A stretch of 64,000 bases of DNA from the IMG/VR virus record IMGVR_UViG_3300020438_000007, positions 62,001 to 126,000 of that record; one strand, given 5' to 3'. This document shows, in pieces, positions 1-64,000 of this stretch. The notes beneath the pieces are model-generated. The model searched no databases. It was given only the letters and a program-made list of their open reading frames with translations, and was not told where the DNA came from. The first letter of the stretch is position 1, and the number at the start of each line of letters is the position of its first letter. A program made the translations under genes and the position numbers.

Positions 1-96
1 CCATTTTCTACTCTCTGCTTTTTCTCACAGTTTTCATATGTTTCTATGATAGATTTGCATAATGATTCATCAAAAACCTCATAGGTCTTGATGAAT

Positions 97-1098
97 TTAT
101 CCATAGCTAAAGGTATCCCCTGCAACCTTCTCCAACTTTGCCATAACTTCGTCAGTAAAATATTCTTCGGGGGAAGCCAGAATTTGTTTGGCATAGATCT
201 TCTTACCATTCATCTCATAACGACCAGCAACATTCTTCCACAGACCACCAAGTTCTCCTAGTTCTAGAAGACCATAGTATCTGTCAAGACCTCTCTCATC
301 ATAGTAAAGTCTGATAGCGACTTCCTTATTTTCTTTACTCAGACGCGACTTGTGCGTCTTAGCTTTAATAAGATTTCCAACGACTTCCGTTCCTTCCTTT
401 TCTTTAGCCTTTCTAAGATAAATGATTGTGCTCGCTGCATACTTGAGACCGCTGCCTCCGCCCATCTCTTTGGTGGGAACGTATGATCCGATGACATCAT
501 AGGTATGATTAGTAACTATTAGTGGAATCTTTGCCTGACCAAGTTTAAGAGTTAACATTCTAAATGCACCCTTGACAAGTTGAGATTTGGTCATGTCTCT
601 GACTTGTTTATCATCTAGTGCGTCACGAATCTCTTTCTCTGTGGATAACATACCAAGAGAATCCAATACAAACATACAAGGTTTGCGATTGTCCTCATCT
701 GTCTTAAGGTATATATCTACGGCTTTAAGTGCCTTCTGTCTAAACTCTTCGATTGTTACCACATTGACAACAACGAGCCTTTCGAGATCAACTCCTCTAG
801 ACTCAAGGAGTCCCCTATTGACAGCAGCTTCAGTATCAAAATAGAGACAATACCCATCAGGGTTAGTGTCAAGGAAATTTTTAACGACAGCGAGGCTGAA
901 GAAAGTTTTTCCAGTGCTAGACTCCCCAGCAATAGCAGTAATCTTATTCCGAGATACACCACCAAATATACTACCTGATACGAGTCCGTTAAAAATGTAC
1001 GAACCTGTGTCAATAAATTCTTCAGTCGATTCTGCCTCGGAGGCAAGGTGGGTGTACTCATCTCCTATCTCTTTGACTATTTCTTTTAAAAAATCCAT
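97..1098 (-). CDS. uvsX: RecA-like recombinase UvsX
   Basis: Walker A GESSTGKT, YFDTEAA, VLDSLG, MGGGSGLKYAAS; T4-like replication module. Confidence 0.96.
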   Translation of the reverse strand: MDFLKEIVKEIGDEYTHLASEAESTEEFIDTGSYIFNGLVSGSIFGGVSRNKITAIAGESSTGKTFFSLAVVKNFLDTNPDGYCLYFDTEAAVNRGLLESRGVDLERLVVVNVVTIEEFRQKALKAVDIYLKTDEDNRKPCMFVLDSLGMLSTEKEIRDALDDKQVRDMTKSQLVKGAFRMLTLKLGQAKIPLIVTNHTYDVIGSYVPTKEMGGGSGLKYAASTIIYLRKAKEKEGTEVVGNLIKAKTHKSRLSKENKEVAIRLYYDERGLDRYYGLLELGELGGLWKNVAGRYEMNGKKIYAKQILASPEEYFTDEVMAKLEKVAGDTFSYG

Positions 1099-1113
1099 AA
1101 TGATTCACTTCTA

Positions 1114-1773
1114 TTATAATTCTACCACAGACCACAATAAATTACCAGCAATTGATATTCTTGGTTCATTTGTGTTATAAAATGGATACACTTGATGATG
1201 TAATGTCGATGGAAATAACATCAGGGTGCCTTCCATTTCTGGACTCATGAAGATAGGATACTCAATGGTATTCCCTAGAATATCATTGTAGGTAAACTGA
1301 AAATCAGATGCAGCTTTAGAATGGAATGGTAGGTTGTGTTGATCCTCATGGTGTGTGGGGATCTTCATCCAGATCACAAATGATGTAATCCCTGAGTGGG
1401 CGTGTTCTGGATTGAACTCAGTTTGATATTGGTAGTTTACCCACCAATTCATTCTAAGTTCTGTTGTATATTTTAGATCTAAACTTGGGTCAAGATCTAT
1501 AGGAGGAAAGTAATGCTTTGGGTCTTCATCTATCAACTGTTGTGTTAGAGGACCTACAACTTCATCTTTGAATTTGTTAGCGTCGTCTTTCAATCCTAGA
1601 CTGCCAGTTATATTTCCAGCAAGTCTGTAACTGTAATCGTTACTATTATTGACATTATCTTTCTCCGCCTGTTTAACCACAGACCAAAGATAAGTCATCC
1701 ACTTATCATTAAGTTTAGTCTTATACAATGGCATATTGGGTAATTTAAACCCTTCCCATGCTATGTCACTCAT
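1114..1773 (-). CDS. Putative 2OG-Fe(II) oxygenase (TIGR02466-like)
   Basis: NPEHAHSG..SFVIWM, EGTLMLFPSTLHHQVYP, RISIAGN: H-x-H...H...R-x-S jelly-roll pattern. Confidence 0.75.
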   Translation of the reverse strand: MSDIAWEGFKLPNMPLYKTKLNDKWMTYLWSVVKQAEKDNVNNSNDYSYRLAGNITGSLGLKDDANKFKDEVVGPLTQQLIDEDPKHYFPPIDLDPSLDLKYTTELRMNWWVNYQYQTEFNPEHAHSGITSFVIWMKIPTHHEDQHNLPFHSKAASDFQFTYNDILGNTIEYPIFMSPEMEGTLMLFPSTLHHQVYPFYNTNEPRISIAGNLLWSVVEL

Positions 1774-1912
1774 CTCTCTTTGGATAATAAACTTCTACAT
1801 AAGATTCACACTTAGGACATGAAAGATTAGTTACGAAACTATACTCCTCAGCAAAGGGACAATCAGTATCCCCTCCCCATATGAGTTCAGTGTTGCAGTG
1901 CCAACAATTCAT
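1766..1912 (-). CDS. 48-aa Zn-ribbon-like micro-protein (not in ORF track)
   Basis: Hand translation MNCWHCNTELIWGGDTDCPFAEEYSFVTNLSCPKCESYVEVYYPKRDE; CxxC...CxxC; stop/start overlaps with both neighbours. Confidence 0.75.
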   Translation of the reverse strand: MNCWHCNTELIWGGDTDCPFAEEYSFVTNLSCPKCESYVEVYYPKRDE

Positions 1913-1992
1913 TTCTTAAAAACTCCAAGTTTTGCTAGTAGATATACTGACAATATTGTCCAGAATACAACTTCTAATCCTATATTATTCAT
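1909..1992 (-). CDS. 27-aa single-TM micro-protein (not in ORF track)
   Basis: Hand translation MNNIGLEVVFWTILSVYLLAKLGVFKK; ATGA overlaps at both ends. Confidence 0.65.
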   Translation of the reverse strand: MNNIGLEVVFWTILSVYLLAKLGVFKK

Positions 1993-2456
1993 AGACCTAC
2001 TATTTTTCTTTGTCTTTCAAAGTAGTTGTGGAGCAACCATGAACTACTATTTTTCTTATCGGTTCCGCCTACACCAAACTCCATCTCTACTCTGGGATCA
2101 TCACCAAACTGATCCATCTCTGGTGTATTACCTTTACCACGATCACCTCCATTGGCAAAGACAACAGTTTGTGCGATCTCTAAACATCTTTCGATGGCAT
2201 GACACGCAGAACCGTGTTCATCATCCTCTACGGTAATCACGGCATCAACAACATCCAAGTGACGAATGATCTCTGCACGTTCTTTCCATGACATGAAGTA
2301 TTGTCCTTTCTTCTTAGTCAACCATTCTTCCGTGTTTAACCCCACTACTAGGTAATTTGTAAGATCTTTTGCTTGCTCGAAGTAAGCAATGTGGCCACTA
2401 TGAAGAGGATCAAAACCGCCTGTGACTAGAGTAAGTATTCTTTTCTTAGTCATCAA
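1989..2456 (-). CDS. Cytidylyltransferase-like nucleotidyltransferase (HxGH family)
   Basis: VTGGFDPLHSGH, LVVGLN, ERAEII, FANGGDR motifs. Confidence 0.88.
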   Translation of the reverse strand: MMTKKRILTLVTGGFDPLHSGHIAYFEQAKDLTNYLVVGLNTEEWLTKKKGQYFMSWKERAEIIRHLDVVDAVITVEDDEHGSACHAIERCLEIAQTVVFANGGDRGKGNTPEMDQFGDDPRVEMEFGVGGTDKKNSSSWLLHNYFERQRKIVGL

Positions 2457-2610
2457 ACTCTCCTTTTCTAGCTAAATATACTTTAACATTATTATAATGC
2501 TTTTCTATACTTTGTGCAAACCAATTTGCTGGATCTCTTGATTCAAAAACTTTCATCTGTGATTCAGAAAATATGCCGTTGTCTGTCCAACATACAATGT
2601 AACGTGTCAT
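2446..2610 (-). CDS. 54-aa hypothetical protein (not in ORF track)
   Basis: Hand translation MTRYIVCWTDNGIFSESQMKVFESRDPANWFAQSIEKHYNNVKVYLARKGEFDD; ATGA overlap with gp43 stop; fills the gap exactly. Confidence 0.7.
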   Translation of the reverse strand: MTRYIVCWTDNGIFSESQMKVFESRDPANWFAQSIEKHYNNVKVYLARKGEFDD

Positions 2611-5111
2611 GCGAAGAAGGATTCAAGTGTATTCTTACGTTCGGTCTCCCAACCGATACAATCTAGAATAACCTTTACAGGTTCTAGGAATGATTTGCTA
2701 AATTGCAATTCATAGTCTACATGTTTATCTAGGTCGAGTTCAGTTGGGAAATCTTGAATGAAAGATATAACATTTTCGTGCATCCAATTAGGTGTCTTCA
2801 AGTAACAGAACTTGATCTTCTCACCATTATTAATCGCGGCATACTTATTGTCTATCCCCTTCTTCTTTGTATAGTGATTGTATAGGATGGCACCACGAAC
2901 ATGAATAGGACAACCCTTGTTATACATGTCAGAAGATGACTTCCACTTCTCCACGTTGGATACACTACGAGGGAATGCCACTTCTTCTGGTGGTAATGAT
3001 TTGAATTTAGTTCGACACTCCTCAATATAATCAATCACTTCATCCTCTGTTCCATTCATCAGTAAAGTAAAAGCATCTTTCAAGAACTTACGACATGGTG
3101 CAGGCGTAGAAGTTTTGATTGCTTCAATACCCATGATCTTAAGTTTAGCATCTTCATATCTAACTCCCTCACTATCCCATACGTTTAGAATATATCTTTT
3201 CTTTGCAGTCCATATACCAGTTGAAGCGATGTTCTCTCGCTTCATGATCATCTTTTGGTCGTAGGCGTTAACGTAGTCTGCCAGTTCTTGGTAAGAACTT
3301 TCAATATAAGGTTCAAGTTCCATCTCACAGACTTTATTAAGGAACGTGACAATGCCTTCAGTAGTTTTCTCTCTCCCCTCGTATACACGGTCAACCAAAG
3401 GACCCATATGCAAGTAAATAGAATCGGTATCACTAGCAATAACATAATCAATATCTTTTGTTTTTAAAATGGTATTCATCTTCTGGTTTATTTTATTCTC
3501 AATCCATCGGATTGATACTTGTCCAGATAGGGTAATGGCTTCTGCGTTCGCAAGTTTATAATAGCGAAAGTATTGATTACCAATAGCACCATAAGCACTG
3601 TTAAGGGCAATCTTCTTGGACATTTGGACGTTGTTGCATCTTGCAATCTCCTTTTCAAGTTCTTTAGTAGGGGTTTTTTCATAGGCTTGTTTTGCTTTGA
3701 TCATCCTCTTCTTGAAGATGACACGTTCATTATACATCTTCTCCATCAACTCAGGTAGGAAACCTTTCTTGTCCTTACTAAACATTGCACCGTTGGCACA
3801 AACTGCATATTCCTTATACATCTCAAAAGTAATCTCTTGATTGAGAAGTTTATCCACTGTGGCACTAGGATGTCTCTTTTCCTGTAATGTTTCTGGGGAG
3901 ATATTGTATTGCATAATCAAATGCGGATACAGTGAGTTCAAGTCAAAAGATACCACCCATTCATATCTACCAGGCTTAGGTTCTTTGACATACGCACCAG
4001 CATATTTCTCATCTTTCTTGTTACGATCCTTCTGTGGGATCACAATGTTTTTCTTTTTGAGATAGTTGTAGATGATCGCATCCCATGTACGAACTTGAAA
4101 CGCAACATCAGTAAAGTTGATCTTTGCATCATATGCTCGAGTACAACATAGGTCAATCAACTTGAGTTTATCCTCAAGACGGTCAACCAGTTCCACGTCA
4201 ACGATGTTGTAATCTACAAACTTCTGCCAGTTCTTTGTATAGAACTCACGGAATGTATCAAACTCACTGTGATCCAACTTCTTTTGACCGAGTTCCACCA
4301 TGGCAATATGATCCAATTTGAAACTCTCTTGGTTTGAAGTTGCAGGAGATTTCTTGTATAGATCCAAGTAATCAATTACAGATACGCCTGCAATATCAAA
4401 GACGATATTTGCACGACCCATTATTGTGATTTCATTCTTTCTTACAATGCCCCAAGGAGAGAACTTCTTGGCCACCTTCTCACCCATGAGACGTTCTACC
4501 CTACCCACAAGGTAAGGGATATCATACAGTTCACAGTTCCACCCTGTAATGACCTCAGGCGTGTGTTTCTGCCACCAGTCTAGGAATGTATAGATCAGAC
4601 CTTCCTCGTTGTGGCAGTCAATGTAAGAGTAGTTCTTTCTGTTTGGATTGGTCTGGTATGGACGTGATCCAAAGGTAGTAATTCTTTTAGTATTGTAATC
4701 CTGTATTGTGATCAGTAGAAGTTCTTCTGCAACATTAAAGACATCAGGGAAACCACTCTCCGCAGCAACCTCGATGTCAATAGTAACTAGATTAATTTTG
4801 CTTAGATCAAACTTGATATCATCCTCTGGATAATTATCAGAGATATATTGATGTACATATCTCTCATTACCAAAAATATTAAAGTTTTGTACTTGCGAAT
4901 ACTTGTCGATAAACTGCCTACAATCCTTGATTGTGCCAGGTTTGATCGGCTCTACAGATTGACCGTCAAGAGTCTTCCACTTACTTCTTTTCTTTGTAGG
5001 TACATAAAAGGTAGGATGAAACTCCTCCCTGTCACTAAAATGTTTTCCATTTTCATATCCCCTGACCAACATACTGTTGCCGATCTGGAAAACATTAGTG
5101 TAGAATTTCAT
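2607..5111 (-). CDS. gp43: Family B DNA polymerase gp43
   Basis: DIEV exonuclease motif, SFDLNSLYP, KIALNSAYG, SDTDS; 834 aa with no visible intein. Confidence 0.98.
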   Translation of the reverse strand: MKFYTNVFQIGNSMLVRGYENGKHFSDREEFHPTFYVPTKKRSKWKTLDGQSVEPIKPGTIKDCRQFIDKYSQVQNFNIFGNERYVHQYISDNYPEDDIKFDLSKINLVTIDIEVAAESGFPDVFNVAEELLLITIQDYNTKRITTFGSRPYQTNPNRKNYSYIDCHNEEGLIYTFLDWWQKHTPEVITGWNCELYDIPYLVGRVERLMGEKVAKKFSPWGIVRKNEITIMGRANIVFDIAGVSVIDYLDLYKKSPATSNQESFKLDHIAMVELGQKKLDHSEFDTFREFYTKNWQKFVDYNIVDVELVDRLEDKLKLIDLCCTRAYDAKINFTDVAFQVRTWDAIIYNYLKKKNIVIPQKDRNKKDEKYAGAYVKEPKPGRYEWVVSFDLNSLYPHLIMQYNISPETLQEKRHPSATVDKLLNQEITFEMYKEYAVCANGAMFSKDKKGFLPELMEKMYNERVIFKKRMIKAKQAYEKTPTKELEKEIARCNNVQMSKKIALNSAYGAIGNQYFRYYKLANAEAITLSGQVSIRWIENKINQKMNTILKTKDIDYVIASDTDSIYLHMGPLVDRVYEGREKTTEGIVTFLNKVCEMELEPYIESSYQELADYVNAYDQKMIMKRENIASTGIWTAKKRYILNVWDSEGVRYEDAKLKIMGIEAIKTSTPAPCRKFLKDAFTLLMNGTEDEVIDYIEECRTKFKSLPPEEVAFPRSVSNVEKWKSSSDMYNKGCPIHVRGAILYNHYTKKKGIDNKYAAINNGEKIKFCYLKTPNWMHENVISFIQDFPTELDLDKHVDYELQFSKSFLEPVKVILDCIGWETERKNTLESFFA

Positions 5112-5368
5112 GCAGTTGCCAGTTTCAAATAAGAATCAATGAGTTCTCGGTGGGGTTCCACCAATGTTACTATTTTATCAGAACATATCATAATTTCAAC
5201 GTCGTCTGTTACCTTCTTTAACCAAGGCGACATATCATCACCCTCAAGTTCATAAGGTGATACAAGTTTGCAGTTTGGATCTCCAATATCAACAGCACCG
5301 ACTTCCTCTATCTTTGAGATAATAACGGCGCCATTAACTAGGATTAGTATCTTTACTTCCTGTTCCAT
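5108..5368 (-). CDS. Conserved hypothetical protein (possible Sm-like fold)
   Basis: KILILVNGAVIISKIEEV start; coupled to gp43 by ATGA overlap. Confidence 0.6.
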   Translation of the reverse strand: MEQEVKILILVNGAVIISKIEEVGAVDIGDPNCKLVSPYELEGDDMSPWLKKVTDDVEIMICSDKIVTLVEPHRELIDSYLKLATA

Positions 5369-5669
5369 AAATTTTAGTCTCGTAAGATTGTTTTACCATA
5401 GGTTTTGGTTCTACTATCGCAACGACCCAGCTGGGATCAATAGATATCTTTTTCTCATCAGATAAAGGCATCCAAGGATAGTATTGTACACTGTACTGTG
5501 TTTCTTCTTCCTCTTTTCCTTCTGTAAGTAACACAGGTGATTCAACCAACTTACAACAGTAAGCGTTTTCAAGAACGATGAAGATAGGTTTTTGATCCTC
5601 ATCTACAAGTTCTTTCACATCTGCGATGACTTCTTCGTTAGATTTTAGTAGAACTAGTTTGACGGTCAT
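5334..5669 (-). CDS. Conserved hypothetical protein (possible Sm-like fold)
   Basis: KLVLLKSNEEVIADVKEL...YPWMP...VVAIVEP. Confidence 0.65.
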   Translation of the reverse strand: MTVKLVLLKSNEEVIADVKELVDEDQKPIFIVLENAYCCKLVESPVLLTEGKEEEETQYSVQYYPWMPLSDEKKISIDPSWVVAIVEPKPMVKQSYETKIYGTGSKDTNPS

Positions 5670-5691
5670 TGCACCAGTATATAGTTTGTAA

Positions 5692-5762
5692 AGCGGATGG
5701 GTGGTATTGCACCACCGTTTACAAGTTGGAAACCTGTCGTAATACTTTTATACGACACCCGC
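5692..5762 (-). tRNA. tRNA-Gly(UCC) with non-canonical D- and T-loops
   Basis: Folds as GCGGGTG/CATCCGC acceptor stem, GTA/TAC D-stem, ACAGG-TTTCCAA-CTTGT anticodon arm, GGTGG-TGCAATA-CCACC T-arm; U73 discriminator; no encoded CCA. Confidence 0.85.
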
Positions 5763-5764
5763 AT

Positions 5765-6000
5765 GAAAGACCATCTGCCCGACTCTCTTGAGTTGCATCT
5801 TAGGTCTTGAAAGAAAGAGGGGAGGTTGGGTTCCTGTGTACCAACAAAGAATGGGCATTACTACAGAGTAAATACATTCTTGCCTGAGACCCGACTGGTA
5901 AGTCGATTCTGCTTTCGCAGCAGCACCACCTGTGTCTCATCACCTTAACCAGCAGTATGCCAGTAAGTTTATTCAGTCACTCCCAATGTTGCGTCCAACA
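5765..6000 (-). ncRNA. Structured cyanophage ncRNA, manA/CfrI-like
   Basis: ORF-free; GGGAG(5984-5980)/CTCCC(5824-5820) closing stem; hairpins TGTTG-GACG-CAACA and GCTGC-GAAA-GCAG; own sigma70 promoter. Family name is from memory, not a search. Confidence 0.6.
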
Positions 6001-6005
6001 AACTT

Positions 6006-6034
6006 ATTATAGTACGGTCTGTGTGGAGTGTCAA
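6006..6034 (-). promoter_or_regulatory. Consensus sigma70 (early) promoter for ncRNA + tRNA
   Basis: TTGACA-17 nt-TATAAT on the minus strand. Confidence 0.85.
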
Positions 6035-6729
6035 CCCCCTTTGATAAATCCATTTTTCTCTAACCATTCCCCAGTCATAGGGGTGGGTGTGTAGACTTCC
6101 CACATGTTACCATTAGCACATGCTTTCAATGCGTTCATAGTCATGTTCTCAGTCTTCCCTGCCCAAAATGCTTCTTTCTCCCAAGGAATTGCACTGGGAG
6201 TTGCAGCATAAGTTTTAGTGGCAATGTTTTGCCAGATCTGAGGTACTTTTTCCTCATCCAGAATGATAGCAATCATACTATTATTGATAGTGCCTGCCAT
6301 ACAATCTTGTGCAGCGTGCCATCCTTCATGTCGCATGACACTCATGAGTGTACTAGGACGACCCATGAATGCTTTGTTCAAGAAGAAAGCATTACTAACT
6401 GTGTGATACACTCCACGATTTCCTACAGGAAAATATTTTTCATCTGCCAGATAAACCCTTACTCCCACTTGGTTAAGTGCCACCAACATCTCATTGAACT
6501 CGTCAGCAACAGTATTGAAACTAGCAGTATTGTTGTAGTTATTAGAAACATCAAGGAGAGAGAATACTTCTTCCACATCTTCAGTACATTCCCGAAGAAT
6601 CATACATCCCATTGCATCAGCACTGTGCCATCCTTTAGTAATCTTACCTTCGATGGGTTTAGGCAATGGATTTGCTAGTACAGGTACGCTCAATGCAAGA
6701 CCAATACATGTAGCAATGAACTTTTTCAC
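6031..6729 (-). CDS. Putative exported zincin-like metallopeptidase
   Basis: Signal-peptide-like MKKFIATCIGLALSVPVLA; HEGWH (HExxH); GTG start. Confidence 0.6.
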   Translation of the reverse strand: MKKFIATCIGLALSVPVLANPLPKPIEGKITKGWHSADAMGCMILRECTEDVEEVFSLLDVSNNYNNTASFNTVADEFNEMLVALNQVGVRVYLADEKYFPVGNRGVYHTVSNAFFLNKAFMGRPSTLMSVMRHEGWHAAQDCMAGTINNSMIAIILDEEKVPQIWQNIATKTYAATPSAIPWEKEAFWAGKTENMTMNALKACANGNMWEVYTPTPMTGEWLEKNGFIKGG

Positions 6730-6784
6730 GGATTACTCCCAAAATATGCCTACATTATACCACAAAAAAAGACCCCTGCATTGA

Positions 6785-7357
6785 TTAAGTGACACCAAGA
6801 TATAAAATATTACCAGCAATCATACATCTACCACCAACTTCCGAGTCTGGAACCTCATGTGATTGGTGTCCAGCAAAAAGTATTAGTCTACCTTCTATAA
6901 CTTGAATATCAATTCCTTCTACTCTTAATGGTGAACTGCCTTCTGGTGCATTAAGATAATATCCAAATGATAAAGAGTATGGCCAGTGATTGTGCATCAC
7001 TGCTCCTCCACCTTTAGGGTAACTCATTCCCCAATAATCAGCAATCTTAAATTTTTTAGAAGACTCAGGACTTTCGTTATATGCTGAGTTAGTCCATCTA
7101 GACATCTCATGAACCGATTCTACTAATATACTTTCTATCCAATCAAATAATATATGATGTTCTGGCAGATCTCTTTCGTTACCTGTGTAGAATTTTGTTT
7201 TTAATGCTTCACCATTTACACTGGTGTTTGCCCTATCAGTTATCCACTTGATCAATGGATCTCCTATCTGTTCTGAATACGGACATTCGCATATTACAGG
7301 TTCAAATGGAGAAGTCAATCCAGGCAGTTTGTTGTATTTTAGTTTACTTATATCCAC
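6785..7357 (-). CDS. Putative 2OG-Fe(II) oxygenase (TIGR02466-like); start uncertain
   Basis: HNHWPYSLSFGYYL, EGRLILFAGHQSHEVP, RCMIAGN. The track's N-terminus (7390) reads through a terminator, so GTG at 7357 or a later start is more likely. Confidence 0.7.
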   Translation of the reverse strand: MDISKLKYNKLPGLTSPFEPVICECPYSEQIGDPLIKWITDRANTSVNGEALKTKFYTGNERDLPEHHILFDWIESILVESVHEMSRWTNSAYNESPESSKKFKIADYWGMSYPKGGGAVMHNHWPYSLSFGYYLNAPEGSSPLRVEGIDIQVIEGRLILFAGHQSHEVPDSEVGGRCMIAGNILYLGVT

Positions 7358-7383
7358 AAAAAAAAACCCTCCGTTAGGAGGGT
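7358..7383 (-). terminator. Rho-independent terminator after hsp20
   Basis: ACCCTCC-TAAC-GGAGGGT followed by a T-tract. Confidence 0.8.
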
Positions 7384-7403
7384 GATCCATCTCGAACTAC
7401 TAT

Positions 7404-7411
7404 TATTTATA
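7404..7411 (-). promoter_or_regulatory. T4-type late promoter TATAAATA
   Basis: Exact consensus overlapping the hsp20 stop codon. Confidence 0.5.
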
Positions 7412-7838
7412 GGTAGTTAATTCGAGCATGATGTTCTGGTACTATTTTACCTAGTTTAATTGTGAGAAGTCCATCTGCAAAATCTACATCCTTAACTGTA
7501 ATGTCTTCTGACAATGCCCAGGCTCTCTGGAAAGATCTCTGAGCCAAACCTCTGTGTAGGTACTCAGATTCTTCTTCTGTTTTCTCTTTCTTGCCCTCTA
7601 CAACAATCCTTCCATACTCTGTGTAGACATTAACTTCCTCTTTACTGAATCCAGCAAGTGCAATCTCTAGTCTAGAATCTACATTGTTTATCTGTACAAG
7701 ATTATATGGTGGGTAATTAGTAGTGGAATCAAAATTAAAGAACTGGTTGAAGTAGTCGTCCATACCGACGCTGTTCTTCATGATCTTGTCAACTAGTGTT
7801 CCCAGATCCTCAGTATGATATCTTTGAATGTTCGTCAT
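7407..7838 (-). CDS. hsp20: Small heat shock protein Hsp20
   Basis: NYPPYNL, LEIALAGF, HRGLAQRSFQR, DGLLTI alpha-crystallin motifs; AAGGAG RBS. Confidence 0.95.
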   Translation of the reverse strand: MTNIQRYHTEDLGTLVDKIMKNSVGMDDYFNQFFNFDSTTNYPPYNLVQINNVDSRLEIALAGFSKEEVNVYTEYGRIVVEGKKEKTEEESEYLHRGLAQRSFQRAWALSEDITVKDVDFADGLLTIKLGKIVPEHHARINYL

Positions 7839-7905
7839 GTTTCTCCTTTTAAAGCGAGTTTAGTTTTGTCCCTTACGGCGACATTACTAATTATACGATG
7901 AGCAT

Positions 7906-7931
7906 AAAAAAAGAGGGTTGTATAAACCCTC
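7906..7931 (-). terminator. Rho-independent terminator after regA
   Basis: GAGGGTT-TATAC-AACCCTC + T7. Confidence 0.8.
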
Positions 7932-7951
7932 AAAGATCATAGTGGTAACCG

Positions 7952-8413
7952 TCAGTCTGCCTTGACGAACGTGCTTTGTGAGGATTGTACTACCTTTTTC
8001 TTCTTACCAATATTATACTTAGTTTCTAAAGTCCAGTCTCCTTTATCCTTATAAGAAAGAACTTTGATTTGATTCAAAGGAGCAACATCTACAATTTGTT
8101 CTGGTCTGAGAATAGTAATCAATCCCCAATCTGATAGCAGAGTGATGATTCTATTCCTACGTTGAACATCATTGATAGAAAGATTAGCGGACTTTCCATC
8201 CAATGCAAACAATTCTTTGAAATGAACGATATAGTATCTACCTTGTTTGTGCAGAATATGGCACGATTGATAAATCTTTTTTTCTTTGCGTGAAGCAACA
8301 CCGATTCTCGTCAGAGTTTCTCTTACCTTTAGGAAATCATCTGGTTCGTTAAGTGTGACTTCGATCATTTGATCTTGTGACCAAGCAATCTCAGGTTCTG
8401 TAAACCCACTCAT
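7952..8413 (-). CDS. regA: Translational repressor RegA
   Basis: DDFLKVRETLTRIGVAS, QSCHILHKQGRYYIVHFKELF. Confidence 0.95.
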   Translation of the reverse strand: MSGFTEPEIAWSQDQMIEVTLNEPDDFLKVRETLTRIGVASRKEKKIYQSCHILHKQGRYYIVHFKELFALDGKSANLSINDVQRRNRIITLLSDWGLITILRPEQIVDVAPLNQIKVLSYKDKGDWTLETKYNIGKKKKVVQSSQSTFVKAD

Positions 8414-8790
8414 CCTGTACCTCCAACGTCAATGCGTTCTTTAATAAAATTCAACTGCTCTTTGGTTAAGATTTTCAACGCTTGCATTGCTTTATCATTA
8501 CTATAACCATAGTATTGTTTCACAACGTCAAGATCTTTGATCTTATCTTTGCGGAGCCAAGGAGAGAATCTCTTCTTCTTCCTGATGCTATTTAGATAAA
8601 AGTGATATTGAAGATCCTTTGATAGGTGATGATTGATATTCATTTCATTAGCAAACATAATACAATCAGTATGTGCTGACATACATTTGTTCACAATGAA
8701 TGGTGGATACTTCTTGATCGCTTCGGGGTCATCCTTCGTAAGATCCTGTTTGGTGAGGTTTACAGAGTTCAACCAGTCTTTTAGTTCCAT
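8410..8790 (-). CDS. gp62: Clamp loader small subunit gp62
   Basis: YPPFIVNKCMS, QYHFYLNSIRKKKRFSPW, YYGYSNDKA; position between gp44 and regA. Confidence 0.92.
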   Translation of the reverse strand: MELKDWLNSVNLTKQDLTKDDPEAIKKYPPFIVNKCMSAHTDCIMFANEMNINHHLSKDLQYHFYLNSIRKKKRFSPWLRKDKIKDLDVVKQYYGYSNDKAMQALKILTKEQLNFIKERIDVGGTG

Positions 8791-8972
8791 TCTTTTTTCA
8801 CTTTAAAGTACATTTTATAGTATCGTCCTTTCATTTCTTCAAGGACTTTCATGTCATCACCAAATCCCATATACTTGAGATTTTGATATGTTCCCTCAAG
8901 GTCACTAATAAGCAACAAAATATTAACGGGAGATATCTCTCTGCCACCGTACTGATATTCTTCAGGTGTCAT
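8781..8972 (-). CDS. Hypothetical protein
   Basis: 63-aa ORF packed between neighbours. Confidence 0.55.
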   Translation of the reverse strand: MTPEEYQYGGREISPVNILLLISDLEGTYQNLKYMGFGDDMKVLEEMKGRYYKMYFKVKKEWN

Positions 8973-8975
8973 TAG

Positions 8976-10118
8976 TCATCGTATGATATCAATCTCGTCA
9001 GGGTTTTTGTTCCAAGTTTCCAACTTGGTTCTTAGTCTTCCGTCTTCTCTGAGCGCTTCGTAGCGACGAGAAGCTTTTTTTCTCCACCAAGAAACAATCT
9101 GATCAACAGAGAATCTATCATAGTTTTCAGCTTTAACCAAAGTATCTTGCTCTCCCAAGATAACTTCTCTAGCATTCTTGAAACCATAGGTAGACATATA
9201 GAAACGTTTCTGTTCAGTTAGATCCTTGGCAGATTTAATCGCAGTGTTGAATGATTCTAGTTTATCTCTATCCTGTAAGGACTTTTTGATAACAGAAATC
9301 ATCTTTGTCTGGATCTTTAGTTTTCTACTAGAGGCATCTTCCTTTACTAAACATTTATTATTATTCCTTGCTATAAACCATTTGTTCAATTCTTGGAATA
9401 TAGAGTCATGTAACAGTGGGGTAAAGTCACTAACAGTCAAACCCTTGTATCTCATGTATGGTTTCAGTCCATCATACTGTGATGATGATTTAGTAGATCC
9501 ATACAATGAAGTAGTTTCAAACAAACAAATATCTGTATTATATTTTGCATTAAGTTCTTCTCTTGCTTGATGAGAACAACATAACATTGCTAAGAGTTTG
9601 CCACCAAGGTAGTTAAAACCAAATGGTTGAGTAGGTACAATGATGAAACCCATGATTGCATGGCGGTTAAACCGACCCAAATCAGGTACATCACCCAACC
9701 AATCATTCCTTGGTTTAGAATTGATGGTGGGAGAACCGAACCTTATGAATCCGATAACCTTCCCTGTGTTCTCTTCTTTAACAATCCACTTGAGTGATTT
9801 GCCTGGGATACAACTTTCAAAAGCATGAGACATTGTGATCTGCAATCTTTCATTGAAGAACTCATTAGTCAATCCACCAGGCTGGCCAGCACTATAAATT
9901 TTAATCCTCATGTCAGAAGGGTGCATATCAAACTTGCCGAAGAGATCATCCTCAGTTGCACCACCACCCCCATCAAAGAACGCTGATAGATCAGAGGGTT
10001 GCTGTGCTATCCTATCTAATTTTACATTACGAAGATATTCATCGATCCTTCCTGTATTAGAAAAGTAATCAATAAATTTATCTGCTGCGTATACAGCTTC
10101 ACTTTCAGTTAATATCAT
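8976..10118 (-). CDS. DUF4338/Mom-like GNAT-fold protein
   Basis: GFIRFGSP, VPTQPFGFNYLGGKLLA, FETTSLYG..SSQYDGL..YMRYKGLT resemble recalled DUF4338/Mom-type motifs. Confidence 0.55.
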   Translation of the reverse strand: MILTESEAVYAADKFIDYFSNTGRIDEYLRNVKLDRIAQQPSDLSAFFDGGGGATEDDLFGKFDMHPSDMRIKIYSAGQPGGLTNEFFNERLQITMSHAFESCIPGKSLKWIVKEENTGKVIGFIRFGSPTINSKPRNDWLGDVPDLGRFNRHAIMGFIIVPTQPFGFNYLGGKLLAMLCCSHQAREELNAKYNTDICLFETTSLYGSTKSSSQYDGLKPYMRYKGLTVSDFTPLLHDSIFQELNKWFIARNNNKCLVKEDASSRKLKIQTKMISVIKKSLQDRDKLESFNTAIKSAKDLTEQKRFYMSTYGFKNAREVILGEQDTLVKAENYDRFSVDQIVSWWRKKASRRYEALREDGRLRTKLETWNKNPDEIDIIR

Positions 10119-10356
10119 CGATCATATAATCAGTCATGGGAGGAGGTGGAACTAAAGGTGCATAGTATCCTCTGGGTGAAATTGGTACTTGCAACATGTC
10201 AATGGTTTCCTCAAACCATCTGTTCATTGATCTTGCCATTTTATTGTATGAGGTTCCAACAAAGAGTTGGCCTACAAGTACAGATGTTGTTGCAGTTCCC
10301 CAGAACAGATAGTAGAATTTGCTTTTAACTTGATGTCGTACTTTTTTCTTAGTCAT
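10105..10356 (-). CDS. Hypothetical membrane protein (start MTKKK)
   Basis: Basic N-terminus followed by a hydrophobic helix; the track's upstream extension overlaps the next gene. Confidence 0.55.
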   Translation of the reverse strand: MTKKKVRHQVKSKFYYLFWGTATTSVLVGQLFVGTSYNKMARSMNRWFEETIDMLQVPISPRGYYAPLVPPPPMTDYMIDDIN

Positions 10357-10573
10357 TTGATAACTCCAGATAAAATTTAGTTTGATCTGTTGGTGCGTTC
10401 TCATAGAATGAGATATCACCATAAGTTTTGTGGTCTTTGTATCCAACCATACGACCTTTCGTATTTTGGATTGCTCCCATCATAGCAATGATCAGGAAGA
10501 CTGTAGGTGGTCCAATGATAAGGGCACCTCCAATCACATAGTAAGTCAGTAGTTCGATTAAATCTGTAGTCAT
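10349..10573 (-). CDS. Small membrane protein
   Basis: TM segment YYVIGGALIIGPPTVFLIIAMMG. Confidence 0.6.
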   Translation of the reverse strand: MTTDLIELLTYYVIGGALIIGPPTVFLIIAMMGAIQNTKGRMVGYKDHKTYGDISFYENAPTDQTKFYLELSND

Positions 10574-11517
10574 TTGAATTCACACTCCACCATAATTTCT
10601 GTTAGACATGCTAACAGGTTAATTTCTTGATCTGCTACGAACGCGATCTGATACTGATACTTAGCAATAATGAGCACAGCAGCAGCAATACTAGGACCTT
10701 CAAGGGACTCAAAAAGAGCATCGTAGATACGACGCAATAGTACAGAAGGATCATTATCCAAGTTATTGACAGCCCACTTACGAACCTCTTTAAAGTTCTT
10801 ACCTTTAAGATTTTTGATAAGGTCATTTATGTTTACCTCAGAAAAACTGGCAAGAATAGATGAATCAATCCTACCACTTGTAGAATGTCGTTGACACTCA
10901 TTAAGAACACGTCTCCAGTCAGGGAAGTGCTTATTAATAAGTTCTACTAGTACCTTGTTATCATATTCAACACCTTCTGTAACCAAGATTTGTTGGAGAC
11001 GTTTGAAGAATTGGGCTGCAATTCCCTGTCTGTCTTTTCCCTTAATTCCGAACTCGACCACTGCACATCTGGAGTGGAGAGGTTCGATGATTCTATTCTT
11101 GAAGTTACAGGTGAAGATGAATCTACAGTTCTTATAAAATGCCTCAATATTCGCCCGTAAGAGGAGTTGTACATCATGGGTTGTGTTGTCAGCCTCGTCA
11201 ATAATGATGACTTTGTGCTTTGCATCCATCCCTTGAAGTGATACGGTCGAAGCAAAGTTCTTTGCTTGATTCCGTACCGTGTCAAGAAATCGTCCTTCAT
11301 CGGACCCATTGATGACATAACAATCAACTCCTAGTTCTGCACATAACGCTTTTGCAACTGTAGTCTTACCAACGCCAGGAGGTCCTGACAACAAAAGATT
11401 GGGAATCTCTCCCTTCTTTAGAAACTCTTTGAATGTTTTCTTTGTACTCTCTGGGAGAATACATTCATCAATAGTTTTTGGGCGATACTTCTCTACCCAA
11501 ATAAATTCATCCCTCAT
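10570..11517 (-). CDS. gp44: Clamp loader large subunit gp44
   Basis: WVEKYRP, GPPGVGKT, IIDEAD, LHSRC (RFC family). Confidence 0.97.
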   Translation of the reverse strand: MRDEFIWVEKYRPKTIDECILPESTKKTFKEFLKKGEIPNLLLSGPPGVGKTTVAKALCAELGVDCYVINGSDEGRFLDTVRNQAKNFASTVSLQGMDAKHKVIIIDEADNTTHDVQLLLRANIEAFYKNCRFIFTCNFKNRIIEPLHSRCAVVEFGIKGKDRQGIAAQFFKRLQQILVTEGVEYDNKVLVELINKHFPDWRRVLNECQRHSTSGRIDSSILASFSEVNINDLIKNLKGKNFKEVRKWAVNNLDNDPSVLLRRIYDALFESLEGPSIAAAVLIIAKYQYQIAFVADQEINLLACLTEIMVECEFK

Positions 11518-11743
11518 TAGTTCCCCTTAAAAGCATTGCTGGTTTGATCAACTCAAGACATTTTTCGGCCGTGGTTAGACCTTTCATTTGTGCTACATAG
11601 TCTTCCCAAGTTGGAAGATCTGTCTCTCCACTCAGGTTAGCAAGTAAATTGATCTCAGCAATCTTCCTAAGAGATTCCTCGTCCATCAAACTGACGGTAT
11701 ATTTTACGAACTCAAGAGCGAGTTCTTCCTTTTTTTTACTCAT
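11507..11743 (-). CDS. Hypothetical protein
   Basis: 78-aa ORF in operon. Confidence 0.55.
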   Translation of the reverse strand: MSKKKEELALEFVKYTVSLMDEESLRKIAEINLLANLSGETDLPTWEDYVAQMKGLTTAEKCLELIKPAMLLRGTNEG

Positions 11744-11745
11744 AA

Positions 11746-11970
11746 TTAAATAAATCCTTTGGATTTTTTCTTTGGTTTGTCTAGAACCTCAATAACTGGG
11801 AGTTCAAACTTATGTGCATTGTTCCACCAATGCTCTTGAACTTCTTCCCATGATTCTACCACAATAGAATGGTCTTTGTAAACTATCTTATAATGATGCC
11901 TGTCATAGGGTTCGTTACTTGTCTGTGAGAAGTAACGTGGATCAGTCTTTTCAATTAAGTTAGTCACCAA
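11746..11970 (-). CDS. Conserved hypothetical protein
   Basis: 74-aa ORF, PYDRHHYKIVY..WEEVQEHWW, KKKSKGF tail. Confidence 0.6.
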   Translation of the reverse strand: MVTNLIEKTDPRYFSQTSNEPYDRHHYKIVYKDHSIVVESWEEVQEHWWNNAHKFELPVIEVLDKPKKKSKGFI

Positions 11971-12122
11971 GTTTTACTGTGTGTGTTGACATCACCTTCA
12001 ACATGATTATGTTGTATCTCATCTATGTGAGCGTGGTCAATAGATTCAATATGCAGATGCTCTAAAGAGTTTGCAATTCTTTCAAGTGCAGATGCAATAC
12101 GATCTGCGTCCATAGTGTTCAT
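11964..12122 (-). CDS. 52-aa His-repeat micro-protein (not in ORF track)
   Basis: Hand translation MNTMDADRIASALERIANSLEHLHIESIDHAHIDEIQHNHVEGDVNTHSKTW. Confidence 0.7.
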   Translation of the reverse strand: MNTMDADRIASALERIANSLEHLHIESIDHAHIDEIQHNHVEGDVNTHSKTW

Positions 12123-12129
12123 AATTTAG

Positions 12130-12663
12130 TCAGATCCAATCTGGTTTTCTGGATGGGTCACGAAGATAATTAGATGCAACCCAAGGTTTGCTCCTAATGT
12201 AACGTTTGTAAGCAGTGAGAGTGTCAATGCTTGTGTCATATTTAAACTCATCTGGTCCTGCAAATGCGTAATCTTGAACGTAACTGTAGCATGTAATCGC
12301 TTCGTCTGCGAACCGATGAAAGATTTTCTTCGCTTCAAACAACGTCTTGCGACATCCATGTTCTTTCCCATAACGATGGGTGTACTCTGTTGACAATGCA
12401 CATCCATGTTGAATCAACCATGCTGTGTTGAACAAACTTTTGCCTGCCCATTGTGTACATGGATGATTACGGAAAGCACCTTTACTTGTTTTGTATGGAG
12501 TACCATCCTTCTTGTGTAGGAGATCATCACCCCAATCAAAATACCAATGTGAGAACACAATGGAAAGCATTTGACATGTTTCCAATGGCATCTTGACCAC
12601 ATGTTTGTCAGGTAATACCTGAGCAGACTTTTGTGGACTGTCATCTGTCACAAAGATGTTCAT
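12130..12663 (-). CDS. Pyrimidine dimer DNA glycosylase / endonuclease V-like
   Basis: MNIF...DKHVVKMPLETCQMLS, HPCTQW, EYTHRYGKEH. Confidence 0.8.
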   Translation of the reverse strand: MNIFVTDDSPQKSAQVLPDKHVVKMPLETCQMLSIVFSHWYFDWGDDLLHKKDGTPYKTSKGAFRNHPCTQWAGKSLFNTAWLIQHGCALSTEYTHRYGKEHGCRKTLFEAKKIFHRFADEAITCYSYVQDYAFAGPDEFKYDTSIDTLTAYKRYIRSKPWVASNYLRDPSRKPDWI

Positions 12664-13124
12664 TCTTCTAACCTCCAGCTCTTCCTCATTGTAACATAAG
12701 TTTCACTTTTGGCAACGATGTCACGAACCTTTTTAAATATGCGAGCAGACTCTGCATACTTACTTGTCATGTGATCTTCTTCTTGTGGTAATATTTCTTT
12801 CGTTCCTTTCTTGTACTTTTGACCTGTATTATGGTTAGCGTATCTTCTTGATCTAGTAAATCCCATCTCTAAAAATTTACGACACATATCCATACCAATA
12901 AAATCCTTACCATCCCTATAATCTAGGTACATGGAAAAGATTTTGTTAGATGATTTTACGGCTTCATCTGGATTTCTAAATCTCCAATGAGCACAAATAG
13001 TGTCAGTATAAGGGCGAACCAATAGTACTCCCTGTTCTCCCCTTCCAATACGATAAAGTTTGCGATTTTCTTCATCTGAAAAATCGAGACTCTTATAATC
13101 GAGTTCATAATCAAATTCTTTCAT
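12660..13124 (-). CDS. DUF4385-family protein
   Basis: YRIGRGEQGVLLVRPY, HWRF, MDMCRKFLEMGFTRSRRYANH. Confidence 0.85.
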   Translation of the reverse strand: MKEFDYELDYKSLDFSDEENRKLYRIGRGEQGVLLVRPYTDTICAHWRFRNPDEAVKSSNKIFSMYLDYRDGKDFIGMDMCRKFLEMGFTRSRRYANHNTGQKYKKGTKEILPQEEDHMTSKYAESARIFKKVRDIVAKSETYVTMRKSWRLEE

Positions 13125-13142
13125 AATAAAATAGTAAGTTAA

Positions 13143-13310
13143 CTAAGCTCTTTTTCTTTTTTGCTTAATTGAAATTACGGATATAATTGCTGCGGTTGCA
13201 AAAACAACTGCGGCTGACGCAAGAAGATTTGTGGGATCAAATAATACGTCGGGTTGTGCTTCCCAAGTGCCTGGCAGTGTGTAGACACTTGGATGTGATG
13301 CAAATAACAT
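13143..13310 (-). CDS. 55-aa C-terminal-TM micro-protein (not in ORF track)
   Basis: Hand translation MLFASHPSVYTLPGTWEAQPDVLFDPTNLLASAAVVFATAAIISVISIKQKRKRA; TAATG overlap with gp45. Confidence 0.65.
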   Translation of the reverse strand: MLFASHPSVYTLPGTWEAQPDVLFDPTNLLASAAVVFATAAIISVISIKQKRKRA

Positions 13311-13985
13311 TAGTCCTCCCATGTGAGATCTGGTTCCAAAGCTATATAGTAGGTGAGGTCATACTCAGATGAGGTAAACTGTGACAAAAGTTTACGAGAG
13401 ATCTTGACATCATATGTGCCTGGAACAATCTTAATGTTTTCTACCTTGAAGTGTAATCCAAAAGTATTAGTAGTTTCTCCTACAACGATAGAGAAATCAT
13501 TTGATGTATCGTTCTTACGATCAGAAACAACCATCTTGATTTCTTTACCATCACCCACAACGGAAAGATCTGTTAGATGGTAGACCGCTGCAGCCTTTAG
13601 AAGACGATCAAGTTGAGAACTCTTGAGAGGGAACTCAACATCTACAGATGGAAGAGTGATTGATTTATCAGGAGGAGAGACAATAACACTTGGATCAGCA
13701 AAGAAATACTTAGACTTCTGTTTACCTTCTTTGATATTGACGAAACTTTGTCCTGTAAAGTTTAATTCTGGATCTTGAAAAAGACCAAGAGAGTTCAAGA
13801 ACTGACTAAGATCATAAACACCAAACTCTTGAGGAATGTCTTCATCAATATTTGCCTCTGCAAGAATGTTTTTCATTACAGAAATAGTTCTCAAGGACTT
13901 ACCTTGCTTGAATAAGATAGACTGATTGATAGAAGCAAAGTTCTTCAACAGGTTAATAGTTCTATCGGAAAGTTTCATAGGAATC

Positions 13986-14002
<17 letters not shown>
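13310..14002 (-). CDS. gp45: Sliding clamp gp45
   Basis: LKNFASINQSI, FGVYDLSQFL, YYIALE; upstream of gp44. Confidence 0.96.
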
Positions 14003-16675
<2,673 letters not shown>

Positions 16676-16753
16676 TGTTTGTTCTTGTCTATGTATACAT
16701 TATAATGGAAGTAGAGATGGAATCAACCACCTCTATGCCAGTTTGTCAACTGG
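16676..16753 (-). promoter_or_regulatory. Early promoter cassette (palindromic upstream box + sigma70-like promoter)
   Basis: CCAGTT-GACA-AACTGG (16753-16738), TTGATT-16-TATAAT, leader ATAGACAAGAACAAACAATG. Confidence 0.65.
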
Positions 16754-16754
16754 T

Positions 16755-19010
16755 CTATGCGATGTAGGTCATGAACTGTCCTAGAACTTTCTTGTTCATT
16801 TTCTTTGCAGAAAGTGATTTCTTGAAAGCGGACTTGATCTGTGCTTTAGTCGCATCTTCTTTCACTTCAAAACTAGAATCAGAGTTGAGTGCGGATGAGG
16901 ATAATCCAAAGTAAGCATGGTATCCACCACCATCAGTGATCATCAGAGATTTTGTTTTTCTCCACTGTTCCATGATGGACTTGTGTTTGTCGTAATCGAA
17001 GTCAACATAACGTCGAACGAAACTGTTGCAATCACGACTCTCAATAACTCGGATGCCAAGGAAGTTGACGTTAGGGAAACGACCCTTGAGTTGATTGAGT
17101 AGGGAAGAGGTCAACTCATAGTATGCGTCTGCACAGTGATAAGTTTTACCATTTGTATCACGAATGAATACGTTACCATGTGTAGTAGAACGTGTTCCTA
17201 AGTATGGTTCTTCACCCGCTCTGTTCTTAAACTCTTTGTGGAATTTAAGAGGATGTGCTTCACCATCAGTAAGAGTGATGCACTGAATTTTTTGAACTCC
17301 TGTTTTCTTTTGGAACTGAGGAATGAGTTGATTCAAAGAGAGAAGTGCTTCATTCAAAGGAGTTCCAGATAAACCCAAACGATGTGGGCACTGGTAAAAC
17401 ATGTGAGATGCCCAACGGCCACGACTGTCAAGACAATTTGTGACTCTCCAGATGTTCATCATTTGAGTTTCTAGATCTCCTTTCTTACAATCACTAGTTA
17501 GAAACTCAACCATTGAAAACATGCCTTCAACATAGAGTTGACCATCTATTTTTTCGTGATGATCTTTAGGATATGAATAACCTCTGTAGTTACCCATCTC
17601 ATCAAACTCTTTCTCTCCACGATTCCACTCATTAGTGAAAGCAAATACTTGGAAAGGAATTTGAACTTTCTTACAGAACCAGATCAAATTGAACAACTGT
17701 TTGATTGTATCCAAGAGAACATTACTCATAGATCCAGACCAATCAAGGACAAAGATAAGTCCATGATTCTTACCGTCAGGTAGAGTGGTGATCTTTTTGA
17801 ATAAATCTTCGTTGTACTTATATGAGTGAAGCTTTGAGCAATCAAGAACACCTGTCTTTGATACTGTAGCACGAGCATATGCGTCAGCAGACTTCTTACA
17901 CTCAAACTCTTTTACAAGATAGTTGACTTCTTTCTGTGCAGAACGACGGAAGAGTCTGTACTCATTGTCAACACTTGCATAAAGATTCAGAGGAAGACGA
18001 TAGTTGTCCGCCTGTTGGATCTCATCATCGTAGTTTTTTTGTTGTTGGGCCCACCACTGTTCAAGGTAAGAATGAACCTCTGCATTTTTAGCATGAAGAG
18101 TTTTTAGATTTAGAGTAGGAATAGTGCAGTACTCAGTATCGTACATACTTTGTATTGCTTTCTTATCATTCAAGTTCTCCAAGTTGTCTGAGAGAGTCTT
18201 GTCAGTGATAGTCTCAAAGTCACTATGTTCTCCACCACCGTAAGGATTGTACTCAGGCTCTTCATACTCAGTAGTATCTTCTCCCAAGTCAGGACGCTCA
18301 TCATCAAACTCTCCTTGGCCAGAAGGAATAGAATCACCCTCTCCTTCTTGATCAGTTTCTTTTGCATCGATAAGATCTTCTAGAGTTAAATCTCCACCAC
18401 CTTGACCCATTGTGATGTTGTCAATGTTTAACGACATCTCAAGTGATTCTGCATTTTGATTCTTCATAAACTCATGAAGTTCAAAAGCAAGATCTAGAAC
18501 CTGATCAAAAGTATCTGTTTTGGATGCAGCGTCACGAAAATATTCTTCATCATAAACAAAAGGAACATCAATAAACTTACCAACCTTATGGTAGATGTTG
18601 ATACGATCAGGAAGATTCATATCTTCAACATCATTCTTCTCTAGTTCAAAGAAATCTTGATCGGAAAGTTCGCTGTATCCCATATAGAATGTCTTGACGA
18701 TACCAGCATACTTACGTTTCATCAACTTCTCAATACGAGCATCCTCAAGGATGTTCACAAATGACATAGGAACATCTGGATATTTTAGTTTCCAGTTCAC
18801 ATTGGGTGTGAATAGTGCATGGCCAACCTCATGACCTACCAGAAGGTCGTATACGGTCGCAGAGGCCTTCTCCCACATTGGAAGGGTAAGAACTCTACGT
18901 TCTACATCAAAGGAGGCTGTAGGGACTTTCTTGTTCTCGATGATTAAATCTTCGGTAGCAAGGAGTTTAGCGAGTTGACCTTTAACTTCGTAATTAACCT
19001 TTGTAAGCAT
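16755..19010 (-). CDS. Metallopeptidase-like + vWA domain protein (CobT-like partner)
   Basis: HEVGH (HExxH), NILEDARIE, acidic linker, MIDAS motif LDWSGSM and TDGE. Confidence 0.82.
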   Translation of the reverse strand: MLTKVNYEVKGQLAKLLATEDLIIENKKVPTASFDVERRVLTLPMWEKASATVYDLLVGHEVGHALFTPNVNWKLKYPDVPMSFVNILEDARIEKLMKRKYAGIVKTFYMGYSELSDQDFFELEKNDVEDMNLPDRINIYHKVGKFIDVPFVYDEEYFRDAASKTDTFDQVLDLAFELHEFMKNQNAESLEMSLNIDNITMGQGGGDLTLEDLIDAKETDQEGEGDSIPSGQGEFDDERPDLGEDTTEYEEPEYNPYGGGEHSDFETITDKTLSDNLENLNDKKAIQSMYDTEYCTIPTLNLKTLHAKNAEVHSYLEQWWAQQQKNYDDEIQQADNYRLPLNLYASVDNEYRLFRRSAQKEVNYLVKEFECKKSADAYARATVSKTGVLDCSKLHSYKYNEDLFKKITTLPDGKNHGLIFVLDWSGSMSNVLLDTIKQLFNLIWFCKKVQIPFQVFAFTNEWNRGEKEFDEMGNYRGYSYPKDHHEKIDGQLYVEGMFSMVEFLTSDCKKGDLETQMMNIWRVTNCLDSRGRWASHMFYQCPHRLGLSGTPLNEALLSLNQLIPQFQKKTGVQKIQCITLTDGEAHPLKFHKEFKNRAGEEPYLGTRSTTHGNVFIRDTNGKTYHCADAYYELTSSLLNQLKGRFPNVNFLGIRVIESRDCNSFVRRYVDFDYDKHKSIMEQWRKTKSLMITDGGGYHAYFGLSSSALNSDSSFEVKEDATKAQIKSAFKKSLSAKKMNKKVLGQFMTYIA

Positions 19011-19087
19011 TTGTTTTCTTGTCTATACACATATGATAATCGATCCTGTGCCAATTACAACCATGAGTGTGCCAGCCTGTCAACTGT
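19011..19087 (-). promoter_or_regulatory. Early promoter cassette, second copy
   Basis: ACAGTT-GACA-GGCTGGCAC, TTGTAA-16-TATCAT, leader ATAGACAAGAAAACAAATG. Confidence 0.6.
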
Positions 19088-19328
19088 CCCCTGACCATCT
19101 TATAGCTGTATCTAATGCTTTCTTTGCAGTATTCTGCATTTTTATAACTTTACTCTCATAGGTAATCGTAAATCCTAGAAGATCTCCTTCGGGATCATTT
19201 GGCATACCTACAGGTTGAACAAAAAATATTCCAGCATGTGCCACTGTTCTCCATTCCATATCAATAAAACCCAACTCTCTTAGAGCACACTCAAGTTTTA
19301 GTGAATGACATCCATCTATTAGTATCAT
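19080..19328 (-). CDS. Conserved hypothetical protein
   Basis: 82-aa ORF downstream of gp46. Confidence 0.6.
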   Translation of the reverse strand: MILIDGCHSLKLECALRELGFIDMEWRTVAHAGIFFVQPVGMPNDPEGDLLGFTITYESKVIKMQNTAKKALDTAIRWSGDS

Positions 19329-19349
19329 ACGGGCCCGAAACCTGTGCTA

Positions 19350-21074
19350 CTATGTAGAATACGTCACTTTTGAGAACCCATTCATCTTTTCAAATGTAAT
19401 CATATTATCTAATCTATCTGTTAACTCATCTACCTTATGAGAGATCATAAAGATGTAAGCATCCTTGATGACATATCTGATAATCTTCACAAATTCATCT
19501 GTACCATTACTATCCAGAGAACTGTCAAATATTTCGTCAAGGATGAGGATGTTTGTGGATGATGAGTTCTTCATCTTTGCAATATCACGCCATGTGAATA
19601 GTATAGCAAGGTCAATTCGCATCTTCTCTCCCTCAGAGAAAGATTCATAACTGAATTTCTCATGAATAGGCGACTTGATACACTCATTGAACTGTTCATC
19701 CAATGTAAAATTGATATAGAAGTCCATCATTTGAAGATACTTATTGATCTTCTGATTCATGATAGGCAAATACCTCTTCATAATCTTTGCCTTGACACCA
19801 GAGTCTTTCATCATGGCGTTTGCGAAGTCTAAGTATTCAATATCTTGGGTGTGATCTGCTTTATTTGTTTCTACTAGTGTTAAATCATTCTTGAGGTTTC
19901 TAAGCGTGGCTCTTTCAGTATTTCTATTTGCAATTTGTTCGGTAATGTCTTGAACTTCTTGTTCATAATTGCGGACTTGTCGTTGATATTCAGAAATTTT
20001 AAAATTGTTTGTTGAAATGTCATGCGTTAGTGTTGAGATCTGCTTAGAAACATCTATAAACCTGGCTTCTTTTTTTTGTTCTGAGTTTATAGACTTTTGA
20101 AGTTCTTTGTAAGCGGAGTTAATCTCCTTTACCTTCCCTTCGATATCCCCAATCTTATTTAAGCGAAAGTCTTCCTCTATTTTTTGTTCACAGGTAGGGC
20201 ATGATACGTTTTCCTTGAAGAACTGGTGTTCTTTGGTGATAATCTTAATCTTCTGTTCCAGTTTGCCCTTGACATTGTTGAATTTCTTAAGAGAAGATGA
20301 AGCAGATGTAAGAGTTTCTAATTCTGGTTCATATTTTTCTCTAATGTCCGCAGATGTCTGGTCATTTTCATACATTAAGGATGAGGTATCCTTCAAAAGT
20401 GTATCAATTTTACCTCGAATGTCTGTTATTTTCTTCTTGCCTGTCTTGTCTAGATCAGAAATGAAACTTTTTTGCATTTCAATCTTCTCTTCAACCAATT
20501 CTTTCTTGATTGTGAGTTCTCGGATCTCCGTATTCGCTTTACTCATCTTCTCACGAAGAATTTTTGCCATTCCAGAGAAAATTTTAATGTCCAGAACGTC
20601 TTCTACAATCTCTCTACGGTGAGTTTGACTCAACTGCATAAAGGGAACAAAGGTTGCAGCACCTAAAATAGTAGTTTGAGTAAAGGATTTATAGTTTAGT
20701 CGTAAAATATTATCTTCTAGGTGTTGTTGTTGATCATTTGAATTAGCAAATTGATCTTGCTTCTTACCATCAATGTAAATTTCAAACAAAGTTGGTTTCA
20801 TACCTCTAACAATGGTATAAATCTTACCTTGAATCTCAAACTCAATATTAACTTCGCACTCTTTATCATTCACAGTGTTGACTAACTGTGCTTTTTTAAT
20901 CTTTCTGAATGGTTTGTTGTATAAAACAAATGTCAGAGCGTCCAATATCGTGGACTTCCCTGCACCATTAGCACCGACTATCAAATTTGTAGGAGACTTT
21001 TGGAAACTAACAATTATAAACTGGTTACCAGTAGATAAAAAGTTACGCCACCGTATCGTCTTGAATGTTATCAT
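19350..21074 (-). CDS. gp46: Recombination endonuclease ATPase subunit gp46 (Rad50/SbcC-like)
   Basis: GANGAGKST, CPTC zinc hook, FSEGE signature, ILDEIFDSSLD. Confidence 0.96.
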   Translation of the reverse strand: MITFKTIRWRNFLSTGNQFIIVSFQKSPTNLIVGANGAGKSTILDALTFVLYNKPFRKIKKAQLVNTVNDKECEVNIEFEIQGKIYTIVRGMKPTLFEIYIDGKKQDQFANSNDQQQHLEDNILRLNYKSFTQTTILGAATFVPFMQLSQTHRREIVEDVLDIKIFSGMAKILREKMSKANTEIRELTIKKELVEEKIEMQKSFISDLDKTGKKKITDIRGKIDTLLKDTSSLMYENDQTSADIREKYEPELETLTSASSSLKKFNNVKGKLEQKIKIITKEHQFFKENVSCPTCEQKIEEDFRLNKIGDIEGKVKEINSAYKELQKSINSEQKKEARFIDVSKQISTLTHDISTNNFKISEYQRQVRNYEQEVQDITEQIANRNTERATLRNLKNDLTLVETNKADHTQDIEYLDFANAMMKDSGVKAKIMKRYLPIMNQKINKYLQMMDFYINFTLDEQFNECIKSPIHEKFSYESFSEGEKMRIDLAILFTWRDIAKMKNSSSTNILILDEIFDSSLDSNGTDEFVKIIRYVIKDAYIFMISHKVDELTDRLDNMITFEKMNGFSKVTYST

Positions 21075-21330
21075 AATCTTTTGGCGGAATCACAATGTCA
21101 TCAGGTGTGATAATAACGTATTTGTATTTGTGTTTTTTGCAGGTTTCAACAGCTAGCATATCATCTATTTCTACAACTGTCAATACCGTGGATTCATTTG
21201 CTTCTAGAAGCCCTGCGTATCTAGTAGCATCATCTTCTTGCTGGAAAAGATAAAGAGCCTTCTGACCGTCATCATTTGTGACAGCATAAGCTCCTTCTCC
21301 TTCGTGATCAACAAGTGATAAGATGTACAT
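21043..21330 (-). CDS. DUF3110-like conserved protein
   Basis: EGAYAV, LYLFQQEDDATRYAGLLEA; position between gp47 and gp46. Confidence 0.6.
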   Translation of the reverse strand: MYILSLVDHEGEGAYAVTNDDGQKALYLFQQEDDATRYAGLLEANESTVLTVVEIDDMLAVETCKKHKYKYVIITPDDIVIPPKDYDNIQDDTVA

Positions 21331-22373
21331 TAATCCGCTTCGCAAGCCTCTAAGTAGACTTCCTTGAGAAGTTTTTTGACTCTCTCCTTTTCTAATTCAA
21401 AGTCAGAGTCCTCGATGTATTTATTTAAAAGCGTGAGAGTATCCTCAACTTTCTCACCATCAAGATCTACTTCCTTGTCATTGATCTCGGTATTTTCCAC
21501 TACCTTCAGATCTATTATACCAGCTTTCAGAATTTTTTCAAGGAACTTGTCATATTCTAACTGACTCTTTCTAGATCTGACAAATAATTTTACAATCTTA
21601 TCTTTATATAAGTGTGCCTTGAATGTTGCAGCAGGGGTAGAATCGAAGTATATCTTCTCGTATATTGTATATGGGTTTTCTACAAACTCAATCTCTCCTG
21701 TTTCTGTGTCTAATATATTAAATCCTCTCTTATCTCCACAGTCATTCCAATATATTTGATAAGGATTGCCTAGGTAAAATACCTGACCATCATTACTTCT
21801 GGTGTGATAATGTCCTGAGAATACTGTAGGAAACTTAGCAATGATACCCTTATCAATACCACCTTGCTGTTTCATGCCTGGATATAATTCAAATCCATTT
21901 AGTTCCAAATGACTAAATGCCATCTTTGCATCTGATCTTTCTATCGCTGCAAGAGTCTCTTGATAGTTATCATCACATATCCAAGGCAACATCATTGCTT
22001 TGAATCCATCTATATCATATGTGTCTGGTGATGAGATGGGAGTGATATTGTCGTAATGTTCTAGGAGTGCATCAATTGAGTTGATCTTGTTTGTATTCTT
22101 ATAGTAAACGTCATGATTACCTACAAGTTGCCAAACTTTCACGCCCAGATTTTTAAACTTATCATATACATGTTGTTTTGCCCAGTCTAAAGACCAGTAA
22201 TCTATATTCTTTCTATTGTCAAAGGCATCTCCCATATGGATGCAATACTTGATACCTCTCTTCTCTAGTTCTGGAAAGAATATATCGTCATAAAATTTTT
22301 GAAAGAAGTCATGAAAGACCTTATTACCTCGTCTACCGCCGAAGTGTGTGTCTGTTATGATTGCAATCTTCAC
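21330..22373 (-). CDS. gp47: Recombination endonuclease nuclease subunit gp47 (Mre11/SbcD-like)
   Basis: TDTHFG, GDAFD, VGNHD, FSGHYH metallophosphoesterase motifs. Confidence 0.96.
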   Translation of the reverse strand: MKIAIITDTHFGGRRGNKVFHDFFQKFYDDIFFPELEKRGIKYCIHMGDAFDNRKNIDYWSLDWAKQHVYDKFKNLGVKVWQLVGNHDVYYKNTNKINSIDALLEHYDNITPISSPDTYDIDGFKAMMLPWICDDNYQETLAAIERSDAKMAFSHLELNGFELYPGMKQQGGIDKGIIAKFPTVFSGHYHTRSNDGQVFYLGNPYQIYWNDCGDKRGFNILDTETGEIEFVENPYTIYEKIYFDSTPAATFKAHLYKDKIVKLFVRSRKSQLEYDKFLEKILKAGIIDLKVVENTEINDKEVDLDGEKVEDTLTLLNKYIEDSDFELEKERVKKLLKEVYLEACEAD

Positions 22374-22594
22374 TTCTTGAACTCTCCTTTCTCATAATCA
22401 AATCTAGGGTGAGGTTCAGAAGGAACCCAAGGTTTTTTAGATTCATTACCGATGACTATAAATCTATCAGCAGCAAATGTCCCTGCCAAACTGATCGTAA
22501 TCTCTTCACCTTCAACCCAATTCATAGATCCATCTTTCTTAGTGTGATTCATCAACTCTTGGATCTTGTCAATCATTTCTTGTGTTAACTTCAT
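22370..22594 (-). CDS. Conserved hypothetical protein
   Basis: 74-aa ORF coupled between gp55 and gp47. Confidence 0.6.
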   Translation of the reverse strand: MKLTQEMIDKIQELMNHTKKDGSMNWVEGEEITISLAGTFAADRFIVIGNESKKPWVPSEPHPRFDYEKGEFKK

Positions 22595-23076
22595 TGATTC
22601 ATCTTTGTTTGAACTGCTTCTTTTATAGAGTTATAGTCACTAGCATTACCGCCGAAAGGATCGTCAACGTGCATAACCTCATCGTACCCCGACTTCTCAA
22701 TGATCTTTTCACGGATCTCCATTTGCTTTTTCTCTTTCTGTATACGTCTTAGGAAAGCGTAATGTATGATCTGAGTGAAGTAAGCAAAGGGATTCGTAGA
22801 TTTTTCTGGATTGAAGTTATGTATGTACTGGACACAGTTCTCGATGCCATCAGATATCATGTCCTCACGGAACATGTAGTTTACAAAGTTTGGCTTATAT
22901 GATAAGTGCGTAGCAATTTTTACAAAACACTCTCCAAGGTAATTAGTGATGCGTGGTTTTGTATCACCCGCTACCTCCGCCGCTTTTACATCTGCTTTAT
23001 ATTGAACGATCGCATACAGGAACTCTTTGTTGTTAACGTAGTGTTCAGACCGTTTTCGAGTACCTTTTGCGGGCAT
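22591..23076 (-). CDS. gp55: Late-transcription sigma factor gp55
   Basis: HYVNNKEF, NFVNYMFREDMISDGIENC, NPFAYFTQIIHYAFLRRIQKEKKQ. Confidence 0.95.
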   Translation of the reverse strand: MPAKGTRKRSEHYVNNKEFLYAIVQYKADVKAAEVAGDTKPRITNYLGECFVKIATHLSYKPNFVNYMFREDMISDGIENCVQYIHNFNPEKSTNPFAYFTQIIHYAFLRRIQKEKKQMEIREKIIEKSGYDEVMHVDDPFGGNASDYNSIKEAVQTKMNQ

Positions 23077-23101
23077 CTATATTACCTCTTGTGTTACTTT
23101 T

Positions 23102-23130
23102 ATTATACCTCAAAACGAGATACTTGACAA
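23102..23130 (-). promoter_or_regulatory. sigma70-type promoter for gp55
   Basis: TTGTCA-17-TATAAT on the minus strand. Confidence 0.7.
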
Positions 23131-23152
23131 GTCATGTAAATGTGTGTACAAT
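23124..23152 (+). promoter_or_regulatory. Divergent (antisense) sigma70-type promoter
   Basis: TTGACA-17-TACAAT on the plus strand, sharing its -35 with the gp55 promoter. Confidence 0.6.
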
Positions 23153-23177
23153 AACTCTGTAAGGGTTCAAGGGAATG

Positions 23178-23594
23178 CTATGAAGCTTCAGATGTTTCAT
23201 CTTTCTTATATAGCTTCTCAAGACTTTCTCTGGCCTTCTCAACTGAAATTACATATCCCATCTTTTTTGTTACCTTTATCTTCTCGCCAGATCCCCCATT
23301 GAGATTAGAGAAAATAAATTTCTGATAATACTTTACTACATCTGAGTCTTCGCGTGCCTCAACAACAGTAATTACTCTGTCCATAGGAATAATAATAATA
23401 TTGTCAACAGGCATACTTCTCAACCATGGCATCATGCGGAGACCTTCATGTCTCCCATCCATGCTTATTGTTTCAATTTCTACAGGATCACTTATAATTA
23501 AAACCGTGCGACCATTTTCTTCAGACGGCATGACTTCACCAAAGATTTCCTCTCCCGATACTAATTTGATTGAGGCGTAGAAATCTTCTTCCAT
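23178..23594 (-). CDS. Conserved hypothetical protein (possible Sm-like fold)
   Basis: IKLVSGEEIFGEV...MMPWL..IIPMDRVITV; between uvsW and gp55. Confidence 0.65.
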   Translation of the reverse strand: MEEDFYASIKLVSGEEIFGEVMPSEENGRTVLIISDPVEIETISMDGRHEGLRMMPWLRSMPVDNIIIIPMDRVITVVEAREDSDVVKYYQKFIFSNLNGGSGEKIKVTKKMGYVISVEKARESLEKLYKKDETSEAS

Positions 23595-23792
23595 TTAATC
23601 TTTTCCTGTAGTAGTTTTGTTTATAATACTGTTGATAAGTAGTCTATATTCATATTTAGTCACTCACAAAAGGTGTGATTTGTATTAGCATTGATATTAA
23701 GAAACGCTCTGCCAGTTAAACAAATAACAGTTCTAAGTAATCTTCATTAAATCTTTCGATTAGTTCTATCAGGGATTCCTCAAATAAGACTT

Positions 23793-25247
23793 TTATTTTA
23801 AGTAAACAGTTCTAATTTCATAATCAAAGTTTTCCTCATTGTATATTTTAACACGTTCCATCAAATGATTCAATGTGTAGTTCTTTTTATTATTGACTGT
23901 GATGTCATCTGCGATATCATATAACATTGCTTTGTTTTTGTTCTTTCCTTTTCTAAGTACCCTACCAATACTTTGTAGATTTCTAATTCTAGATTTGCTA
24001 GGTGATGCAAAAATGACATTATGTAAGTTTTTAATGTTAATTCCTGTAGAAAAAGTTCCATAAGACGCAACAATGATAGCGTCTGCTTCTCTATCAACGA
24101 TAGATCTAACCTCTTCCCTCTCTTCACTATCCACACCTCCATGAACATAAAAGACTTTTCTATCGTTATCGTTGTTGATTAAATTATATAGTGGTTCACC
24201 ATGAGCTTCTACTCTACTGAATAGGACTAGGGTGTTACCCTTCAAACTTAAAGTAAGATTTCTAATGAACAAGTTTCTCTTCTCATGTTCTATGATATAA
24301 TTCATCTCTTCCCTATAATCATCAAAGGGAATTGCTGGATGCTTTAACAATATAATTCTAATATCCAACTTGGCGAGTTGACCTTTCTTTTGCAGATCTG
24401 ATGTCTGAGTTACTTTGTAAGAAGGACCAAACAATCCTTCTAGTACCCATTTGTGTGTCTGTGACCCACTCAGAGTTCCAGTAAATCCATACCTATACTT
24501 AGTATCTCTCATCTTAGACATGATACCAATCAGAGATTTGGACTTGAATTGATGCGCTTCGTCTCCTATAATCACATCAAACTGAGCAAAGAATGTCTTA
24601 TCCATAGTATAGATAGACTGCCATGTTGATATGGTCACACGTTGTTGTGTAGTCTTTTTCCTACCTGCATAGACCTTATGACAATATTTCTCGACATCCC
24701 ATCCGTAATCTATAAAGTCCTTATACATCTGTTCTACGAGAGAGGTAGTGGGGACGACTAATAATATTCTTCTCTTTCTCCCTACATGATATCTCGCAAC
24801 GGCATATATCATCAGGGACTTGCCTGACCCAGTTGGAGATATAATTAATCTTCTATTGTATTTGAGTGCATCGTATACACCATCTACTTGATAATCTCTA
24901 GGTTTGAAACTAGAAATTGCAGTCATATAATCTTTCACGCCTTCTAATGATATCTCCTCATTCTCTTCAAAAGGAGTACCATAGGTTTCATTATTTTTGA
25001 ACTCTACACTGTAATTTGCTTTTCTTGCCCAAGCAATAACTTTATCCAATAATCCCACATACAACTCACCTGTTGCAGTAGAGAACAGTCTGATCTTACC
25101 ATCCCAATGTCTGTTCCTATACTGAGGCATATACTTGGCGCCTGGAACATCAAAGGTAAAATAGTCTGACAGTTCTTGTTGTACATGGGGTGGTGCATCT
25201 ACTGTGAGATGTACCTCATTCTTCTTAACAATAATAAGATCACTCAT
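23793..25247 (-). CDS. uvsW: SF2 helicase UvsW
   Basis: PRDYQ, PTGSGKS, DEAH, TGT, QSIGRVLR. Confidence 0.96.
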   Translation of the reverse strand: MSDLIIVKKNEVHLTVDAPPHVQQELSDYFTFDVPGAKYMPQYRNRHWDGKIRLFSTATGELYVGLLDKVIAWARKANYSVEFKNNETYGTPFEENEEISLEGVKDYMTAISSFKPRDYQVDGVYDALKYNRRLIISPTGSGKSLMIYAVARYHVGRKRRILLVVPTTSLVEQMYKDFIDYGWDVEKYCHKVYAGRKKTTQQRVTISTWQSIYTMDKTFFAQFDVIIGDEAHQFKSKSLIGIMSKMRDTKYRYGFTGTLSGSQTHKWVLEGLFGPSYKVTQTSDLQKKGQLAKLDIRIILLKHPAIPFDDYREEMNYIIEHEKRNLFIRNLTLSLKGNTLVLFSRVEAHGEPLYNLINNDNDRKVFYVHGGVDSEEREEVRSIVDREADAIIVASYGTFSTGINIKNLHNVIFASPSKSRIRNLQSIGRVLRKGKNKNKAMLYDIADDITVNNKKNYTLNHLMERVKIYNEENFDYEIRTVYLK

Positions 25248-25672
25248 AATCCATTCGTAAATCGCTGCCACTCAATGGCATTTTTAATTTGATACGTTCG
25301 ATTCTGTATAACCTTGAGAATACTTTCTAGATAATCTAACATGATCTGATAGTATTCTATCTTTGCAGTACACCTGATAAGTTCTGGATCTGCGTCAAAA
25401 TATTTGTCTAAGTCTGCTTTTAAAACTTTATAGTCAAAAGGTTTTTCTACATATACTTCTGGCGATGACTTACCTGTATAGTATTGCCACTTCTCCTTCT
25501 TTAAAATTTTGTACTGAGTTTCCTGAGCCTTCTGTAGTGTCAGGATGTTGGTGTAAATTTTGTAGTACTTTGCGTGTAAGGCGGGGATTTTTGTTGACTC
25601 ATTGTGTAATAATTCATTATCAATTATGGAATCTTTATCCCATAAATTTTGTATAAATTCAAGATTCATCAC
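25244..25672 (-). CDS. uvsY: Recombination mediator UvsY
   Basis: LHAKYY, KWQYYTGK, LKADLDKYFDAD, RTYQIKNAIEW. Confidence 0.92.
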   Translation of the reverse strand: MMNLEFIQNLWDKDSIIDNELLHNESTKIPALHAKYYKIYTNILTLQKAQETQYKILKKEKWQYYTGKSSPEVYVEKPFDYKVLKADLDKYFDADPELIRCTAKIEYYQIMLDYLESILKVIQNRTYQIKNAIEWQRFTNGL

Positions 25673-26225
25673 CTAATAGACTCTCCACATTAAAAATAGT
25701 ATATTTGAAAGTAGCAGTCGCTACAATATAATTTATATCAGTTGCATCAGCTGTAAATTGAACTGGTGTCAAAGAAGTTGGGAACATATCTTTGAAATCA
25801 ACCTTAGCGATAGGAAGGAAACTACTGTTGTAAACTAGTATTGTTCCGTCTGATCTGGCAGCTTGCAACAGATTTGTCTCTTGAGGATCCAAACTGATTG
25901 CCTCTGATAAAGACTCAGGAAATCCAAGAGCTCTCATCCACTGTTCGATCTGTAGATAGTTCTCTAAGTTTTCATCTATAAAGAATTCTACATCCAGATC
26001 ACCATACTGCAACTTATCGCCAGGAACAGGAATGTCTCTGAGATATGTGCTTTGGATTGCAGCACCTAACGTTATGTTTGGTAAGGATACTGACTTGGAA
26101 AAGAAATCAACCTTTGGAGCTTTCTGTAAGGAGAATTTGAATCCAGCTGGAGACAGAAAATTCCTATTTTTGATTTGTCTATCAAAGAGGTCAGATCCTG
26201 CAACCTCCGTGTAATCTCTGCTCAT
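25659..26225 (-). CDS. gp3: Tail tube terminator / tail completion protein gp3
   Basis: NFLSPAGFKF, PVPGDKLQYGDL, FIDENLENYL, MFPTSL. Confidence 0.85.
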   Translation of the reverse strand: MSRDYTEVAGSDLFDRQIKNRNFLSPAGFKFSLQKAPKVDFFSKSVSLPNITLGAAIQSTYLRDIPVPGDKLQYGDLDVEFFIDENLENYLQIEQWMRALGFPESLSEAISLDPQETNLLQAARSDGTILVYNSSFLPIAKVDFKDMFPTSLTPVQFTADATDINYIVATATFKYTIFNVESLLGDES

Positions 26226-26240
26226 GGGTTTTATCTTTAT

Positions 26241-26864
26241 TTATTCAGCAAAGTCGGGGTCTTCACAGACATCTGAAAGTTCAGAAGCCATATTACCACC
26301 TATTTCCGCTCCTTGGTTCCCGCCAAACATAGCGACCCAACCAGCAGCAAGCCACCCAACAAAGGGAATCCCCATAACGGCAGGAGCAACAGCAGCACCC
26401 ACACTAGTCCCAACAACCCTGCCTGTCTGTTTGCCTCCACCGACCGCCTCGATACACTCGACTTGTTGGGCAGTGAGCTTTCCCGACTGATTTCCTCCGT
26501 TGGTATCATCTTGCCAAGACCTTGCGTTGGATGTAGGTCCTCCTTGGTGATGAGCGCCGTCCATAGCGTACTCTTCCACGACTGTGATTTTATTATTACC
26601 CAGTCCCAGAAAGCCAGCCTTTACATTCTTATCCCTTTCCACACGCATAACTGTAGGGTCATTACCCTTATAGTCAATGCGATATCCATCTTTTCCTACT
26701 TCAGCTCTATAAGAGGTGTAGTCACCTACAGGCAAATTTATATTTGGTAGTTTAGATCCTCTTTGACTTAACATACCTATCATACCGATATGTGATACTG
26801 CCAAGAGACTACCAACCGTGCCTATAGAGATCCACTTCCACTTACTTCCGTTTGGTTGTGTCAT
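26241..26864 (-). CDS. Glycine-zipper membrane protein
   Basis: N-terminal TM; C-terminal GTSVGAAVAPAVMGIPFVGWLAAGWVAMFGGNQGAEIGG. Confidence 0.65.
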   Translation of the reverse strand: MTQPNGSKWKWISIGTVGSLLAVSHIGMIGMLSQRGSKLPNINLPVGDYTSYRAEVGKDGYRIDYKGNDPTVMRVERDKNVKAGFLGLGNNKITVVEEYAMDGAHHQGGPTSNARSWQDDTNGGNQSGKLTAQQVECIEAVGGGKQTGRVVGTSVGAAVAPAVMGIPFVGWLAAGWVAMFGGNQGAEIGGNMASELSDVCEDPDFAE

Positions 26865-26899
26865 GATTTCACACAATATAGTGCTTACTATATAGGCAC

Positions 26900-26925
26900 A
26901 AAAAAAGAGACCCTTTCGGGTCTCT
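26900..26925 (-). terminator. Rho-independent terminator after gp23
   Basis: AGAGACCC-GAAA-GGGTCTCT + T-tract. Confidence 0.85.
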
Positions 26926-26948
26926 CTGTAAGATATGTAATATCTAAA

Positions 26949-28355
26949 TCACATAAGGTTAGCAACCTTAACACGTCTGTAGTAACGGTTAGCGTTGGAA
27001 AGAAGTCTTCCAAGACCTTGGTTAGATACGTTACCTTCGGCAAATGGGTTTGCAACGATTCCGTAACGAGTCTTAAACCCGATTTTTGGTTGGAAGGTGT
27101 CCTGACCCACGGCACGAACCATCTGAAGAGGAACGTAAGGGCAGTAGAACAGTCCAGCGTCATAAGGGTTAGTACCCTTGTAACCGACAACGTAGTACTG
27201 ATTAGCGTCGTTGTTTGCAGCGAAAGGATCGATGTAAACTTTGTACTTACCAGCAAGTGTACCAGCAAATGTATTGCCAGTGTCGTCAACGTTTAAGTTA
27301 GCGTTAAGTGCAGGGGTGTAATCAAGGATTCCCGCCATTGTAAGGGCAGAAGCAACGTCAGCAGAACAAAGGACAACGTTACCCTTCCCTCTACGAGTTC
27401 TTTGTGCGATTTGGTTCGCATCTCTTTCGATCTGGAATAGAAGTCCTTTGAACTTCTCAACTGACCAACGACCGTTGGAGTCAGTGTCAAGGTCGAATGT
27501 ACCAGCAGTTGCAGTGTTGATTGTTGCACCTTGCTCAGCAACCTTATAGATTGTACGGATGACTTCGCGGTTGATCTCTGCAAGAATCTCTGTGGAGAGA
27601 ATGTTTGCGAGTTCAGACTCAGCGTTTAATCCGTGAATTGCCTTAAGGTCTTGAGCCAATTCTAAACTGTACTCAGCTTTGAGTGCTCTGGACTTCGCAG
27701 TCACAGTAACTTTCTCAATACTGAACGCCATCTCTTGGAAAGCATTTCCAGCAGCGTCTCCTAGTGCCTCAGAATCACCTGTCTGCATACCTTGACCAAC
27801 AGAGTAGTCAGTGGTAGTTGCAGAACCAACGGGGTTAAGAACGCCTGGGTTCGTGCCGTTAGGTCCAGATGTAGTACCGAAACCAGCGGCAACATCGGTC
27901 ATGCCACCTGTAAGGTTCTGGGAGGAGTTCTGTCCAGAGAAGCTTGTATCTGGTTCGTCGAATAGAGCCTCAGTTCCACTCTGATTAGTGAATCTGGATC
28001 TCATTGCGAAGATAAGTCCTGTAGGACCAGACATTGGTTGAACACCAGCAAGGTCATATGCGACCAAGTTAGGCATTGCACGTCTGATAAGACTAATCAA
28101 CACAGGGTCGAAACCAGCAACAGGACCACCTGCAGCTGAACCGCCACTAAATCCACCAGTTCCAGCGGAGTTAGTAGGAGATGCTTCTGTCAAAGACTGG
28201 AAAGCATTCTCTTCTCTGAGCATTTGCTCTTGGTTTTCGAGAAGAACCGCAGTAACGTTCCTTCTGTGTGAATCTTTAATTGGATCTGACCCTTCGTGAT
28301 CTAGAAGGGGGGCCCACTTTTCAGTGAGTTGTTGATAATTGATGTTTTGTTGCAT
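26949..28355 (-). CDS. gp23: Major capsid protein gp23
   Basis: FDPVLISLIRRAMP, GVQPMSGPTGLIFAMRSR, KSRALKAEYSLELAQDL, FQPKIGFKTRYG. Confidence 0.98.
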   Translation of the reverse strand: MQQNINYQQLTEKWAPLLDHEGSDPIKDSHRRNVTAVLLENQEQMLREENAFQSLTEASPTNSAGTGGFSGGSAAGGPVAGFDPVLISLIRRAMPNLVAYDLAGVQPMSGPTGLIFAMRSRFTNQSGTEALFDEPDTSFSGQNSSQNLTGGMTDVAAGFGTTSGPNGTNPGVLNPVGSATTTDYSVGQGMQTGDSEALGDAAGNAFQEMAFSIEKVTVTAKSRALKAEYSLELAQDLKAIHGLNAESELANILSTEILAEINREVIRTIYKVAEQGATINTATAGTFDLDTDSNGRWSVEKFKGLLFQIERDANQIAQRTRRGKGNVVLCSADVASALTMAGILDYTPALNANLNVDDTGNTFAGTLAGKYKVYIDPFAANNDANQYYVVGYKGTNPYDAGLFYCPYVPLQMVRAVGQDTFQPKIGFKTRYGIVANPFAEGNVSNQGLGRLLSNANRYYRRVKVANLM

Positions 28356-28394
28356 CGGTCTGTAAGAGTTGTTTACTTAAAAATTAACGAATTC

Positions 28395-29483
28395 CTATTT
28401 CATACGTCCTAGTGCATCAAGATATGCAGCCATAGATCCAGTTGATGGTTCTACATGTTCTGCTTCTTCTTTGAGTTCTTGAGGTGCAGACGTGGCAGTT
28501 GCTTGAGACTTATTACCTTTGAAGTATGACTCCTTAAGGGTCTCCAGTTTTCCACGATAGGATTCTTCACTTTCAAACTCAACACTTTCTGCGAGGGTTT
28601 GTAGTTTCTCTTTTTGAGATACTGCAAGACCTTCAGCAACATCATTTAGGATAGTGGAGGCAGTTGACTTACCAAGTCTTTGGTTGAGTGCAACATTCTT
28701 CTCTATCTGCTCGTTGAGCTTCGTCTCCATTTCATCAAGCTTGTCTACCATATTTTCTAGTACATCATATTTATCTTCAGGTAAGGTTACATAATGTGTT
28801 TCAAAAAGATTTTTCATGCCTTCCATGAAGGATTCAGTCATTTCGGATTTAATGCCTTTCTCGATAGCGATAGCATTTTCCTCCATCCATTCTTGGGCGA
28901 CATATTCGAGGTATGAGTCGGTTCTCTCAGTGAGTTCGACTTTGATTTCCTCAACCTGTTCGTTGAGTGCTTTCTCATACTCTTCGTTTAACTGATTCTC
29001 GATATCTGTGATCTTAGCATTGATAGATGCCTCGAAAATCACCTTAGCCTTTTCTCTGAATTCCTCAGAAAGGTCTTCTCCAGAAAGAAGTGCGTTAACA
29101 TCTTCCTCGATAGCACTGTTGAGATCGATCTTCTCTTTCTCTTCAGTTGCTTCCTCTTCCGCGACAACCTCTTGGGATTCGTCGGCTTCTGCCTCTTCGG
29201 CATACTTTGGTGCAGTAGGCATTGGGTCAGCTTTACCAGCGTTTTTAGTAATTACGTCTTTAACTTGCTTAATAGTAACGGTTGGCGTTTTAAGCATGTT
29301 GCTGTTGTCATCAGGCTTTGAGTTCTCAGGCGTAGGACCACCAAGATCTTCAACGGAACCTTGACCATCAGGAACGTAATTGGGAGTAGAGGGCATTGGA
29401 TCACCTTTGCCTGCTCCACTATTTACAGCGGTATTAGATTGCTGTGTCTTTACATCCATTTCTTGTAAATCTCCACGGGACAT
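28395..29483 (-). CDS. gp22: Prohead scaffolding protein gp22
   Basis: Acidic coiled coil, EEFREKAKVIFEA, DSYLEYVAQEW; between gp21 and gp23. Confidence 0.92.
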   Translation of the reverse strand: MSRGDLQEMDVKTQQSNTAVNSGAGKGDPMPSTPNYVPDGQGSVEDLGGPTPENSKPDDNSNMLKTPTVTIKQVKDVITKNAGKADPMPTAPKYAEEAEADESQEVVAEEEATEEKEKIDLNSAIEEDVNALLSGEDLSEEFREKAKVIFEASINAKITDIENQLNEEYEKALNEQVEEIKVELTERTDSYLEYVAQEWMEENAIAIEKGIKSEMTESFMEGMKNLFETHYVTLPEDKYDVLENMVDKLDEMETKLNEQIEKNVALNQRLGKSTASTILNDVAEGLAVSQKEKLQTLAESVEFESEESYRGKLETLKESYFKGNKSQATATSAPQELKEEAEHVEPSTGSMAAYLDALGRMK

Positions 29484-29543
29484 TTTGAACTCTCCGTCGT
29501 AAAACGTGTTTAGATATCGTATAATCTATGTTTATTTATTAAA

Positions 29544-30278
29544 TCAAAGATTTGATAAGAAGTTTTGGAAGATTTCCAACTTCTTCTCGTCAAGTTGACC
29601 TTGATCTACTAGTTTATTTATAGTTTTTTGAGTCTTCTCAATGACTTCCTCCACTGCCCTTTCAGGCTCAGCAACCGCAATCGCAGGGTGAGTCATAGTC
29701 TTTTGTTCTACAACTGCAATCTGTGACTGTTTTGCCTTTAGGATTCCTGCCTCCCAAACCCAATCAACTCCTTCCATGATGCCATTGACGAAAGCGTCAG
29801 GGGCAGAAGGATCTGCTACTATATCAGCAGCAGTGGCAAGCATAAAGTCTTCACCGACAACTTTGTAGCCTTCGCTAGTGTCTTTAAGACTTCCCATACC
29901 TCTTGATGATACTCCAAGAGTAACACCGTCATCTAATAGTGACTGTGCAATCTTACCCATTGGTGTATTGAGGATTTGTGCTTTACCAACAAAATTGGTT
30001 CCTTCTCTATGAAGGTCTACAATCTTGTGGGATACTCTGTCTAAGTTTACAGTAGGACCTTCTGGGTGACCTAACTCACCAAGAGCACGACCTTTGCCAA
30101 CAAACGCTTCGTTATATCTGCTTACCTCTTTTTCAAGAGTTTCTACTGGATAAAAACGTCCGTTTCTGTTCTTAAGGTTTCCTTGTAAAAAGATACCCTC
30201 AATAAACATATTCCTCTTACCGTCTTTTTCTTCGATAAGAACCTTAGCGGTTTCGATCTCTTCTGTGATGAGTTTCAT
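29544..30278 (-). CDS. gp21: Prohead protease gp21
   Basis: KNRNGRFYP, GELGHP, GVSSRGMGS, DIVADPSAPDA. Confidence 0.96.
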   Translation of the reverse strand: MKLITEEIETAKVLIEEKDGKRNMFIEGIFLQGNLKNRNGRFYPVETLEKEVSRYNEAFVGKGRALGELGHPEGPTVNLDRVSHKIVDLHREGTNFVGKAQILNTPMGKIAQSLLDDGVTLGVSSRGMGSLKDTSEGYKVVGEDFMLATAADIVADPSAPDAFVNGIMEGVDWVWEAGILKAKQSQIAVVEQKTMTHPAIAVAEPERAVEEVIEKTQKTINKLVDQGQLDEKKLEIFQNFLSNL

Positions 30279-30279
30279 G

Positions 30280-30582
30280 TTAAGCCTCAGGTTGTTCCTC
30301 TTCTACTGCATCATCAACTGGTTCTGTCTCTGCGACAGGTTCTTCAACTTCTGCTGTATCCTCAACAGAACTGGGTGTGCCAGGAGATTCTTCTTCTTCT
30401 GGCTCTTCCTCAGTGTTTAGATGAGGATTAGGTCCACCAAACATGTCAGCGGTGACTGCTGGTTTCACTATGTCAACGTTCTCTGCTGCCTTAGCATACA
30501 GTAGATCCTTGATCTTGTCATGTATGTCGGTTGCAGATCCGTCTTGGCCTGCAGCGATCATATCAAGTAAATCATTATCCAT
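30280..30582 (-). CDS. Acidic prohead core protein (gp67-like)
   Basis: Very acidic 100-aa ORF between gp20 and gp21. Confidence 0.55.
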   Translation of the reverse strand: MDNDLLDMIAAGQDGSATDIHDKIKDLLYAKAAENVDIVKPAVTADMFGGPNPHLNTEEEPEEEESPGTPSSVEDTAEVEEPVAETEPVDDAVEEEQPEA

Positions 30583-30611
30583 TTATTGTCAATATAGAAT
30601 TAGACTAGTAT

Positions 30612-30619
30612 TATTTATA
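30612..30619 (-). promoter_or_regulatory. T4-type late promoter TATAAATA
   Basis: Exact consensus upstream of the prohead core gene. Confidence 0.75.
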
Positions 30620-32315
30620 TTTCGCCGCCGTTGGGCATCTCAGGAGCTTCTGTGGCACTACCATCTATGCCAGGATCTTCTGGCATTTGACCCATACTAG
30701 GATCAGGATTCATAGCACCGCCAGGCATCTGTTCTGGATGTACACCCATTTCTAGTTGTTGTACTTCCATAGGATCAGCAACTTTGCCATCCTTGATTTC
30801 CTGTGCCATTTGCTTGTCGATCTCGATGATCTCTTCATCCTTTTGCTTGAGAATATGTCTACGAACATAGTCCAGTGAGAAATATTTACCAATGTAAGGA
30901 TCGACAGCAGCGACTACTCCCAATCTTTCATTGATAAGTTCAGTCTCTTTGAGTTCTGCAAAATGGTTATCATATACAAAATCAAATTGTATATGATCTC
31001 CTAGTGTTTCCCAATCTTCTGGGGTGACAATGTTTTTTAGAATCAACTGAGTCTTCAGCATATCTAAGAATAGTCGAGAGAATCTCTTTCTCATTCTACC
31101 AACAAATTTGGTAAACTTGATCTCATCTCTCAGTATCTCAGATGACCTACCTAAGTTAAATCCATCACCTGATCCAGCAATACGAGATTCTGGAACTCCT
31201 AATGATCGATATAGTTTCTTTTGGAAGTATTCGATGTCACTAAGTTCTCCAAGATTTTGTCCACCTGGCAACGTAGTGATTTCAGTGCCTCGTCCACCTT
31301 CTCTTCTGGGTAACCAGAAGTCTTCGAGCATAGACATATGTTTTCTGTCATCTCTAATTTCTCCCGTTGATGCGTCATATACTAGTTTGTTTCTATAACG
31401 GTTCATCACCTCTTTGAGGTATTGTTCCGCTTTCTGTTTTGGTAAATTACCTACATCAATATAAAATATTCTTCTTTCTGGAGCACGACTTAACCTGTAG
31501 ATAACAAGAGCATCCTCAATCATTCTAAGTTGATTGAGTGCCTTGATTGACTTATGTAAGTAAGAAAGAATAGTTTGTTTGTTTCTATCAACTAAACCTG
31601 AGTGACAGAATGTGATAGCATCTGGTGCAATCTTTATTGGTCTCTGTTTAGTAGAGAAGGGAGTTTGACCTATACCACCTAGAGCATTTTTACTGTTAGT
31701 CGCACTAGGATCATATTGATAGTACTCTTCTATCTCTGGACTTTCTAGATCAGATGGATTATTTGCATTAACTTGTCTGATTGCTTGATTCAAAGTAGGA
31801 TCAGACTTTAATTTTCTTACTAACTTAATTTTAAGTGGATCAATATATCTAACTTCCTTAAGTCCTTCTTCTGGTTTCTTGATATCAATTACCTTATGGT
31901 AATATATTCTACCATCAACATACCAGTTTCTTAGAATCTCATGGCACTTAGTATCAAAGTTCATGACTTCCTTTACTGTCTTGAACTCATCTCTAATCAA
32001 TTCTTTAAGCTTCGCAGATGCTGGAAGATTCTCCAAATCGATTTCGACTGGAGAATCATTCTGATCTGAAACTATTGCTTCATTTATAATATCTTCAATG
32101 GCACTGTCCACTTCTGGATGAAGTGCCATCTCACGATATCTTTTTATTAACTCAAACTCTGACTTGAATACACCGTCAATGTCAACGTACTGCCCATAAA
32201 ATCCGCTAGAGACATAATAGTCTGACGAATCCTCGTTAGATTGGGGTACAGGAGAGACAACGTTCTTTTTTTGTTCGTCATCCTTCTGGATTTTAAATCC
32301 AAATAATTTAGCCAT
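30615..32315 (-). CDS. gp20: Portal protein gp20
   Basis: YREMALHPEVDSAI, WYVDGRIYY, YRLSRAPERRIFYIDVGNLP, EDFWLPRREGGRGTEI. Confidence 0.98.
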   Translation of the reverse strand: MAKLFGFKIQKDDEQKKNVVSPVPQSNEDSSDYYVSSGFYGQYVDIDGVFKSEFELIKRYREMALHPEVDSAIEDIINEAIVSDQNDSPVEIDLENLPASAKLKELIRDEFKTVKEVMNFDTKCHEILRNWYVDGRIYYHKVIDIKKPEEGLKEVRYIDPLKIKLVRKLKSDPTLNQAIRQVNANNPSDLESPEIEEYYQYDPSATNSKNALGGIGQTPFSTKQRPIKIAPDAITFCHSGLVDRNKQTILSYLHKSIKALNQLRMIEDALVIYRLSRAPERRIFYIDVGNLPKQKAEQYLKEVMNRYRNKLVYDASTGEIRDDRKHMSMLEDFWLPRREGGRGTEITTLPGGQNLGELSDIEYFQKKLYRSLGVPESRIAGSGDGFNLGRSSEILRDEIKFTKFVGRMRKRFSRLFLDMLKTQLILKNIVTPEDWETLGDHIQFDFVYDNHFAELKETELINERLGVVAAVDPYIGKYFSLDYVRRHILKQKDEEIIEIDKQMAQEIKDGKVADPMEVQQLEMGVHPEQMPGGAMNPDPSMGQMPEDPGIDGSATEAPEMPNGGEI

Positions 32316-32341
32316 TAACTCACTACTGGGCTGTTCCTAGT

Positions 32342-32349
32342 TATTTATA
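32342..32349 (-). promoter_or_regulatory. T4-type late promoter TATAAATA
   Basis: Exact consensus 27 nt upstream of gp20. Confidence 0.8.
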
Positions 32350-32377
32350 AGTCTTTCTTGAGACTGTAAATAGGAAC

Positions 32378-33052
32378 CTACTCATCTACTCCTATGTTTC
32401 CTGCTCCGCCTGTTCCACTACCAGACGAATCTTTTGTACCAAAGACGTTACCGCCATCACCGTTAAATACATCCCACCACTGAACTTGTAGGTCCACTGT
32501 GAACTCTTCAATAGAATCTGTTTGATCGTATGAAAGTTCAATCGCACTTACATTAGTTGGGAATGTTCCGTGGAATTTGTATGATCTAAGAATTGGTAAC
32601 GGTTGATCTGTAGGATCAAGTTTTCCTACACTTCCAAGGGGTGATCTACCGATTTGATCAACATACATATCAGTCTGATAATCGCCTGGTGTTACTTCTC
32701 CAGTTGCGTTATCATGTTTGTTGATAGCGTTCATCCATCTTTCAAAAGCATTTCTGATTTGGAAATCAGTATCGTTGATGATTGTGATTGTCCAAACATC
32801 GAATGTTCTATCACCAGCAATCTTTAAGTTCCTTCCTCTGAAAGGAACGTCAATTACATTGATGTTGGATGCTGGGAGATTCGCGGCCTTGACCATGAAT
32901 CTAGCCTTTTCTGTTGCACTGTCTTCGTTTAGTGCGCCAGGGAAAGCTAATCTAACCTCGAACAGATTGGGGCGAGCACCACCACCAACGAGCTTTGATT
33001 TAAAGTCGTCGATGGTTCTGGATTCTAACTTTGGATTATTTTTATTAGGCAT
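32378..33052 (-). CDS. gp19: Tail tube protein gp19
   Basis: GGARPNLFEV, VPFRGRNLKIAGDRTF, IEEFTV. Confidence 0.95.
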   Translation of the reverse strand: MPNKNNPKLESRTIDDFKSKLVGGGARPNLFEVRLAFPGALNEDSATEKARFMVKAANLPASNINVIDVPFRGRNLKIAGDRTFDVWTITIINDTDFQIRNAFERWMNAINKHDNATGEVTPGDYQTDMYVDQIGRSPLGSVGKLDPTDQPLPILRSYKFHGTFPTNVSAIELSYDQTDSIEEFTVDLQVQWWDVFNGDGGNVFGTKDSSGSGTGGAGNIGVDE

Positions 33053-33099
33053 GAGATTTTGAGACCTCTTCGTGTGTATTTAGTAAAGGGTTGAGTTAA

Positions 33100-35520
33100 T
33101 TAGGCGGAACCGACCACTTCATCGAAGCTGATTCCAGTTCTAGTTGCAACAAAGGTTAGACCAATGAAGTTGATAGAACGTGCAGGCTTCACAAAGATGT
33201 CTGCCTTAAAGGTATTCGAGTCAATAACATCGGGAGTGTTATTACTTTCATCGCAAATTACAACGAAGTCACTAACACCTCTCTTAGCTTTTACATCACG
33301 AAGATATGGTTCAACAATATTCAAGAAGTTTGTTCTTGTAAGATCATCATTGAACTCGAACAACTGCGATCTTGCAGCTCTTTCGATAACACCTTCGATT
33401 GTCAAGAACAAACGACGAACGTTGATTCTGTCAAAAGCAGATGCTTCTTTCTGTGCAGTCTTATCACCGAATAAGACAATACCAGAGCCAGGAGAGAAGA
33501 TAACAGGGTTAATTCTCTTAGGATAAAGAGCGTCTCTCTGTGCTTGAGATGGGTTGTATGCAAGTTTAATTGCATTGTTGATTGTTCCTCTAGTTGCACC
33601 AGCGGGTGAGAACCAAGGGAATGAGTTGATGGAAGTTCTTGCCATCAATCCAGCGATGTCACCATTCAGAGGAATATATCTGAATGTGTTATTGAATCTG
33701 TCAAATGTATACTTGTAACCAGAATCAAATACACCGTAAGATGTTGAAGTTAAACTATCGTAGAACTGAATGATACTTGCAGTTTGTTGGTCAGTGTCAG
33801 TTTTACCAATAACACCGTCTCTATAAGGTGAGATACATGCAACACAATCTTTTCTAGTAGATGCGATAGATAACAATTTGTTTGCCTTAGCTTGTGCCTC
33901 GTAAATGGATGCACCATTTGAAGGACCTTGGATAAGGAAGTTAACTGAATATTCAGCAGGGTTATCAAGAACCTGATAGGAACTAATAACTTCACCCAAT
34001 GTACAATTATATCTGTCAATTGCACCGTAATCCATTCCACTAGCAAGGGAGAATGTGTTAGGACCTGAACCGTTAAAGGTAACTCCTTGACTTTTTTGTC
34101 CCCAAACACCAGTTGAATCTACTGTGTATCCACCCAGTGATGTATGCTTCAGACCAAGGCCTGGTTGAGCAACACCAGCAAAGATTTGATTAGAGAACTG
34201 TGCAAGGTAATCTTTGTAGAAGATGTTAGTAGAAGGAGAAATCTGAGCATCAGTAGCCTTAGATAATCCAGTCCACTTCTCTACAATGTTACCAGAAGTA
34301 CCAGTTACTTTACCTGTGTCGTCAACAACGACAACATGCACTTCGTCATGTTTAGAACTTCTTTCCTTAGCATATTCAGAAGTTGTAGGTCTAGAAGCAA
34401 TCTGACTCCAACGAATAGATTGGTTTGTAAGTCCAAGAGTCTGTTGGTTATACCAATCAACAACAGTGTTACCTTCTCTGAGATAGATACCACTCTCGAT
34501 ACCAGACATTACTTGGAATGATGTGTTCGCAAATGCAACAGTTGCCGCAGTGTCCATGATGACAACTGGAGAACCACCAGTGGTTGCATAGGAAACAATA
34601 GTACCAGAGTAAGTTCCGTTAAGAGATCTGATTGTGTCGCCAGGTGCAGTCTTGAGTGTGTTTAGATCTGTTCCAAATACGATCTCTGTAGAACCAATAC
34701 CGACCGCGGCATTGAACTGAGTTCTTTCAATTTGAACAGAGTTACCAGAAGCGTTAAAGATCTTAAGCTTGTTTGCATGGTTTACTGTGTAATCGTTACC
34801 ATCATTTGCGTCAAAGATTGTCTGACTATATCCTTGGAAAGAATTAATTTCTGATCCTTCCTCGTAGTCTGTAGAAGTCCAGACATCATTAGTTACGTCG
34901 TGTTTTGAAACAACTTTAACATCAACGAAACCAGCACCGATTCCAGTAAGAATACCTTTTAAGTAACCTGTTTGAACACCAACTGTTCCATCTGTATTTG
35001 CGACTTGAGCTGAGAACCCAGCGGTAAGAGCGAATCCAACGGATAATCCTTCTGTTCCGATTGCAACTCTTTGGTCAGCCTGTGCGTCGATGGTACAGAT
35101 CTTAAGATCATTTGCCCAAGAGCCAGGTGATCTTGCAGCGTAATGCCAAGATGTGGGTGACGTATGATTGTTGTAATAGTCTTCCTGTGAATTAACTTGT
35201 AAGTTAGTAACCGCAGCACCAACAGGTACGTTAGCGTTAGAAAGAAATGTGTTGCTGCTTCTTAGCACTCTAAGAACACCACCATATGAAAGGTAGGCGG
35301 ATGCAGTCATCCAGTACTCGTATTGAGCATCGGCAGAATAGGGTTTACCAAACGTCTTAAGTAAGTCGGCTTCAGTCTCGATCAATACTGGTGTATTGAC
35401 AGGTCCTTTTGCGAAAGGTCCCGCGATAGCACCTACTTGATCAGCAATGCCGTCAATTCTTCCAACGGTTAAGTCAACCTCTCTTACCTTAACGCCTGGA
35501 GATACTAGATTAAGCGCCAT
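33100..35520 (-). CDS. gp18: Tail sheath protein gp18
   Basis: VSPGVKVREVD, PWFSPAG, FDRINVRRLF, IFVKPARSINFI. Confidence 0.97.
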   Translation of the reverse strand: MALNLVSPGVKVREVDLTVGRIDGIADQVGAIAGPFAKGPVNTPVLIETEADLLKTFGKPYSADAQYEYWMTASAYLSYGGVLRVLRSSNTFLSNANVPVGAAVTNLQVNSQEDYYNNHTSPTSWHYAARSPGSWANDLKICTIDAQADQRVAIGTEGLSVGFALTAGFSAQVANTDGTVGVQTGYLKGILTGIGAGFVDVKVVSKHDVTNDVWTSTDYEEGSEINSFQGYSQTIFDANDGNDYTVNHANKLKIFNASGNSVQIERTQFNAAVGIGSTEIVFGTDLNTLKTAPGDTIRSLNGTYSGTIVSYATTGGSPVVIMDTAATVAFANTSFQVMSGIESGIYLREGNTVVDWYNQQTLGLTNQSIRWSQIASRPTTSEYAKERSSKHDEVHVVVVDDTGKVTGTSGNIVEKWTGLSKATDAQISPSTNIFYKDYLAQFSNQIFAGVAQPGLGLKHTSLGGYTVDSTGVWGQKSQGVTFNGSGPNTFSLASGMDYGAIDRYNCTLGEVISSYQVLDNPAEYSVNFLIQGPSNGASIYEAQAKANKLLSIASTRKDCVACISPYRDGVIGKTDTDQQTASIIQFYDSLTSTSYGVFDSGYKYTFDRFNNTFRYIPLNGDIAGLMARTSINSFPWFSPAGATRGTINNAIKLAYNPSQAQRDALYPKRINPVIFSPGSGIVLFGDKTAQKEASAFDRINVRRLFLTIEGVIERAARSQLFEFNDDLTRTNFLNIVEPYLRDVKAKRGVSDFVVICDESNNTPDVIDSNTFKADIFVKPARSINFIGLTFVATRTGISFDEVVGSA

Positions 35521-35606
35521 TTTTGTATTCCTCTTGGATCTCAGTTGTTTATCTGTTATTATTTAGAAAAATGACCTTTTCTGTGGGGAAATCGTACATG
35601 AACCCT

Positions 35607-35816
35607 CTACCAGTCAGGATAAACATCTAGTCGTTCTTTCTTTCTTTTCTTCTTTACTCTATCGATAGTACAGGATTTACACTCATATGAGTATGATGAT
35701 GGCAATACCCCTCGACTCTTTCTAGTCAAGTAAAATCCTTCTGTCAGGGGATATGTCCTATTACAAACCCTACACTTTCTCTCATGTAAAAATAAAATAG
35801 GATCATCTAAGTCCAT
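35607..35816 (-). CDS. Small Zn-finger-like protein
   Basis: CRVC...CKSC; probable start MDLDD overlapping the gp17 stop. Confidence 0.65.
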   Translation of the reverse strand: MDLDDPILFLHERKCRVCNRTYPLTEGFYLTRKSRGVLPSSYSYECKSCTIDRVKKKRKKERLDVYPDW

Positions 35817-37474
35817 CAGAGGTAATCCCACATGAATGATCTATCACCATATTCGTCTACATTCCATCTAGTTCCTTGTTCATCTACAAATGAAGTTTCC
35901 TCAGATATACCGTCATTAAGAAATCCAAATGGTGCCATGTCTGATTCTATCTGATCTCTTTGATCATCATAGACTCTCTTCCGTATATCATCATCTGTCA
36001 TTTCTTTGAAATAATCTTGCATCACTAACCATGCAAATATCACCAGACACATAGCAAGGTCATCGTTACATCCTTCTTCTGCCTCAAATGAATTTGCTTT
36101 TTCAATAAAAGTTGTAAGTTCTGCAATGATATTGTAATCATTGATAAGTAATTTATCGGATTCAATAAGTGTCTTTAGGTTCAAAGAGCCAATTTTCTTT
36201 ACAGTCTTGGACATCTTAACTCCTAGTTGTACCTTACTTCCAGAGAATCCTTGTCCCAATACTTGTCCAGCTCTACCTCTTACCGCAGTCATCAGAACGT
36301 TTTCATATTCCAAGTCATAAAATAGTATAGATGCAATTTGATCTCCTATATCATTTACCTCACATAGGATGAAAGCATTATTGTATGCCGTAGCAAATTC
36401 TTTAATGACTGTTGGAAATAACATTGGTTTTATAGTGTTATTTCTATACTTTGCAACTACTTTGTATGGAAATGTAGTAGTGTCGAATACAATAAAAGCA
36501 GAGTAATCTTTCTCTACACCCCTTGCAACGTCTACCGTAATTGAATAATTGTGTTTATCTATTGGGTTTTCGTATATCTCCCCACCTCTCTTTCCAGTAT
36601 TGATTGGTTCATCATATATCATAGACTTCAACTTGGCAGGAGCAATCAATGTATCAACAGATCCTAAGAACTCACACTCAAACTCAACACGAAACTGTGA
36701 TTCTGATGTGTTCTTGATCGTCTGTTCTTTCCATGCTTCATCTCTGCCTGGCACTTCTGACCAGTGAACGTCTGTGGTGACGTACTCGTTCCTACCCAGT
36801 TCTGCATCATGCCACAGTCGGTAAAAGTGATTCATACCACGAGGGGTAGAAACAATAATTACCTTAGTAGACTTACCAGAACTAATAGTAGGATATACAC
36901 TACTAAAGAAATCATCTGCTAAATGGTTTGCAACGAACGCAAATTCGTCTAAGAATATAATGTTGAATGACATACCTCGAACAGCTGATGCAGAGGTAGA
37001 TGCGGCAATGATCTTGGATTTATTTTCCAATTCCATTGATCCTTTGTTCCATGCAATGATACCCTGTTGCATCCACTTGGGTAAGTTCTCGTATGCAATC
37101 TGCAATCTACCAAGTAAATCTCGTGCAGTCGCTGCCTTGTTTGCAAGGATACCTATTGTGACACTATCGTTGAAGATGGCGTAGTGTAAAAGATAAGATA
37201 CCACAGTAGTTGACTTACCTGACTGTCGAGGCATCTTACAGATATTAAATCTGTTATTATGAAAATTATTAACTAACTTCTCTTGGAAGTCATACATCTT
37301 GAATGGTACTAGACCTTCATCCAAGTTAATGATCTGTACATACTTCTGTGCAAAATACACAGGATCTTGAGCACACTTTAAAAACTCAGATACTTGTTTC
37401 TTAGTAAAGTTCTGAGCAACGTTTGCTTTTTTTAGATTAGGATTTCCAAGGTATTGTGCATTATCAACTGGCAT
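35816..37474 (-). CDS. gp17: Terminase large subunit gp17
   Basis: PRQSGKST, LDEFAF, STPRG, DVARG, NDDLAM. Confidence 0.98.
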   Translation of the reverse strand: MPVDNAQYLGNPNLKKANVAQNFTKKQVSEFLKCAQDPVYFAQKYVQIINLDEGLVPFKMYDFQEKLVNNFHNNRFNICKMPRQSGKSTTVVSYLLHYAIFNDSVTIGILANKAATARDLLGRLQIAYENLPKWMQQGIIAWNKGSMELENKSKIIAASTSASAVRGMSFNIIFLDEFAFVANHLADDFFSSVYPTISSGKSTKVIIVSTPRGMNHFYRLWHDAELGRNEYVTTDVHWSEVPGRDEAWKEQTIKNTSESQFRVEFECEFLGSVDTLIAPAKLKSMIYDEPINTGKRGGEIYENPIDKHNYSITVDVARGVEKDYSAFIVFDTTTFPYKVVAKYRNNTIKPMLFPTVIKEFATAYNNAFILCEVNDIGDQIASILFYDLEYENVLMTAVRGRAGQVLGQGFSGSKVQLGVKMSKTVKKIGSLNLKTLIESDKLLINDYNIIAELTTFIEKANSFEAEEGCNDDLAMCLVIFAWLVMQDYFKEMTDDDIRKRVYDDQRDQIESDMAPFGFLNDGISEETSFVDEQGTRWNVDEYGDRSFMWDYL

Positions 37475-37477
37475 GAT

Positions 37478-37729
37478 TTAAGAGTCAATTACTAATAGTG
37501 GTTTCGTAGGGTCTTTATCACTGGCATCAAAGTATAAAACTTTACTGCTTGGATATACTTTGTTCAGTTCATACTGAACATTCTTTTTCAAAGGTCTTGC
37601 TCTTTGAGGAAAGAACATCTGAATAAACTTAGTTTGGCCTCTGAACTGAAAAGTAATAGTATAGGTTGCCCCATACTTATTCAATCTCTGCCAGTTACCT
37701 TCTTCGCTGATTGATTTGAAACTTTTCAT
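37478..37729 (-). CDS. Conserved hypothetical protein
   Basis: 83-aa ORF between gp16 and gp17. Confidence 0.6.
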   Translation of the reverse strand: MKSFKSISEEGNWQRLNKYGATYTITFQFRGQTKFIQMFFPQRARPLKKNVQYELNKVYPSSKVLYFDASDKDPTKPLLVIDS

Positions 37730-38163
37730 TGGTTTTCCTTTTTCATTTGTTTCAACATTTTTTGTAAGTCAGCAGTGCTTCCTACAAATAAAGAGTTGTT
37801 AGTTACATTAGTGGTGTTCTTGTCTTTAACTTCATCGATATCCTTCATTTTTTTCTGGAGATCAATTAGTTTGTCTGCCGTGTCTGCAACGTGTTTGATA
37901 AGTTGACCAGCAACTTCATATGCCCTTGCGGAATCAGACTGTTGTGCCACATCTAATGCACCGTCTACTGCTTCTTGTCCTTTCTCTACTAAAGAATATA
38001 ACTGAGCTCTACTGTATTTGTAGTCCTTCTCTACGTCTTCTTGATCAGACTTGAGGTGTTTAGGACTAGTTCTTGTAGGTTTGGCAATAGGTTCTTTCTG
38101 TATTATTTCAGAAGAAACCTCTAGTGCCTCATCTATAGAGTCAAAGTTTTCATCTTCAATCAT
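37726..38163 (-). CDS. gp16: Terminase small subunit gp16
   Basis: DYKYSRAQL, ARAYEVAGQLIK, NNSLFVGSTADLQKML. Confidence 0.93.
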   Translation of the reverse strand: MIEDENFDSIDEALEVSSEIIQKEPIAKPTRTSPKHLKSDQEDVEKDYKYSRAQLYSLVEKGQEAVDGALDVAQQSDSARAYEVAGQLIKHVADTADKLIDLQKKMKDIDEVKDKNTTNVTNNSLFVGSTADLQKMLKQMKKENQ

Positions 38164-39242
38164 AGTTCAACATCCCTGTTTTGGGTTTCAGAATATACGG
38201 TTCCGTCTGATTTGAAATCTGTGACACTTTCACCGAATCCAAAATCATCACCAAACTCAATTACATTATCGATGACCTTAGTATCATCTTGTGCATTGAT
38301 AGCATTAATAGAAATATTTATGTCATGAGATACAATTTCACTATTGTACTCACCTCTTCTAACTGTTAATCTATTGCCTGACACACCTCTAATCAACATC
38401 TTCTCGTCATCGATTTGAATGTAATTACCTTTACTGAAAAGAGTTGCATCGTTGACATCAAATGCGGTCACTACAGTATCGATAACCTCATTCGTTCTAG
38501 CGGTATCATCTTTATCATAATCTTTGACTGCAATAGGAACAGCAGTATATCTCTGTTGTCTTGTTGCAATCTTGATGTTTTGTGTATCTGAATAGTAATC
38601 TGTCTGTACCTTCCTGATAAGTCCGTCACTACTATTGTTAACAGGCCCGAATAGATATGTCTTACAAACAAATGACAATGTATATACTAATGCTCTTCTG
38701 GTAAGAAAGTCATCTTCATAATTATCTTCCATCTGGATTCCCTCCAGAGTGATAGGCATATCTCTTTTCTCTCCAATGATATCTACCAAATCAATCGTAA
38801 GATTAAATGCTGGTTGGAAGTAAGGAAGTATCTGTTCTAAAATCTGTATCGCATCCTCATTTAATTTTGCAAGGATACTGAGTTGCATATTAATATTGTA
38901 AGGAACTGGCATGAATGACTTAACCAGTTTCTTCGTATCTTTATTGACCGACTTGAAAGATTGCATGGTAGATACCTTTCGTGTCGCATCATAATTCATA
39001 CCAACAACTTCAAAAGACATCCTCGGTAGAGTAAGTGTCGTACCGACACCATCCTGATAATCTCTACCTTGATTCACTCTAGCTAAGAATTTCTGCTGAG
39101 GTCCATATGATACTGGCACCTTCAACACACTGACTGTCTTTCCTGACTTGTCGGTATGTTGTATTTCTATATTATTAAAGAGTGTTCCGAAAGACACGAT
39201 TGTCTTCCGAATAATCTCATGATAGAAGTGATTCGTTAACAT
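38160..39242 (-). CDS. gp15: Tail sheath stabilizer gp15
   Basis: FYHEIIRK, VPVSYGP, LPRMSFE, QILEQILPYFQP. Confidence 0.93.
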   Translation of the reverse strand: MLTNHFYHEIIRKTIVSFGTLFNNIEIQHTDKSGKTVSVLKVPVSYGPQQKFLARVNQGRDYQDGVGTTLTLPRMSFEVVGMNYDATRKVSTMQSFKSVNKDTKKLVKSFMPVPYNINMQLSILAKLNEDAIQILEQILPYFQPAFNLTIDLVDIIGEKRDMPITLEGIQMEDNYEDDFLTRRALVYTLSFVCKTYLFGPVNNSSDGLIRKVQTDYYSDTQNIKIATRQQRYTAVPIAVKDYDKDDTARTNEVIDTVVTAFDVNDATLFSKGNYIQIDDEKMLIRGVSGNRLTVRRGEYNSEIVSHDINISINAINAQDDTKVIDNVIEFGDDFGFGESVTDFKSDGTVYSETQNRDVEL

Positions 39243-39266
39243 AATATTAGCACTTTATGAAACTAT

Positions 39267-41555
39267 TTAGAATTCCCCAAAAGGATTTCTTTCTGAGAAG
39301 TCTATAATTTGATCTGCCTCTGTCTCTATTTCGTCATTTGCAGCGAAAGGAGTGTCGTTGAAAGACTCATCAGTAGAGAGGATTCTGTAACTTGCAGCAG
39401 CACCAACAATTATCTCACCGACTCCAAAGGATCCAGATGATGCAACAACTTTGAGGATGTTGTTTGCAGTATCCCAGTTAGCAACATATGCACTCGTACC
39501 TGTAGATACTCCTTTGACTATCTCGTCAACATCAAACTCACCAAAGAAGTTAGATGTTACGGAACTGATAGCAACGTATGCAGTTGTGTTGGTATAACCA
39601 GCACCAGCATTACTATATCTAATCTCCTTAACTGTACCAGCAGTGCTTACTACTGCTTCTGCTTGTGCGTTTTGTAGGAGAGGTATAGTTTCACTAGACT
39701 GTTGAATGTATACAGAAGTAATACCAACTGTAGGAGTAAATGTATAACCACTACCACCAGTAGTGAGTCCTATAGGTCCTAGAACCGCTTCGGAAACTAT
39801 GGCAGTTGCAGCTGCACCAGATACAGGATTACCGCCACTAAATGCAACTAATGGTGGTGTAGTATATCCTGTGCCTGGATTTGTCAGTAGGATTCTATCA
39901 ATAGATTGATTAGGAACACCAGACCTAGTTGTCATGATTGCAACAGCAGTTGCCTGAGCTCCAAGATCGGGTTCGTCAATAGTCATGATAGGAACTGAAG
40001 TATATCCCCATCCCTCATATTCTATTGTCAACGAAGAAACGACTCTATTCGCATTTGTTGTTGATGTGACTACAGGTTGTTCATTATCTAACTTGCGAAT
40101 AAACTGTGCAGTGGTTCCTGTTTGTGCATCTGTCTCCTGAGATGTCTCAGAGCCTGGAACTTGTGATGCAGTAGAACCTCTGAGTGCATTATCACCAGTC
40201 AAGTTAAGAGTGATATGATCTAAGTAACCTTCCCATGATGAAGTCTGAGATGGAATGAAACCTTGTCCTGAAGCATCAGCACCTATCTTCAGGAGATCAC
40301 CAGCAAAGAACATAATTGGGTTCGCTGTGTTAAGACTGTTACTTACAGTTCCATTTACAGATATAGTTGCGTCAGTATTATATTGTTCTACTCGTATGAA
40401 GTTCCAAGCATTTAGATTGAGTTGTGTAGTATTTTCTATAGATCCAGAACCAGAAGCAAATATTATGCCACCTGTTTCTCTATGATAAATCTTGAATCTA
40501 TCAGTCCACATGATTGTTCCACCATTGAATGCTGGATCAAATTTAGTTGGGTATAACCAGAAACTTAGTGACAGTCTACCGTTACCAGTATCTCTAGAGT
40601 CAACGTTATTTGTAAACTTAAAGTTTGCACCAATAACATCTGTTATGGATGTATGATGTAAGGAGTTATTACCAAACTGAATCTGAGCAGAAGTTGTTTT
40701 GTTTGGTGGAGTAAAAGTTATATTAGGAACACTAAGATAATTTGATCCAGATTCAGTCAGAGTTACAGTATCAATAGCACCTTCATCGATAGTTACTGTA
40801 CCAGTTGCTCGGTTTCCTCTAGTTGGTTTGAAGATCTGTATAGAAGGAGTTCCTTTATAGTTACCATCATCTATAAGTTGTAATCGTTGAATTGATTTCA
40901 CGCCTGGAACTGTAGAGGCTAGAGAAACATATGCTAAAGCGTCCTCATTACCTTCTCTCTCTAACCTGAGAGTGATCATATTGCCGCGAGATACGATTGA
41001 GTCATCAATATCCTCACCATTCTTATCAGTAAGTCCATCAGGTAGATCGACAACTTCGTCTTCTGGTTCAAAGATCTCACATCTAAACTCATACATGAAG
41101 AGTTCATTTAACTGGTAGAAAGGAACTTTTCTTTCAATATATTTAATTTCAAATAAAGCATTGTCAAGAGGTAAATATATCAAATCTCCTTCATTTGGAT
41201 GAGCAGCGTTTGCCCTTTCTCCTTCTGGGAACTGCTTTATGAATGGAGTGATGAAATCATCATATCTTTCTTTAGATACTACAAGAGTGATCTCATCCTG
41301 ATCTCTGACACCAAACTTGGTTAGAACATCAGAAGGAGTTCCGAATCCGTCTACGTTAGTAAGGTATGCTTCCAATCTAAAACTATCATCAAACTTAGAC
41401 GCAGTAATCTCTCTGATCACTGTGTTCTGGTTAATGATTTTTCTAGGAAGATACAATACATCCTGTCCGAACAACTGTAAGTGTTCGTTCACCAAGTCTT
41501 GAACTAGTCTCTGTTCACTTGGTGATCCATGTAAAAAGAAGGGAGATAAAGGCAT
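39267..41555 (-). CDS. gp14: Neck protein gp14 with large inserted repeat/lectin region
   Basis: gp14 core (EQRLVQDL, YLPR, HPNEGDLIY, FYQL, FSERNPFG) split by GxGY repeats and a LamG-like segment. Confidence 0.85.
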   Translation of the reverse strand: MPLSPFFLHGSPSEQRLVQDLVNEHLQLFGQDVLYLPRKIINQNTVIREITASKFDDSFRLEAYLTNVDGFGTPSDVLTKFGVRDQDEITLVVSKERYDDFITPFIKQFPEGERANAAHPNEGDLIYLPLDNALFEIKYIERKVPFYQLNELFMYEFRCEIFEPEDEVVDLPDGLTDKNGEDIDDSIVSRGNMITLRLEREGNEDALAYVSLASTVPGVKSIQRLQLIDDGNYKGTPSIQIFKPTRGNRATGTVTIDEGAIDTVTLTESGSNYLSVPNITFTPPNKTTSAQIQFGNNSLHHTSITDVIGANFKFTNNVDSRDTGNGRLSLSFWLYPTKFDPAFNGGTIMWTDRFKIYHRETGGIIFASGSGSIENTTQLNLNAWNFIRVEQYNTDATISVNGTVSNSLNTANPIMFFAGDLLKIGADASGQGFIPSQTSSWEGYLDHITLNLTGDNALRGSTASQVPGSETSQETDAQTGTTAQFIRKLDNEQPVVTSTTNANRVVSSLTIEYEGWGYTSVPIMTIDEPDLGAQATAVAIMTTRSGVPNQSIDRILLTNPGTGYTTPPLVAFSGGNPVSGAAATAIVSEAVLGPIGLTTGGSGYTFTPTVGITSVYIQQSSETIPLLQNAQAEAVVSTAGTVKEIRYSNAGAGYTNTTAYVAISSVTSNFFGEFDVDEIVKGVSTGTSAYVANWDTANNILKVVASSGSFGVGEIIVGAAASYRILSTDESFNDTPFAANDEIETEADQIIDFSERNPFGEF

Positions 41556-42374
41556 TTATCCAATCATGTCTAGGGGTGGCATTGCATATTCTTGCATTAA
41601 CTTCTCATCGAGTTTCTCTAACTCCATGACCGCATCGTCATATAACTGTCTACCATTTAGTTCTAATCCGCCAGGCAATTTAACACCAGTAAACTTAATG
41701 AGATTCTGACCCCATTGTCGTTTTATCAAAGATGTGGTATACTGTTTAAGCCAGACATCATTATATACATTTGATTCGCTTTCGGGATCAACAACTCGAA
41801 AACAATCTATAATCATAAAATGATTCTCAGTTAGTTCATTTACATTGATATCCATGTATAATCTACTATTCTTCTTGTTAAATCTTACCTGAACATCAGG
41901 ATTAAGCATGTAATCAAGAGTTTCCAAGTATGATTTTGTCATGGAATAATTTAATAAATCGACCGCTCCGTAGTAGTATAAATCATTAAGGAAGATTTGA
42001 TATTTAATATTGAACATACCCGCCGAAATGGTGGATGAGTCCATTTTAAATACCTTATTGACTGCAATAACAGTGTCTGGCAGTGGAAGGTAGTTTGCAG
42101 ATTCAGTATAGTCGATAGAAGAAATGCCACCAGCTGTGCTAGATGCAGTTGTAGTAGAAGAAATGCCCAGCATGGTTTGTTTCTCTTCTTTAGTAATCTT
42201 ATGCTTTAAGAATACTCTATCAATACCTTCTCCATGTCTTTCATGAAACAACTGGATGGCATCGTCGATTAGATCATCTATCTGATCATCGTCAACATTG
42301 ATCTCAAGAACAGGTTTTCCTAGTTTCCTAAGAGCATATTCTTTCAATCCATCTTTACTGGTGGGTTTTGCCAT
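41556..42374 (-). CDS. gp13: Neck protein gp13
   Basis: LRKLGKPVLEINV, KRQWGQNLIKF, LPGGLELNG, YAMPP. Confidence 0.94.
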   Translation of the reverse strand: MAKPTSKDGLKEYALRKLGKPVLEINVDDDQIDDLIDDAIQLFHERHGEGIDRVFLKHKITKEEKQTMLGISSTTTASSTAGGISSIDYTESANYLPLPDTVIAVNKVFKMDSSTISAGMFNIKYQIFLNDLYYYGAVDLLNYSMTKSYLETLDYMLNPDVQVRFNKKNSRLYMDINVNELTENHFMIIDCFRVVDPESESNVYNDVWLKQYTTSLIKRQWGQNLIKFTGVKLPGGLELNGRQLYDDAVMELEKLDEKLMQEYAMPPLDMIG

Positions 42375-42411
42375 TCCCTCTATTCATAAGTTCTCCGAAG
42401 TATTTAGTTAT

Positions 42412-43110
42412 ATGAAAAAGTATTTTATTGATGAAGAAGAAACATTTGCAATTAGTGACGAGTTAGGCGCAAGAGTAGAACTCATGGGATGGCAAGAAAT
42501 TCCCATAGTTTACGTTGATAATTTCTACAAGAATCCAGACAAGGTAAGGAATCTAGCACTCAGATGTCCAGGCACAAATAACCCTAGAATATGTGGAGGA
42601 GTGCCTGGAGTTAGGGTAGATATGAATATGAATTTAGATCATATGCACGATGTATTCAAACAAATTGCAAAAAATGTGTATGGACTGACAATAAAAGAAG
42701 ATCCTCAATTTGATCAAGCATGTTTAAATATTCCCTTTTCTGTCAACGTAACTCAATCAAAAGATAGAGTCAAAATACCTCATGTAGACTACCCACCAGA
42801 AACTAAAGGTAGAGGATGGGCTGGGTTAATATATCTAAACAAAGGTAAAGAATGTAAGGGTGGTACTGGGTTTTATACATATAAAGGGCAACAAGTTAAT
42901 CCATTCCAAGATGGAATTTGGACAGAAGATTTTGTTGATGATACTATAGGTCCTTGGGACTTAATACATCTAGCAGAAATGAAGTACAATAGAATGATAT
43001 TGTACCCTGATAATATTCTCCATGGCGCATATGATAAGCCTGGTTTCTTTGAAGGAGAGGACTATAGGTTGGCCCAAGTATTCTTTATACCACTACATTT
43101 TTTCTCATGA
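42412..43110 (+). CDS. DUF6445-family (2OG-Fe(II)-like) protein
   Basis: VDNFYKNPDKVR, PHVD, LIYLN, GGTGFY, MKYNRMILY, HG, RLAQVFF; probable start MKKYF at 42412. Confidence 0.7.
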   Translation: MKKYFIDEEETFAISDELGARVELMGWQEIPIVYVDNFYKNPDKVRNLALRCPGTNNPRICGGVPGVRVDMNMNLDHMHDVFKQIAKNVYGLTIKEDPQFDQACLNIPFSVNVTQSKDRVKIPHVDYPPETKGRGWAGLIYLNKGKECKGGTGFYTYKGQQVNPFQDGIWTEDFVDDTIGPWDLIHLAEMKYNRMILYPDNILHGAYDKPGFFEGEDYRLAQVFFIPLHFFS

Positions 43111-43940
43111 TTATTCTTACAGGATACAAAGGTTTTATAGGTCAAGCATTTGAAAAGAGAATAGATCCAGAAAATCTTTATAGAGTTGAAAAAGATGGTG
43201 CATTTGATTTCATAGATCAATATGATAAGTGGGATGAAGTAGAGTTTATTCTACATCAGGGAGCGCTCTCAAGCACTACTGAGACTGATGTAAATAAAAT
43301 TCACAAATACAATGTAGAGTTTTCAATCAAACTATTTGAGAAAGCAATAGAACACTCTATCCCAGTCAAATATGCTTCAAGTGCATCGGTCTATGGTAAG
43401 ATACATGCTGACTTTGGATACCTAAAAGGAACAATCAATCCATTAAATTTCTACGCACTGAGCAAAGCGACTGTAGATTATTGGGTTACAGATCACATGG
43501 ATGAGTTTAAATTGGTACAAGGATTTAGATACTTCAACGTATATGGAGAAGGTGAAGATCATAAAGGATCTCAAGCAAGTCCTATCAGTAAGTTTACCAA
43601 ACAAGCAAAAGAGAATGATGTCATCAAAATCTTTGAAGACTCAGAATATGCCTTTAGAGATTTTGTATGTGTAGATGATATAGTAGATGTTGTTCTAGAT
43701 AACACAGCAGGGAGTGGCATCTATGATGTTGGAACTGGTAATCCAGTCTCTTTCCAAGAGGTTGCGGAATTGGTTGCTAAGAAAGAAGGGGCAGATATTG
43801 AAGTAATCCCTTTCCCCAAACATCTAGAAGGTAAGTATCAAGAATACACATGTGCAGATACCTCTTGGTATGATCACGATTATAAATCAGTATCCGAATA
43901 TCTTAAATTACCAGCAACAACCACTCTGCCATCACATTGA
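43107..43940 (+). CDS. hldD: ADP-L-glycero-D-manno-heptose 6-epimerase-like SDR
   Basis: TGYKGFIG, HQGALSSTTETD, YASSASVYG, YALSK, FRYFNVYG, EDHKG, GKYQEYTCAD. Confidence 0.8.
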   Translation: MIILTGYKGFIGQAFEKRIDPENLYRVEKDGAFDFIDQYDKWDEVEFILHQGALSSTTETDVNKIHKYNVEFSIKLFEKAIEHSIPVKYASSASVYGKIHADFGYLKGTINPLNFYALSKATVDYWVTDHMDEFKLVQGFRYFNVYGEGEDHKGSQASPISKFTKQAKENDVIKIFEDSEYAFRDFVCVDDIVDVVLDNTAGSGIYDVGTGNPVSFQEVAELVAKKEGADIEVIPFPKHLEGKYQEYTCADTSWYDHDYKSVSEYLKLPATTTLPSH

Positions 43941-44338
43941 TTTTTTGGTACAGAATGTGACTCATCTTGGAAAATGACACACATTCCTTCATGTGGTTGA
44001 ATACTATGTCCGTCAAAGTTTAAAGGAGAACTGCCTGGCGGAGTAGAAACATAGTAAACAAATGAGTAATCATTTTTACCATGTCTATGTTCATAAGCAA
44101 AATCACCGTAATTATATACAGCACCCCATAATTGATATTTTATTTTATCTGAATCTAATTCTAATTTTTCTACAACCCAATCTTTTAACTTAATAAAAGG
44201 TTTAGGATATGTATGGTATCCTGTATGTTTCTCTACTGCAAGATTACTAAACTCGTATGTGTCATGAGGCAAAAAATCTATCCATGACCTCAGTTCTTTG
44301 TTCAAAGATAAATCAGGATAATATACAATGTCAATCAT
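43880..44338 (-). CDS. Putative 2OG-Fe(II) oxygenase (TIGR02466-like)
   Basis: EHRHG..YSFVYYV, EGMCVIF..HSVP, RVVVAGN. Confidence 0.72.
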   Translation of the reverse strand: MIDIVYYPDLSLNKELRSWIDFLPHDTYEFSNLAVEKHTGYHTYPKPFIKLKDWVVEKLELDSDKIKYQLWGAVYNYGDFAYEHRHGKNDYSFVYYVSTPPGSSPLNFDGHSIQPHEGMCVIFQDESHSVPKNQCDGRVVVAGNLRYSDTDL

Positions 44339-44933
44339 GATACATGGGTATATCGTAGTTGTAGTTTATAAAGGCAGTTAGTATATACTTGTCATGTGAT
44401 ATATTTACGTTAGATCCGTGTGGAAACATCCAGTTGCATGGGAATAATAATATTTTACCCATTTCACATTTACATCCAATATTCCAATCAGGGAAGAATG
44501 TTTCTCCTCCCTCATCCACATCATTCAAATATATGATACAAGCAAATAATCTGGATATAGTTCCACCCTGTGCTTGATCTACATGTGTTTTAAATATACC
44601 CTCCCCCTTTGGATATACTCTAATTGTATAATCCAATATTGCAAGATCTGATGATGGTAATACTGGTAATCGTAATCTATAATTCAAATATGCTTTCTGA
44701 ATTATATTAGTCATTAAGTTTGCATACTTATGTCCAGCCTCAAACATAAACTGAGTGCAGTTCTTATGTTCTTTGTTTACTAACTTACCTTTATATTCTC
44801 CGTCTTTAAAATGTTCTACTTTACCATCATCATGTAATTCTTTATGATCCCAGAAATACTTTATTAACTCATCACACTGTTCCTGTGACAACACATCTCT
44901 TTCGACATATATCATGTCGGTGATCTTATCCAT
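44331..44933 (-). CDS. 2OG-Fe(II) oxygenase (prolyl-4-hydroxylase-like)
   Basis: HVD, IIYLNDVDEGGETFF, GKILLFP..WMFPH. Confidence 0.85.
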   Translation of the reverse strand: MDKITDMIYVERDVLSQEQCDELIKYFWDHKELHDDGKVEHFKDGEYKGKLVNKEHKNCTQFMFEAGHKYANLMTNIIQKAYLNYRLRLPVLPSSDLAILDYTIRVYPKGEGIFKTHVDQAQGGTISRLFACIIYLNDVDEGGETFFPDWNIGCKCEMGKILLFPCNWMFPHGSNVNISHDKYILTAFINYNYDIPMYHD

Positions 44934-45333
44934 CTATTAAATCGCCAGGCATAATCCTATGTGAATCTGAATCCATATGTTCTGTACTAAACTCAAACAG
45001 TTCAGTATCTTCCAGTGCAAACATACGATGCTTCAGGCCGATGGGAACATGAAACTTGTCCCCTCTTCTTAATATTGTTATCTCTGCTTTTTCTATATCG
45101 TCATCCCATCCATGAAAGAGTTTGATCTTTCCACTCTGAACAAAAAATACTTCGTCTTTTAATTTATGGAAGTGCCATGAACACTGTTTATCCTTTGCAA
45201 TAAACAATAGTTTACCACAATACTTCTCGCAGTTTGCAATCCATTTTTCATATCCCCATCCCTTCGGCACATATTTAACAGGTTCTGCCGCACGAGCATT
45301 ACGAGGTCTTCTACTTGGTCCAAAAGAAGTCAT
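44926..45333 (-). CDS. Cupin-fold protein (sugar isomerase-like)
   Basis: VPKGWGYE, SWHFHKLKDEVF..SG, HVPIGLKHR. Confidence 0.8.
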   Translation of the reverse strand: MTSFGPSRRPRNARAAEPVKYVPKGWGYEKWIANCEKYCGKLLFIAKDKQCSWHFHKLKDEVFFVQSGKIKLFHGWDDDIEKAEITILRRGDKFHVPIGLKHRMFALEDTELFEFSTEHMDSDSHRIMPGDLIDG

Positions 45334-45646
45334 CAGAGTTTACACCTTTGTCGTCAATAAAGAAATCAGCATGTGGTTTACCTAAGATTAAAGAATGATA
45401 TTTACATCCCCAATCACTAAGTTGTTTTTCCGTAAGATCAAATAACAGAACAGATGCCTTTGTACTTGCATCTGGATCATCACCGAATCGACCCATACCT
45501 CTAGCGGTAAAGTAGGTGATGTTATGACCTTCATCATATAACTTATTTATGATAGCAATCCGATCCTTCCACGGTTCTGCGGTGTGGTAATCCCTTCCTA
45601 CAGTTGGACTACAAATAGTGCCATCAATATCTACACAGTATCTCAT
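45311..45646 (-). CDS. Minimal HAD-superfamily phosphatase
   Basis: VDIDGT motif I, FTAR motif II, GKP..D.FIDDK motifs III/IV. Confidence 0.82.
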   Translation of the reverse strand: MRYCVDIDGTICSPTVGRDYHTAEPWKDRIAIINKLYDEGHNITYFTARGMGRFGDDPDASTKASVLLFDLTEKQLSDWGCKYHSLILGKPHADFFIDDKGVNSDDFFWTK

Positions 45647-45888
45647 ATTATTTCATCTCCTTCCACTTCTTCCATTTCTAATTCATGAACTTGATCATGA
45701 AATACTTCATGTTCTCCGATACGATAGAGATGTTTCATTTCGCCATCTTTATCTTCTCCCTCTCCCAAGTATTCAATATCATCACAACGATTTTCACGCA
45801 ACCACGCTTGCAGTCTGTGGTGCATTAGATCCGCCTTGCCTATCGACATTTTTTCCATTTCCTTCTCCGTATAGTGAGATAATATCAT
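45643..45888 (-). CDS. Hypothetical protein
   Basis: 81-aa ORF; its start may lie downstream of the track start because of the overlap with the kinase gene. Confidence 0.5.
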   Translation of the reverse strand: MILSHYTEKEMEKMSIGKADLMHHRLQAWLRENRCDDIEYLGEGEDKDGEMKHLYRIGEHEVFHDQVHELEMEEVEGDEII

Positions 45889-46627
45889 TCCCAGTTAGAT
45901 AGTAAGCGCCAGGATGTGTGACTGATATTGCAGCAGCTCTATTTGCTAAATCAATAGACTTCCGTATATCCTTTGTTCTTAAAAATTCATAGACTAGAGC
46001 TGCCATAAAGGTATCTCCAGCACCACATACATCAAAAACTTTGACTACCTGTGGGAGAAATTTTAAACCAGCCCATAATGCACCATCATTTCCAAGAGTG
46101 ACAATAAGATGAGTGTCATTAGGTAAATGGTCTTTGTCAAGGTCATTATATTCTTTCTTGTTTATTTTCCAGAATACATTATCTTTATGAAAAAGTCTAC
46201 GCTTCTTAGTGTCTACGAACACTGGTCTGTTAAAATTATGACATAGATTCCATAAATCATCTTCATTAAGGTATCCTTTGTCATAATCTGAAATAACAAT
46301 TGCATCAGGATCCATGTGCAACATTGCCATTTTCAATTCAGCATTTGCGATTCTACCCACCTTTGGAGTTTCATCTAAACGCAAGAACTGATAACCACTG
46401 GTAGTATCTATGAATCTTGTTTTAGTTATCTGTTCCCTCTGCGAAAGTAGAACAGTATTAACACCAAATGCCTTGAGATTCAATTCAGTGTTTGCAGCCA
46501 TACCTGGCCTCTCTTCTATTCTAGTTTGATCTAAAACAGGGACAGGTTGTTCTGGACTCAACCTAGTAGTTTTGCCAAAGACATACTTGTCTGTACACTT
46601 ATCACCTATAACAATTACATTAGCCAC
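45794..46627 (-). CDS. Heptose-7-phosphate kinase (HldE/RfaE domain I, PfkB family)
   Basis: RLSPEQPVPV, GMAANT, ISDYDKG, VDTK, VFDVCGAGDTF. Confidence 0.88.
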   Translation of the reverse strand: MANVIVIGDKCTDKYVFGKTTRLSPEQPVPVLDQTRIEERPGMAANTELNLKAFGVNTVLLSQREQITKTRFIDTTSGYQFLRLDETPKVGRIANAELKMAMLHMDPDAIVISDYDKGYLNEDDLWNLCHNFNRPVFVDTKKRRLFHKDNVFWKINKKEYNDLDKDHLPNDTHLIVTLGNDGALWAGLKFLPQVVKVFDVCGAGDTFMAALVYEFLRTKDIRKSIDLANRAAAISVTHPGAYYLTGNDIISLYGEGNGKNVDRQGGSNAPQTASVVA

Positions 46628-47015
46628 GAATCTTCTTTATGGTATCGGTTGTTGAATAATTTAGACGAGGTAAGAACCTTACTTCTTTGGCAAATTTTCT
46701 GCCAACTACATCTCCACCTTTCCAGTCATCTCCTAACAATAGTATATCAGGAGAGTATAATTTTATCAACCCCTCTAATTCTTTCCTATCGTTAAAGTAA
46801 AAAACTTCATCGATATATTTTATCGCTTGTAACATCGAAACTCTGTCACAAAGGTTATTGATGGGCTTAGTTTCACCCTTATCTTGACGTATCTTCTCAT
46901 CGGTATCTGTTGCTACTATTAGTTTATCTCCTAGAGATTTTCCAACTTTAAATAATTCTATATGGCCTGGGTGTAGAATATCGAATGTTCCATTACACCA
47001 TACTATTCTATTCAT
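46620..47015 (-). CDS. Heptose-1-phosphate adenylyltransferase (HldE/RfaE domain II)
   Basis: NGTFDILHPGH, KGETKPIN, GDDW, YSTT. Confidence 0.85.
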   Translation of the reverse strand: MNRIVWCNGTFDILHPGHIELFKVGKSLGDKLIVATDTDEKIRQDKGETKPINNLCDRVSMLQAIKYIDEVFYFNDRKELEGLIKLYSPDILLLGDDWKGGDVVGRKFAKEVRFLPRLNYSTTDTIKKIRG

Positions 47016-48499
47016 AATGTATCTATGGTCTCACTAAGATAAAGTGTTTGAATAACAGAGTCTGCTTGATTTTTAGGCAGAGTGTTCTCAATATAATTTG
47101 TTAATCTAGGTATGACAGATTGATCTGTTTTCCAATACTCTTTAGGATTGATATCATTTGTCATTAACTGTAGTAACCATACTTGCCAGTTAGTACCATC
47201 AAAGAATGAACCCAACTTTCCTGTTTGAGGAGTTTTTACATTGGGATCTTGAATATATTCCTCTATTATTTTTTGCATTGGTGATTTCTGATATTTAGAT
47301 CTAACATAATCCCAAAACTTGCCTTCCCTTCTACAGTAGGAATAGTGCATATTTACATAATCCACTGCACTCTCATAACTACACTTCATTTTAGCATCAT
47401 AGAGAGGTGATTCTACTCTACTATTAAAGTAACCACCATAAAGACTTTCATCCAAATATTCAACACCTCTAATCATCAGTGCAAGTCCTGTACTTTCTAA
47501 TGGTTCAATAAATCCAGCAGAAAGTCCAATAGGAACTACATTACCCTCCCAGAAGTTTTTGACATATTGAGGTTTCCAATCAAGCAATCTCATTTCATCT
47601 GGTTTGATTCTACCGTTCCAATGATCCGAGAAAGCTTGTCTTACTTCATCTGGATCATTGATATCTCGATTGAAACAATATCCTGTACCTATTCTAGATC
47701 TTGTAGGAATCTTCCATATCCAACCATGTTCCTGTGCAGGGCAAGCAGTATATGGATGTTGTTCTACTCTGTAATCTTCATACTTTACTCTACCAGCAAG
47801 AGCAGCATTTATAAACAATCTATCACCTAGATCAGTATTATCTTTACCAATTAGAAGTTGTTTCCAACCAGTACAATCTACAAATAAATCTCCAGTAATT
47901 ATTGATCCATCATCTAATACCAATTCTTTGATATTGGATTTAGTTATATCGTCTGCTTGTCCATCTCTAATAACATTTACTACATCAGATTGAATATATT
48001 TACAATAAGGTATAGTGTGTTTCATTAAAAACTGCACTAGCTTTCCACAGTCAATCTGAAAGGCGTATGAATCATGAGTATAATCTGTTTCTATTCTATT
48101 TGACCTAGAAGAGACATACATTGGAGAGATATTTTTTATATCATACTTATCTTGAAATGATTGCCATAGGTCATATAAAGGTACTTTAGAATCTCCTACA
48201 CTTGTAAAAGAAAAAGGATGCCAAATTTCTTCATCTTCATGACCCCAGCCAGGAAATAATATACCAGACTTAAATGTTGCATCTACTTCTTTCAACCATT
48301 CTTTAGGTTCATATCCCATTTGTCGCATGACATTTGGGAAACTAAGAAGGGTTGCTTCTCCTACACCAATTCTTTCTGGTTCAGACTTATCGATAATTAC
48401 TACTTCAAAATCTTTTGACCATCTACGAGCAAACCAAGATGCTGTAATCCATCCAGCAGTTCCTCCCCCAACAATAACTAATCTTTTAATTCTTTTCAT
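47012..48499 (-). CDS. Flavin-dependent (tryptophan) halogenase-like protein
   Basis: GGGTAGW, GVGEAT, ATFKSGI (catalytic Lys position), FVDCTG, GWIWKIP, FIEPLESTG. Confidence 0.88.
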   Translation of the reverse strand: MKRIKRLVIVGGGTAGWITASWFARRWSKDFEVVIIDKSEPERIGVGEATLLSFPNVMRQMGYEPKEWLKEVDATFKSGILFPGWGHEDEEIWHPFSFTSVGDSKVPLYDLWQSFQDKYDIKNISPMYVSSRSNRIETDYTHDSYAFQIDCGKLVQFLMKHTIPYCKYIQSDVVNVIRDGQADDITKSNIKELVLDDGSIITGDLFVDCTGWKQLLIGKDNTDLGDRLFINAALAGRVKYEDYRVEQHPYTACPAQEHGWIWKIPTRSRIGTGYCFNRDINDPDEVRQAFSDHWNGRIKPDEMRLLDWKPQYVKNFWEGNVVPIGLSAGFIEPLESTGLALMIRGVEYLDESLYGGYFNSRVESPLYDAKMKCSYESAVDYVNMHYSYCRREGKFWDYVRSKYQKSPMQKIIEEYIQDPNVKTPQTGKLGSFFDGTNWQVWLLQLMTNDINPKEYWKTDQSVIPRLTNYIENTLPKNQADSVIQTLYLSETIDTL

Positions 48500-48541
48500 G
48501 GTCTTCTTGATATGGATATTCGTATTCTTTTATCTCTCTCA

Positions 48542-50344
48542 TCAGTTCTTTACTTCGATCATAAGACCATGTTCAGGCAGATAGAGGTATTCTATCAAAC
48601 TGTTTGCAAGAGTCCTCAGAGCGTCATCTAGGGTCTCTACAAGAGGTTCTCCGCCTAGGTTGAAGGATGTATTGAAGATAATAGGACATCCTGTCTTCTC
48701 GTAGAAGGTATTGATTACATTATAGTAATTTGGATTCACTTCTTTAGTAACAGTCTGTATCCTACATGTATCATCAACATGAATAATTGCTGGAATCTTT
48801 TCTTTGATTCCTTCTTGACATTTAACTGCATACATCATAAATGGTGTATCATCCATACCACGAAGATCAAACCATTCATGCACATGTTCTTTCAATATTG
48901 ATCCAGCAAAAGGCCTGAAATATTCACGACGTTTGATGGCATTGACATGATCTTTTCCTTTAGGATCTCTAGGATCGTACATGATTGATCTGTTACCCAA
49001 TGCACGAGGGCCAGCTTCCGACTTACCTTGGAACATTGCAACAATATTTTTCTTCGTAATCAAATCAACTACGTCTTCATCTGTTGCCTCAAAGATCCTA
49101 GTTGCATCATAATAATTTGCAAGGTCTGTAATATACTCGGTATCATATTCATGTACAGGTCCATAGTATAGATCTGTCATGGGTGGATGAACTTTCGTAT
49201 TCTTACTTACTTTCTGGTAGTGCCAGTACGCAGCACCTATCGCTGTTCCAGCATCATTACTTACTGGTTCTACAAATAGATTAATACCTTCATCTTTTAG
49301 TTGTTCAAGATACCAATAGTTTGCAACACAGTTTAATCCATATCCACCAGAGAGAACAACATTCTTTTCTCCACTCATCTTAACTGCCTTACGAATCAAA
49401 TCCAGAACCATCTGTTCTGATTCTATTTGAATAGCATAAGCCATATCTCTACGGTTTTGTAATTTAGTAATATCCTTTACCGATTGCGTATCCATAGGTT
49501 CTCTTAGTTCTACGAATCTACCTTTGTTTACTATAGCACCATTAGGATAGGTAGGTACAATAAGATCTCGATTAGTGGTAGACCAATCACTCATCCCATC
49601 ATGGTCAGTGTAGATATCTGGTATCTTTAAATTCTGTTGACCGTAAGGGAAGAGTCCCATAGTTTTTCCAGCTTCAATAGGAGACCAACCACAATATTGT
49701 GTTACTGCCTCATAAGCTTTTACAATACCAGCAGTGTCATCTAAAATTAATTCATGAGTTCCCTCCTCATCTTCTCTACTAGATGGGAAATTAAATAATC
49801 TTACAGCACCATAAGGACCTCTACCTCCCTGATGTTTGTATAGAGTCTTGAACTTATCTGGATATTCACATTTGATAATCGTTTCTAGTTCCCATGTCAT
49901 CTCCTGTTCACCATCAATCTCCATAGGGATGAATGTTCCAGCACCATCTACAATGACAGATACTGCACTCTCAAATCCTGATCTAAAGAAAGCACAAGAT
50001 GAATGAAGTTTATGATGAATATGACTGTAATCTACAACTTGAGGATGTTTATAGATGTCTGCTTGACGATCAATAAGACCTAGTTTTCTTGCAAGAGAAA
50101 CGTAGATAGGTTCTCCTGTAAAATCATTAGATGCAGCCTGATCTAGAGGTTGTGTATGTGCAACTACAAGATAATCAAGTGTATCGGTGTAATCCAATAT
50201 CTTGATCATGGATGCCAAAGGACCTCCATCATATTTCTTTCTTGATAGTCTCTCCTCTTCAATGGAGAAAACTAGTTGTCCATCTTTCAGTAGGCATACA
50301 CCAGAGTTGTGACCTCTAGCGATTGCAGCAATCCATTGTGTCAT
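48542..50344 (-). CDS. O-carbamoyltransferase (NodU/CmcH/TobZ family)
   Basis: HNSG, EEERLSRKK, HHKLH, SGGYGLNC, NDAG, GPRALGNRS, RREYFRPFA, NTSFN. Confidence 0.92.
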   Translation of the reverse strand: MTQWIAAIARGHNSGVCLLKDGQLVFSIEEERLSRKKYDGGPLASMIKILDYTDTLDYLVVAHTQPLDQAASNDFTGEPIYVSLARKLGLIDRQADIYKHPQVVDYSHIHHKLHSSCAFFRSGFESAVSVIVDGAGTFIPMEIDGEQEMTWELETIIKCEYPDKFKTLYKHQGGRGPYGAVRLFNFPSSREDEEGTHELILDDTAGIVKAYEAVTQYCGWSPIEAGKTMGLFPYGQQNLKIPDIYTDHDGMSDWSTTNRDLIVPTYPNGAIVNKGRFVELREPMDTQSVKDITKLQNRRDMAYAIQIESEQMVLDLIRKAVKMSGEKNVVLSGGYGLNCVANYWYLEQLKDEGINLFVEPVSNDAGTAIGAAYWHYQKVSKNTKVHPPMTDLYYGPVHEYDTEYITDLANYYDATRIFEATDEDVVDLITKKNIVAMFQGKSEAGPRALGNRSIMYDPRDPKGKDHVNAIKRREYFRPFAGSILKEHVHEWFDLRGMDDTPFMMYAVKCQEGIKEKIPAIIHVDDTCRIQTVTKEVNPNYYNVINTFYEKTGCPIIFNTSFNLGGEPLVETLDDALRTLANSLIEYLYLPEHGLMIEVKN

Positions 50345-50348
50345 AATC

Positions 50349-51602
50349 TCAATCTTTCTTTTCTATAGTAATTGCATTTTCTTTATCAGATTTTAACAAA
50401 TTCTTGATTTCAGATTGGAAACCTTTGTTATTCTTTGGCTTCTTTGGTTTTGGAAGTTCCATAGTAAAGGTAGGTTTTGGAGCACCACTCATCGTTGGTA
50501 CACTGTCTCCTTTTCCTGATGGCAACCAATTTGATGTTCCTTGCATTGGTTGTGGTTGTTGCATGGGAGGTGCAATACCTTGTTGTGGTTGTTGAGGTTG
50601 GTTTGGTGGACAAGATTGTCCTTGCTGTTGTTGTGGAGGAACAAAAGTACCTGTGTATGCTTTCGATTTACCCAATCTCTTCCTACAAGATGCAACAATT
50701 TCATCAATATGTTTCTTACTTAGTTCCATCGATTCATCATTGAAACGATCTATTGTTTCGTCCATTGCAATTCTGATAGGAGCATATTCTCTACGTCCAT
50801 TTCCAACATCAATAATATCGAAGTCTTTGTGGCCTGGATAACTAATGTTTTCTGGATATGTGGAACCAATCACAACGGTTGCAGTCTTATCAAATGATCT
50901 TGCAATATGTTGACCCATACTGTCACATCCTAAGAAGTGATCAGCAATCTCAATCACAGCAGCCCAAACTCTCATATCACTAATTTGTGGTCTAGCAATA
51001 GGATATTTACCTTCATTCTCCTCAACAGCAAAGTGATGTTCACTCATTACAATTACTGCGTAATCTTTCTTTAGACTATTGATAATATCTACAGCTCCTG
51101 TAAGAGGCATACTTCTGGAAGTTGGATCTGCAATAAACTCTCCCATCTGTTGAATAGATCTGCCAAATGGTTGAATTACAATTACCTTGTCTTTTTTAGT
51201 AACAGATTTAATTTCTTCAACAATATTATAGGCAGTAATGACCTCTGTTTTATTGAGATTCAATGTGGGTTTAGGAAGTTTTCTAGGTTCTTTTAACCCA
51301 TTAATTGCCATATCATATGCTTGTGCTAAATTGCACTGTTGATTATAATAGTGCCACACTCTATATGGTTCTGGACTTTCGCAGTCCCTTTGTTTAATAT
51401 GTTCTTGGAATACTCTTTTATGCCAATGGTCGTAGACCTTATCATCTAATGTCGGATGTCCTTTAAAGAAGTCAGTTCCGCCCTCACAAATGATAACAAA
51501 ATCATCATGGGTTTCTGCATATTTTTCAAATGCTGGTATTGAACTTATTACTCTCCCTGCCCCACCATTGATGAAGAATGCTTTTGATCTCATAGTTCTC
51601 AT
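50349..51602 (-). CDS. GT9-like (heptosyltransferase-like) glycosyltransferase with Q/P-rich tail
   Basis: GGAGRVISSIP (cf. GGxGD...P), IQPFG, FLGCDSMGQHIA (cf. FIGNDSG.MH.A), VVIGST. Confidence 0.6.
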   Translation of the reverse strand: MRTMRSKAFFINGGAGRVISSIPAFEKYAETHDDFVIICEGGTDFFKGHPTLDDKVYDHWHKRVFQEHIKQRDCESPEPYRVWHYYNQQCNLAQAYDMAINGLKEPRKLPKPTLNLNKTEVITAYNIVEEIKSVTKKDKVIVIQPFGRSIQQMGEFIADPTSRSMPLTGAVDIINSLKKDYAVIVMSEHHFAVEENEGKYPIARPQISDMRVWAAVIEIADHFLGCDSMGQHIARSFDKTATVVIGSTYPENISYPGHKDFDIIDVGNGRREYAPIRIAMDETIDRFNDESMELSKKHIDEIVASCRKRLGKSKAYTGTFVPPQQQQGQSCPPNQPQQPQQGIAPPMQQPQPMQGTSNWLPSGKGDSVPTMSGAPKPTFTMELPKPKKPKNNKGFQSEIKNLLKSDKENAITIEKKD

Positions 51603-51620
51603 AATTCCTATAGTATATAG

Positions 51621-52280
51621 TCACATAAAAAATACCTGTGCCAGACGAGGATGTTCCTTAAACATCTTTCGATTTATGTCTGCTCCGTGGGTACATTCAG
51701 CTTCATACATTATCATTCTATTATATTTCATTGGACATGTAAACTGTATATCTTTTCGTATATTGTAATCACCATAGGCATGATCTGTCAGATATTTGTA
51801 AAAATCTGTTCCGCCTTCGCACTCCTCATCTTTGTTCAAATAAACTAGAGCGGCCCAACTAGAATTATCGTCTTTGTGATGAGTGTAACAATAGACAGTC
51901 TTAGTAAATCTTTCATTTATATCTTTGTTGGTAGTATGGTTGACCCAGAACTTTTGATTATCCCATCTATAATCAAACATTCCTTCACTAAATTGAATAT
52001 TAGTCCATTCCGAATGTTGGCAAAGTTCTTTGAAAACTGGTTTCAAAATCTCAATCATATCTGGTCTATCTTCAACAACTCTCGTTCCTATAAGACCGCC
52101 ACAATGTTCTTTGTCACCTGTTCTATCGCATGATAGAGCGTAATCCCTGACTTCATCAGGGTTCTTGTAGAAGTCATCTACTACAAATACTTTTCTCCAC
52201 TGGTAACCAGCGTCACTAAATCTATCGTAGTCATAACATTTTTTTATAAGAGAAATCTGAACAGGATTTATTTCAAACAT
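51621..52280 (-). CDS. DUF6445-family (2OG-Fe(II)-like) protein
   Basis: VDDFYKNPDEVR, HHKD, LVYLN, GGTDFY, MKYNRMIMY, RLAQVFF; paralogue of 42412..43110. Confidence 0.7.
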   Translation of the reverse strand: MFEINPVQISLIKKCYDYDRFSDAGYQWRKVFVVDDFYKNPDEVRDYALSCDRTGDKEHCGGLIGTRVVEDRPDMIEILKPVFKELCQHSEWTNIQFSEGMFDYRWDNQKFWVNHTTNKDINERFTKTVYCYTHHKDDNSSWAALVYLNKDEECEGGTDFYKYLTDHAYGDYNIRKDIQFTCPMKYNRMIMYEAECTHGADINRKMFKEHPRLAQVFFM

Positions 52281-52285
52281 GTAAT

Positions 52286-52313
52286 AAAAAAGATCCCCTT
52301 ATTAGGAGGATCT
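52286..52313 (-). terminator. Rho-independent terminator
   Basis: AGATCCTCC-TAATAA-GGGGATCT + T-tract. Confidence 0.7.
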
Positions 52314-52342
52314 TAGTAGGATATTTTATATATAAAAGTTTT

Positions 52343-53128
52343 TTAGATTGAATTAGGAGGTTGCCATGCTGTTGCTCCATCTGCATCGGATTCTGGGTCA
52401 GCAGGTGGATTTGCAAATCCAGGCTCAAATGGGAACATCAAGTCAGCAAAGTTTGGATGAACTCCAGCTGCAATCATCTTATTAGGAAGGTCCCTTAGTG
52501 CTTGGCGGTATGCTTTCCACTGGTCTTTAAGTGCATCAGGCATATCTTCTGCAAGTTGACCATCACTATTAGAAAGAACATTGTCTCTGTGACCTCTAAC
52601 ATGTTCCCATGTCTTGTCCTCATCAACACCGTTTAACTTCTGTCTAGGTGTGAAGTTGCCAATGGTAATATCGTTGGGCCCAGCAGAGCCAGGGTTTGCA
52701 ACTCTGATACTATCATAGTCAAAAAAGTCATCAGCGAATATAGTTGAAGAAAATGTAAACTGAGGATACACAGATCCATCTACCACTGGAGAGCCAGGAT
52801 GGTTCGTGTCTACACCAGCACCTCTGTCTTCTTCTTTCTCGTTTACAACAGGTCCTCTTAACTGACAGATAAGTGTATGTAAATCACTTGATGCACAGTC
52901 AACCTCGTACCATTGTACAACGTCAGCTGGTTTTGGACGACCATCTGCGATATCATCCTCTGTTAGAGGACCATATACTTCTCTTCCTTCTGCATTAATT
53001 TGCAGAAAAATCTTGTCTGGACCATCATAAGTTTGGTCTCTTTGGTTTCCATCAGATTTTGAGTGATCTGTAAGGAAAGCGTTCGGAAGATCTAACTTCC
53101 AGTTATGTGAAATAATTTTTGTTGCCAT
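52343..53128 (-). CDS. Tail fibre assembly chaperone-like protein
   Basis: C-terminal WEHVRGHRDNVLSNSD....WKAYRQALRDLP typical of tail assembly chaperones. Confidence 0.72.
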   Translation of the reverse strand: MATKIISHNWKLDLPNAFLTDHSKSDGNQRDQTYDGPDKIFLQINAEGREVYGPLTEDDIADGRPKPADVVQWYEVDCASSDLHTLICQLRGPVVNEKEEDRGAGVDTNHPGSPVVDGSVYPQFTFSSTIFADDFFDYDSIRVANPGSAGPNDITIGNFTPRQKLNGVDEDKTWEHVRGHRDNVLSNSDGQLAEDMPDALKDQWKAYRQALRDLPNKMIAAGVHPNFADLMFPFEPGFANPPADPESDADGATAWQPPNSI

Positions 53129-53160
53129 TGTGGATTTCTTCGGGTTTACTCCTTCGGCAC

Positions 53161-53168
53161 TATTTATA
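53161..53168 (-). promoter_or_regulatory. T4-type late promoter TATAAATA
   Basis: Exact consensus fused to a terminator T-tract, upstream of the chaperone gene. Confidence 0.78.
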
Positions 53169-53192
53169 AAAAAAGAGGGTCATAGACCCTCT
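53168..53192 (-). terminator. Rho-independent terminator after the Cys-rich triplet
   Basis: AGAGGGTC-TAT-GACCCTCT + T-tract. Confidence 0.75.
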
Positions 53193-53272
53193 AGTAGTCG
53201 GAATCTGCAACGCACATCCCTAAACAACGTATTTTATTTGTAGCAGTTCTCTTACAATGTCTGCAAAGAATC

Positions 53273-54064
53273 TTAGACGTAGGTGATTTTAACGAGTCCT
53301 CCTCCACCTTGACCGCCCTGTCCGCAACAACTACTTCCACAGTAGTTACTGTTTGCACCTTGTCCGCCGTGTCCATAGGGAACTGTCCAACAACCACATC
53401 TCATCCAACACTGTCTTTGTCCATATGAAACACCAAGAGTTCCGATGAATGGAGCACCTGTTGGTCTACCTTCGTTATAGTAACAGTGACAGTTGAATCC
53501 GTCAGGTCTGTATGAGTTACCACCGTGGTTGCCCATTCCGAAGTCTCCTCCGTGAGCGCCAGGTTGCATACAGCAAGTATGGAATTCAGAATAACAGTTT
53601 GCAGACCAGTCACCAGTTGCACAACCTCTAACACCACCTAAGGCACAGAAGTTAGATAGGTTATATCCATTTACATAGGAGTTACATCCGCAACATCCTG
53701 TACACTCTCTAGAACAACATCTATAAACACCAGCAGCACAGACACTGTATTGGCAACCAGACTTAGTACTAATAGTTTTAGTATTATAGTACCCTCCTCC
53801 AGCACCATGCCAGTTTTGACATCTGTTACATGAACATGCACCGTGTCCGTTACCTCCAGATCCCCATATCTCAAATGTAGCTCGTGTTACACCCGTTGGA
53901 ACTGTCCAAAGGCAACAACAGCCAGGTGTACAGTAACATGGATGTCCATAGACCCATTTTACACACCAGTTTGAGAAAGAACCCGCTTGAACCTTTGATG
54001 CTGGAATACTTCCATCCTCAAATGTCGAGGCATTAATTTGTTTATAACTTGAGTAAGTAGCCAT
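53273..54064 (-). CDS. Cys-rich Gly-rich fibre-tip-like protein, paralogue 3
   Basis: About 30 Cys in 263 aa; WTVPTGV..EIWGSGG...GGQGGGGLVKITY. Confidence 0.75.
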   Translation of the reverse strand: MATYSSYKQINASTFEDGSIPASKVQAGSFSNWCVKWVYGHPCYCTPGCCCLWTVPTGVTRATFEIWGSGGNGHGACSCNRCQNWHGAGGGYYNTKTISTKSGCQYSVCAAGVYRCCSRECTGCCGCNSYVNGYNLSNFCALGGVRGCATGDWSANCYSEFHTCCMQPGAHGGDFGMGNHGGNSYRPDGFNCHCYYNEGRPTGAPFIGTLGVSYGQRQCWMRCGCWTVPYGHGGQGANSNYCGSSCCGQGGQGGGGLVKITYV

Positions 54065-54073
54065 TTCTTCCCC

Positions 54074-54868
54074 TTAGAAGTATGTAATTTTGACGAGACC
54101 GCCACCGCCAGTACCGCCTTGTCCGCAGCACCCACCACAATATGTAGTCATAGCGCTCTGTCCGCCGTGACCGTAAGGTACGATCCAGCAACCACAACGA
54201 ATCCAACATTCTCTAATAGATTGAGTAACTTGTGTACCAATCAACGGTGCAGAAGTAGGTCTATGACCATAGTGGTAACAGTGACACCAACCTCTATAAG
54301 TATCATGTCTTGATGAAGACCAAGTACTGGTCTGGTTGCCCATTCCGAAGTCTCCGTTGTTTGAAGTAGGACCTAAACAACAGCAATTTTGTGCGTTACA
54401 AGCAGTTGACCAACTTGGGTTAGCGTTTCCACGGTTTCCACCTTTGGCACAGAAGTTAGATAAGTTGTATCCATTTACATAAGATGAACAACCTGTACAT
54501 CCATAACACTCTCTAGAGAGACATGGATAAACACCAGCCGCACAAATACTGTAAGAACAACCACCATTGGTTGTAATCATTTTGGAGTTGTAGTATCCTC
54601 CAGAAGCACCATGATAGTGCTGACATCTGTTACATGAACATGCACCAGTACCATTTCCTCCAGCACCCCACATCTGAATCCACATGTTTCCAACCCCAGT
54701 AGGGGCTGACCAGTTACAGCAACAGCCTGGTGAACAACGGCAGTTTGTACCGAATACCCATTTTACGCCGTAACTTTCGTTAGGAGATCCACTGAAACTT
54801 CCAGCGTCAAGGCTATTGTCCTCTAAGGAATCTCCACTGATTTTTTTGTATGATGAATAACTTGCCAT
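54074..54868 (-). CDS. Cys-rich Gly-rich fibre-tip-like protein, paralogue 2
   Basis: About 27 Cys in 264 aa; same scaffold. Confidence 0.75.
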   Translation of the reverse strand: MASYSSYKKISGDSLEDNSLDAGSFSGSPNESYGVKWVFGTNCRCSPGCCCNWSAPTGVGNMWIQMWGAGGNGTGACSCNRCQHYHGASGGYYNSKMITTNGGCSYSICAAGVYPCLSRECYGCTGCSSYVNGYNLSNFCAKGGNRGNANPSWSTACNAQNCCCLGPTSNNGDFGMGNQTSTWSSSRHDTYRGWCHCYHYGHRPTSAPLIGTQVTQSIRECWIRCGCWIVPYGHGGQSAMTTYCGGCCGQGGTGGGGLVKITYF

Positions 54869-54880
54869 TTTTGTTTAATC

Positions 54881-55666
54881 CTAGACGTAGGTAATTCGTA
54901 CAACACCAGAGCCGCCTTGGCCGCCCTGACCACAACAACTACTTCCGCAGTATGTAGTCTGAGCACCTTGACCACCTGTCGCATAAGGAGCAGTCCAACA
55001 ACCACATCTCATCCAACATTGTTCCAGCTGCACCTCGGTTCCAGCTGATAGGAACGGAGCTCCTGATCCTTCTTCACTTGTAACCGCACCAGTACAGTGA
55101 CAGTTCCAGTGACCTGACCAACCTTTTTGGTGAGGAGCCATTGCGAAGTCTCCACCCCATGTTCCAGGCGATGCACAGCACCAGTGTCTAGATGTACATC
55201 TAATTGACCAGTCGGGGTTTGCACAACCTCTTGCACCACCAATGGCACAGAAGCCACTTAAGTTGTAACCGTTAACGTATGAAGAACATCCATCACATCC
55301 GTTACACTCTCTTGAACAGCACCTGTAAACACCACCAGCACATACAGAATATGAGCAACCAGCAGCGGTACTGATTGTTTTAGTATTGTATGCACCTCCA
55401 GCAGCACCTTGATAGTGATGACATCTGTTACATGAACATGCACCATGTCCGTTACCACCAGCACCCCAGATTTCTAGGGTTAGTTTACCTACACCTGCTG
55501 GGACAGTCCAGTTACAGCAACAGCCAGGTGTGCAATAACATGGATGTCCATAGAACATCTTGACACAATAGTCAGGGGTGCCACCCGCCGCCAGCTTCGA
55601 GATTGGGATGGTTCCCGAAGCGATTTGGTCGGATCTTACTTTTTTATATGATCTATAGTTGGCCAT
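54881..55666 (-). CDS. Cys-rich Gly-rich fibre-tip-like protein, paralogue 1
   Basis: About 29 Cys in 261 aa; same scaffold. Confidence 0.75.
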   Translation of the reverse strand: MANYRSYKKVRSDQIASGTIPISKLAAGGTPDYCVKMFYGHPCYCTPGCCCNWTVPAGVGKLTLEIWGAGGNGHGACSCNRCHHYQGAAGGAYNTKTISTAAGCSYSVCAGGVYRCCSRECNGCDGCSSYVNGYNLSGFCAIGGARGCANPDWSIRCTSRHWCCASPGTWGGDFAMAPHQKGWSGHWNCHCTGAVTSEEGSGAPFLSAGTEVQLEQCWMRCGCWTAPYATGGQGAQTTYCGSSCCGQGGQGGSGVVRITYV

Positions 55667-55717
55667 TTACGATCCTTAAAGGGGTTGAATAAAAGTAATA
55701 ATGTAGATAATCAAGCA

Positions 55718-58700
55718 TTAGATGGAGAAGATTCTCCAACCGTATGTATCACCTGAGAAGATAAGTGTAAATGCGGCACTTTCTGTTTGAACAGTCAGGT
55801 CAGAAGCATCACCTTGGATGTTCTTACCGTTTCTTGCACAAACTAGTGCGTTAGAATCAAACGTCTTCGCAACGTCCATGAAAGTGACCTCATCACCCAA
55901 GTTAGGTGTTGCAGGCAAGGTCAATGTGACCTGGCCGCCACCTGTGTTAACAAAGTACTTAGTTCCAGCAACAACAGATCCACTTGAGGCAACTGTGGAG
56001 TACTGAGGTACACCAGGCTGAATCCATGCAGTACCGTTGTAGTACTCAAGAGCACCCAAGGTAGTGTTGAATCTTAAGCAACCAGTGTTGAACTCATCGT
56101 CGATACCGCCAGGTCTCTGACCTGTTGTACCAACTGGAGGTGTCATTGCCTTGGTTCCCATCTTCGCACGGGTTAAGAAACCTTTAGTTGCGAATTCAGT
56201 TGGACAAGCAGTGTTTGAGTTACCAGCGAGTGTCTCATCAGATGAGAATTCGTTGATCGCCTCACCGACCTGACCACCAATCGCACCAAGTCTCAATTCT
56301 GTCAAACCAGAAAGGTTGAACGCAGAAGCATCCAATGTAGCACGACCAGTCAACTGGTCAACGGAGAAGAAGTCTCCAACTCGGAAGTTACCACCTTGGT
56401 CGGTAGATACGAAGAACACCTTACCAGGTCCGAACACGTTAGTTTCTTGACCTTGGATAACGTTCGCCAAGTTGACGTTTGGATATCCAGTCTCAGTCTT
56501 GTTACCAGTACCAACTGCGAGGAAGTCATGTCCTGTTAGTCTTGCCTGTGAGAACAATGTTCTGATTTTAATATCGGAACTATTATTAGTACCGAGGTGT
56601 CGAGTATCCCATGTTCCATTTGACTTCTCAGGAGAGATCGTCAGAGTTGCACGGTTACTGAATACCGTTTGTACACCAGCGACTGATCCTGCTTGCCACT
56701 CATAGAAAGTGGATGCAACGGACACGCCCGTAATTGTGTTAATAATGTAGAACCTATCGTCAGCACCATATAGTGATGTCTGGAATCCGATAGCGTCACC
56801 GATTAATAGAGTAGCAGAAGTTTGGTCAACTTCTAGAATTGTACCTTTCTGTCCAGTTGTGGAAGATGCAGCTGCACCGACCGTGATTGAACCGACACCA
56901 GAACTCTGTTCTGCACCAGCACCGAACCAGATGATCTCACTGTCTACGAAACCAGTGGTTCCGATTCCAGCGTTACCGTATCCAGTCTGATACTTGAAGT
57001 AAATCTTATCAGCAGAGATCTGATCGTTCAAGAACCATCCAGTTGCCTTAGATGTCTGACCGAACATTGTAGCACCTAATGCCACTGTTCCAGACTTAGT
57101 TGTACCTTGAACTTCCATCATGTCACCGAAGACTTTTGCAGTTCTCGGAACTTCATCAGTTGAGAAACCAGATGAGATAACACCGTAGTCTCCGTAAGAG
57201 TTGTTTCCACCAACACCCCTGATTCTTGATCCACCACCTGAGTAGTAACCCCACTTAGCGTAGTATGTGAAACAGGAAACGATTTCAGCGATTGCACCCT
57301 TATCAAGGATGTAACCAGCACCGTCAGATGCAACGTGCGTAAACGCATCGAACACCATTGATTTTGCACCTGTGTCGTGTACACCACCATCGATGAATAC
57401 ACCAACACCACCACCACCGAATCTGCCACTTTCTGTTGCAGGGTCAGAGAAACAAGTACAGTCCTTAACGTAAGGTGACTTGTTATCGATAGGTGAATCT
57501 GGGTTCAAGGAGATGAACACACCAGCAGCGGTTGTACCGATACCAGTTCTTAAGTTTGCATTGTCTAACTCTAAAGGAGCGTTAGGATCATAGTAGAATC
57601 CTTCCATTCCTTTCATGGAGATTGCCTGAATGGTTGTCGCATCAGACATCTTAAACATGTGACTCCTGTTGTTAGGAGTTGTAGAGTCATCAGATGTTCC
57701 CTCTTTAGGAAGAACCTGTGAACCTCTAAGTGCGTTACCAACAATCGAAGTGAAAGGAGGAACTGTAACTGGTAACTGTTCGTAGAACTGAGACGCAGAC
57801 AGTTTCAAGATAGCAGGTGTTAGGTCTGTTACCTTACCGCCTTCAACGTATGTGTGGTTGATAGTTGAGATACCAACGTTAACTTTGAATGAGTCAGAGT
57901 TATCAACTTGAAGAACCTCATAGTAGGACTTAGAGACCTTATCAGGATACTTGGTTGTTGTTAGACCAACGAACGCAGTACCACCAGAAACATAGAGGTA
58001 ATCAGTAGTTGAAACACCTACGTTAAGAGTGATTGAGTTAGAGTCAGGAACACCTTGAACCAAGAATTCGTAAGAACCTTGAGTATGTACAGCAGGGAAC
58101 TTACCAGTGATTGTCTGGTTATCAGATGCAGTACCAACGTTGATTGTAATTGTGTTGGTAGTAACAGAAGTAATGTTTAGAGCAGTGTTGTATGCAGGGT
58201 CTGGGTTTCCATCTCCAGCAACAGCACGAGGATAAGCGTGATCAGTTGTGTATCCGTCCATTGAACAACGGAATGTTAAACCATCTTCCGCTAGTTTTAC
58301 AGAAGTACCAACTGTTAATGAGTGAGCACCAATTGTACAAACCATGTCACCAGTTGCTTGGTTATAAGAAACCGCAGTTGGTTGATGATTGATGATTGGA
58401 GAAGATCCAACGTTTACAGTGAATGTATCAGTTGTTGTACCTGTAATTGATAACTGTTGTCCTCTTGCAGGGTCTTTGCCAGGTCTAGGATATGTCTTCT
58501 GAGTGGCATTGTTGTTCATCGTACAGGTGAACGTAAATGCGTTATCCCCAATGGTAACTTTATCAGAAGTTGATAAACTATGACCAGTAAGGGTCATAGT
58601 GAAGTTACCATTTGAAGGATCGTATGTAGCACCTGTAGGTGTTACTGAAGATCCACCAACAATTGAAACGCCGTTTGCAGCGCAACTGTTGAATGTGTGA

Positions 58701-60157
58701 GCGTAGTCACCACCAGATTGGATGGCGTTTGCCTCAGCGGTTTTGAAGGTGTGAGCAAACTGTGCAGAACCTGTGTATTGAACACTTAAGTTTCTGATTC
58801 TAACAGTAGCACCAATTCCAATTTCAGGAGCACCACCAAGACCAATAGCAGTGATCGTTGCAAGACCAACCGCACCGTTGTAGGTCATACCCAAGACGGT
58901 GAATACGTTACCTCCAGATAGACACTCAAACTCGATGTCTTGTAACTGAACGAACGTACCAGTGTTTAACAGACCGTGACCAGGCGCAGTAACCGTTGCC
59001 ACACCAGTGGAAGCGGTATACACCATATTGGTGACATCTGTTGTAGGACGAGCAGATTGGCAAGCCGATTTAATAGTCTTAAACGCCAAGTTAGGTGCAA
59101 GACCATTGTTTCCGTCTAATCCGTCTTCGGAGTCAACGTAGTAAATTCTTGTTTGGTTACCTACAATCTCGTAGCCTGGCATTCCATTTGACTGAACTGC
59201 AAGTGCATAACCTGTAGAACCAATACCGATTCTTACATTACCTGAGTTGTAACTTAGTACGTCACCTTTGGTATTAAGAGCAGCGGATGAATCTCCTGAT
59301 GCAAGTACTTCCCAGAAGGTTCCAATACCAGCAGTAGGAAGAACATTCTTGTGAGAGTTACCAACAGAAACATAAGAATCTGAACCATATCTTGCAACAT
59401 GGCCTGGATGGTAGTCAAAGGTAGTGGAGAAACCGCCTTTGAAATTAAATCCCTTAACAAGTAAATCCCATACTTGTGTACCGTTGTAAGATTGTGGGAA
59501 GATTGATCCTAGACCAACCTGTAATGGAGAAACGTTAGTTGTAATACCGATTTTATGACGGTAGATATTACCACCATACTGTACTAAGTCTCCTCTGAAG
59601 TAAGTACCTTCTTGGTATGTTGAAGCCGCACCAGCAAGACCATCAGATAAGATGCTCCATCTTGCAGCTGGGTCTGTAGAAACACCCAAATACTGTGGAG
59701 GTTGGAATCCAGCAGTTGATGTGGATAACGCAACATAGGATGAACCGTTGTAGTTTACAACGTCACCTGATTGATATTCGGTAGTTAGATCCCACTCACC
59801 TTCGTTTTGGAATCCTTTTACATATTCTGAAACTTTCGTCTTATCGATGAAGGTTCCTTCTGATGTGTGAGCAGTGGTTACTCTGTAGACAACGTTACCG
59901 TATTTTACTAGATCGTTGATACGATAGTAAACTCCAGCAGCCCACTGTCCTTTTTGTTCTAGACCTTCAATATGGACGTTCCATTTGGAAAGGTCGTTAG
60001 CGTAAAAGTCACTGATGCTTCCTGTTGACGTGTGGTTTATAACCGCCACATAAGTGTTACCACCAAACTTGGCGATATCGTCAATCAAATAGGCTTTGGA
60101 TGTAGTCCAATCACCTGTCCAGTTGAATTTTACTCTTCCAAGTCTAAACTCAGCCAT
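55718..60157 (-). CDS. Large modular tail fibre / receptor-binding virion protein
   Basis: N-terminal W..x..Y...D.V.YGG..Y repeats, YYVD..G.D...G...AFKTI beta-helix entry, TxAxYxxxTG repeats, C-terminal LPATP..GD.V module. Confidence 0.8.
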   Translation of the reverse strand: MAEFRLGRVKFNWTGDWTTSKAYLIDDIAKFGGNTYVAVINHTSTGSISDFYANDLSKWNVHIEGLEQKGQWAAGVYYRINDLVKYGNVVYRVTTAHTSEGTFIDKTKVSEYVKGFQNEGEWDLTTEYQSGDVVNYNGSSYVALSTSTAGFQPPQYLGVSTDPAARWSILSDGLAGAASTYQEGTYFRGDLVQYGGNIYRHKIGITTNVSPLQVGLGSIFPQSYNGTQVWDLLVKGFNFKGGFSTTFDYHPGHVARYGSDSYVSVGNSHKNVLPTAGIGTFWEVLASGDSSAALNTKGDVLSYNSGNVRIGIGSTGYALAVQSNGMPGYEIVGNQTRIYYVDSEDGLDGNNGLAPNLAFKTIKSACQSARPTTDVTNMVYTASTGVATVTAPGHGLLNTGTFVQLQDIEFECLSGGNVFTVLGMTYNGAVGLATITAIGLGGAPEIGIGATVRIRNLSVQYTGSAQFAHTFKTAEANAIQSGGDYAHTFNSCAANGVSIVGGSSVTPTGATYDPSNGNFTMTLTGHSLSTSDKVTIGDNAFTFTCTMNNNATQKTYPRPGKDPARGQQLSITGTTTDTFTVNVGSSPIINHQPTAVSYNQATGDMVCTIGAHSLTVGTSVKLAEDGLTFRCSMDGYTTDHAYPRAVAGDGNPDPAYNTALNITSVTTNTITINVGTASDNQTITGKFPAVHTQGSYEFLVQGVPDSNSITLNVGVSTTDYLYVSGGTAFVGLTTTKYPDKVSKSYYEVLQVDNSDSFKVNVGISTINHTYVEGGKVTDLTPAILKLSASQFYEQLPVTVPPFTSIVGNALRGSQVLPKEGTSDDSTTPNNRSHMFKMSDATTIQAISMKGMEGFYYDPNAPLELDNANLRTGIGTTAAGVFISLNPDSPIDNKSPYVKDCTCFSDPATESGRFGGGGVGVFIDGGVHDTGAKSMVFDAFTHVASDGAGYILDKGAIAEIVSCFTYYAKWGYYSGGGSRIRGVGGNNSYGDYGVISSGFSTDEVPRTAKVFGDMMEVQGTTKSGTVALGATMFGQTSKATGWFLNDQISADKIYFKYQTGYGNAGIGTTGFVDSEIIWFGAGAEQSSGVGSITVGAAASSTTGQKGTILEVDQTSATLLIGDAIGFQTSLYGADDRFYIINTITGVSVASTFYEWQAGSVAGVQTVFSNRATLTISPEKSNGTWDTRHLGTNNSSDIKIRTLFSQARLTGHDFLAVGTGNKTETGYPNVNLANVIQGQETNVFGPGKVFFVSTDQGGNFRVGDFFSVDQLTGRATLDASAFNLSGLTELRLGAIGGQVGEAINEFSSDETLAGNSNTACPTEFATKGFLTRAKMGTKAMTPPVGTTGQRPGGIDDEFNTGCLRFNTTLGALEYYNGTAWIQPGVPQYSTVASSGSVVAGTKYFVNTGGGQVTLTLPATPNLGDEVTFMDVAKTFDSNALVCARNGKNIQGDASDLTVQTESAAFTLIFSGDTYGWRIFSI

Positions 60158-60197
60158 TTTTTCTCCGTGTAATTATCTGAGGGTTTTGGGATTTTAA

Positions 60198-60602
60198 TTA
60201 AGTTGGTCCGATGCTTTCATAAGCATAGTTAGGACCATTAAATCTTATAACGAAAAAGCCATCATCGTCTATGTAATAGTATAAGTTTCTTCGATCAAAG
60301 CGAATCTGTTGGTATTTATCATTCGGATCATCTATGAGTTTTTTCTCAGTAGCGATATCACTACGAATAACTGATGTTTTACCAACACCAACATCGTAAG
60401 TACCATAATCTAAACCATCACCGAATTCTGGTATAGCAGTTCCATCGTTACGATAGAATTCTCCTAATTCTGTTGAAGCAGCACTAACTTTAGAAAAAAG
60501 TAGCATCCCTTCTGCATCTCTTCTGAGTGCATACACGAAAAAACCCGACGATTCGGAGGGGTCAAACTGTCCAGAAATAGAATTACTTAGCGTAAGTGCC
60601 AT
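60198..60602 (-). CDS. Hypothetical virion-associated protein
   Basis: 134-aa ORF in the late structural operon. Confidence 0.6.
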   Translation of the reverse strand: MALTLSNSISGQFDPSESSGFFVYALRRDAEGMLLFSKVSAASTELGEFYRNDGTAIPEFGDGLDYGTYDVGVGKTSVIRSDIATEKKLIDDPNDKYQQIRFDRRNLYYYIDDDGFFVIRFNGPNYAYESIGPT

Positions 60603-60604
60603 TT

Positions 60605-61063
60605 TTAACTAGCCCTATTGTTGAATACTTTCCAAAGGGATCCATTCCAAATAAAAGTCACTGACGCACCCGAAACGTCCATGATGAAAGGAGAAGATTC
60701 TTTAACTAAATGTCCGTTTTCAAAACTGTATATTGATGTAACGTTAATAGGATGAATGCTAAAGAAGTTAGCAAAATCTTCGATCCATACCCAGTCACCA
60801 ACCGCACGAGGAGTTGGCATGGCAAGATCAAATCCATCAGGACTATTTTGGGAATCAACAGTATATTTTTGGTTTGTACTCAATGGATAAGTTCCAGATA
60901 CAAACGTCCATCTTGCTCTAGCAAGTTCAAATCCGCCAGGAGTAGCCCCGTCGTGTACAACAGCCGTATTCTTATCTGTGTCTACTGTTATCTCGGCTAG
61001 AGCTCCAGTAAAGTTAAAGTGTTCAGCTGTAGTTCCTTTTCTAAATTGAACCTGCTTGGTCAT
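60605..61063 (-). CDS. Mtd-N-like fibre attachment domain protein
   Basis: VQFRKGTTAEH..F.GALAEITVDTDK....VHDG.T.GG N-terminal motif. Confidence 0.7.
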   Translation of the reverse strand: MTKQVQFRKGTTAEHFNFTGALAEITVDTDKNTAVVHDGATPGGFELARARWTFVSGTYPLSTNQKYTVDSQNSPDGFDLAMPTPRAVGDWVWIEDFANFFSIHPINVTSIYSFENGHLVKESSPFIMDVSGASVTFIWNGSLWKVFNNRAS

Positions 61064-61096
61064 GAATCAGATGTCCAATAGTTATGCTTCTCCATT

Positions 61097-61104
61097 TATT
61101 TATA
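61097..61104 (-). promoter_or_regulatory. T4-type late promoter TATAAATA
   Basis: Exact consensus upstream of 60605..61063. Confidence 0.78.
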
Positions 61105-61108
61105 GGAT

Positions 61109-64000
61109 TTAGATTATGACAACATAAGTTCTACCTTCTTCGATGACCGCATACTCTGTTTCGGCATTACCAAAGGTGTTAACTTGACCAATTCCAACGT
61201 AAGTTGCCCGAGCGAGAGATTCCTTAGATCCAGCAAGTCCTTTGAATCTTCCTTGACTCTCGTACCCAGCAAAGGTAAAGGATTCGACAGCTGATCCACT
61301 TGTCTGGTAAAGAACTGCAACACCAATACCAATCGAAGGTGTGAAATCGACAAATGGGTGTACAAGAGGTGTATTGGAGAATGTAAATGTTCCAGATGTG
61401 CCTGGATCTTTGTCGTCTCCGTAGTATCCAAATACTTGGATTTGTTTTGTAGCACCAACACCAGAGATTGTAGTAATGCCAGATGTGCCTGGATCTCTGT
61501 CGTCTCCATAGTATCCGTAAACCTGATTGATTTCGGTAAGTGCAGATGCACCCTTGAGATCGAAGAGGACTGTGCCTTCCAGATCGTCCGCTGTAAATCT
61601 GACAATAGATGAACCAGAGAAGGTAGCAGTACCAACACCAATTTCTCTGAAGAATCCTTGTTCTCTTGCACTTCCAGAGAATGTAACAATACCAGAACCA
61701 GTGAAAGCTGGAGTGTAATCGATGTCTGGATGTGTAAGTTCTCCAGATAATGTGAATGTACCAGATGGAACGAAGTCTTGGAATACTTGGAAGTATCTTG
61801 TTTCTGCAACACCTGTGATATCTGTAAGAATTGATCTTGCAGCAGATGGTTCGACGGTTGCCTCTGCAGCACCACCAAGAATACTGAATGTACCAGAACC
61901 TGTTGGAGACAGTCTGATACCAGTAACAACTCTTTGATCGTTGCTGAGTGTAAGAGTTCCAGATCCGTTGAACTGGCGTTGACGGAAGGCAACACTTTCT
62001 CCAGACAGTGTAATTGTTGCAGTATCTTCTGGAGTCTGAGCAGAGAAGGATTCTTCTGCCGTTCCGTTGAATATAGAAGTTCCAGCGACAAGTTCTGCAG
62101 CAGCTGTTGCTTCTGCAATACCACCAACTGCGAATAGAGAACCAGAACCAACTTCGACGGATGATGTTGCTTCGTCTTGACCAGAACCACTGTAAGTAAA
62201 TGTGCCGCCGCCAGATGCTTGAACAGATGTTCTCTCGATTGTGAGAATACCACCTTCCTGACGAATAGTGATACCACCAGATGTGCCTGGATCTTTGTCG
62301 TCTCCATAGTATCCAAATACAGAAATTGGTCTTGCTTCTGCACCAGATGTCTGGAAGTCGAATAGGAGAGATCCAGCACCAAATTCTGTTGCAGGGATAA
62401 ATCTCTCTTTTGCACCAAACTCAACACCGTTAAGATCGCCAATTCCATCATCACCAATTTGACCATTGGCCTCAGTACCAATACCGAGAATGTAGATCGT
62501 ACCATCAGTAAGAATAGGAGCGTTGGTACGACCGATTGCCTTACCGTTAAGACTGATAATACCAGAGGTAGGATATTTGGGTACGAACCTTGTGGTAACA
62601 ATGCCAGGATCTCCGTACTCTCCTCCAGTACCGCCAGGCAAGAAGGTAAAACCTGTTTCGATACCAATGTTCCTTTCGATACCATAATGAGGTGTGAAGT
62701 CGATTTGTGGGTGATTGAGTTCTCCACTGAGTCGTAGAGTTGCCTTCTGAGATTGAGAAGCAAAGGCTGCACTGAGATCTGTATATCCACCACCAAAGAT
62801 GTGTAGGTAAGTTCCTTCTGGAGGATCGAAGCTCGATCTCTCGATAGATGCTCCAGAGAATGTAGTAATACCAGAAGCGGGTGGAACGATAATCCTTCTG
62901 TAGGTTGTAAACCCAACAGCTTGAGTTTGTTGAAGGGTGATATTTCCAGATCCAACAAAGTCTTTGGTGACACTCTCGTTTGCAGTATCGTAGATATCGA
63001 ATAGAACAGTTCCTTCTGGAGTCTGAGCAATGTATCTTTCTTCTGCACCACTAACGAAGTCGAATAGAGATGTTGTACTACTTGCAACTGCAACTCTCTC
63101 GACTCCAGTACCAGATACGATAAGTGAACCAGAACCAACCCAACTTGGGATGAACTGAGTAATCGTGTCCGAGATCTGTGGGAATACAAGTTTTCCGTAT
63201 GGGAAACGAGATTCTGTTGGTGCTGGCTCTGTAATGAATCCAGCATCTTCGTAACCCTGATTGATTTCTTGTGAATTGAAACCAGTGTAGTGTGGATATA
63301 AGAATTGATCGTATGCAGGTCCGCCAACAGAACTGATGCCAAGTTCACCGTAGTCTTGAGACACAGTGTTGTCATCAAATCCGATACCATATTGACTAGT
63401 CTTATCGAAGGAAGGTAATATCTCAACACCACCAGATCCTTGGTCGTATGTGAGACCACCGTTACTAAAGAGAACGTCTTGAGAGTATCTGTTGAGTTCG
63501 TCATCAAATGTTTCAGTACCAGAAGCCTGTCCAAGTATGTTGAGTCCGAATCCAAAGCTTGGGTCTCCAAGAATACCACCGTAGTTTTCGTTCTCAGTAC
63601 CAAAGAGTATAGAAGACTCATTGTAAGAATCTGTATTCTTCTCACCAGATGCCGCACCATTGACGAATAATGTTCCGCCAAACTCGTTTTCTTTGTGTTG
63701 TATAACTCTTGCGTATGTCTGATTCTCTTCTCTACCCTGACTGAAGGTTCCTGTACCAACACCAGAGATATGTGGTGCAAATACCTGACCAGCAGTACCA
63801 CCAAGATATGAGTAGTCTCCCTGTAAGTATGCCTTGGTACTGGATTCAACTGCACCACCGATACTGAATAATGTACCAGATCCTTCTGGTATGACTGGTG
63901 TAATAGACTCGTTACCAGTACCATTAATTGTAAATTGACCTTCTTCACCAAATACTGTATGTTGTGGAGCCTGTGATAACCATAGTTCTCCAGATATGAA
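61109..64000 (-). CDS. Giant Gly/Ser/Thr-rich virion structural protein, 5'-truncated by the window (>964 aa)
   Basis: Hand translation shows the frame of 61109..63364 continues without a stop to 64000 (FISGELWLSQAP...); repeated GSG-T(F/L) and GYYGDD.DPGTSG motifs. Confidence 0.85.
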   Translation of the reverse strand, partial: FISGELWLSQAPQHTVFGEEGQFTINGTGNESITPVIPEGSGTLFSIGGAVESSTKAYLQGDYSYLGGTAGQVFAPHISGVGTGTFSQGREENQTYARVIQHKENEFGGTLFVNGAASGEKNTDSYNESSILFGTENENYGGILGDPSFGFGLNILGQASGTETFDDELNRYSQDVLFSNGGLTYDQGSGGVEILPSFDKTSQYGIGFDDNTVSQDYGELGISSVGGPAYDQFLYPHYTGFNSQEINQGYEDAGFITEPAPTESRFPYGKLVFPQISDTITQFIPSWVGSGSLIVSGTGVERVAVASSTTSLFDFVSGAEERYIAQTPEGTVLFDIYDTANESVTKDFVGSGNITLQQTQAVGFTTYRRIIVPPASGITTFSGASIERSSFDPPEGTYLHIFGGGYTDLSAAFASQSQKATLRLSGELNHPQIDFTPHYGIERNIGIETGFTFLPGGTGGEYGDPGIVTTRFVPKYPTSGIISLNGKAIGRTNAPILTDGTIYILGIGTEANGQIGDDGIGDLNGVEFGAKERFIPATEFGAGSLLFDFQTSGAEARPISVFGYYGDDKDPGTSGGITIRQEGGILTIERTSVQASGGGTFTYSGSGQDEATSSVEVGSGSLFAVGGIAEATAAAELVAGTSIFNGTAEESFSAQTPEDTATITLSGESVAFRQRQFNGSGTLTLSNDQRVVTGIRLSPTGSGTFSILGGAAEATVEPSAARSILTDITGVAETRYFQVFQDFVPSGTFTLSGELTHPDIDYTPAFTGSGIVTFSGSAREQGFFREIGVGTATFSGSSIVRFTADDLEGTVLFDLKGASALTEINQVYGYYGDDRDPGTSGITTISGVGATKQIQVFGYYGDDKDPGTSGTFTFSNTPLVHPFVDFTPSIGIGVAVLYQTSGSAVESFTFAGYESQGRFKGLAGSKESLARATYVGIGQVNTFGNAETEYAVIEEGRTYVVII
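61392..62320. repeat. Three ~44-bp near-identical direct repeats (61392-61435, 61479-61522, 62277-62320)
   Basis: ccagatgtgcctggatctYtgtcgtctccRtagtatcc..; copies 1 and 3 are identical at 43/44 positions; encode GYYGDD(K/R)DPGTSG. Confidence 0.85.

What the first reader, a model, noticed from the sequence alone, without database searches (positions are those of the whole stretch)
44926..45646. Cupin and minimal HAD as possible non-orthologous replacements of GmhA and GmhB
ADP-heptose synthesis needs isomerase (GmhA), kinase, phosphatase (GmhB), adenylyltransferase and epimerase. The last, second and fourth steps are present canonically; no SIS-fold GmhA or GmhB is in the window. The same operon instead has a cupin and a 111-aa DxDGT phosphatase. 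Cupin phosphomannose isomerases catalyse the analogous ketose-to-manno-aldose reaction, so these could complete the pathway with new enzyme families.
Basis: inference. Interest (0 to 1): 0.6.

Follow-up and report, generated by a model that had tools for sequence, protein, structure and literature searches.

The report
Cyanophage heptose pathway with substitute enzymes
A marine cyanophage carries a five-gene sugar-nucleotide module in which a small metal-binding cupin and a 111-residue HAD phosphatase most likely take the places of the usual GmhA and GmhB enzymes of ADP-heptose synthesis, letting the virus make a sugar that most of its hosts cannot make; this rests on computation only.

Summary
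The window belongs to a 230.7-kb T4-like cyanomyovirus close to Synechococcus phage S-SSM7. On the minus strand lie a nucleotidyltransferase (best match RfaE domain II), a PfkB kinase (best match RfaE domain I), a 111-aa HAD with all four catalytic motifs, and a 135-aa cupin with a full HxH…E…H metal site. An HldD-like epimerase converges on them. No SIS protein or GmhB occurs in this phage genome or in five related phage genomes.

The HAD is 38% identical to phage HY126 AfhF, a characterised D-arabinose-1,5-bisphosphate 5-phosphatase. That is the same type of step as GmhB, so the family is not new.

The cupin family's closest solved relatives by profile are D-lyxose/D-mannose ketol-isomerases (E 2e-11), and family-specific residues are shared. 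Natural fusions join this cupin to RfaE-I kinases, RfaE-II transferases and the HAD. In 31 of 34 loci it sits with a HAD, a kinase and a transferase, including HddA/HddC-type enzymes.

About 80% of sampled host-family genomes lack GmhA and GmhB. The heptose identity and the enzyme activities remain untested. I rate this a new variant of a known pathway.

The parts
46620..47015 (-). Sugar-1-phosphate nucleotidyltransferase (131 aa), HIGH/cytidylyltransferase-like, closest to RfaE/HldE domain II (proposed step 4: heptose-1-P to ADP-heptose)
   Evidence: PF01467 E 2e-18. TIGR02199 rfaE_dom_II scores 102 bits (E 2e-29) against 78 bits for TagD, below the 181.5 cut-off. PDB relatives are cytidylyltransferases, among them 5x9q (molecule name 'Putative cytidylyltransferase', E 1e-15; I take it for Burkholderia HldC from memory).
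45794..46627 (-). PfkB-family anomeric sugar-phosphate kinase (277 aa), closest to RfaE/HldE domain I (proposed step 2: heptose-7-P to heptose-1,7-bisphosphate)
   Evidence: PF00294 E 2e-19. TIGR02198 scores 132 bits (E 2e-38), below the 345 cut-off; the next best hit, ribokinase, scores 51 bits. Best PDB hit is the D-beta-D-heptose 7-phosphate kinase HldA, 4e84, E 1e-12.
45643..45888 (-). 81-aa ORF of unknown function (phrog_2020) between HAD and kinase, overlapping the kinase 3' end by 95 nt; present only in the S-SSM7-like subgroup
   Evidence: phrog_2020 E 1e-20. Annotated in S-SSM7 as T4-like gene cluster GC328. Found in the closest loci only.
45311..45646 (-). Capless 111-aa HAD phosphatase of the AfhF / EcbF-BcbF / 1xpj family (proposed step 3, the GmhB role: removal of the 7-phosphate from heptose-1,7-bisphosphate)
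   Evidence: HAD motifs I-IV are invariant. phmmer to 9iqw (phage HY126 AfhF, D-arabinose-1,5-diphosphate phosphatase) gives E 6e-16 at 38% identity, and 9iqw is also the top Foldseek hit. TIGR01689 gives E 1.6e-5. GmhB structures appear only at E 0.02-0.04. The gene is adjacent to the cupin in 28 of 34 loci.
44926..45333 (-). 135-aa single-domain metal-binding cupin, a compact relative of D-lyxose/D-mannose ketol-isomerases (proposed step 1, the GmhA role: sedoheptulose-7-P to D-glycero-D-manno-heptose-7-P)
   Evidence: Cupin_2/Cupin_1. AF2 model pLDDT 86. Family profile A3 against the PDB: D-lyxose isomerases 2y0o at 2e-11 and 7nzo at 1e-10, with shared N-x3-Y-C-x-K, H-x-H...K-x-E-T-F and E-F/M-S motifs. 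Structural ties with Thermococcus cupin PMI (Z 15.3, rmsd 1.6 A) and CapF (Z 15.6). Fusions to an RfaE-I kinase, an RfaE-II transferase and the HAD.
43107..43940 (+). HldD-like SDR (277 aa), convergent with the operon (proposed step 5: ADP-D,D-heptose to ADP-L,D-heptose 6-epimerase)
   Evidence: TIGR02197 scores 209 bits (E 8e-62) against 45 bits for GalE. [quoted passage not shown] The equivalents of S116, Y140, K144 and K178 are conserved in the printed alignment. About 24 residues of the N-terminal dinucleotide-binding region are missing.
48542..50344 (-). NodU/CmcH-type O-carbamoyltransferase (600 aa), a conserved upstream neighbour (T4-like gene cluster GC303); probable tailoring enzyme for the sugar or glycan
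   Evidence: Carbam_trans_N and Carbam_trans_C, E 1e-59. Conserved next to the module in P-SSM2, S-CAM1, S-SSM7 and Sf-FS3.
50349..51602 (-). 417-aa protein (T4-like gene cluster GC302) with a Pro/Gln-rich tail; a possible divergent GT9-type heptosyltransferase
   Evidence: No Pfam hit. Nearest ESM-Atlas clusters are viral, and one set is named ADP-heptose:LPS heptosyltransferase with PF01075 in 22% of members. hhalign to E. coli WaaC and WaaF matches only the C-terminal GT9 motif, E 0.007 and 0.014 with probability under 6%. Suggestive only.

Best explanation
The window is part of a T4-like cyanomyovirus. Five genes form a self-contained module that most likely converts the Calvin-cycle and pentose-phosphate intermediate sedoheptulose-7-phosphate into ADP-glycero-manno-heptose.

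Proposed steps:
1. The 135-aa cupin, a metal-dependent aldose-ketose isomerase related to D-lyxose/D-mannose isomerases, makes D-glycero-D-manno-heptose-7-P. This is the GmhA role and is inferred.
2. The PfkB kinase phosphorylates O1. Homology to HldE domain I and HldA is shown; the substrate is inferred.
3. The 111-aa HAD of the AfhF family removes the distal 7-phosphate. This is the GmhB role. The family's analogous activity on arabinose-1,5-bisphosphate is published; the substrate here is inferred.
4. The small nucleotidyltransferase adds AMP. Homology to HldE domain II is shown.
5. The HldD-like SDR epimerises C6. Conservation of the catalytic residues is shown.

A carbamoyltransferase and a possible GT9-like transferase upstream would then use and decorate the sugar. 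The target (host envelope or virion) is unknown. The phage needs its own first and third enzymes because most picocyanobacterial hosts have neither GmhA nor GmhB.
For: Phage identity and module conservation:
- The region is about 84% identical in DNA to S-SSM7.
- The same transferase, kinase, HAD, cupin and epimerase set occurs in P-SSM2, S-CAM1, S-SSM7, Sf-FS3, P-TIM68, S-T4 and S-SM2.

Absence of the usual enzymes:
- No SIS, SIS_2 or GmhB in the 230.7-kb genome.
- No SIS or SIS_2 in five related phage genomes.

HAD:
- Catalytic motifs are invariant.
- The closest solved relative is AfhF, the D-arabinose-1,5-diphosphate phosphatase of phage HY126, at E 6e-16 and 38% identity.
- Its role in a pathway of isomerase, anomeric kinase, phosphatase and nucleotidyltransferase is described in PMC13326640, citing He et al. 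2026.

Cupin:
- The metal site and about 14 further residues are invariant across 53 divergent members.
- The best PDB profile hits are D-lyxose isomerases (2e-11 and 1e-10), and the alignment covers family-specific motifs. RmlC-type epimerases score E 0.2 and CapF 3.5e-4.
- The family member P0287 passes Pfam's gathering thresholds for Lyx_isomer and MannoseP_isomer.
- Structural Z is 15.3 at rmsd 1.6 A to 113-aa Thermococcus cupin phosphomannose isomerases.

Fusions among the top 150 of 4957 family representatives:
- Two to rfaE_dom_I kinases of about 329 bits, one in each gene order.
- Four to rfaE_dom_II transferases.
- One to an EcbF/AfhF-type HAD.

Neighbourhoods (34 loci with at least 4 kb on both sides):
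- HAD in 32, kinase in 32, transferase in 33, all three in 31, SIS in 1.
- In phages Bellamy and SynMITS9220M01 the cupin lies between an HddA-like GHMP kinase (279 bits) and an HddC-like transferase. It therefore travels with both non-homologous versions of the heptose pathway.

Heptose identity:
- The SDR's top four PDB hits are all HldD, and S116, Y140, K144 and K178 are conserved.
- The kinase's best PDB hit is HldA.

Hosts:
- GmhA-like genes occur in 29 of 151 sampled host-family genomes and GmhB-like genes in 20 of 151.
- The LPS of Synechococcus WH8102 and CC9311 has no heptose (PMC4515613).
Against: - No enzyme in the module has been assayed. The kinase, transferase and epimerase all score below NCBIfam's trusted cut-offs, so the sugar could differ.
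- Structure comparison does not discriminate function. CapF, KdgF, DddK, PMI and D-lyxose isomerase all tie at Z 14-15.6, and the 3-His-1-Glu site also occurs in dioxygenases.
- The profile margin of D-lyxose isomerase over unrelated cupins is only about two orders of magnitude (2e-11 against 4e-9).
- Known D-lyxose isomerases act on unphosphorylated sugars.
- Two loci (SynMITS9220M01 and the MAG contig L018) carry a SIS GmhA-like gene near the cupin, so the two are not strictly exclusive.
- One locus (L086) has the cupin alone among tail genes.
- Some fusion proteins could be gene-calling artefacts on short metagenomic contigs.
- The HAD model is of modest confidence (pLDDT 71.5).
- The GT9 assignment of the upstream gene is weak.
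Confidence: 0.55

Rival explanations
1. The enzyme logic is the same (cupin isomerase, anomeric kinase, AfhF-type distal phosphatase, nucleotidyltransferase) but the sugar is not a heptose. One option is fructose-6-P to mannose-6-P to mannose-1,6-bisphosphate to mannose-1-P to NDP-mannose. Another is a pentose, such as xylulose-5-P to lyxose-5-P or ribulose-5-P to arabinose-5-P, as in the RB69/HY126 UDP-arabinose pathway.
For: The characterised relative of the HAD works on a pentose bisphosphate. D-lyxose isomerases and cupin PMIs work on C5 and C6 sugars. Xu5P, F6P and S7P share the same C3/C4 configuration (established sugar chemistry). The kinase, transferase and SDR are below the equivalog cut-offs. 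Several related clusters add aldolase/epimerase-like and transketolase-like genes, which hints at other sugar chemistry.
Against: The three homologous enzymes each match heptose enzymes best. rfaE_dom_I scores 132 bits against 51 for ribokinase, and HldA is the top PDB hit for the kinase. The SDR's top four PDB hits are all HldD, with the HldD-specific second base K178 conserved, and a C6 epimerase has no stereocentre to act on in a hexose or pentose. In Bellamy the neighbours are HddA- and HddC-like, again heptose enzymes.
Confidence: 0.2
2. The cupin acts late, on the nucleotide-sugar. It would be a keto-sugar epimerase or ketoisomerase working with the adjacent SDR, like the CapF cupin domain or the RmlC-like GDP-heptose epimerases of Campylobacter. 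The first isomerisation would then be left to a host GmhA.
For: CapF's C-terminal cupin is the nominally best structural match (Foldseek E 3e-8, Z 15.6). The cupin gene abuts the SDR gene in P-SSM2 and S-CAM1. In Bellamy it is followed by RmlD-like and GMD-like SDRs, as in 6-deoxyheptose pathways. Some loci have a SIS GmhA-like gene as well.
Against: The sequence profile favours ketol-isomerases (2e-11) over CapF (3.5e-4) and RmlC-type epimerases (0.2). The residues shared with D-lyxose isomerases extend beyond the generic metal motif. No 4,6-dehydratase that could supply a keto-sugar was seen in the window's cluster. About 80% of host-family genomes sampled have no GmhA, and none of six phage genomes with the module has one, so the pathway would have no entry step. 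The tightest linkage is to the HAD (adjacent in 28 of 34 loci, overlapping genes, a natural fusion), which is an early-step enzyme.
Confidence: 0.12
3. The cupin is an oxygenase or hydroxylase of a phage secondary-metabolite pathway. This is the published reading of the S-SSM6a cluster (Iyer et al. [quoted passage not shown]
For: PMC7824862 makes this proposal for the closest relatives of this window. A tryptophan-halogenase-like gene, a carbamoyltransferase and four 2OG-Fe oxygenase-like genes do flank the module here. 3-His-1-Glu cupins include dioxygenases. PHROG names the family 'cysteine dioxygenase'.
Against: The cupin stays with the HAD, kinase and transferase in phages whose clusters show no halogenase or methylase (P-SSM2, S-CAM1, P-TIM68). 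It is fused to kinase, transferase or HAD, with no oxygenase or halogenase partner identified. Its closest relatives are sugar isomerases. Cysteine dioxygenase scores only E 0.1.
Confidence: 0.08

Closest known systems
Canonical ADP-L-glycero-beta-D-manno-heptose pathway (GmhA, HldE or HldA+HldC, GmhB, HldD) of Gram-negative bacteria
   Same: There are five activities in the same order, encoded by five clustered genes. The kinase, transferase and epimerase are homologues of HldE-I/HldA, HldE-II/HldC and HldD, and the HldD catalytic residues are conserved.
   Different: The isomerase slot holds a cupin instead of the SIS-fold GmhA. The phosphatase slot holds a capless AfhF-type HAD instead of the HAD-IIIA GmhB. 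Kinase and transferase are separate and shortened. The module is encoded by a virus whose hosts mostly lack the pathway.
AfhF of E. coli phage HY126 (PDB 9IQW) and its orthologues RB69 gp51 and DLP3 gp81: D-arabinofuranose-1,5-bisphosphate 5-phosphatase of the UDP-arabinose pathway
   Same: Same protein family (38% identity, E 6e-16, about 110-130 aa, capless HAD). Same place in a pathway of isomerase, anomeric kinase, distal phosphatase and nucleotidyltransferase. Both are phage-encoded.
   Different: The partners differ. HY126 and RB69 use a SIS arabinose-5-P isomerase and an APH-kinase/NTP-transferase fusion (AfhE) and put the sugar on DNA. The cyanophage uses a cupin, RfaE-like enzymes and an HldD-like epimerase, and the presumed substrate is a heptose bisphosphate.
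D-lyxose/D-mannose ketol-isomerases (Pfam PF07385; B. subtilis YdaE 2Y0O, Thermofilum 7NZO, E. coli Z5688 3KMH) and minimal cupin phosphomannose isomerases of Thermococcus (7ZVM, 7ZVY)
   Same: Cupin fold with the HxH...E...H metal site. The N-x3-Y-C-x-K, K-x-E-T-F and E-F/M-S motifs are shared. These enzymes produce the manno/lyxo C2 configuration needed for D-glycero-D-manno-heptose. The Thermococcus PMIs show that a roughly 110-aa cupin can isomerise a phosphosugar.
   Different: The phage protein lacks the two long loop insertions of D-lyxose isomerases and has its own conserved K-G-W-G-x-E and D-S-x-R motifs. It misses the Pfam threshold (15.3 against 20.8 bits). The presumed substrate is a C7 ketose phosphate, which is not reported for these families in the papers I could search.
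CapF (Cap5F) C-terminal cupin domain of Staphylococcus aureus
   Same: Nominally the best structural match (Z 15.6). It is a metal-binding cupin working on a sugar pathway next to an SDR.
   Different: CapF acts on a UDP-4-keto sugar and is fused to its SDR. Sequence-profile similarity is much weaker (E 3.5e-4) than to the ketol-isomerases.
Cyanophage 'secondary-metabolite' cluster of S-SSM6a as described by Iyer et al. 2021 (PMC7824862)
   Same: These are the same genes in the closest relatives of this window. The HAD is read there as a sugar phosphatase too, and cupin sugar isomerases, PfkB kinases and HIGH nucleotidyltransferases are mentioned for cyanophage sugar clusters in general.
   Different: That paper calls this cupin a hydroxylating enzyme and does not propose an ADP-heptose pathway or a GmhA/GmhB replacement.

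Membership tests
GmhA (sedoheptulose-7-phosphate isomerase, SIS fold; TIGR00441, PF13580) | SIS (flavodoxin-like) fold and a match to the gmhA/SIS_2 models | tested here: not met
   The candidate is an all-beta cupin. No SIS or SIS_2 match exists anywhere in the phage genome. It can only be an analogue, not a member.
GmhB (D,D-heptose-1,7-bisphosphate phosphatase, HAD-IIIA; TIGR00213, TIGR01662) | HAD core motifs I-IV | tested here: met
   D6, D8, T10, T47, K90, D98 and D99 are invariant in 20 homologues.
GmhB (D,D-heptose-1,7-bisphosphate phosphatase, HAD-IIIA; TIGR00213, TIGR01662) | Match to the GmhB_yaeD or HAD-IIIA subfamily models | tested here: not met
   TIGR00213 gave no match in the genome at E<=1. 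TIGR01662 scores 13.5 bits against a 44.6 cut-off. GmhB structures rank only at Foldseek E 0.02-0.04.
AfhF / EcbF-BcbF / 1xpj family of capless sugar-bisphosphate HAD phosphatases (TIGR01689; PDB 9IQW) | Significant full-length sequence similarity to AfhF | tested here: met
   phmmer E 6.4e-16 over residues 2-107, 38% identity, and the top Foldseek hit. There are 394 phage records in the family, including RB69-like phages. phrog_1238 E 2e-31.
AfhF / EcbF-BcbF / 1xpj family of capless sugar-bisphosphate HAD phosphatases (TIGR01689; PDB 9IQW) | Score above NCBIfam's TIGR01689 cut-off | tested here: not met
   24.8 bits against a cut-off of 162. It is a divergent branch, not an equivalog.
AfhF / EcbF-BcbF / 1xpj family of capless sugar-bisphosphate HAD phosphatases (TIGR01689; PDB 9IQW) | Mg-dependent hydrolysis of the distal phosphate of a sugar 1,omega-bisphosphate | not testable with these tools
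   This needs an enzyme assay. The activity is published for AfhF only (PMC13326640, citing He et al. 2026).
Cupin superfamily, metal-binding class | Two cupin motifs giving His-x-His-x4-Glu and a later His as metal ligands, on a double-stranded beta-helix | tested here: met
   H54, H56, E61 and H102 are invariant. Cupin_1 scores 23.9 bits, above its 22 cut-off. The AF2 model is all-beta with pLDDT 86.
D-lyxose/D-mannose ketol-isomerase family (Pfam PF07385) | Profile similarity and family-specific motifs beyond the generic cupin core | tested here: met
   A3 profile against 2y0o gives E 2.2e-11 and against 7nzo 1.1e-10, over 92-96 of 122 positions. The N..YC.K, K.ETF, PP..H and E(F/M)S motifs align.
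D-lyxose/D-mannose ketol-isomerase family (Pfam PF07385) | Score above Pfam's gathering threshold | tested here: not met
   The window protein scores 15.3 bits against 20.8. 17 of 20 close homologues give sub-threshold hits. The family member P0287 passes, with 27.2 bits.
D-lyxose/D-mannose ketol-isomerase family (Pfam PF07385) | Aldose-ketose isomerase activity | not testable with these tools
   This needs an assay with S7P, F6P, Xu5P and Ru5P.
[quoted passage not shown] | Catalytic Ser116, Tyr140, Lys144 and second base Lys178 (E. coli numbering) | tested here: met
   All four are conserved in the phmmer alignment to 1eq2, E 1.3e-42.
[quoted passage not shown] | Score above the equivalog cut-off, with a full-length Rossmann domain | tested here: not met
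   209 bits against 274.6. About 24 residues of the N-terminal NADP-binding region are absent.
HldE domain I / HldA kinase (TIGR02198) and HldE domain II / HldC adenylyltransferase (TIGR02199) | Best match to the family, and score above the cut-off | tested here: inconclusive
   Both are best hits (132 and 102 bits) but lie far below the cut-offs of 345 and 181.5. The kinase's best PDB hit is HldA. The transferase's PDB hits mix cytidylyltransferases with 5x9q, which I take for HldC.
Glycosyltransferase family 9 (heptosyltransferases; PF01075), for the upstream 417-aa protein | Match to the GT9 profile or to WaaC/WaaF | tested here: inconclusive
   No Pfam hit even at E<=10. hhalign to WaaC and WaaF matches only the C-terminal motif, E 0.007 and 0.014 with probability under 6%. 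Neighbouring ESM-Atlas clusters are partly annotated PF01075.

The most novel reading that the evidence does not exclude
A compact cupin related to D-lyxose isomerases would be a previously unrecognised class of sedoheptulose-7-phosphate isomerase. The family has about 5,000 sequence clusters, mostly from marine viruses. Together with an AfhF-type HAD it would give cyanophages a complete, host-independent route from a Calvin-cycle intermediate to ADP-heptose. This would happen in hosts whose own envelopes contain no heptose. The product would then be transferred by a divergent GT9-like enzyme and carbamoylated, on the host surface or on the virion.
Probability: 0.45. Interest if true: 0.7.

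Novelty: new variant of a known kind. Interest (0 to 1): 0.6.

Why it matters
If correct, this is a clean case of non-orthologous displacement at two of the five steps of a textbook pathway. GmhA and GmhB are also studied as antibiotic targets.

It would add a new catalytic solution, a metal-dependent cupin, for S7P isomerisation.

It would correct database names now spread over hundreds of phage genomes. The HAD is called 'phosphoheptose isomerase' and the cupin 'cysteine dioxygenase'.

It would also show that abundant ocean viruses divert a central carbon-fixation intermediate into a sugar that is foreign to most of their hosts. That bears on how cyanophages remodel host surfaces or their own particles.

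The AfhF link suggests a general viral design for making rare nucleotide-sugars without mutases: isomerase, anomeric kinase, distal phosphatase, nucleotidyltransferase.

Tried and rejected
- **Fold comparison for the cupin.** Foldseek and VIA-align place CapF, KdgF, DddK, PMI, D-lyxose isomerase and oxalate decarboxylase within one Z unit of each other. Fold alone does not assign a function.
- **Cellular contexts.** The pattern-based scan of genome contigs returned only 11 marine MAG contigs with 54-65% identical cupins and phage-like neighbourhoods, probably mis-binned phage DNA. It gave no independent cellular context.
- **MAG with a kinase-cupin fusion (G001).** It has no SIS_2, but it also has no AfhF-type HAD and only a weak transferase hit. 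Its completeness is unknown, so the result is inconclusive.
- **GT9 membership of the upstream 417-aa protein.** There is no Pfam or PDB sequence hit, and hhalign gives only a local motif match to WaaC and WaaF. I keep this as a suggestion only.
- **Promoters and terminators.** The T4 late-promoter motif TATAAATA is not enriched (6 found, 3.9 expected). None lies inside the module, and sigma-70-like sites are at the chance level.
- **Searching papers by the PDB code 9IQW** found nothing relevant. The identity of the entry came from the Foldseek title and from PMC13326640.
- **'Cysteine dioxygenase' (PHROG/RefSeq name)** is rejected for the cupin: the match is E 0.1 to CDO against 2e-11 to D-lyxose isomerase.
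- **'Phosphoheptose isomerase' (PHROG/RefSeq name)** is rejected for the HAD, which is a HAD phosphatase.
- **Not used:** the reads tools, complex prediction and any alternative genetic code.
Full report
**What is there.** The span 44926-45646 holds two overlapping minus-strand genes. One is a 135-aa cupin (44926-45333) and the other a 111-aa HAD (45311-45646). Upstream on the same strand lie an 81-aa ORF of unknown function, a PfkB kinase (45794-46627) and a cytidylyltransferase-like protein (46620-47015). Further upstream are a tryptophan-halogenase-like gene, a carbamoyltransferase and a 417-aa protein. Downstream are two 2OG-Fe(II) oxygenases and, convergent on the plus strand, an SDR (43107-43940).

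The window is bases 62001-126000 of a 230,739-bp virus record rated 99% complete. The region is about 84% identical in DNA to Synechococcus phage S-SSM7, a T4-like cyanomyovirus of the Kyanoviridae.

**The three homologous steps.** The kinase's best NCBIfam hit is rfaE_dom_I (132 bits, E 2e-38; ribokinase is next at 51 bits). The transferase's best hit is rfaE_dom_II (102 bits; TagD 78 bits). The SDR's best hit is heptose_epim (209 bits; GalE 45 bits). All three lie below the curated cut-offs.

Against solved structures, the kinase's best hit is the heptose-7-phosphate kinase HldA (4e84, E 1e-12). The transferase hits cytidylyltransferases, among them 5x9q, which I take from memory to be Burkholderia HldC. 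[quoted passage not shown] In the printed alignment the equivalents of Ser116, Tyr140, Lys144 and the HldD-specific Lys178 are conserved. These enzymes are therefore divergent and split, not 'canonical'. They still point to a heptose, chiefly because a C6 epimerase needs a seven-carbon sugar.

**No GmhA or GmhB.** PF13580 (SIS_2), PF01380 (SIS) and TIGR00213 (GmhB) find nothing at E<=1 in the whole phage genome, although the same searches ring in the control genomes. SIS and SIS_2 are also absent from the complete genomes of S-SSM7, P-TIM68, P-SSM2, S-CAM1 and S-SM2, which all carry the module.

**The HAD.** All four HAD motifs are invariant in 20 homologues. Pfam does not recognise the protein. 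PHROG files it in phrog_1238 under the name 'phosphoheptose isomerase', which is a misnomer.

Its closest solved relative is 9IQW (phmmer E 6e-16, 38% identity, and the top Foldseek hit). The entry's title is 'phage HY126 encoded D-arabinose 1,5-diphosphate phosphatase AfhF'. Next comes the uncharacterised 1xpj, while GmhB structures appear only at E 0.02-0.04. PMC13326640, citing He et al. 2026, describes AfhF as a Mg-dependent enzyme. It removes the 5-phosphate from arabinofuranose-1,5-bisphosphate in a pathway of isomerase, anomeric kinase, phosphatase and nucleotidyltransferase.

By tblastn the family occurs in 394 phage records. These include the RB69-, JS98- and Acinetobacter-type T4-like phages at 35-45% identity. 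The HAD is therefore a member of a family already shown to do the GmhB type of step on another sugar. The 'new enzyme family' label is not.

**The cupin.** It has the canonical metal site (H54, H56, E61, H102). Across 53 relatives of 36-56% identity, G27, E29, N34, Y38, C39, K41, G68, E114, S116 and D123 are also invariant. K24, W26, S52, K59, T117, S124 and R126 are nearly so. The AF2 model is a confident single cupin barrel (pLDDT 86).

Structure comparison does not discriminate function. CapF's cupin (Z 15.6), Thermococcus cupin phosphomannose isomerases (Z 15.3, rmsd 1.6 A), KdgF and D-lyxose isomerases (Z 14.7, with the highest identity at 24%) are tied.

Sequence profiles discriminate better:
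- The A3 profile's best PDB hits are the D-lyxose isomerases 2y0o (E 2e-11) and 7nzo (E 1e-10). The alignments cover 92-96 of 122 positions.
- These alignments include motifs outside the generic cupin core: N-x3-Y-C-x-K, K-x-E-T-F, P-P-x3-H and E-F/M-S.
- Quercetinase-type cupins follow at about 4e-9, a PMI at 1e-5, CapF at 3.5e-4 and RmlC-type epimerases at 0.2.
- 17 of 20 close homologues give sub-threshold Pfam Lyx_isomer hits. The family member P0287 passes the gathering thresholds of both Lyx_isomer and MannoseP_isomer.

D-lyxose/D-mannose isomerases create the manno/lyxo configuration at C2. That is what S7P to D-glycero-D-manno-heptose-7-P requires.

**Genomic linkage.** A profile search of 1.84 billion representative proteins found 4957 family members at E<=1e-3. 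Among the best 150 are several natural fusions:
- two with rfaE_dom_I kinases of 328 and 330 bits, one in each gene order;
- four with rfaE_dom_II transferases;
- one with an EcbF/AfhF-type HAD;
- one with a NUDIX domain.

By tblastn the cupin occurs in 35 phage records, all from cyanophages or marine viruses. This is nearly the same set as the 34 records holding the kinase.

I then examined 34 loci with at least 4 kb on both sides of the cupin. They came from phage records, IMG/VR contigs and MAG contigs. A HAD lies within 4 kb in 32 loci and is adjacent in 28. A kinase is present in 32, a transferase in 33 and all three in 31. An HldD-like SDR is present in 23 and a SIS protein in 1.

In phages Bellamy and SynMITS9220M01 the cupin sits between an HddA-like GHMP kinase (NF049969, 279 bits, full length) and an HddC-like transferase. 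RmlD-like and GMD-like SDRs follow. The cupin-plus-HAD pair therefore accompanies both non-homologous versions of the heptose activation pathway. The steps those versions share are exactly the GmhA and GmhB steps.

**Hosts.** I reached a picocyanobacterial genome (G002) through a D1 protein named 'Synechococcaceae cyanobacterium ELA263'. I then sampled 151 genomes of its family. The tool gives no taxon names for these genomes, but their sizes are 1.6-3.9 Mb.
- GmhA-like genes occur in 29 genomes. None reaches the curated cut-off.
- GmhB-like genes occur in 20 genomes. 19 of these also have GmhA, and the pairs I checked lie within a few kb of each other.
- About 80% of the sample therefore has neither.

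A review states that the LPS of Synechococcus WH8102 and CC9311 contains neither heptose nor Kdo (PMC4515613). A phage that wants heptose in such hosts must bring the first and third enzymes itself.

**Counter-evidence and limits.**
- Nothing here is an enzyme assay.
- The profile margin over unrelated cupins is about two orders of magnitude.
- Known D-lyxose isomerases use unphosphorylated sugars.
- SynMITS9220M01 and the MAG contig L018 carry a second HddA-like kinase with a true SIS GmhA-like gene near the cupin. The two isomerase types are therefore not strictly exclusive.
- One locus has the cupin alone among tail genes.
- Some fusions come from short metagenomic contigs, where gene-calling artefacts are possible.
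- Iyer et al. 2021 (PMC7824862) read the very cluster of S-SSM6a as a secondary-metabolite system. They call the cupin a hydroxylating enzyme. I consider this less likely, because the cupin stays with the sugar-activation genes in phages whose clusters show no halogenase and its relatives are isomerases.

**Downstream use.** The carbamoyltransferase and the 417-aa protein (T4-like gene cluster GC302) are conserved next to the module in several phages. The 417-aa protein resembles viral ESM-Atlas clusters that are partly annotated as heptosyltransferases. It shares only the C-terminal GT9 motif with WaaC and WaaF, at weak significance. The module often lies beside tail-fibre genes. Whether the sugar ends up on the host envelope or on the virion is open.

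**Verdict.** I put about 0.55 on the full statement (cupin as S7P isomerase, HAD as heptose-1,7-bisphosphate 7-phosphatase, product ADP-heptose). I put about 0.2 on the same logic with another sugar, about 0.12 on a late nucleotide-sugar role for the cupin, and about 0.08 on an oxygenase role.

I found no paper proposing a cupin-type S7P isomerase. The design of the pathway and the HAD's chemistry have precedents, so I rate this a new variant of a known kind, with interest 0.6.

No step needed to be referred.

Noticed in passing
window 45311-45646 and 44926-45333; L001-L011: Database names are misleading and widely propagated. The HAD family (phrog_1238, RefSeq) is called 'phosphoheptose isomerase'. 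The cupin (phrog_7851) is called 'cysteine dioxygenase'. The 131-aa transferase alone is called 'bifunctional heptose 7-phosphate kinase/heptose 1-phosphate adenyltransferase'. The HAD name recurs across many of the 394 phage records, including RB69-like phages where the protein is the AfhF orthologue.
   Followed up: partly
window 47012-48499, 48542-50344, 43880-44933, 42298-43110, 51621-52280: A tryptophan-halogenase-like flavoprotein (PF04820, E 1e-82), a NodU/CmcH carbamoyltransferase and four 2OG-Fe(II)/DUF6445 oxygenase-like genes surround the sugar module. Iyer et al. 2021 predicted a halogenated secondary metabolite for this cluster in S-SSM6a. The substrate of the halogenase is unknown.
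   Followed up: partly
window 50349-51602: This 417-aa protein (T4-like gene cluster GC302) has a Pro/Gln-rich, then Lys-rich C-terminal tail and no Pfam hit. It may be a very divergent GT9 heptosyltransferase: an ESM-Atlas neighbour cluster is so named, and the C-terminal GT9 motif aligns with WaaC and WaaF.
   Followed up: partly
window 45643-45888: An 81-aa ORF (phrog_2020, unknown function) is wedged between HAD and kinase and overlaps the kinase's low-complexity 3' end by 95 nt. It is present only in the S-SSM7-like subgroup. In S-SSM7 itself a PF05175 methyltransferase is also inserted here.
   Followed up: no
L011:12577-14027 (SynMITS9220M01) and L018 (MAG contig PBYV01000054.1): A second module, made of an HddA-like GHMP kinase plus a true SIS GmhA-like protein (168 aa; TIGR00441 47 bits), lies within 1.4-6.6 kb of the cupin. 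These phages thus appear to carry two isomerase-kinase pairs, possibly for two different sugars.
   Followed up: partly
L002 (P-TIM68), L005 (S-SM2), contig of P0259: A variant of the cluster adds a transketolase-like ThDP enzyme (E1_dh + Transket_pyr), a Zn alcohol dehydrogenase and, in P-TIM68, a FabG-like reductase. In one metagenomic contig this goes with a transferase-cupin fusion. S-SM2 and Bellamy add a class II aldolase/epimerase-like gene. These hint at further tailoring or a branched or extended sugar.
   Followed up: no
L013-L023 (genome contigs): Contigs binned as Pelagibacter, Planctomycetaceae, Euryarchaeota, Woesearchaeota, Verrucomicrobiales and other MAGs carry cupin, HAD, kinase and transferase genes 54-65% identical to the phage's. 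They are most likely mis-binned cyanophage DNA in public MAGs.
   Followed up: partly
L012 (GCA_964404345.1, contig CAYOJS010000018.1) 8001-9287: A 1.4-Mb MAG encodes an RfaE-I kinase-cupin fusion. It lies next to GT2 and PMT_2 glycosyltransferases, radical-SAM enzymes, a carbamoyltransferase and an IS66 transposase. No SIS_2 match was found in that genome.
   Followed up: partly
L086:3966-4346: In one IMG/VR contig the cupin stands alone between a tail-fibre-like DUF7483 protein, a tail assembly chaperone and a 1291-aa protein, with no sugar genes within 4 kb. The sugar module also often abuts tail-fibre genes in P-SSM2 and S-CAM1.
   Followed up: no
window 53161-53192: A terminator-like hairpin is followed directly by the only TATAAATA (T4 late-promoter-like) motif near the cluster. 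It lies upstream of the gene at 52343-53128. A second terminator-like hairpin at 52290-52314 precedes the oxygenase gene that heads the minus-strand block containing the module.
   Followed up: no

What the first reader, a model, noticed from the sequence alone, without database searches (positions are those of the whole stretch)
52343..55666. Three tandem ~11%-Cys paralogues plus chaperone: a putative heterotrimeric disulfide- or metal-knotted fibre tip
Three 261-264 aa genes share a Gly-rich fibre-tip scaffold (WxVPxGV..IWGxGG...GGxGGxGxVxITY). They carry 27-30 Cys at conserved positions (CxCxPGCCC, CxCNRC, CxC, CWxRCGC, CxxxCC), with variable loops between. Their N-termini resemble fibre coil repeats. 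They follow the giant fibre gene, end at one terminator, and precede a fibre-assembly chaperone. Fibres are trimers, so exactly three diverged copies suggests a heterotrimer or alternative tips. Folding ~30 Cys in a reducing cytoplasm implies metal clusters or an unknown oxidation route.
Basis: partly seen in the sequence, partly recalled or inferred. Interest (0 to 1): 0.7.

Follow-up and report, generated by a model that had tools for sequence, protein, structure and literature searches.

The report
Cysteine-rich triple tail-fibre tip genes
A marine cyanophage carries three neighbouring, unusually cysteine-rich copies of a known type of tail-fibre head protein plus an assembly chaperone, and related phages keep a fixed copy number, which suggests (but does not prove) a three-different-chain receptor-binding tip.

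Summary
On the minus strand, three tandem genes (261, 264 and 263 aa) carry 29, 27 and 30 Cys, 10-11% against a genome median of 1.1%. They follow a 1479-aa fibre gene, end at a terminator-like hairpin and precede a Pfam Phage_tail_APC chaperone.

The window is a T4-like cyanomyovirus about 85% identical to Synechococcus phage S-SSM7. The predicted fold is a TNF-like sandwich plus a glycine-rich domain. Its best solved match is the cyanophage Pam3 fibre gp24, a homotrimer that needs a chaperone.

All 83 window-type loci have exactly three copies in the same order. So do 59 loci of a distant clade and phage S-CAM3. A longer-protein clade that includes P-SSM2 usually has two. Copy number is therefore fixed within a clade, not universal.

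An A+B+C trimer is predicted with ipSAE 0.87 (best control 0.37), but homotrimers were not tested.

Cys counts show no even/odd preference, so not every Cys can sit in a disulfide. I could not decide between disulfides and metal sites.

Best reading: a chaperone-assembled receptor-binding head, probably heterotrimeric (about 0.5), held together by cysteine cross-links. It is a new variant of a known kind. Databases list these proteins as hypothetical, and I found no paper on them.

The parts
55718..60157 (-). Giant tail-fibre gene (1479 aa) just upstream. It is the presumed carrier of the tip, or a neighbour in the same transcription unit.
   Evidence: PHROG phrog_9851 'tail fiber protein' E=0, and three CBM_5_12 repeats in Pfam. 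The orthologue in S-SSM7 is annotated 'phage tail fiber-like protein'.
55733..55999 (-). C-terminal ~90-aa domain of the giant fibre (residues 1387-1475). Candidate adaptor next to the tip genes.
   Evidence: Matches phrog_31104 and phrog_9648 'tail protein'. It is 36% identical (E 7e-18) to a free-standing 110-aa gene that sits directly before the Cys-rich genes in the 'split' clade. Small genes occupy that position in S-CAM3 and P-SSM2 as well, but I did not compare them.
54881..55666 (-). Paralogue A, 261 aa, 29 Cys: short N-terminal segment, TNF-like sandwich and glycine-rich domain.
   Evidence: Pfam Gly_rich_2 PF21722 at 31.7 bits (cut-off 24.3) and phrog_4205 E 1e-58. dN/dS 0.15-0.23. 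AAGGA lies 7 nt before the ATG.
54074..54868 (-). Paralogue B, 264 aa, 27 Cys. It lacks the Cys at positions 34, 117 and 148 that A and C have.
   Evidence: phrog_4205 E 2e-56. 53% identical to A. Position-B proteins form one clade, 69 of 70. An AGGA overlaps A's stop codon; the gap is 12 nt.
53273..54064 (-). Paralogue C, 263 aa, 30 Cys. This is the copy that was modelled.
   Evidence: phrog_4205 E 3e-66. AlphaFold2 model pLDDT 78, pTM 0.75. VIA-align Z 16 to Pam3 fibre 7YPX_A, 11 to a Bxb1 tail-tip chain and 7-9 to ALK/LTK glycine-rich domains. The gap to B is 9 nt with a GGGGAAG motif.
53174..53192 (-). Terminator-like hairpin (8-bp stem, 5 G-C pairs, then a T run) after C and before the chaperone gene.
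   Evidence: Consensus scan and the sequence itself. This is a pattern match only; function is not shown.
52343..53128 (-). Tail-fibre assembly chaperone-like gene (261 aa): N-terminal beta-rich domain plus C-terminal helical hairpin.
   Evidence: Pfam Phage_tail_APC PF16778 at 40.9 bits (cut-off 26.6), residues 175-217. PHROG 'tail fiber assembly' families and phrog_9740. Model pLDDT 80, helices 174-191 and 198-220. Present after the copies in all related loci that reach that far.
52290..52314 (-). Second terminator-like hairpin, after the chaperone gene.
   Evidence: Consensus scan.

Best explanation
SHOWN BY SEQUENCE OR PREDICTION
- A, B and C are three long-diverged paralogues under purifying selection.
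- Each is a short N-terminal segment (about 35 aa) followed by a predicted TNF-like beta-sandwich. Glycine-rich loops extend from the sandwich. This is the architecture of the cyanophage Pam3 tail fibre gp24.
- They are co-transcribed behind the giant fibre gene. The next gene is a Tfa/gp25-type assembly chaperone.

INFERRED
- The three chains form the distal receptor-binding head of a tail fibre.
- Most probably they form one A-B-C heterotrimer. The paralogue-specific N-terminal segments would form the trimerising and attachment stalk. The chaperone would hold the loop-rich heads during folding and then leave.
- The variable loops (about 152-163, 176-200, 207-217) would make an asymmetric receptor-binding surface.
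- The roughly 28 Cys per chain lie almost entirely inside each subunit. I take them to be a cross-linking lattice that stiffens the glycine-loop head. That would be mainly disulfides formed late in infection or after release into oxic seawater, with at least some Cys free or metal-bound.

MY ODDS
- Fibre-head module with chaperone: about 0.85.
- Heterotrimer rather than separate homotrimers: about 0.5.
- Mostly disulfides rather than metal sites: about 0.55.
The confidence figure given for this explanation (0.5) is for the whole statement including the heterotrimer.
For: Fold
- AF2 model of C has pLDDT 78.
- Best solved match is Pam3 fibre 7YPX_A (Foldseek E 2e-5, VIA Z 16). Next come a Bxb1 tail-tip chain (Z 11) and ALK/LTK TNF-like plus glycine-rich domains (Z 7-9).
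- Among predicted viral structures, 197 match at E<=1e-3. They include 'glycine-rich domain' proteins, tail fibre and minor tail proteins, and collagen-like proteins.
- A passes the Pfam Gly_rich_2 cut-off.

Pam3 precedent (PMC9608196)
- It needs chaperone gp25 at 3:3.
- Its N-terminal bundle provides most of the trimer contacts.
- Its distal loops are the variable, presumed receptor-binding part.

Module
- Fibre, A, B, C and chaperone keep the same order in 83 of 83 loci.
- Pairwise distances of A, B, C, the chaperone and the fibre C-terminus co-vary, r 0.82-0.95.

Copy number
- Exactly three in 83 of 83 window-type loci, 59 of 59 'split' loci and S-CAM3. There are no pseudogenes and no near-identical duplicates.
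- The tandem A/B/C proteins form one clade apart from the X, Y and Z clades (stem support 100). So three copies arose, or were re-made, more than once.
- N-termini are the most paralogue-specific part: 25-55% identity against 52-71% in the body. B's N-terminus is position-specific.

Trimer prediction
- A+B+C scores ipSAE 0.87 against a best control of 0.37. That mark was reached by 58 of 80 solved complexes and 2 of 110 mismatched pairs.
- The interface uses residues 8-35 and the sandwich faces.

Cysteines
- Only 1 of 29, 1 of 27 and 4 of 30 Cys lie in the predicted inter-chain interface.
- About nine Cys positions are conserved across all clades.

Precedents
- Pam3 virions contain several disulfides, shown by MS and DTT sensitivity (PMC9942802).
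- Three consecutive virophage tail genes form a 1:1:1 heterotrimer in vitro, with a different fold (PMC12724248).
- From established knowledge: C1q heads are A-B-C heterotrimers encoded by three clustered genes, and lymphotoxin alpha1-beta2 is a 1:2 TNF-family heterotrimer.
Against: - No experimental datum exists for these proteins. I found no virion proteomics for S-SSM7-type phages.
- The solved relative Pam3 gp24 is a homotrimer.
- Copy number is not three everywhere. P-SSM2 has two, and the long clade has two in 47, one in 5 and three in 4 of 56 complete loci. So a single gene can suffice for this fold, and separate homotrimers remain plausible.
- The complex predictor also passes close cousins of a true partner, so 0.87 does not discriminate hetero from homo.
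- Attachment to the giant fibre is inferred from gene order only. Pam3 gp24 attaches directly to the baseplate.
- Cysteines: totals per chain are even in 146 and odd in 172 sequences. The A+B+C sum is even in 22 and odd in 47 loci. There are 21 near-invariant Cys columns, an odd number. Variable Cys co-vary only weakly, best phi 0.5-0.6. So a complete disulfide pairing is impossible in most members, and metal sites are not excluded.
- No coordinates were available, so no Cys-Cys distances were measured.
Confidence: 0.5

Rival explanations
1. Three separate homotrimeric heads. Each paralogue trimerises with itself, as Pam3 gp24 does. The phage then carries two or three alternative or co-existing tips with different receptor specificities.
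For: - The only solved close fold relative is a homotrimer.
- Relatives work with two copies or one (P-SSM2; long clade).
- Each paralogue has its own variable loops in the same places.
- In the 'split' clade the first copy has its own chaperone gene and the other two share a second one.
Against: - Alternative tips should be gained and lost freely. Yet none of 142 complete three-copy loci in two deep clades shows 2 or 4 copies, a pseudogene or a recent duplicate.
- In the window's clade one chaperone serves three genes.
- Gene order is fixed with 9-12 nt spacers, which fits equimolar co-assembly.
Confidence: 0.3
2. The cysteines are mainly metal ligands (Zn-thiolate or Fe-S-type sites) rather than disulfides. 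The head would then fold in the reducing cytoplasm around bound metal.
For: - There is no even-number preference in Cys counts, and 21 near-invariant Cys is an odd number.
- Motifs of the CxC, CC, CxxC and CxxCxxC type are present; residues 121-127 are conserved within the window's clade. Conserved His lie next to Cys, as in GHGAC and CHC.
- B lacks a trio of Cys (34, 117, 148) rather than a pair.
- From established knowledge: T4 gp37 and gp12 fibres bind Fe and Zn.
Against: - The proteins are not metallothionein-like. They have 10-13% aromatic residues and a confident beta fold.
- The CxxCxxC motif is not conserved outside the window's clade; position 127 is Cys in 17% of the split clade.
- The virion lives in oxic seawater, where exposed thiolates oxidise.
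- Cyanophage Pam3 shows that virion disulfides do form.
Confidence: 0.25
3. gp38-type monomeric adhesins. Each protein caps a trimeric fibre tip as a single chain, as in Salmonella phage S16 and coliphage T2.
For: - Similar size (about 260 aa), a position right after the fibre gene, and glycine-rich motifs with variable segments between them.
- The Pam3 authors note a local likeness of the glycine-rich domain to S16 gp38.
Against: - S16 gp38 (6F45) is not among the listed matches in either PDB search. The fold found has a TNF-like sandwich, which gp38 lacks.
- The trimer prediction is confident.
Confidence: 0.05
4. Not virion parts: secreted or host-surface-modifying proteins that belong with the neighbouring sugar, dioxygenase and halogenase gene cluster.
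For: The genes lie next to a large cluster of carbohydrate and 2OG-oxygenase genes.
Against: - No signal peptide-like N-terminus is evident in the sequences.
- The fold is that of a fibre head.
- A tail-fibre assembly chaperone and the giant fibre flank the genes in every lineage.
Confidence: 0.03

Closest known systems
Cyanophage Pam3 tail fibre gp24 with its chaperone gp25 (PDB 7YPX; PMC9608196, PMC9942802)
   Same: - Predicted fold: short N-terminal segment, TNF-like sandwich and glycine-rich loop domain (VIA Z 16).
- About the same length (280 aa against 261-264).
- A Tfa-type chaperone gene lies directly downstream.
- The host is also a cyanobacterium.
- Disulfides matter in that virion.
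   Different: - Pam3 has one gene and a homotrimer. Here there are three diverged genes in fixed order.
- Sequence identity is only about 14%, and no HMMER hit to any PDB sequence.
- These proteins carry 27-30 Cys per chain. For gp24 the Pam3 papers discuss only Cys28, which links the fibre to the baseplate.
- The Pam3 fibre docks on the baseplate wedge. Here the genes follow a 1479-aa fibre.
Pfam PF21722 Gly_rich_2 and PF12810 ALK/LTK glycine-rich domain
   Same: A passes the PF21722 cut-off. The model aligns to ALK/LTK TNF-like plus glycine-rich domains at Z 7-9.
   Different: B and C do not reach the Pfam model at E<=0.1. This Cys-rich subfamily sits in its own PHROG of unknown function, phrog_4205. 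ALK and LTK are animal receptor ectodomains that bind protein ligands.
S16/T2-type gp38 long-tail-fibre adhesin
   Same: A small protein encoded after the distal fibre gene, with glycine-rich motifs that scaffold hypervariable receptor-binding loops.
   Different: gp38 is a monomer with a different middle domain and no TNF-like sandwich. It was not recovered by either fold search.
Complement C1q globular head and lymphotoxin alpha1-beta2 (established knowledge, not tested here)
   Same: TNF-like jelly-roll heads built as heterotrimers of paralogous chains. C1q A, B and C come from three clustered genes.
   Different: Animal proteins with no detectable sequence relation. This is an analogy of logic only.
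Three consecutive tail proteins of virophage DSLV2 (PMC12724248)
   Same: Three adjacent paralogous tail genes, conserved as a trio across a lineage and related to Synechococcus-phage tail proteins. They were shown to co-purify as a 1:1:1 heterotrimer that binds Synechococcus cells.
   Different: A different fold (needle like the T4 gp37 tip, about 58 kDa for the whole trimer). The paper does not mention cysteine, disulfide or glycine. No chaperone gene is described in the parts I read.

Membership tests
TNF-like + glycine-rich-domain phage fibre heads (Pfam PF21722 Gly_rich_2; prototype Pam3 gp24) | Match to the family HMM above its curated cut-off | tested here: met
   A scores 31.7 bits against a cut-off of 24.3. 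B and C give no Pfam hit at E<=0.1, but they are 53-65% identical to A over their full length.
TNF-like + glycine-rich-domain phage fibre heads (Pfam PF21722 Gly_rich_2; prototype Pam3 gp24) | Fold: beta-sandwich from which glycine-rich extended loops emerge | tested here: met
   Predicted model only (pLDDT 78). VIA Z 16 to 7YPX_A over 218 residues, and Z 7-11 to Bxb1 and ALK/LTK domains.
TNF-like + glycine-rich-domain phage fibre heads (Pfam PF21722 Gly_rich_2; prototype Pam3 gp24) | Trimeric assembly | tested here: inconclusive
   The A+B+C complex is predicted at ipSAE 0.87 against a best control of 0.37.
TNF-like + glycine-rich-domain phage fibre heads (Pfam PF21722 Gly_rich_2; prototype Pam3 gp24) | Dedicated Tfa-type chaperone encoded next to it | tested here: met
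   PF16778 at 40.9 bits against a cut-off of 26.6 in the next gene. Conserved in the related loci that reach that far.
TNF-like + glycine-rich-domain phage fibre heads (Pfam PF21722 Gly_rich_2; prototype Pam3 gp24) | Virion component that binds the host receptor | not testable with these tools
   No proteomic or binding data were found for S-SSM7-type phages.
gp38-type monomeric adhesin (S16/T2) | gp38 fold (attachment domain, beta-helix, three-layer polyglycine sandwich) | tested here: not met
   6F45 is absent from the listed Foldseek and VIA matches. The model has a TNF-like sandwich instead.
Metallothionein-like metal-thiolate proteins | Very high Cys content with few or no aromatic residues and no independent fold | tested here: not met
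   10-11% Cys but 10-13% Phe+Trp+Tyr, and a confident beta fold. Individual metal sites are not excluded.
Fully disulfide-paired Cys-rich domains (EGF, granulin or TNFR-CRD type) | Even, invariant number of Cys; paired gain and loss | tested here: not met
   Totals range from 22 to 31, with 146 even and 172 odd. There are 21 near-invariant columns, and the best pair correlation is phi 0.5-0.6.
Phage tail-fibre assembly chaperone (Pfam PF16778; Mu Tfa / Pam3 gp25 type), for gene 52343-53128 | C-terminal conserved helical domain after a variable N-terminal client-binding domain | tested here: met
   The HMM hit covers residues 175-217. The model shows a beta-rich N-terminal part and helices at 174-220. 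No solved chaperone was recovered by fold search, only a weak match to 2KZ6.

The most novel reading that the evidence does not exclude
The phage builds an obligate A-B-C heterotrimeric, hence asymmetric, TNF-like receptor-binding head. The glycine-loop lattice of that head is reinforced by about 85 cysteines per trimer in a mixed disulfide and metal-thiolate network. More generally, a large uncharacterised family of marine-phage fibre heads has a clade-fixed subunit number (three short chains or two long chains) that encodes the stoichiometry of the head.
Probability: 0.35. Interest if true: 0.75.

Novelty: new variant of a known kind. Interest (0 to 1): 0.6.

Why it matters
Tail-fibre heads decide which cells a phage can infect. 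For the abundant T4-like cyanophages of the ocean, these heads are almost uncharacterised.

This family is large: 406 representative clusters at E<=1e-3 in 1.84 billion proteins, and hundreds of IMG/VR loci. It is confined to a few cultured phages (S-SSM7, S-SSM6a, Sf-FS3, S-CAM3, S-CAM1, P-SSM2, P-SSM5), and where I looked it is annotated only as 'hypothetical'.

If the head is a true heterotrimer, it would be a rare case of a non-symmetric phage receptor-binding tip. Three independently evolvable loop sets could then recognise one receptor.

The extreme cysteine content raises a concrete, testable question: how is a cytoplasmically made protein with about 28 Cys per chain folded and oxidised or metallated?

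S-SSM7 and its host WH8109 are in culture, so the tests are ordinary ones.

Tried and rejected
- Sequence search of A and of the family profile against all PDB sequences found nothing meaningful. Only the fold comparison gave the link.
- The genome search with PF21722 on the window's own genome found nothing, although A passes that model in hmmscan. That tool's first look is too coarse here. Its negative result for Erv1/ALR sulfhydryl oxidase (PF04777) is therefore uninformative, and its control genomes did not ring either.
- A motif scan for thioredoxin-fold active sites gave one candidate, a 78-aa glutaredoxin-family protein with CGHC. This is a lead, not evidence.
- Model coordinates are not exposed to the Python box. 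Cys-Cys distances, the obvious test of disulfide against metal, could not be measured.
- Cys parity of the A+B+C sum, a test for inter-chain pairing in a 1:1:1 complex, showed no even-number rule: 22 even, 47 odd.
- I looked for gene conversion that spares the N-termini, by comparing N-terminus and body identities in odd lineages. There was no clear mosaic. The deep lineages are simply too diverged to assign A against C.
- The chaperone model found no solved chaperone by Foldseek or VIA-align; best Z was 6 on a helical hairpin.
- Look-ups of exact distant proteins gave only contigs under 1.5 kb, or none. I replaced them with profile-based locus searches.
- Complex prediction was used once, for A+B+C. 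Homotrimer comparisons could not be run.

Full report
WHAT THE WINDOW IS

The 64-kb window is bases 62001-126000 of a 230,739-bp viral record. The finding region is 85% identical in DNA to Synechococcus phages S-SSM7 and S-SSM6a (Kyanoviridae, Lipsvirus), which are T4-like cyanomyoviruses.

CHECK OF THE OBSERVATION

- Genes. Three minus-strand genes lie head to tail: A 54881-55666 (261 aa), B 54074-54868 (264 aa) and C 53273-54064 (263 aa). They align over their full length at 53-65% identity, with 130 invariant columns.
- Cysteine content. They hold 29, 27 and 30 Cys and 17-19% Gly. They are the three most Cys-rich of 200 ORFs in the genome: 10-11% against a median of 1.07%, with the next highest at 5.3%.
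- Motifs.
- Selection. dN/dS against three relatives is 0.11-0.23 for each gene.
- Upstream. The 1479-aa gene hits tail-fibre PHROGs and carries three CBM_5_12 repeats.
- Spacing. The spacers are 51, 12 and 9 nt, each with a Shine-Dalgarno-like motif.
- Downstream. A terminator-like hairpin follows C. The next gene (52343-53128) passes Pfam Phage_tail_APC.
- Not confirmed. The only sub-claim that fails is a resemblance of the N-termini to the fibre.

WHAT THE PROTEINS ARE

- Sequence searches against solved structures are empty.
- An AlphaFold2 model of C, built on 52 homologues, has pLDDT 78 and pTM 0.75. Its best match is the tail fibre gp24 of the freshwater cyanophage Pam3: Foldseek E 2e-5, VIA-align Z 16 over 218 residues.
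- Next come a mycobacteriophage Bxb1 tail-tip chain (Z 11) and the TNF-like plus glycine-rich ectodomain of ALK/LTK (Z 7-9). Unrelated rows lie at Z 4.5 or below.
- A also passes Pfam Gly_rich_2.
- Among predicted viral structures, 197 match at E<=1e-3. They include 'glycine-rich domain' proteins, tail fibre and minor tail proteins, and collagen-like proteins of giant viruses. ESM Atlas clusters with this shape are almost all viral.
[quoted passage not shown] The N-terminal bundle supplies most trimer contacts. The distal loop tips are variable and presumed to bind the receptor. Chaperone gp25 binds 3:3 through a variable N-terminal beta domain and a conserved C-terminal helical domain (PMC9608196).
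- The window's chaperone-like protein has that two-part layout in its model. No solved chaperone was recovered by fold search.

I counted family members in every fetched locus with profile HMMs.

| Group | Layout | Copies found |
|---|---|---|
| Window type ('tandem') | fibre, A, B, C, chaperone | 3 in 83 of 83 loci, with no fragment except at contig ends; 15 more such loci turned up in the second scan |
| 'Split' clade, about 35-42% identical | copy, chaperone, copy, copy, larger chaperone-like gene | 3 in 59 of 59 complete loci |
| Synechococcus phage S-CAM3 | consecutive genes of 329, 302 and 300 aa with 36, 35 and 24 Cys | 3 |
| Prochlorococcus phage P-SSM2 | 356 and 355 aa, 36 Cys each, with a small gene of unconfirmed function between | 2 |
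| Long-protein clade (P-SSM2-like) | loci with at least 2.5 kb on both sides | 2 in 47, 1 in 5, 3 in 4, of 56 |

So copy number does not vary freely. It is fixed within clades: short chains in threes, long chains mostly in twos. But three is not a property of the fold.

A tree places all tandem A/B/C proteins in one clade on a long stem (support 100), apart from the separate X, Y and Z clades of the split loci. The trio therefore arose, or was homogenised and re-diverged, more than once.

Within the window's clade, position B is one clade (69 of 70). A and C each form a main clade of about 60, plus deep lineages whose placement is weakly supported.

In every locus the three copies are 52-71% identical in the body and only 25-55% in the first 38 residues. 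No locus has a recent duplicate.

Pairwise distances of A, B, C, the chaperone and the fibre C-terminus co-vary across loci with r 0.82-0.95. The module is therefore inherited as a block.

TRIMER PREDICTION

A+B+C, each with a 50-row orthologue alignment, gave ipSAE 0.87 in three runs against a best control of 0.37. That mark was reached by 58 of 80 solved complexes and 2 of 110 mismatched pairs. The counts hold only roughly, because my own alignments and three chains were used.

The confident interface comprises residues 8-35 of each chain and the sandwich faces. The tool itself warns that close cousins of a true partner also pass. The result therefore supports trimer formation, not heterotrimer over homotrimer.

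THE CYSTEINES

- Across 318 distinct family sequences, 21 Cys columns are at least 96% Cys. Four more are 73-91%, and about ten are variable.
- About nine positions are conserved across all clades: 50, 51, 78/79, 109, 140, 164, 165, 192 and 219 in C numbering.
- Totals per chain run from 22 to 31 with no parity preference: 146 even, 172 odd. The sum over A+B+C is odd in 47 of 69 loci. Variable Cys co-vary only moderately. A complete set of disulfides is thus impossible in most members, whether within a chain or within a 1:1:1 head. Some Cys must be free, metal-bound or linked to another protein.
- Almost all Cys lie outside the predicted inter-chain interface. Many sit in predicted beta strands of the sandwich.
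- The proteins are not metallothionein-like; they have 10-13% aromatic residues and a defined fold.
- Pam3 shows that cyanophage virions can carry several disulfides. They were verified there by MS and by loss of fibres in DTT (PMC9942802).
- The genome encodes one glutaredoxin-family protein with a CGHC active-site motif. I found no sulfhydryl oxidase, but that search was insensitive.
- I could not obtain model coordinates, so disulfide against metal stays open. I lean to a mostly disulfide lattice (about 0.55).

HOW THE HEAD MIGHT BE ATTACHED

The last ~90 residues of the giant fibre match phrog_31104 and phrog_9648. In the split clade the homologous domain is a free-standing 110-aa gene directly before the first Cys-rich gene (36% identity, E 7e-18). 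S-CAM3 and P-SSM2 also have two small genes in that position, which I did not compare. This domain is a candidate adaptor. That is inference from gene order, and a baseplate-docked short fibre as in Pam3 is equally possible.

COMPARISON WITH WHAT IS KNOWN, AND VERDICT

The fold, the chaperone partnership and the variable-loop logic are those of the Pam3 gp24/gp25 system and of glycine-rich-domain fibre heads generally. That part is a known kind.

Two things are not described in anything I could find:
- the extreme, family-wide cysteine content;
- the clade-fixed multiplicity of paralogous head genes.

Public records and PHROGs list the proteins as hypothetical or of unknown function.

The nearest functional precedent for 'three consecutive tail genes make one heterotrimer' is the virophage DSLV2 trio. 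It has another fold and no Cys richness (PMC12724248).

I rate this a new variant of a known kind. The interpretation as a fibre-head module is well supported. The heterotrimer is about even odds, and the cysteine chemistry is unresolved.

Noticed in passing
window 61109-64000 (minus strand): Two different reading frames on the same strand are both open for about 2.9 kb, up to the window's end. One encodes a Gly/Thr/Ser-rich fibre-like protein, the orthologue of the 1529-aa S-SSM7 gene SSSM7_110. The other is Leu/Ser/Val-rich and looks like a by-product of codon bias.
   Followed up: partly
window 43880-52280 (minus strand): Directly downstream of the fibre module lies a cluster of 2OG-Fe(II) oxygenase-like genes, a tryptophan halogenase (47012-48499), a carbamoyltransferase (48542-50344) and heptose/nucleotidyl-transferase genes. 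A carbamoyltransferase follows the fibre-head module in S-SSM7, Sf-FS3, S-CAM3 and P-SSM2 as well. These enzymes could modify the fibre proteins or the host surface. Earlier authors proposed secondary metabolism (PMC2938197) or LPS genes (PMC3037559).
   Followed up: partly
window 51621-52280 (minus strand): The gene right after the chaperone is a DUF6445 / 2OG-Fe(II) oxygenase-like protein (3.7% Cys) that PHROGs label 'minor coat protein' (phrog_1644). Its position makes it a candidate modifier of the head proteins.
   Followed up: no
window 50349-51602 (minus strand): A 417-aa protein with a Gln/Pro-rich low-complexity C-terminal part. Proteins with a similar N-terminus (..FFINGGAGRV..) follow the module in P-SSM2 (PSSM2_307) and S-CAM3 (gp154), and S-SSM7's orthologue shares gene cluster T4-GC 302 with PSSM2_307. 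Function unknown.
   Followed up: no
window 53191-53397 (minus strand); S-SSM7 SSSM7_117: A 68-aa out-of-frame ORF overlaps the 3' end of gene C and the terminator. S-SSM7 has an annotated CDS at the equivalent place (SSSM7_117), which is probably a spurious call.
   Followed up: no
loci L006-L082 (IMG/VR contigs): Many metagenomic contigs start 400-700 nt upstream of gene A, inside the 3' end of the giant fibre gene. This may be an assembly break caused by population-level hypervariability of the fibre body, while the C-terminal domain and the head genes assemble well.
   Followed up: no
own genome G000:C1:228411-228647 (outside the window; L160:412-648): A 78-aa glutaredoxin-family protein (Pfam PF00462, E 8e-11) with a CGHC active-site motif, the motif of protein disulfide isomerases. 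It is the only strict thioredoxin-type CxxC candidate in the genome.
   Followed up: partly
window 60605-61063 and 60198-60602 (minus strand): Two small genes lie upstream of the giant fibre. One has a major-tropism-determinant N-terminal domain (Mtd_N, E 5e-13). The other has no Pfam hit (T4-GC 295, shared with P-SSM2).
   Followed up: no
loci L085-L159, e.g. L096:9082-10542: In the 'split' clade the second chaperone-like gene is two to three times longer (320-490 aa). It has the chaperone-like part at the N-terminus and an uncharacterised C-terminal extension.
   Followed up: no

What the first reader, a model, noticed from the sequence alone, without database searches (positions are those of the whole stretch)
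61114..64000. A +1 reading frame stays open for >960 codons inside the giant structural gene
The track's 945-aa ORF (61114-63951) is the +1 frame of the real gene. By hand it is also open to the window edge, and it ends 5 nt from the real stop. In about 540 codons I translated, all of roughly 20 NTA codons are followed by a C/T-starting codon; Val/Ile/Leu before purines always use NTT/NTC, although most codons here begin with a purine. The neighbouring fibre, gp18 and gp23 genes freely use GTA-AAC, GTA-GGT and GTG-ACT, and their +1-frame ORFs in the track are at most ~130 aa. TAA/TAG occur in the +2 frame, so this is not general trinucleotide avoidance. This points to gene-specific selection: an overprinted ~100-kDa protein, a programmed frameshift upstream giving an alternative C-terminus, or protection against polar termination after slippage. 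The +1 product looks compositionally like frameshift noise (Leu/Val/Ser/Gln-rich), so function is unproven.
Basis: partly seen in the sequence, partly recalled or inferred. Interest (0 to 1): 0.8.

Follow-up and report, generated by a model that had tools for sequence, protein, structure and literature searches.

The report
Phage gene purged of out-of-frame stops
A giant tail-region gene of marine cyanophages chooses its synonymous codons so that almost no stop codon appears in its two unused reading frames. This is the reverse of what is usually proposed for genes. It is kept by selection across the whole gene family, and neither unused frame shows any sign of encoding a protein.

Summary
On the minus strand, the real gene (stop at 61109-61111) runs off the window edge. 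Its +1 frame is open for 961 codons (61117-63999).

- **+1 frame:** 1 stop, against 20.3±2.7 in synonymous shuffles and 33.1±4.5 with the genome's own context-dependent codon usage.
33 stops against 72-80 expected, with a 398-codon stop-free run (61227-62420).
- **Specificity:** none of the other ~40 ORFs in the window shows this, and neither do the antisense frames.
- **Conservation:** the full gene is about 1553 codons. Its relatives include S-SSM7, S-SSM6a, Sf-FS3 and more than 60 metagenomic homologues down to about 40% identity. All keep the purge from the end of the N-terminal ~300-residue domain to the 3' end.
- **What is avoided:** exactly TAA, TAG and TGA. TGG is not avoided. Codon choice tracks the next codon as that codon changes between homologues.
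- **Not coding:** synonymous divergence is not suppressed, the +1 sequence is no better conserved than +2, single stops break the +1 ORF in some lineages, and there is no slippery site.

An overprinted protein or programmed frameshift is therefore not supported. The best reading is selection against release of out-of-frame ribosomes. Why this would benefit only this gene remains unknown.

The parts
61109..64000 (-). 3' 963 codons plus the TAA stop of the giant structural-region gene (frame 0). The full gene is about 1553 codons and continues beyond the window edge. It is a homologue of S-SSM7 SSSM7_110.
   Evidence: The full gene is seen in L004:4954-9612, the contig that holds the window.
61114..63999 (-). 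+1 frame with no stop for 961 codons. Its only stop, TAA at 61114-61116, is 5 nt upstream of the real stop. The full run is 1259 codons in L004.
61227..62420 (-). +2 frame with no stop for 398 codons. All three sense frames are open here.
   Evidence: (0 stops against 19.8 expected).
62550..63050 (-). Second +2 stop-free run, 167 codons.
   Evidence: list of +2 stop coordinates.
63345..63947 (-). Island where +2 stops occur at near-normal density (19 stops) while +1 stays stop-free. This is the fastest-evolving part of the protein.
61131..61226 (-). Cluster of four +2 stops in the last ~40 codons. The first lies 115 nt before the real stop, a position conserved in most homologues.
61097..61104 (-). 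TATAAATA box (T4-type late-promoter consensus) 5 nt after the giant gene's stop. It is conserved in homologues.
   Evidence: That this motif is the late-promoter consensus is from general knowledge of T4-like phages.
60605..61063 (-). Downstream 152-aa tail protein with an Mtd_N domain. It is in frame 0 relative to the giant gene and has normal off-frame stop density.

Best explanation
**What is shown.** The alternative frames are not genes. In this gene family each out-of-frame TAA, TAG or TGA on the sense strand is individually selected against. The purge is achieved only through synonymous codon choice that depends on the next codon:
- NTT or NTC replaces NTA before a purine.
- NTG is avoided before A.
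- NNC replaces NNT before AA, AG and GA.

Only a ribosome with a release factor tells these three triplets from TGG or TAC in a fixed phase. So the selective agent is most likely ribosomes that are out of frame, whether through frameshift errors or through internal mis-initiation. The +1 frame offers about 130-140 NTG codons per zone. Such ribosomes are kept from terminating inside the gene body and run on to the gene's end.

**The benefit I think most likely (inferred, weakly).** The zone starts exactly where the N-terminal ~300-residue domain ends. Premature release downstream of that point would produce fragments that carry an intact N-terminal (attachment) domain but lack the distal part. 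Such fragments could spoil virion assembly. A product with a long hydrophobic junk tail would more probably misfold and be removed.
For: **The purge exists and is specific to this gene**
-.

**It targets exactly the three stop codons** (family-wide counts)
- NTA|A: 37 against 265 expected.
- NTA|G: 18 against 342 expected.
- NTG|A: 4 against 69 expected.
- NTG|G (TGG): 97 against 89 expected, so not avoided.
- In the last 400 codons, the NNT share of NNY codons is 0.12, 0.10 and 0.08 before AA, AG and GA. It is 0.59-0.87 in every other context except before TT, where it is 0.14 (the T-run avoidance seen throughout this genome).

**Selection is ongoing**
- At 207 aligned sites where the next codon's first base differs between homologues, NTA is used in 26% of Y contexts and 0.7% of R contexts.
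- The purge persists at dS of 0.5 to more than 1 and down to about 40% protein identity.
- It is present in cultured isolates: S-SSM7 and Sf-FS3 (z = -6.0 and -6.8, while its neighbouring long gene gives +0.6 and -0.1).

**It is confined to the sense strand**
- Antisense frames have z between -1.8 and +1.5.

**There is no constraint on the alternative-frame protein**
-.

**Selection acts per site rather than on ORF integrity**
- Single +1 stops at different positions in many lineages do not relax the purge downstream.

**The onset is a step at a domain boundary**
- The zone begins at the end of the N-terminal domain in all close and mid-distance homologues.
- A ~170-residue domain inserted before that boundary in some homologues keeps normal stop density.
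Against: **No direct evidence.** Nothing here shows that out-of-frame ribosomes exist on this mRNA.

**The poison-fragment benefit is pure inference.**
- The fold is unknown: both AlphaFold runs failed, with pLDDT of 26 and 28.
- The protein's place in the virion is unknown.
- In many phage fibres folding starts at the C-terminus. In that case truncated chains would be harmless.

**Patterns that fit poorly.**
- Islands with near-normal +2 stop density sit in the middle of the zone (codons ~600-840 and ~1080-1140). An upstream +2 purge is pointless if the aim is to reach the end.
- A distant homologue, L107, has a +1 stop-rich patch inside the same repeat type.

**Gene specificity is unexplained.** Other very long genes next door do not have the signature: the fibre gene (1479 aa) and, in S-SSM7, a 2506-aa gene. 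They are rich in Gly, Thr and Ser like this one.

**It runs against the usual expectation.** The ambush hypothesis holds that off-frame stops are neutral or useful.
Confidence: 0.5

Rival explanations
1. Overprinted or trans-frame protein. The +1 frame, and blocks of +2, would be translated on purpose, from an internal start or after a programmed frameshift near codon ~300. The product would be a ~1250-residue alternative polypeptide rich in Leu, Val and Ser, whose exact sequence matters little.
For: - The +1 ORF is 1257-1266 codons long in several lineages. It starts at a conserved place and ends within a few nucleotides of the main stop.
- Newly overprinted viral proteins often evolve fast and look compositionally odd (general knowledge).
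Against: - dS is not suppressed, although every frame-0 third-position change alters the +1 second position.
- +1 identity equals +2 identity, and equals the N-terminal control.
- The ORF is broken by single stops at varying positions in L006, L009, L014-L018, L025, L027, L042, L074-L079 and Sf-FS3, and by many in L096. The purge still continues downstream.
- There is no conserved slippery site, no enrichment of slippery heptamers and no Rfam element.
- Pfam finds nothing. The product is 40% L+V+I+F+M.
- Among 5.8 billion database proteins, the +1 product appears only in 7 singleton proteins. The three whose contigs I inspected came from indel-ridden long-read assemblies.
- This reading would also need a second overlapping product in +2.
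Confidence: 0.1
2. Tolerance of frameshift mutations (evolvability). Open alternative frames would let indel mutants, or indel plus compensating indel, still make full-length protein. That would give a fast route to new sequence in a host-recognition protein. The analogy is the 'barrier'-free stretch of T4 rIIB and what has been proposed for PE_PGRS genes.
For: - The gene lies among tail-fibre genes and has a hypervariable middle part.
- In indel-ridden long-read assemblies the gene indeed stays as 700-900-codon ORFs, while the neighbouring fibre gene is chopped into small pieces.
- The PE_PGRS proposal is in PMC13328622.
Against: - No frame-shifted homology between homologues. Alternative-frame translations against frame-0 proteins gave no hit.
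- 96% of aligned DNA is in phase. Out-of-phase pieces are at most 31 nt long and about 50% identical.
- Alternative-frame 6-mers and 7-mers in 119 family proteins do not exceed the control.
- No frameshifted variant appears in short-read assemblies among more than 400 family proteins.
- The purge is strongest in the most conserved parts and weakest in the hypervariable part. This is the reverse of what evolvability predicts.
- There are no homopolymer or simple-repeat tracts to drive indels. TTTT is avoided, and all DNA repeat spacings are multiples of 3.
Confidence: 0.15
3. Protection of the message or of downstream expression. Out-of-frame ribosomes would have to keep travelling so that the long mRNA stays covered, giving stability and transcription-translation coupling, or so that downstream genes are not affected by polarity.
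For: - The mRNA is about 4.7 kb.
- In the S-SSM7-like group the start codon is TTG, and the start lies ~20 nt after a conserved hairpin with a U-run. This suggests sparse in-frame ribosome loading.
- The +1 frame offers ~130-140 NTG codons where ribosomes could load.
- Off-frame stops reappear only at the very end of the gene.
Against: - The downstream gene has its own TATAAATA box 5 nt after the stop.
- Cyanobacteria lack Rho (general knowledge), so classical polarity is unlikely.
- Equally long neighbouring genes lack the signature.
- Homologues with ATG starts have it too.
- The +2 islands stop -1-shifted ribosomes mid-gene.
Confidence: 0.1
4. Passive by-product of amino-acid composition, codon bias, repeat structure or a mutational context bias.
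For: - The protein is rich in Gly, Thr and Ser, so only Val, Ile, Leu and Met codons can create +1 stops.
- The sequence contains degenerate ~20-25-residue repeats.
Against: - Two nulls that keep the protein sequence reject it. One also keeps the gene's codon usage, and the other uses the genome's junction-dependent usage.
- The adjacent fibre gene, of like composition, is normal.
- TGG, TAC and TAT in the same phases are not avoided.
- Antisense frames are normal.
- The N-terminal part of the same gene is normal.
- The repeats are too diverged to have copied the property.
- Codon choice covaries with the next codon.
Confidence: 0.02

Closest known systems
Ambush hypothesis / hidden (off-frame) stop codons (Seligmann & Pollock 2004; tested in PMC2996987, PMC3700767, PMC5909447)
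   Same: Both concern context-dependent synonymous codon choice that sets the number of out-of-frame TAA, TAG and TGA in a coding sequence. In both, out-of-frame ribosomes are the presumed agent.
   Different: The sign is reversed: here off-frame stops are purged, not enriched. The effect is limited to one gene family and starts at a domain boundary. Its size is very large (1.2% against 33% NTA use), whereas ambush effects are weak genome-wide trends.
Scarcity of off-frame stops in the Gly-rich PE_PGRS genes of Mycobacterium tuberculosis (PMC13328622)
   Same: Both are long, Gly-rich, repetitive surface-related genes with few out-of-frame stops. Frameshift tolerance has been proposed as the consequence.
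   Different: In PE_PGRS the authors themselves find the depletion to be largely a passive result of high GC. Here GC is about 43-45%, the depletion survives composition-preserving nulls, and no frameshifted variants or scars were found.
Overprinted (overlapping) genes of phages and viruses
   Same: A very long same-strand ORF in an alternative frame of a known gene, conserved as open in relatives.
   Different: Synonymous variation is not reduced and the alternative-frame sequence is not conserved. The start is not conserved, and the ORF is broken sporadically in some lineages. Two alternative frames are affected at once.
Programmed ribosomal frameshifting in phage tail and capsid genes (lambda gpG/gpGT type, T7 10A/10B)
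   Same: A tail-region gene whose alternative frame is open downstream of a fixed point, so a frameshift would give a product with another C-terminus.
   Different: There is no conserved slippery heptamer or stimulator, and frame 0 stays open and conserved to its own stop. The alternative 'extension' would be ~1250 residues of unconstrained sequence.
Frameshift 'barriers' in T4 rIIB (Crick, Brenner et al. 1961; general knowledge)
   Same: The same concept applies: off-frame nonsense triplets decide how far a shifted reading can proceed.
   Different: In rIIB this was a property seen in laboratory mutants of a dispensable segment. Here barriers are absent from a conserved, constrained protein, and natural selection maintains that absence.

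Membership tests
Overprinted (overlapping) protein-coding gene | Alternative-frame ORF kept intact in relatives | tested here: inconclusive
   It is open for 1218-1266 codons in many homologues. In others it is cut by one to several stops at varying positions, and in the 38%-identity homologues (L096/L104) it is open only over the last ~540 codons.
Overprinted (overlapping) protein-coding gene | Reduced synonymous divergence of the host frame across the overlap | tested here: not met
   dS in the zone against the N-terminal part: 0.53 against 0.58 (S-SSM7), 0.58 against 0.49 (L006), 1.01 against 1.27 (L014).
Overprinted (overlapping) protein-coding gene | Alternative-frame amino-acid sequence conserved beyond what the host frame imposes | tested here: not met
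   +1 identity is about equal to +2 identity (for example 0.629 against 0.616). It also matches the N-terminal control, where +1 is closed (0.636 against 0.617).
Overprinted (overlapping) protein-coding gene | Evidence of expression of the alternative-frame product | not testable with these tools
Programmed ribosomal frameshift site | Conserved slippery sequence at the point where the alternative frame opens | tested here: not met
   The codon alignment of the boundary shows no conserved shift-prone motif. The AGG-GG repeats seen in the window's phage are not conserved. In-frame X XXY YYZ heptamers number 0-2 per zone, below the shuffle mean.
Programmed ribosomal frameshift site | Downstream RNA stimulator or a known frameshift element | tested here: not met
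   Rfam scan of L004:4000-10500 at E up to 0.1 gave no match. No de novo structure search was done.
Frameshift-tolerant contingency gene (indel-driven variation) | Indel-prone simple repeats or homopolymer tracts | tested here: not met
   TTTT windows: 1 against 31 expected. Other runs are at or below expectation. Direct repeats are degenerate and all in phase.
Frameshift-tolerant contingency gene (indel-driven variation) | Natural variants or scars that use the alternative frames | tested here: not met
   Searches found none. The only alternative-frame proteins are 7 singletons; the three I inspected lie on error-ridden long-read contigs. Read-level population data could not be examined.
Ambush-type selection on off-frame stops | Off-frame stop count departs from a null that keeps protein and codon usage | tested here: met
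   z = -6.9 (+1) and -7.2 (+2) in the window. z runs from -4.5 to -12 across homologues.
Ambush-type selection on off-frame stops | Direction: enrichment of off-frame stops | tested here: not met
   The direction is the opposite, a depletion.

The most novel reading that the evidence does not exclude
This mRNA is translated in more than one frame at a substantial rate, by an unrecognised mode of frame-promiscuous translation. That could be diffuse frameshifting or widespread internal initiation. The phage would depend on those ribosomes, or on their full-length trans-frame products, reaching the 3' end. This would be a new kind of recoding whose only genomic trace is a sense strand free of stops in all three frames.
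Probability: 0.12. Interest if true: 0.95.

Novelty: categorically new. Interest (0 to 1): 0.8.

Why it matters
- **It contradicts a textbook view.** Off-frame stop codons are treated as neutral or mildly useful. Here, in a low-GC phage, a whole gene family has removed them from 1250 codons in one frame and from hundreds of codons in the other. It did so only by synonymous, neighbour-dependent codon choice, and has kept this through saturating synonymous divergence.
- **It implies a cost nobody has described.** Out-of-frame ribosomes, or frame-shifted genomes, must matter enough to shape 3.8 kb of sequence. In at least one protein, premature release appears to be worse than making a long junk tail.
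- **It is testable.** Cultured phage-host pairs exist: S-SSM7 with Synechococcus WH8109, and Sf-FS3 with WH8102.
- **It affects annotation.** Such genes yield long spurious alternative-frame ORFs and chimeric proteins in error-prone assemblies. Seven such proteins are already in public protein sets.

Tried and rejected
**Simple explanations for the open frames**
1. Strong NNT bias in third positions: rejected. Third-position A is 28-31%.
2. General avoidance of the A|R junction or of TA: rejected.
3. Copying of a stop-free repeat unit: rejected. The repeats are degenerate and all in phase.

**Use of the alternative frames in evolution or in databases**
4. Frame switching between homologues: alternative-frame against frame-0 blastp found nothing. 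My first phase count at HSP starts was confounded by upstream non-coding sequence. Redone per alignment column, it was negative.
5. Natural frameshift variants: short proteins P0110 and P0087 and the +1-product hits P0121 and P0123 looked promising. All lie on long-read contigs (three labelled '_pilon', P0087's a 6x contig). Neighbouring genes are broken on three of them, while P0087's contig shows only one frame switch inside the gene itself. I treat all four as assembly artefacts.

**Other sequence signals**
6. Specific avoidance of T-runs, Shine-Dalgarno-like motifs or off-frame start codons: TTTT and GGAGG avoidance is genome-wide, and off-frame starts are not avoided.

**Identifying the protein**
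7. AlphaFold2 on the last 700 and the last 330 residues gave pLDDT of 26 and 28, which is unusable, so I ran no fold search.
8. PDB profile search, Pfam, NCBIfam and the ESM Atlas gave nothing. PHROGs matched only residues 3-194, to a family of unknown function.

**Tools and literature**
10. Three literature searches found no earlier report of this gene or phenomenon.
11. An antisense explanation: antisense frames are normal.
Full report
**What is there**

The region holds the 3' 963 codons of a very long minus-strand gene. Frame 0 has its stop, TAA, at 61109-61111 and is open to the window edge. It encodes a protein rich in Gly, Thr, Ser, Ile and Phe, with no Met and no Cys.

The nearest cultured relative is Synechococcus phage S-SSM7, a T4-like cyanomyovirus of 233 kb, at 83.7% DNA identity. 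Its homologue SSSM7_110 (1529 aa, 'hypothetical') lies between baseplate genes and tail-fibre genes.

The window itself is found at 100% identity in IMG/VR contig 3300020438_000007 (230,739 bp). There the whole gene is L004:4954-9612, 1553 codons.

**Checking the observation**

The +1 frame is open from 63999 down to 61117. It ends with TAA at 61114-61116, 5 nt before the real stop.

Of 31 NTA codons, 30 are followed by a pyrimidine-starting codon, although 66% of codons start with a purine. A-ending codons with another middle base are followed by purines 56-68% of the time.

| Null model | +1 stops expected | Longest +1 run | +2 stops expected | Longest +2 run |
|---|---|---|---|---|
| Synonymous shuffle within the gene | 20.3±2.7 (min 10 of 5000) | max 421 | 72.4±5.5 | max 158 |
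| Codons drawn from the other 37 window ORFs, conditional on the next codon's first two bases | 33.1±4.5 (min 16 of 3000) | max 282 | 79.5±6.4 | max 118 |
| Observed | 1 | 961 | 33 | 398 (61227-62420) |

The other ~40 ORFs of at least 200 codons in the window have |z| of 3.2 or less, against -6.9 and -7.2 here. The antisense frames are normal.

**Conservation across the family**

Two scans of IMG/VR gave more than 60 distinct loci with homologues from 100% down to 29% identity.

- **+1 frame.** In every homologue of about 40% identity or more, the +1 frame carries a normal stop density (about 1 per 20 codons) through the N-terminal ~300 codons. It then has essentially no stops to the 3' end, with runs of 635-1266 codons.
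- **+2 frame.** It has stop-free blocks of 170-710 codons towards the 3' end.
- **S-SSM7.** It has 13 +1 stops in the first 810 nt and none in the next 1257 codons.
- **Sf-FS3** (isolate, 47% identity). z = -6.0 and -6.8, while its neighbouring long gene gives +0.6 and -0.1.
- **S-SCSM2R** (25% identity). A weaker signal, z = -3.9 and -4.0.
- **More distant metagenomic homologues.** L096 and L107 show it only in blocks.
- **Other genes.** No other ORF of at least 300 codons in any fetched locus shows it: 127 ORFs, minimum z of -3.9 (+1) and -4.0 (+2).

**What exactly is avoided**

Family-wide, downstream of codon 320, Val, Ile and Leu use NTA in 1.2% of cases before a purine and in 33% before a pyrimidine. 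The same comparison gives 36% against 47% in the N-terminal part, and 16% against 25% in the fibre gene.

| Codon junction in the zone | Observed | Expected |
|---|---|---|
| NTA then A | 37 | 265 |
| NTA then G | 18 | 342 |
| NTG then A | 4 | 69 |
| NTG then G (TGG) | 97 | 89 |

In the last 400 codons, the T share of NNY codons is 0.12, 0.10 and 0.08 before AA, AG and GA. It is 0.59-0.87 before all other dinucleotides except TT. The TT exception reflects a genome-wide avoidance of T-runs.

At 207 aligned sites where the next codon's first base differs among homologues, NTA use is 26% in pyrimidine contexts and 0.7% in purine contexts. So the target is exactly TAA, TAG and TGA in the two unused sense phases, and the selection is ongoing.

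**Is an alternative frame coding?**

The evidence says no.

- Synonymous divergence is the same inside and outside the zone: 0.53 against 0.58 for the S-SSM7 pair, and 1.01 against 1.27 for L014. This holds even though every third-position change alters the +1 second position.
- +1 amino-acid identity equals +2 identity. Both equal what the N-terminal part shows at like DNA identity.
- Many lineages carry one or a few +1 stops at differing places, and the purge goes on downstream of them. That fits per-site selection, not maintenance of one ORF.
- The boundary has no conserved slippery motif. Slippery heptamers are not enriched. Rfam finds nothing.
- The +1 product has no Pfam match and is 40% L+V+I+F+M.
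- Searching the +1 product against 5.8 billion proteins returned only 7 singletons. The three I inspected are from long-read '_pilon' contigs whose neighbouring genes are shredded by indel errors.

**Is it used by evolution through indels?**

I found no sign of it.

- There is no cross-frame homology.
- 96% of aligned DNA columns are in phase. The out-of-phase pieces are at most 31 nt long and about 50% identical.
- Alternative-frame 6-mers and 7-mers in 119 family proteins do not exceed the control.
- There are no indel-prone tracts.
- The purge is most complete in the most conserved parts (last 400 codons, dN 0.07-0.09). For +2 it is weakest in the hypervariable part (codons ~600-900, dN 0.26-0.43). 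This is the reverse of an evolvability design.

**Most likely mechanism**

Only ribosomes with release factors separate TAA, TAG and TGA from TGG, TAC and TAT in a given phase on one strand. I therefore infer selection acting through ribosomes that are out of frame, by frameshift errors or by internal mis-initiation. The +1 frame has ~130-140 NTG codons per zone and +2 has only 5-13. This matches the stronger purge in +1.

Why their release should be harmful only in this gene is not shown. The step-like onset at the end of the N-terminal domain is the main clue. A ~170-residue domain inserted before that point in some homologues keeps normal stop density. From this I suggest the following:

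- Fragments with an intact N-terminal domain but a missing distal part are damaging, perhaps as assembly poisons.
- Products with long hydrophobic junk tails are not damaging.

This last step is inference only. The fold could not be predicted (pLDDT 26 and 28), and no family or solved structure matches.

Two points argue against simple polarity:
- A TATAAATA box lies 5 nt after the stop.
- The signature is absent from neighbouring long genes.

Two features are not explained by any 'must reach the end' model:
- the +2 islands in the middle of the zone;
- the +1 stop-rich patch in L107.

**Comparison with what is known**

- The phenomenon is the mirror image of the ambush hypothesis.
- It differs from the scarcity of off-frame stops in PE_PGRS genes, which their authors attribute largely to GC content. 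GC here is 43-45%.
- It fails the defining tests for an overprinted gene and for a programmed frameshift site.
- Three literature searches found no prior description.

**Limits**

- The family counts pool related sequences. They are supported by the site-wise covariation test and by per-gene shuffles, not by a phylogenetic model.
- The protein's function and virion location are unknown.

Noticed in passing
L004:4876-4953 (just beyond the window edge, upstream of the giant gene): A 13-bp hairpin followed by a U-run (4904-4933) sits ~20 nt before the giant gene's start. It is preceded by a CTAAATAT box. The hairpin is kept by compensating changes in all homologues examined. It could be a terminator for the upstream gene, a 5' stabiliser or an attenuator.
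   Followed up: partly
L004:4954 and homologues: The giant gene appears to start with TTG in the S-SSM7-like group, including the window's phage, but with ATG in more distant homologues.
   Followed up: partly
window 61097-61104, and 7404, 29615, 30612, 32342, 53161: All six exact TATAAATA boxes (T4-type late-promoter consensus) in the window lie on the minus strand, the strand of the genes. One sits 5 nt after the giant gene's stop and is conserved in homologues. The count itself (6 against 3.9 expected) is not significant.
   Followed up: partly
window 60605-61063 (-): The 152-aa tail protein just downstream carries the N-terminal domain of the Bordetella-phage major tropism determinant (Pfam Mtd_N, E = 4.6e-13). 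I did not check whether a diversity-generating retroelement exists in this phage.
   Followed up: no
whole window (tested on 6 long genes): TTTT runs are strongly avoided relative to synonymous shuffles in all genes tested (z from -2 to -6.3), and GGAGG is mildly avoided. This is a genome-wide trait, not specific to the giant gene.
   Followed up: partly
window 61112-64000 (-), and the family: The protein has no Met and no Cys in 963 residues. Family-wide, Met is 0.2% and Cys about 0%, against 1.3% and 0.7% in the neighbouring fibre protein.
   Followed up: partly
L109, L111, L112 (ENA '_pilon' long-read contigs); proteins P0110, P0121-P0126: Because the alternative frames are open, indel errors in long-read assemblies do not break this gene. 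Instead they yield 700-1100-residue chimeric or alternative-frame 'proteins' that now sit in public protein collections. The adjacent fibre gene in the same contigs is cut into many small ORFs.
   Followed up: yes
L035, L036, L027, L042 (alignment columns between L002 codons ~292 and ~293): Some homologues carry an extra ~170-residue domain inserted just before the start of the stop-free zone. It has normal off-frame stop density.
   Followed up: partly
window 54077-54874 (-): One of three tandem ~266-codon paralogous ORFs (53276-55666) shows a mild shortage of +2 stops: 13 against 22.3 expected, z = -3.2. This is the largest deviation among the window's other genes.
   Followed up: no
L114 (S-SCSM2R, PQ898602.1) 1847-5956: The distant homologue of the giant gene is annotated 'TolB' in that record, and the 335-aa upstream gene is annotated 'tail fiber rope protein'. 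Neither name could be supported or refuted here, since Pfam and NCBIfam gave no hit.
   Followed up: partly
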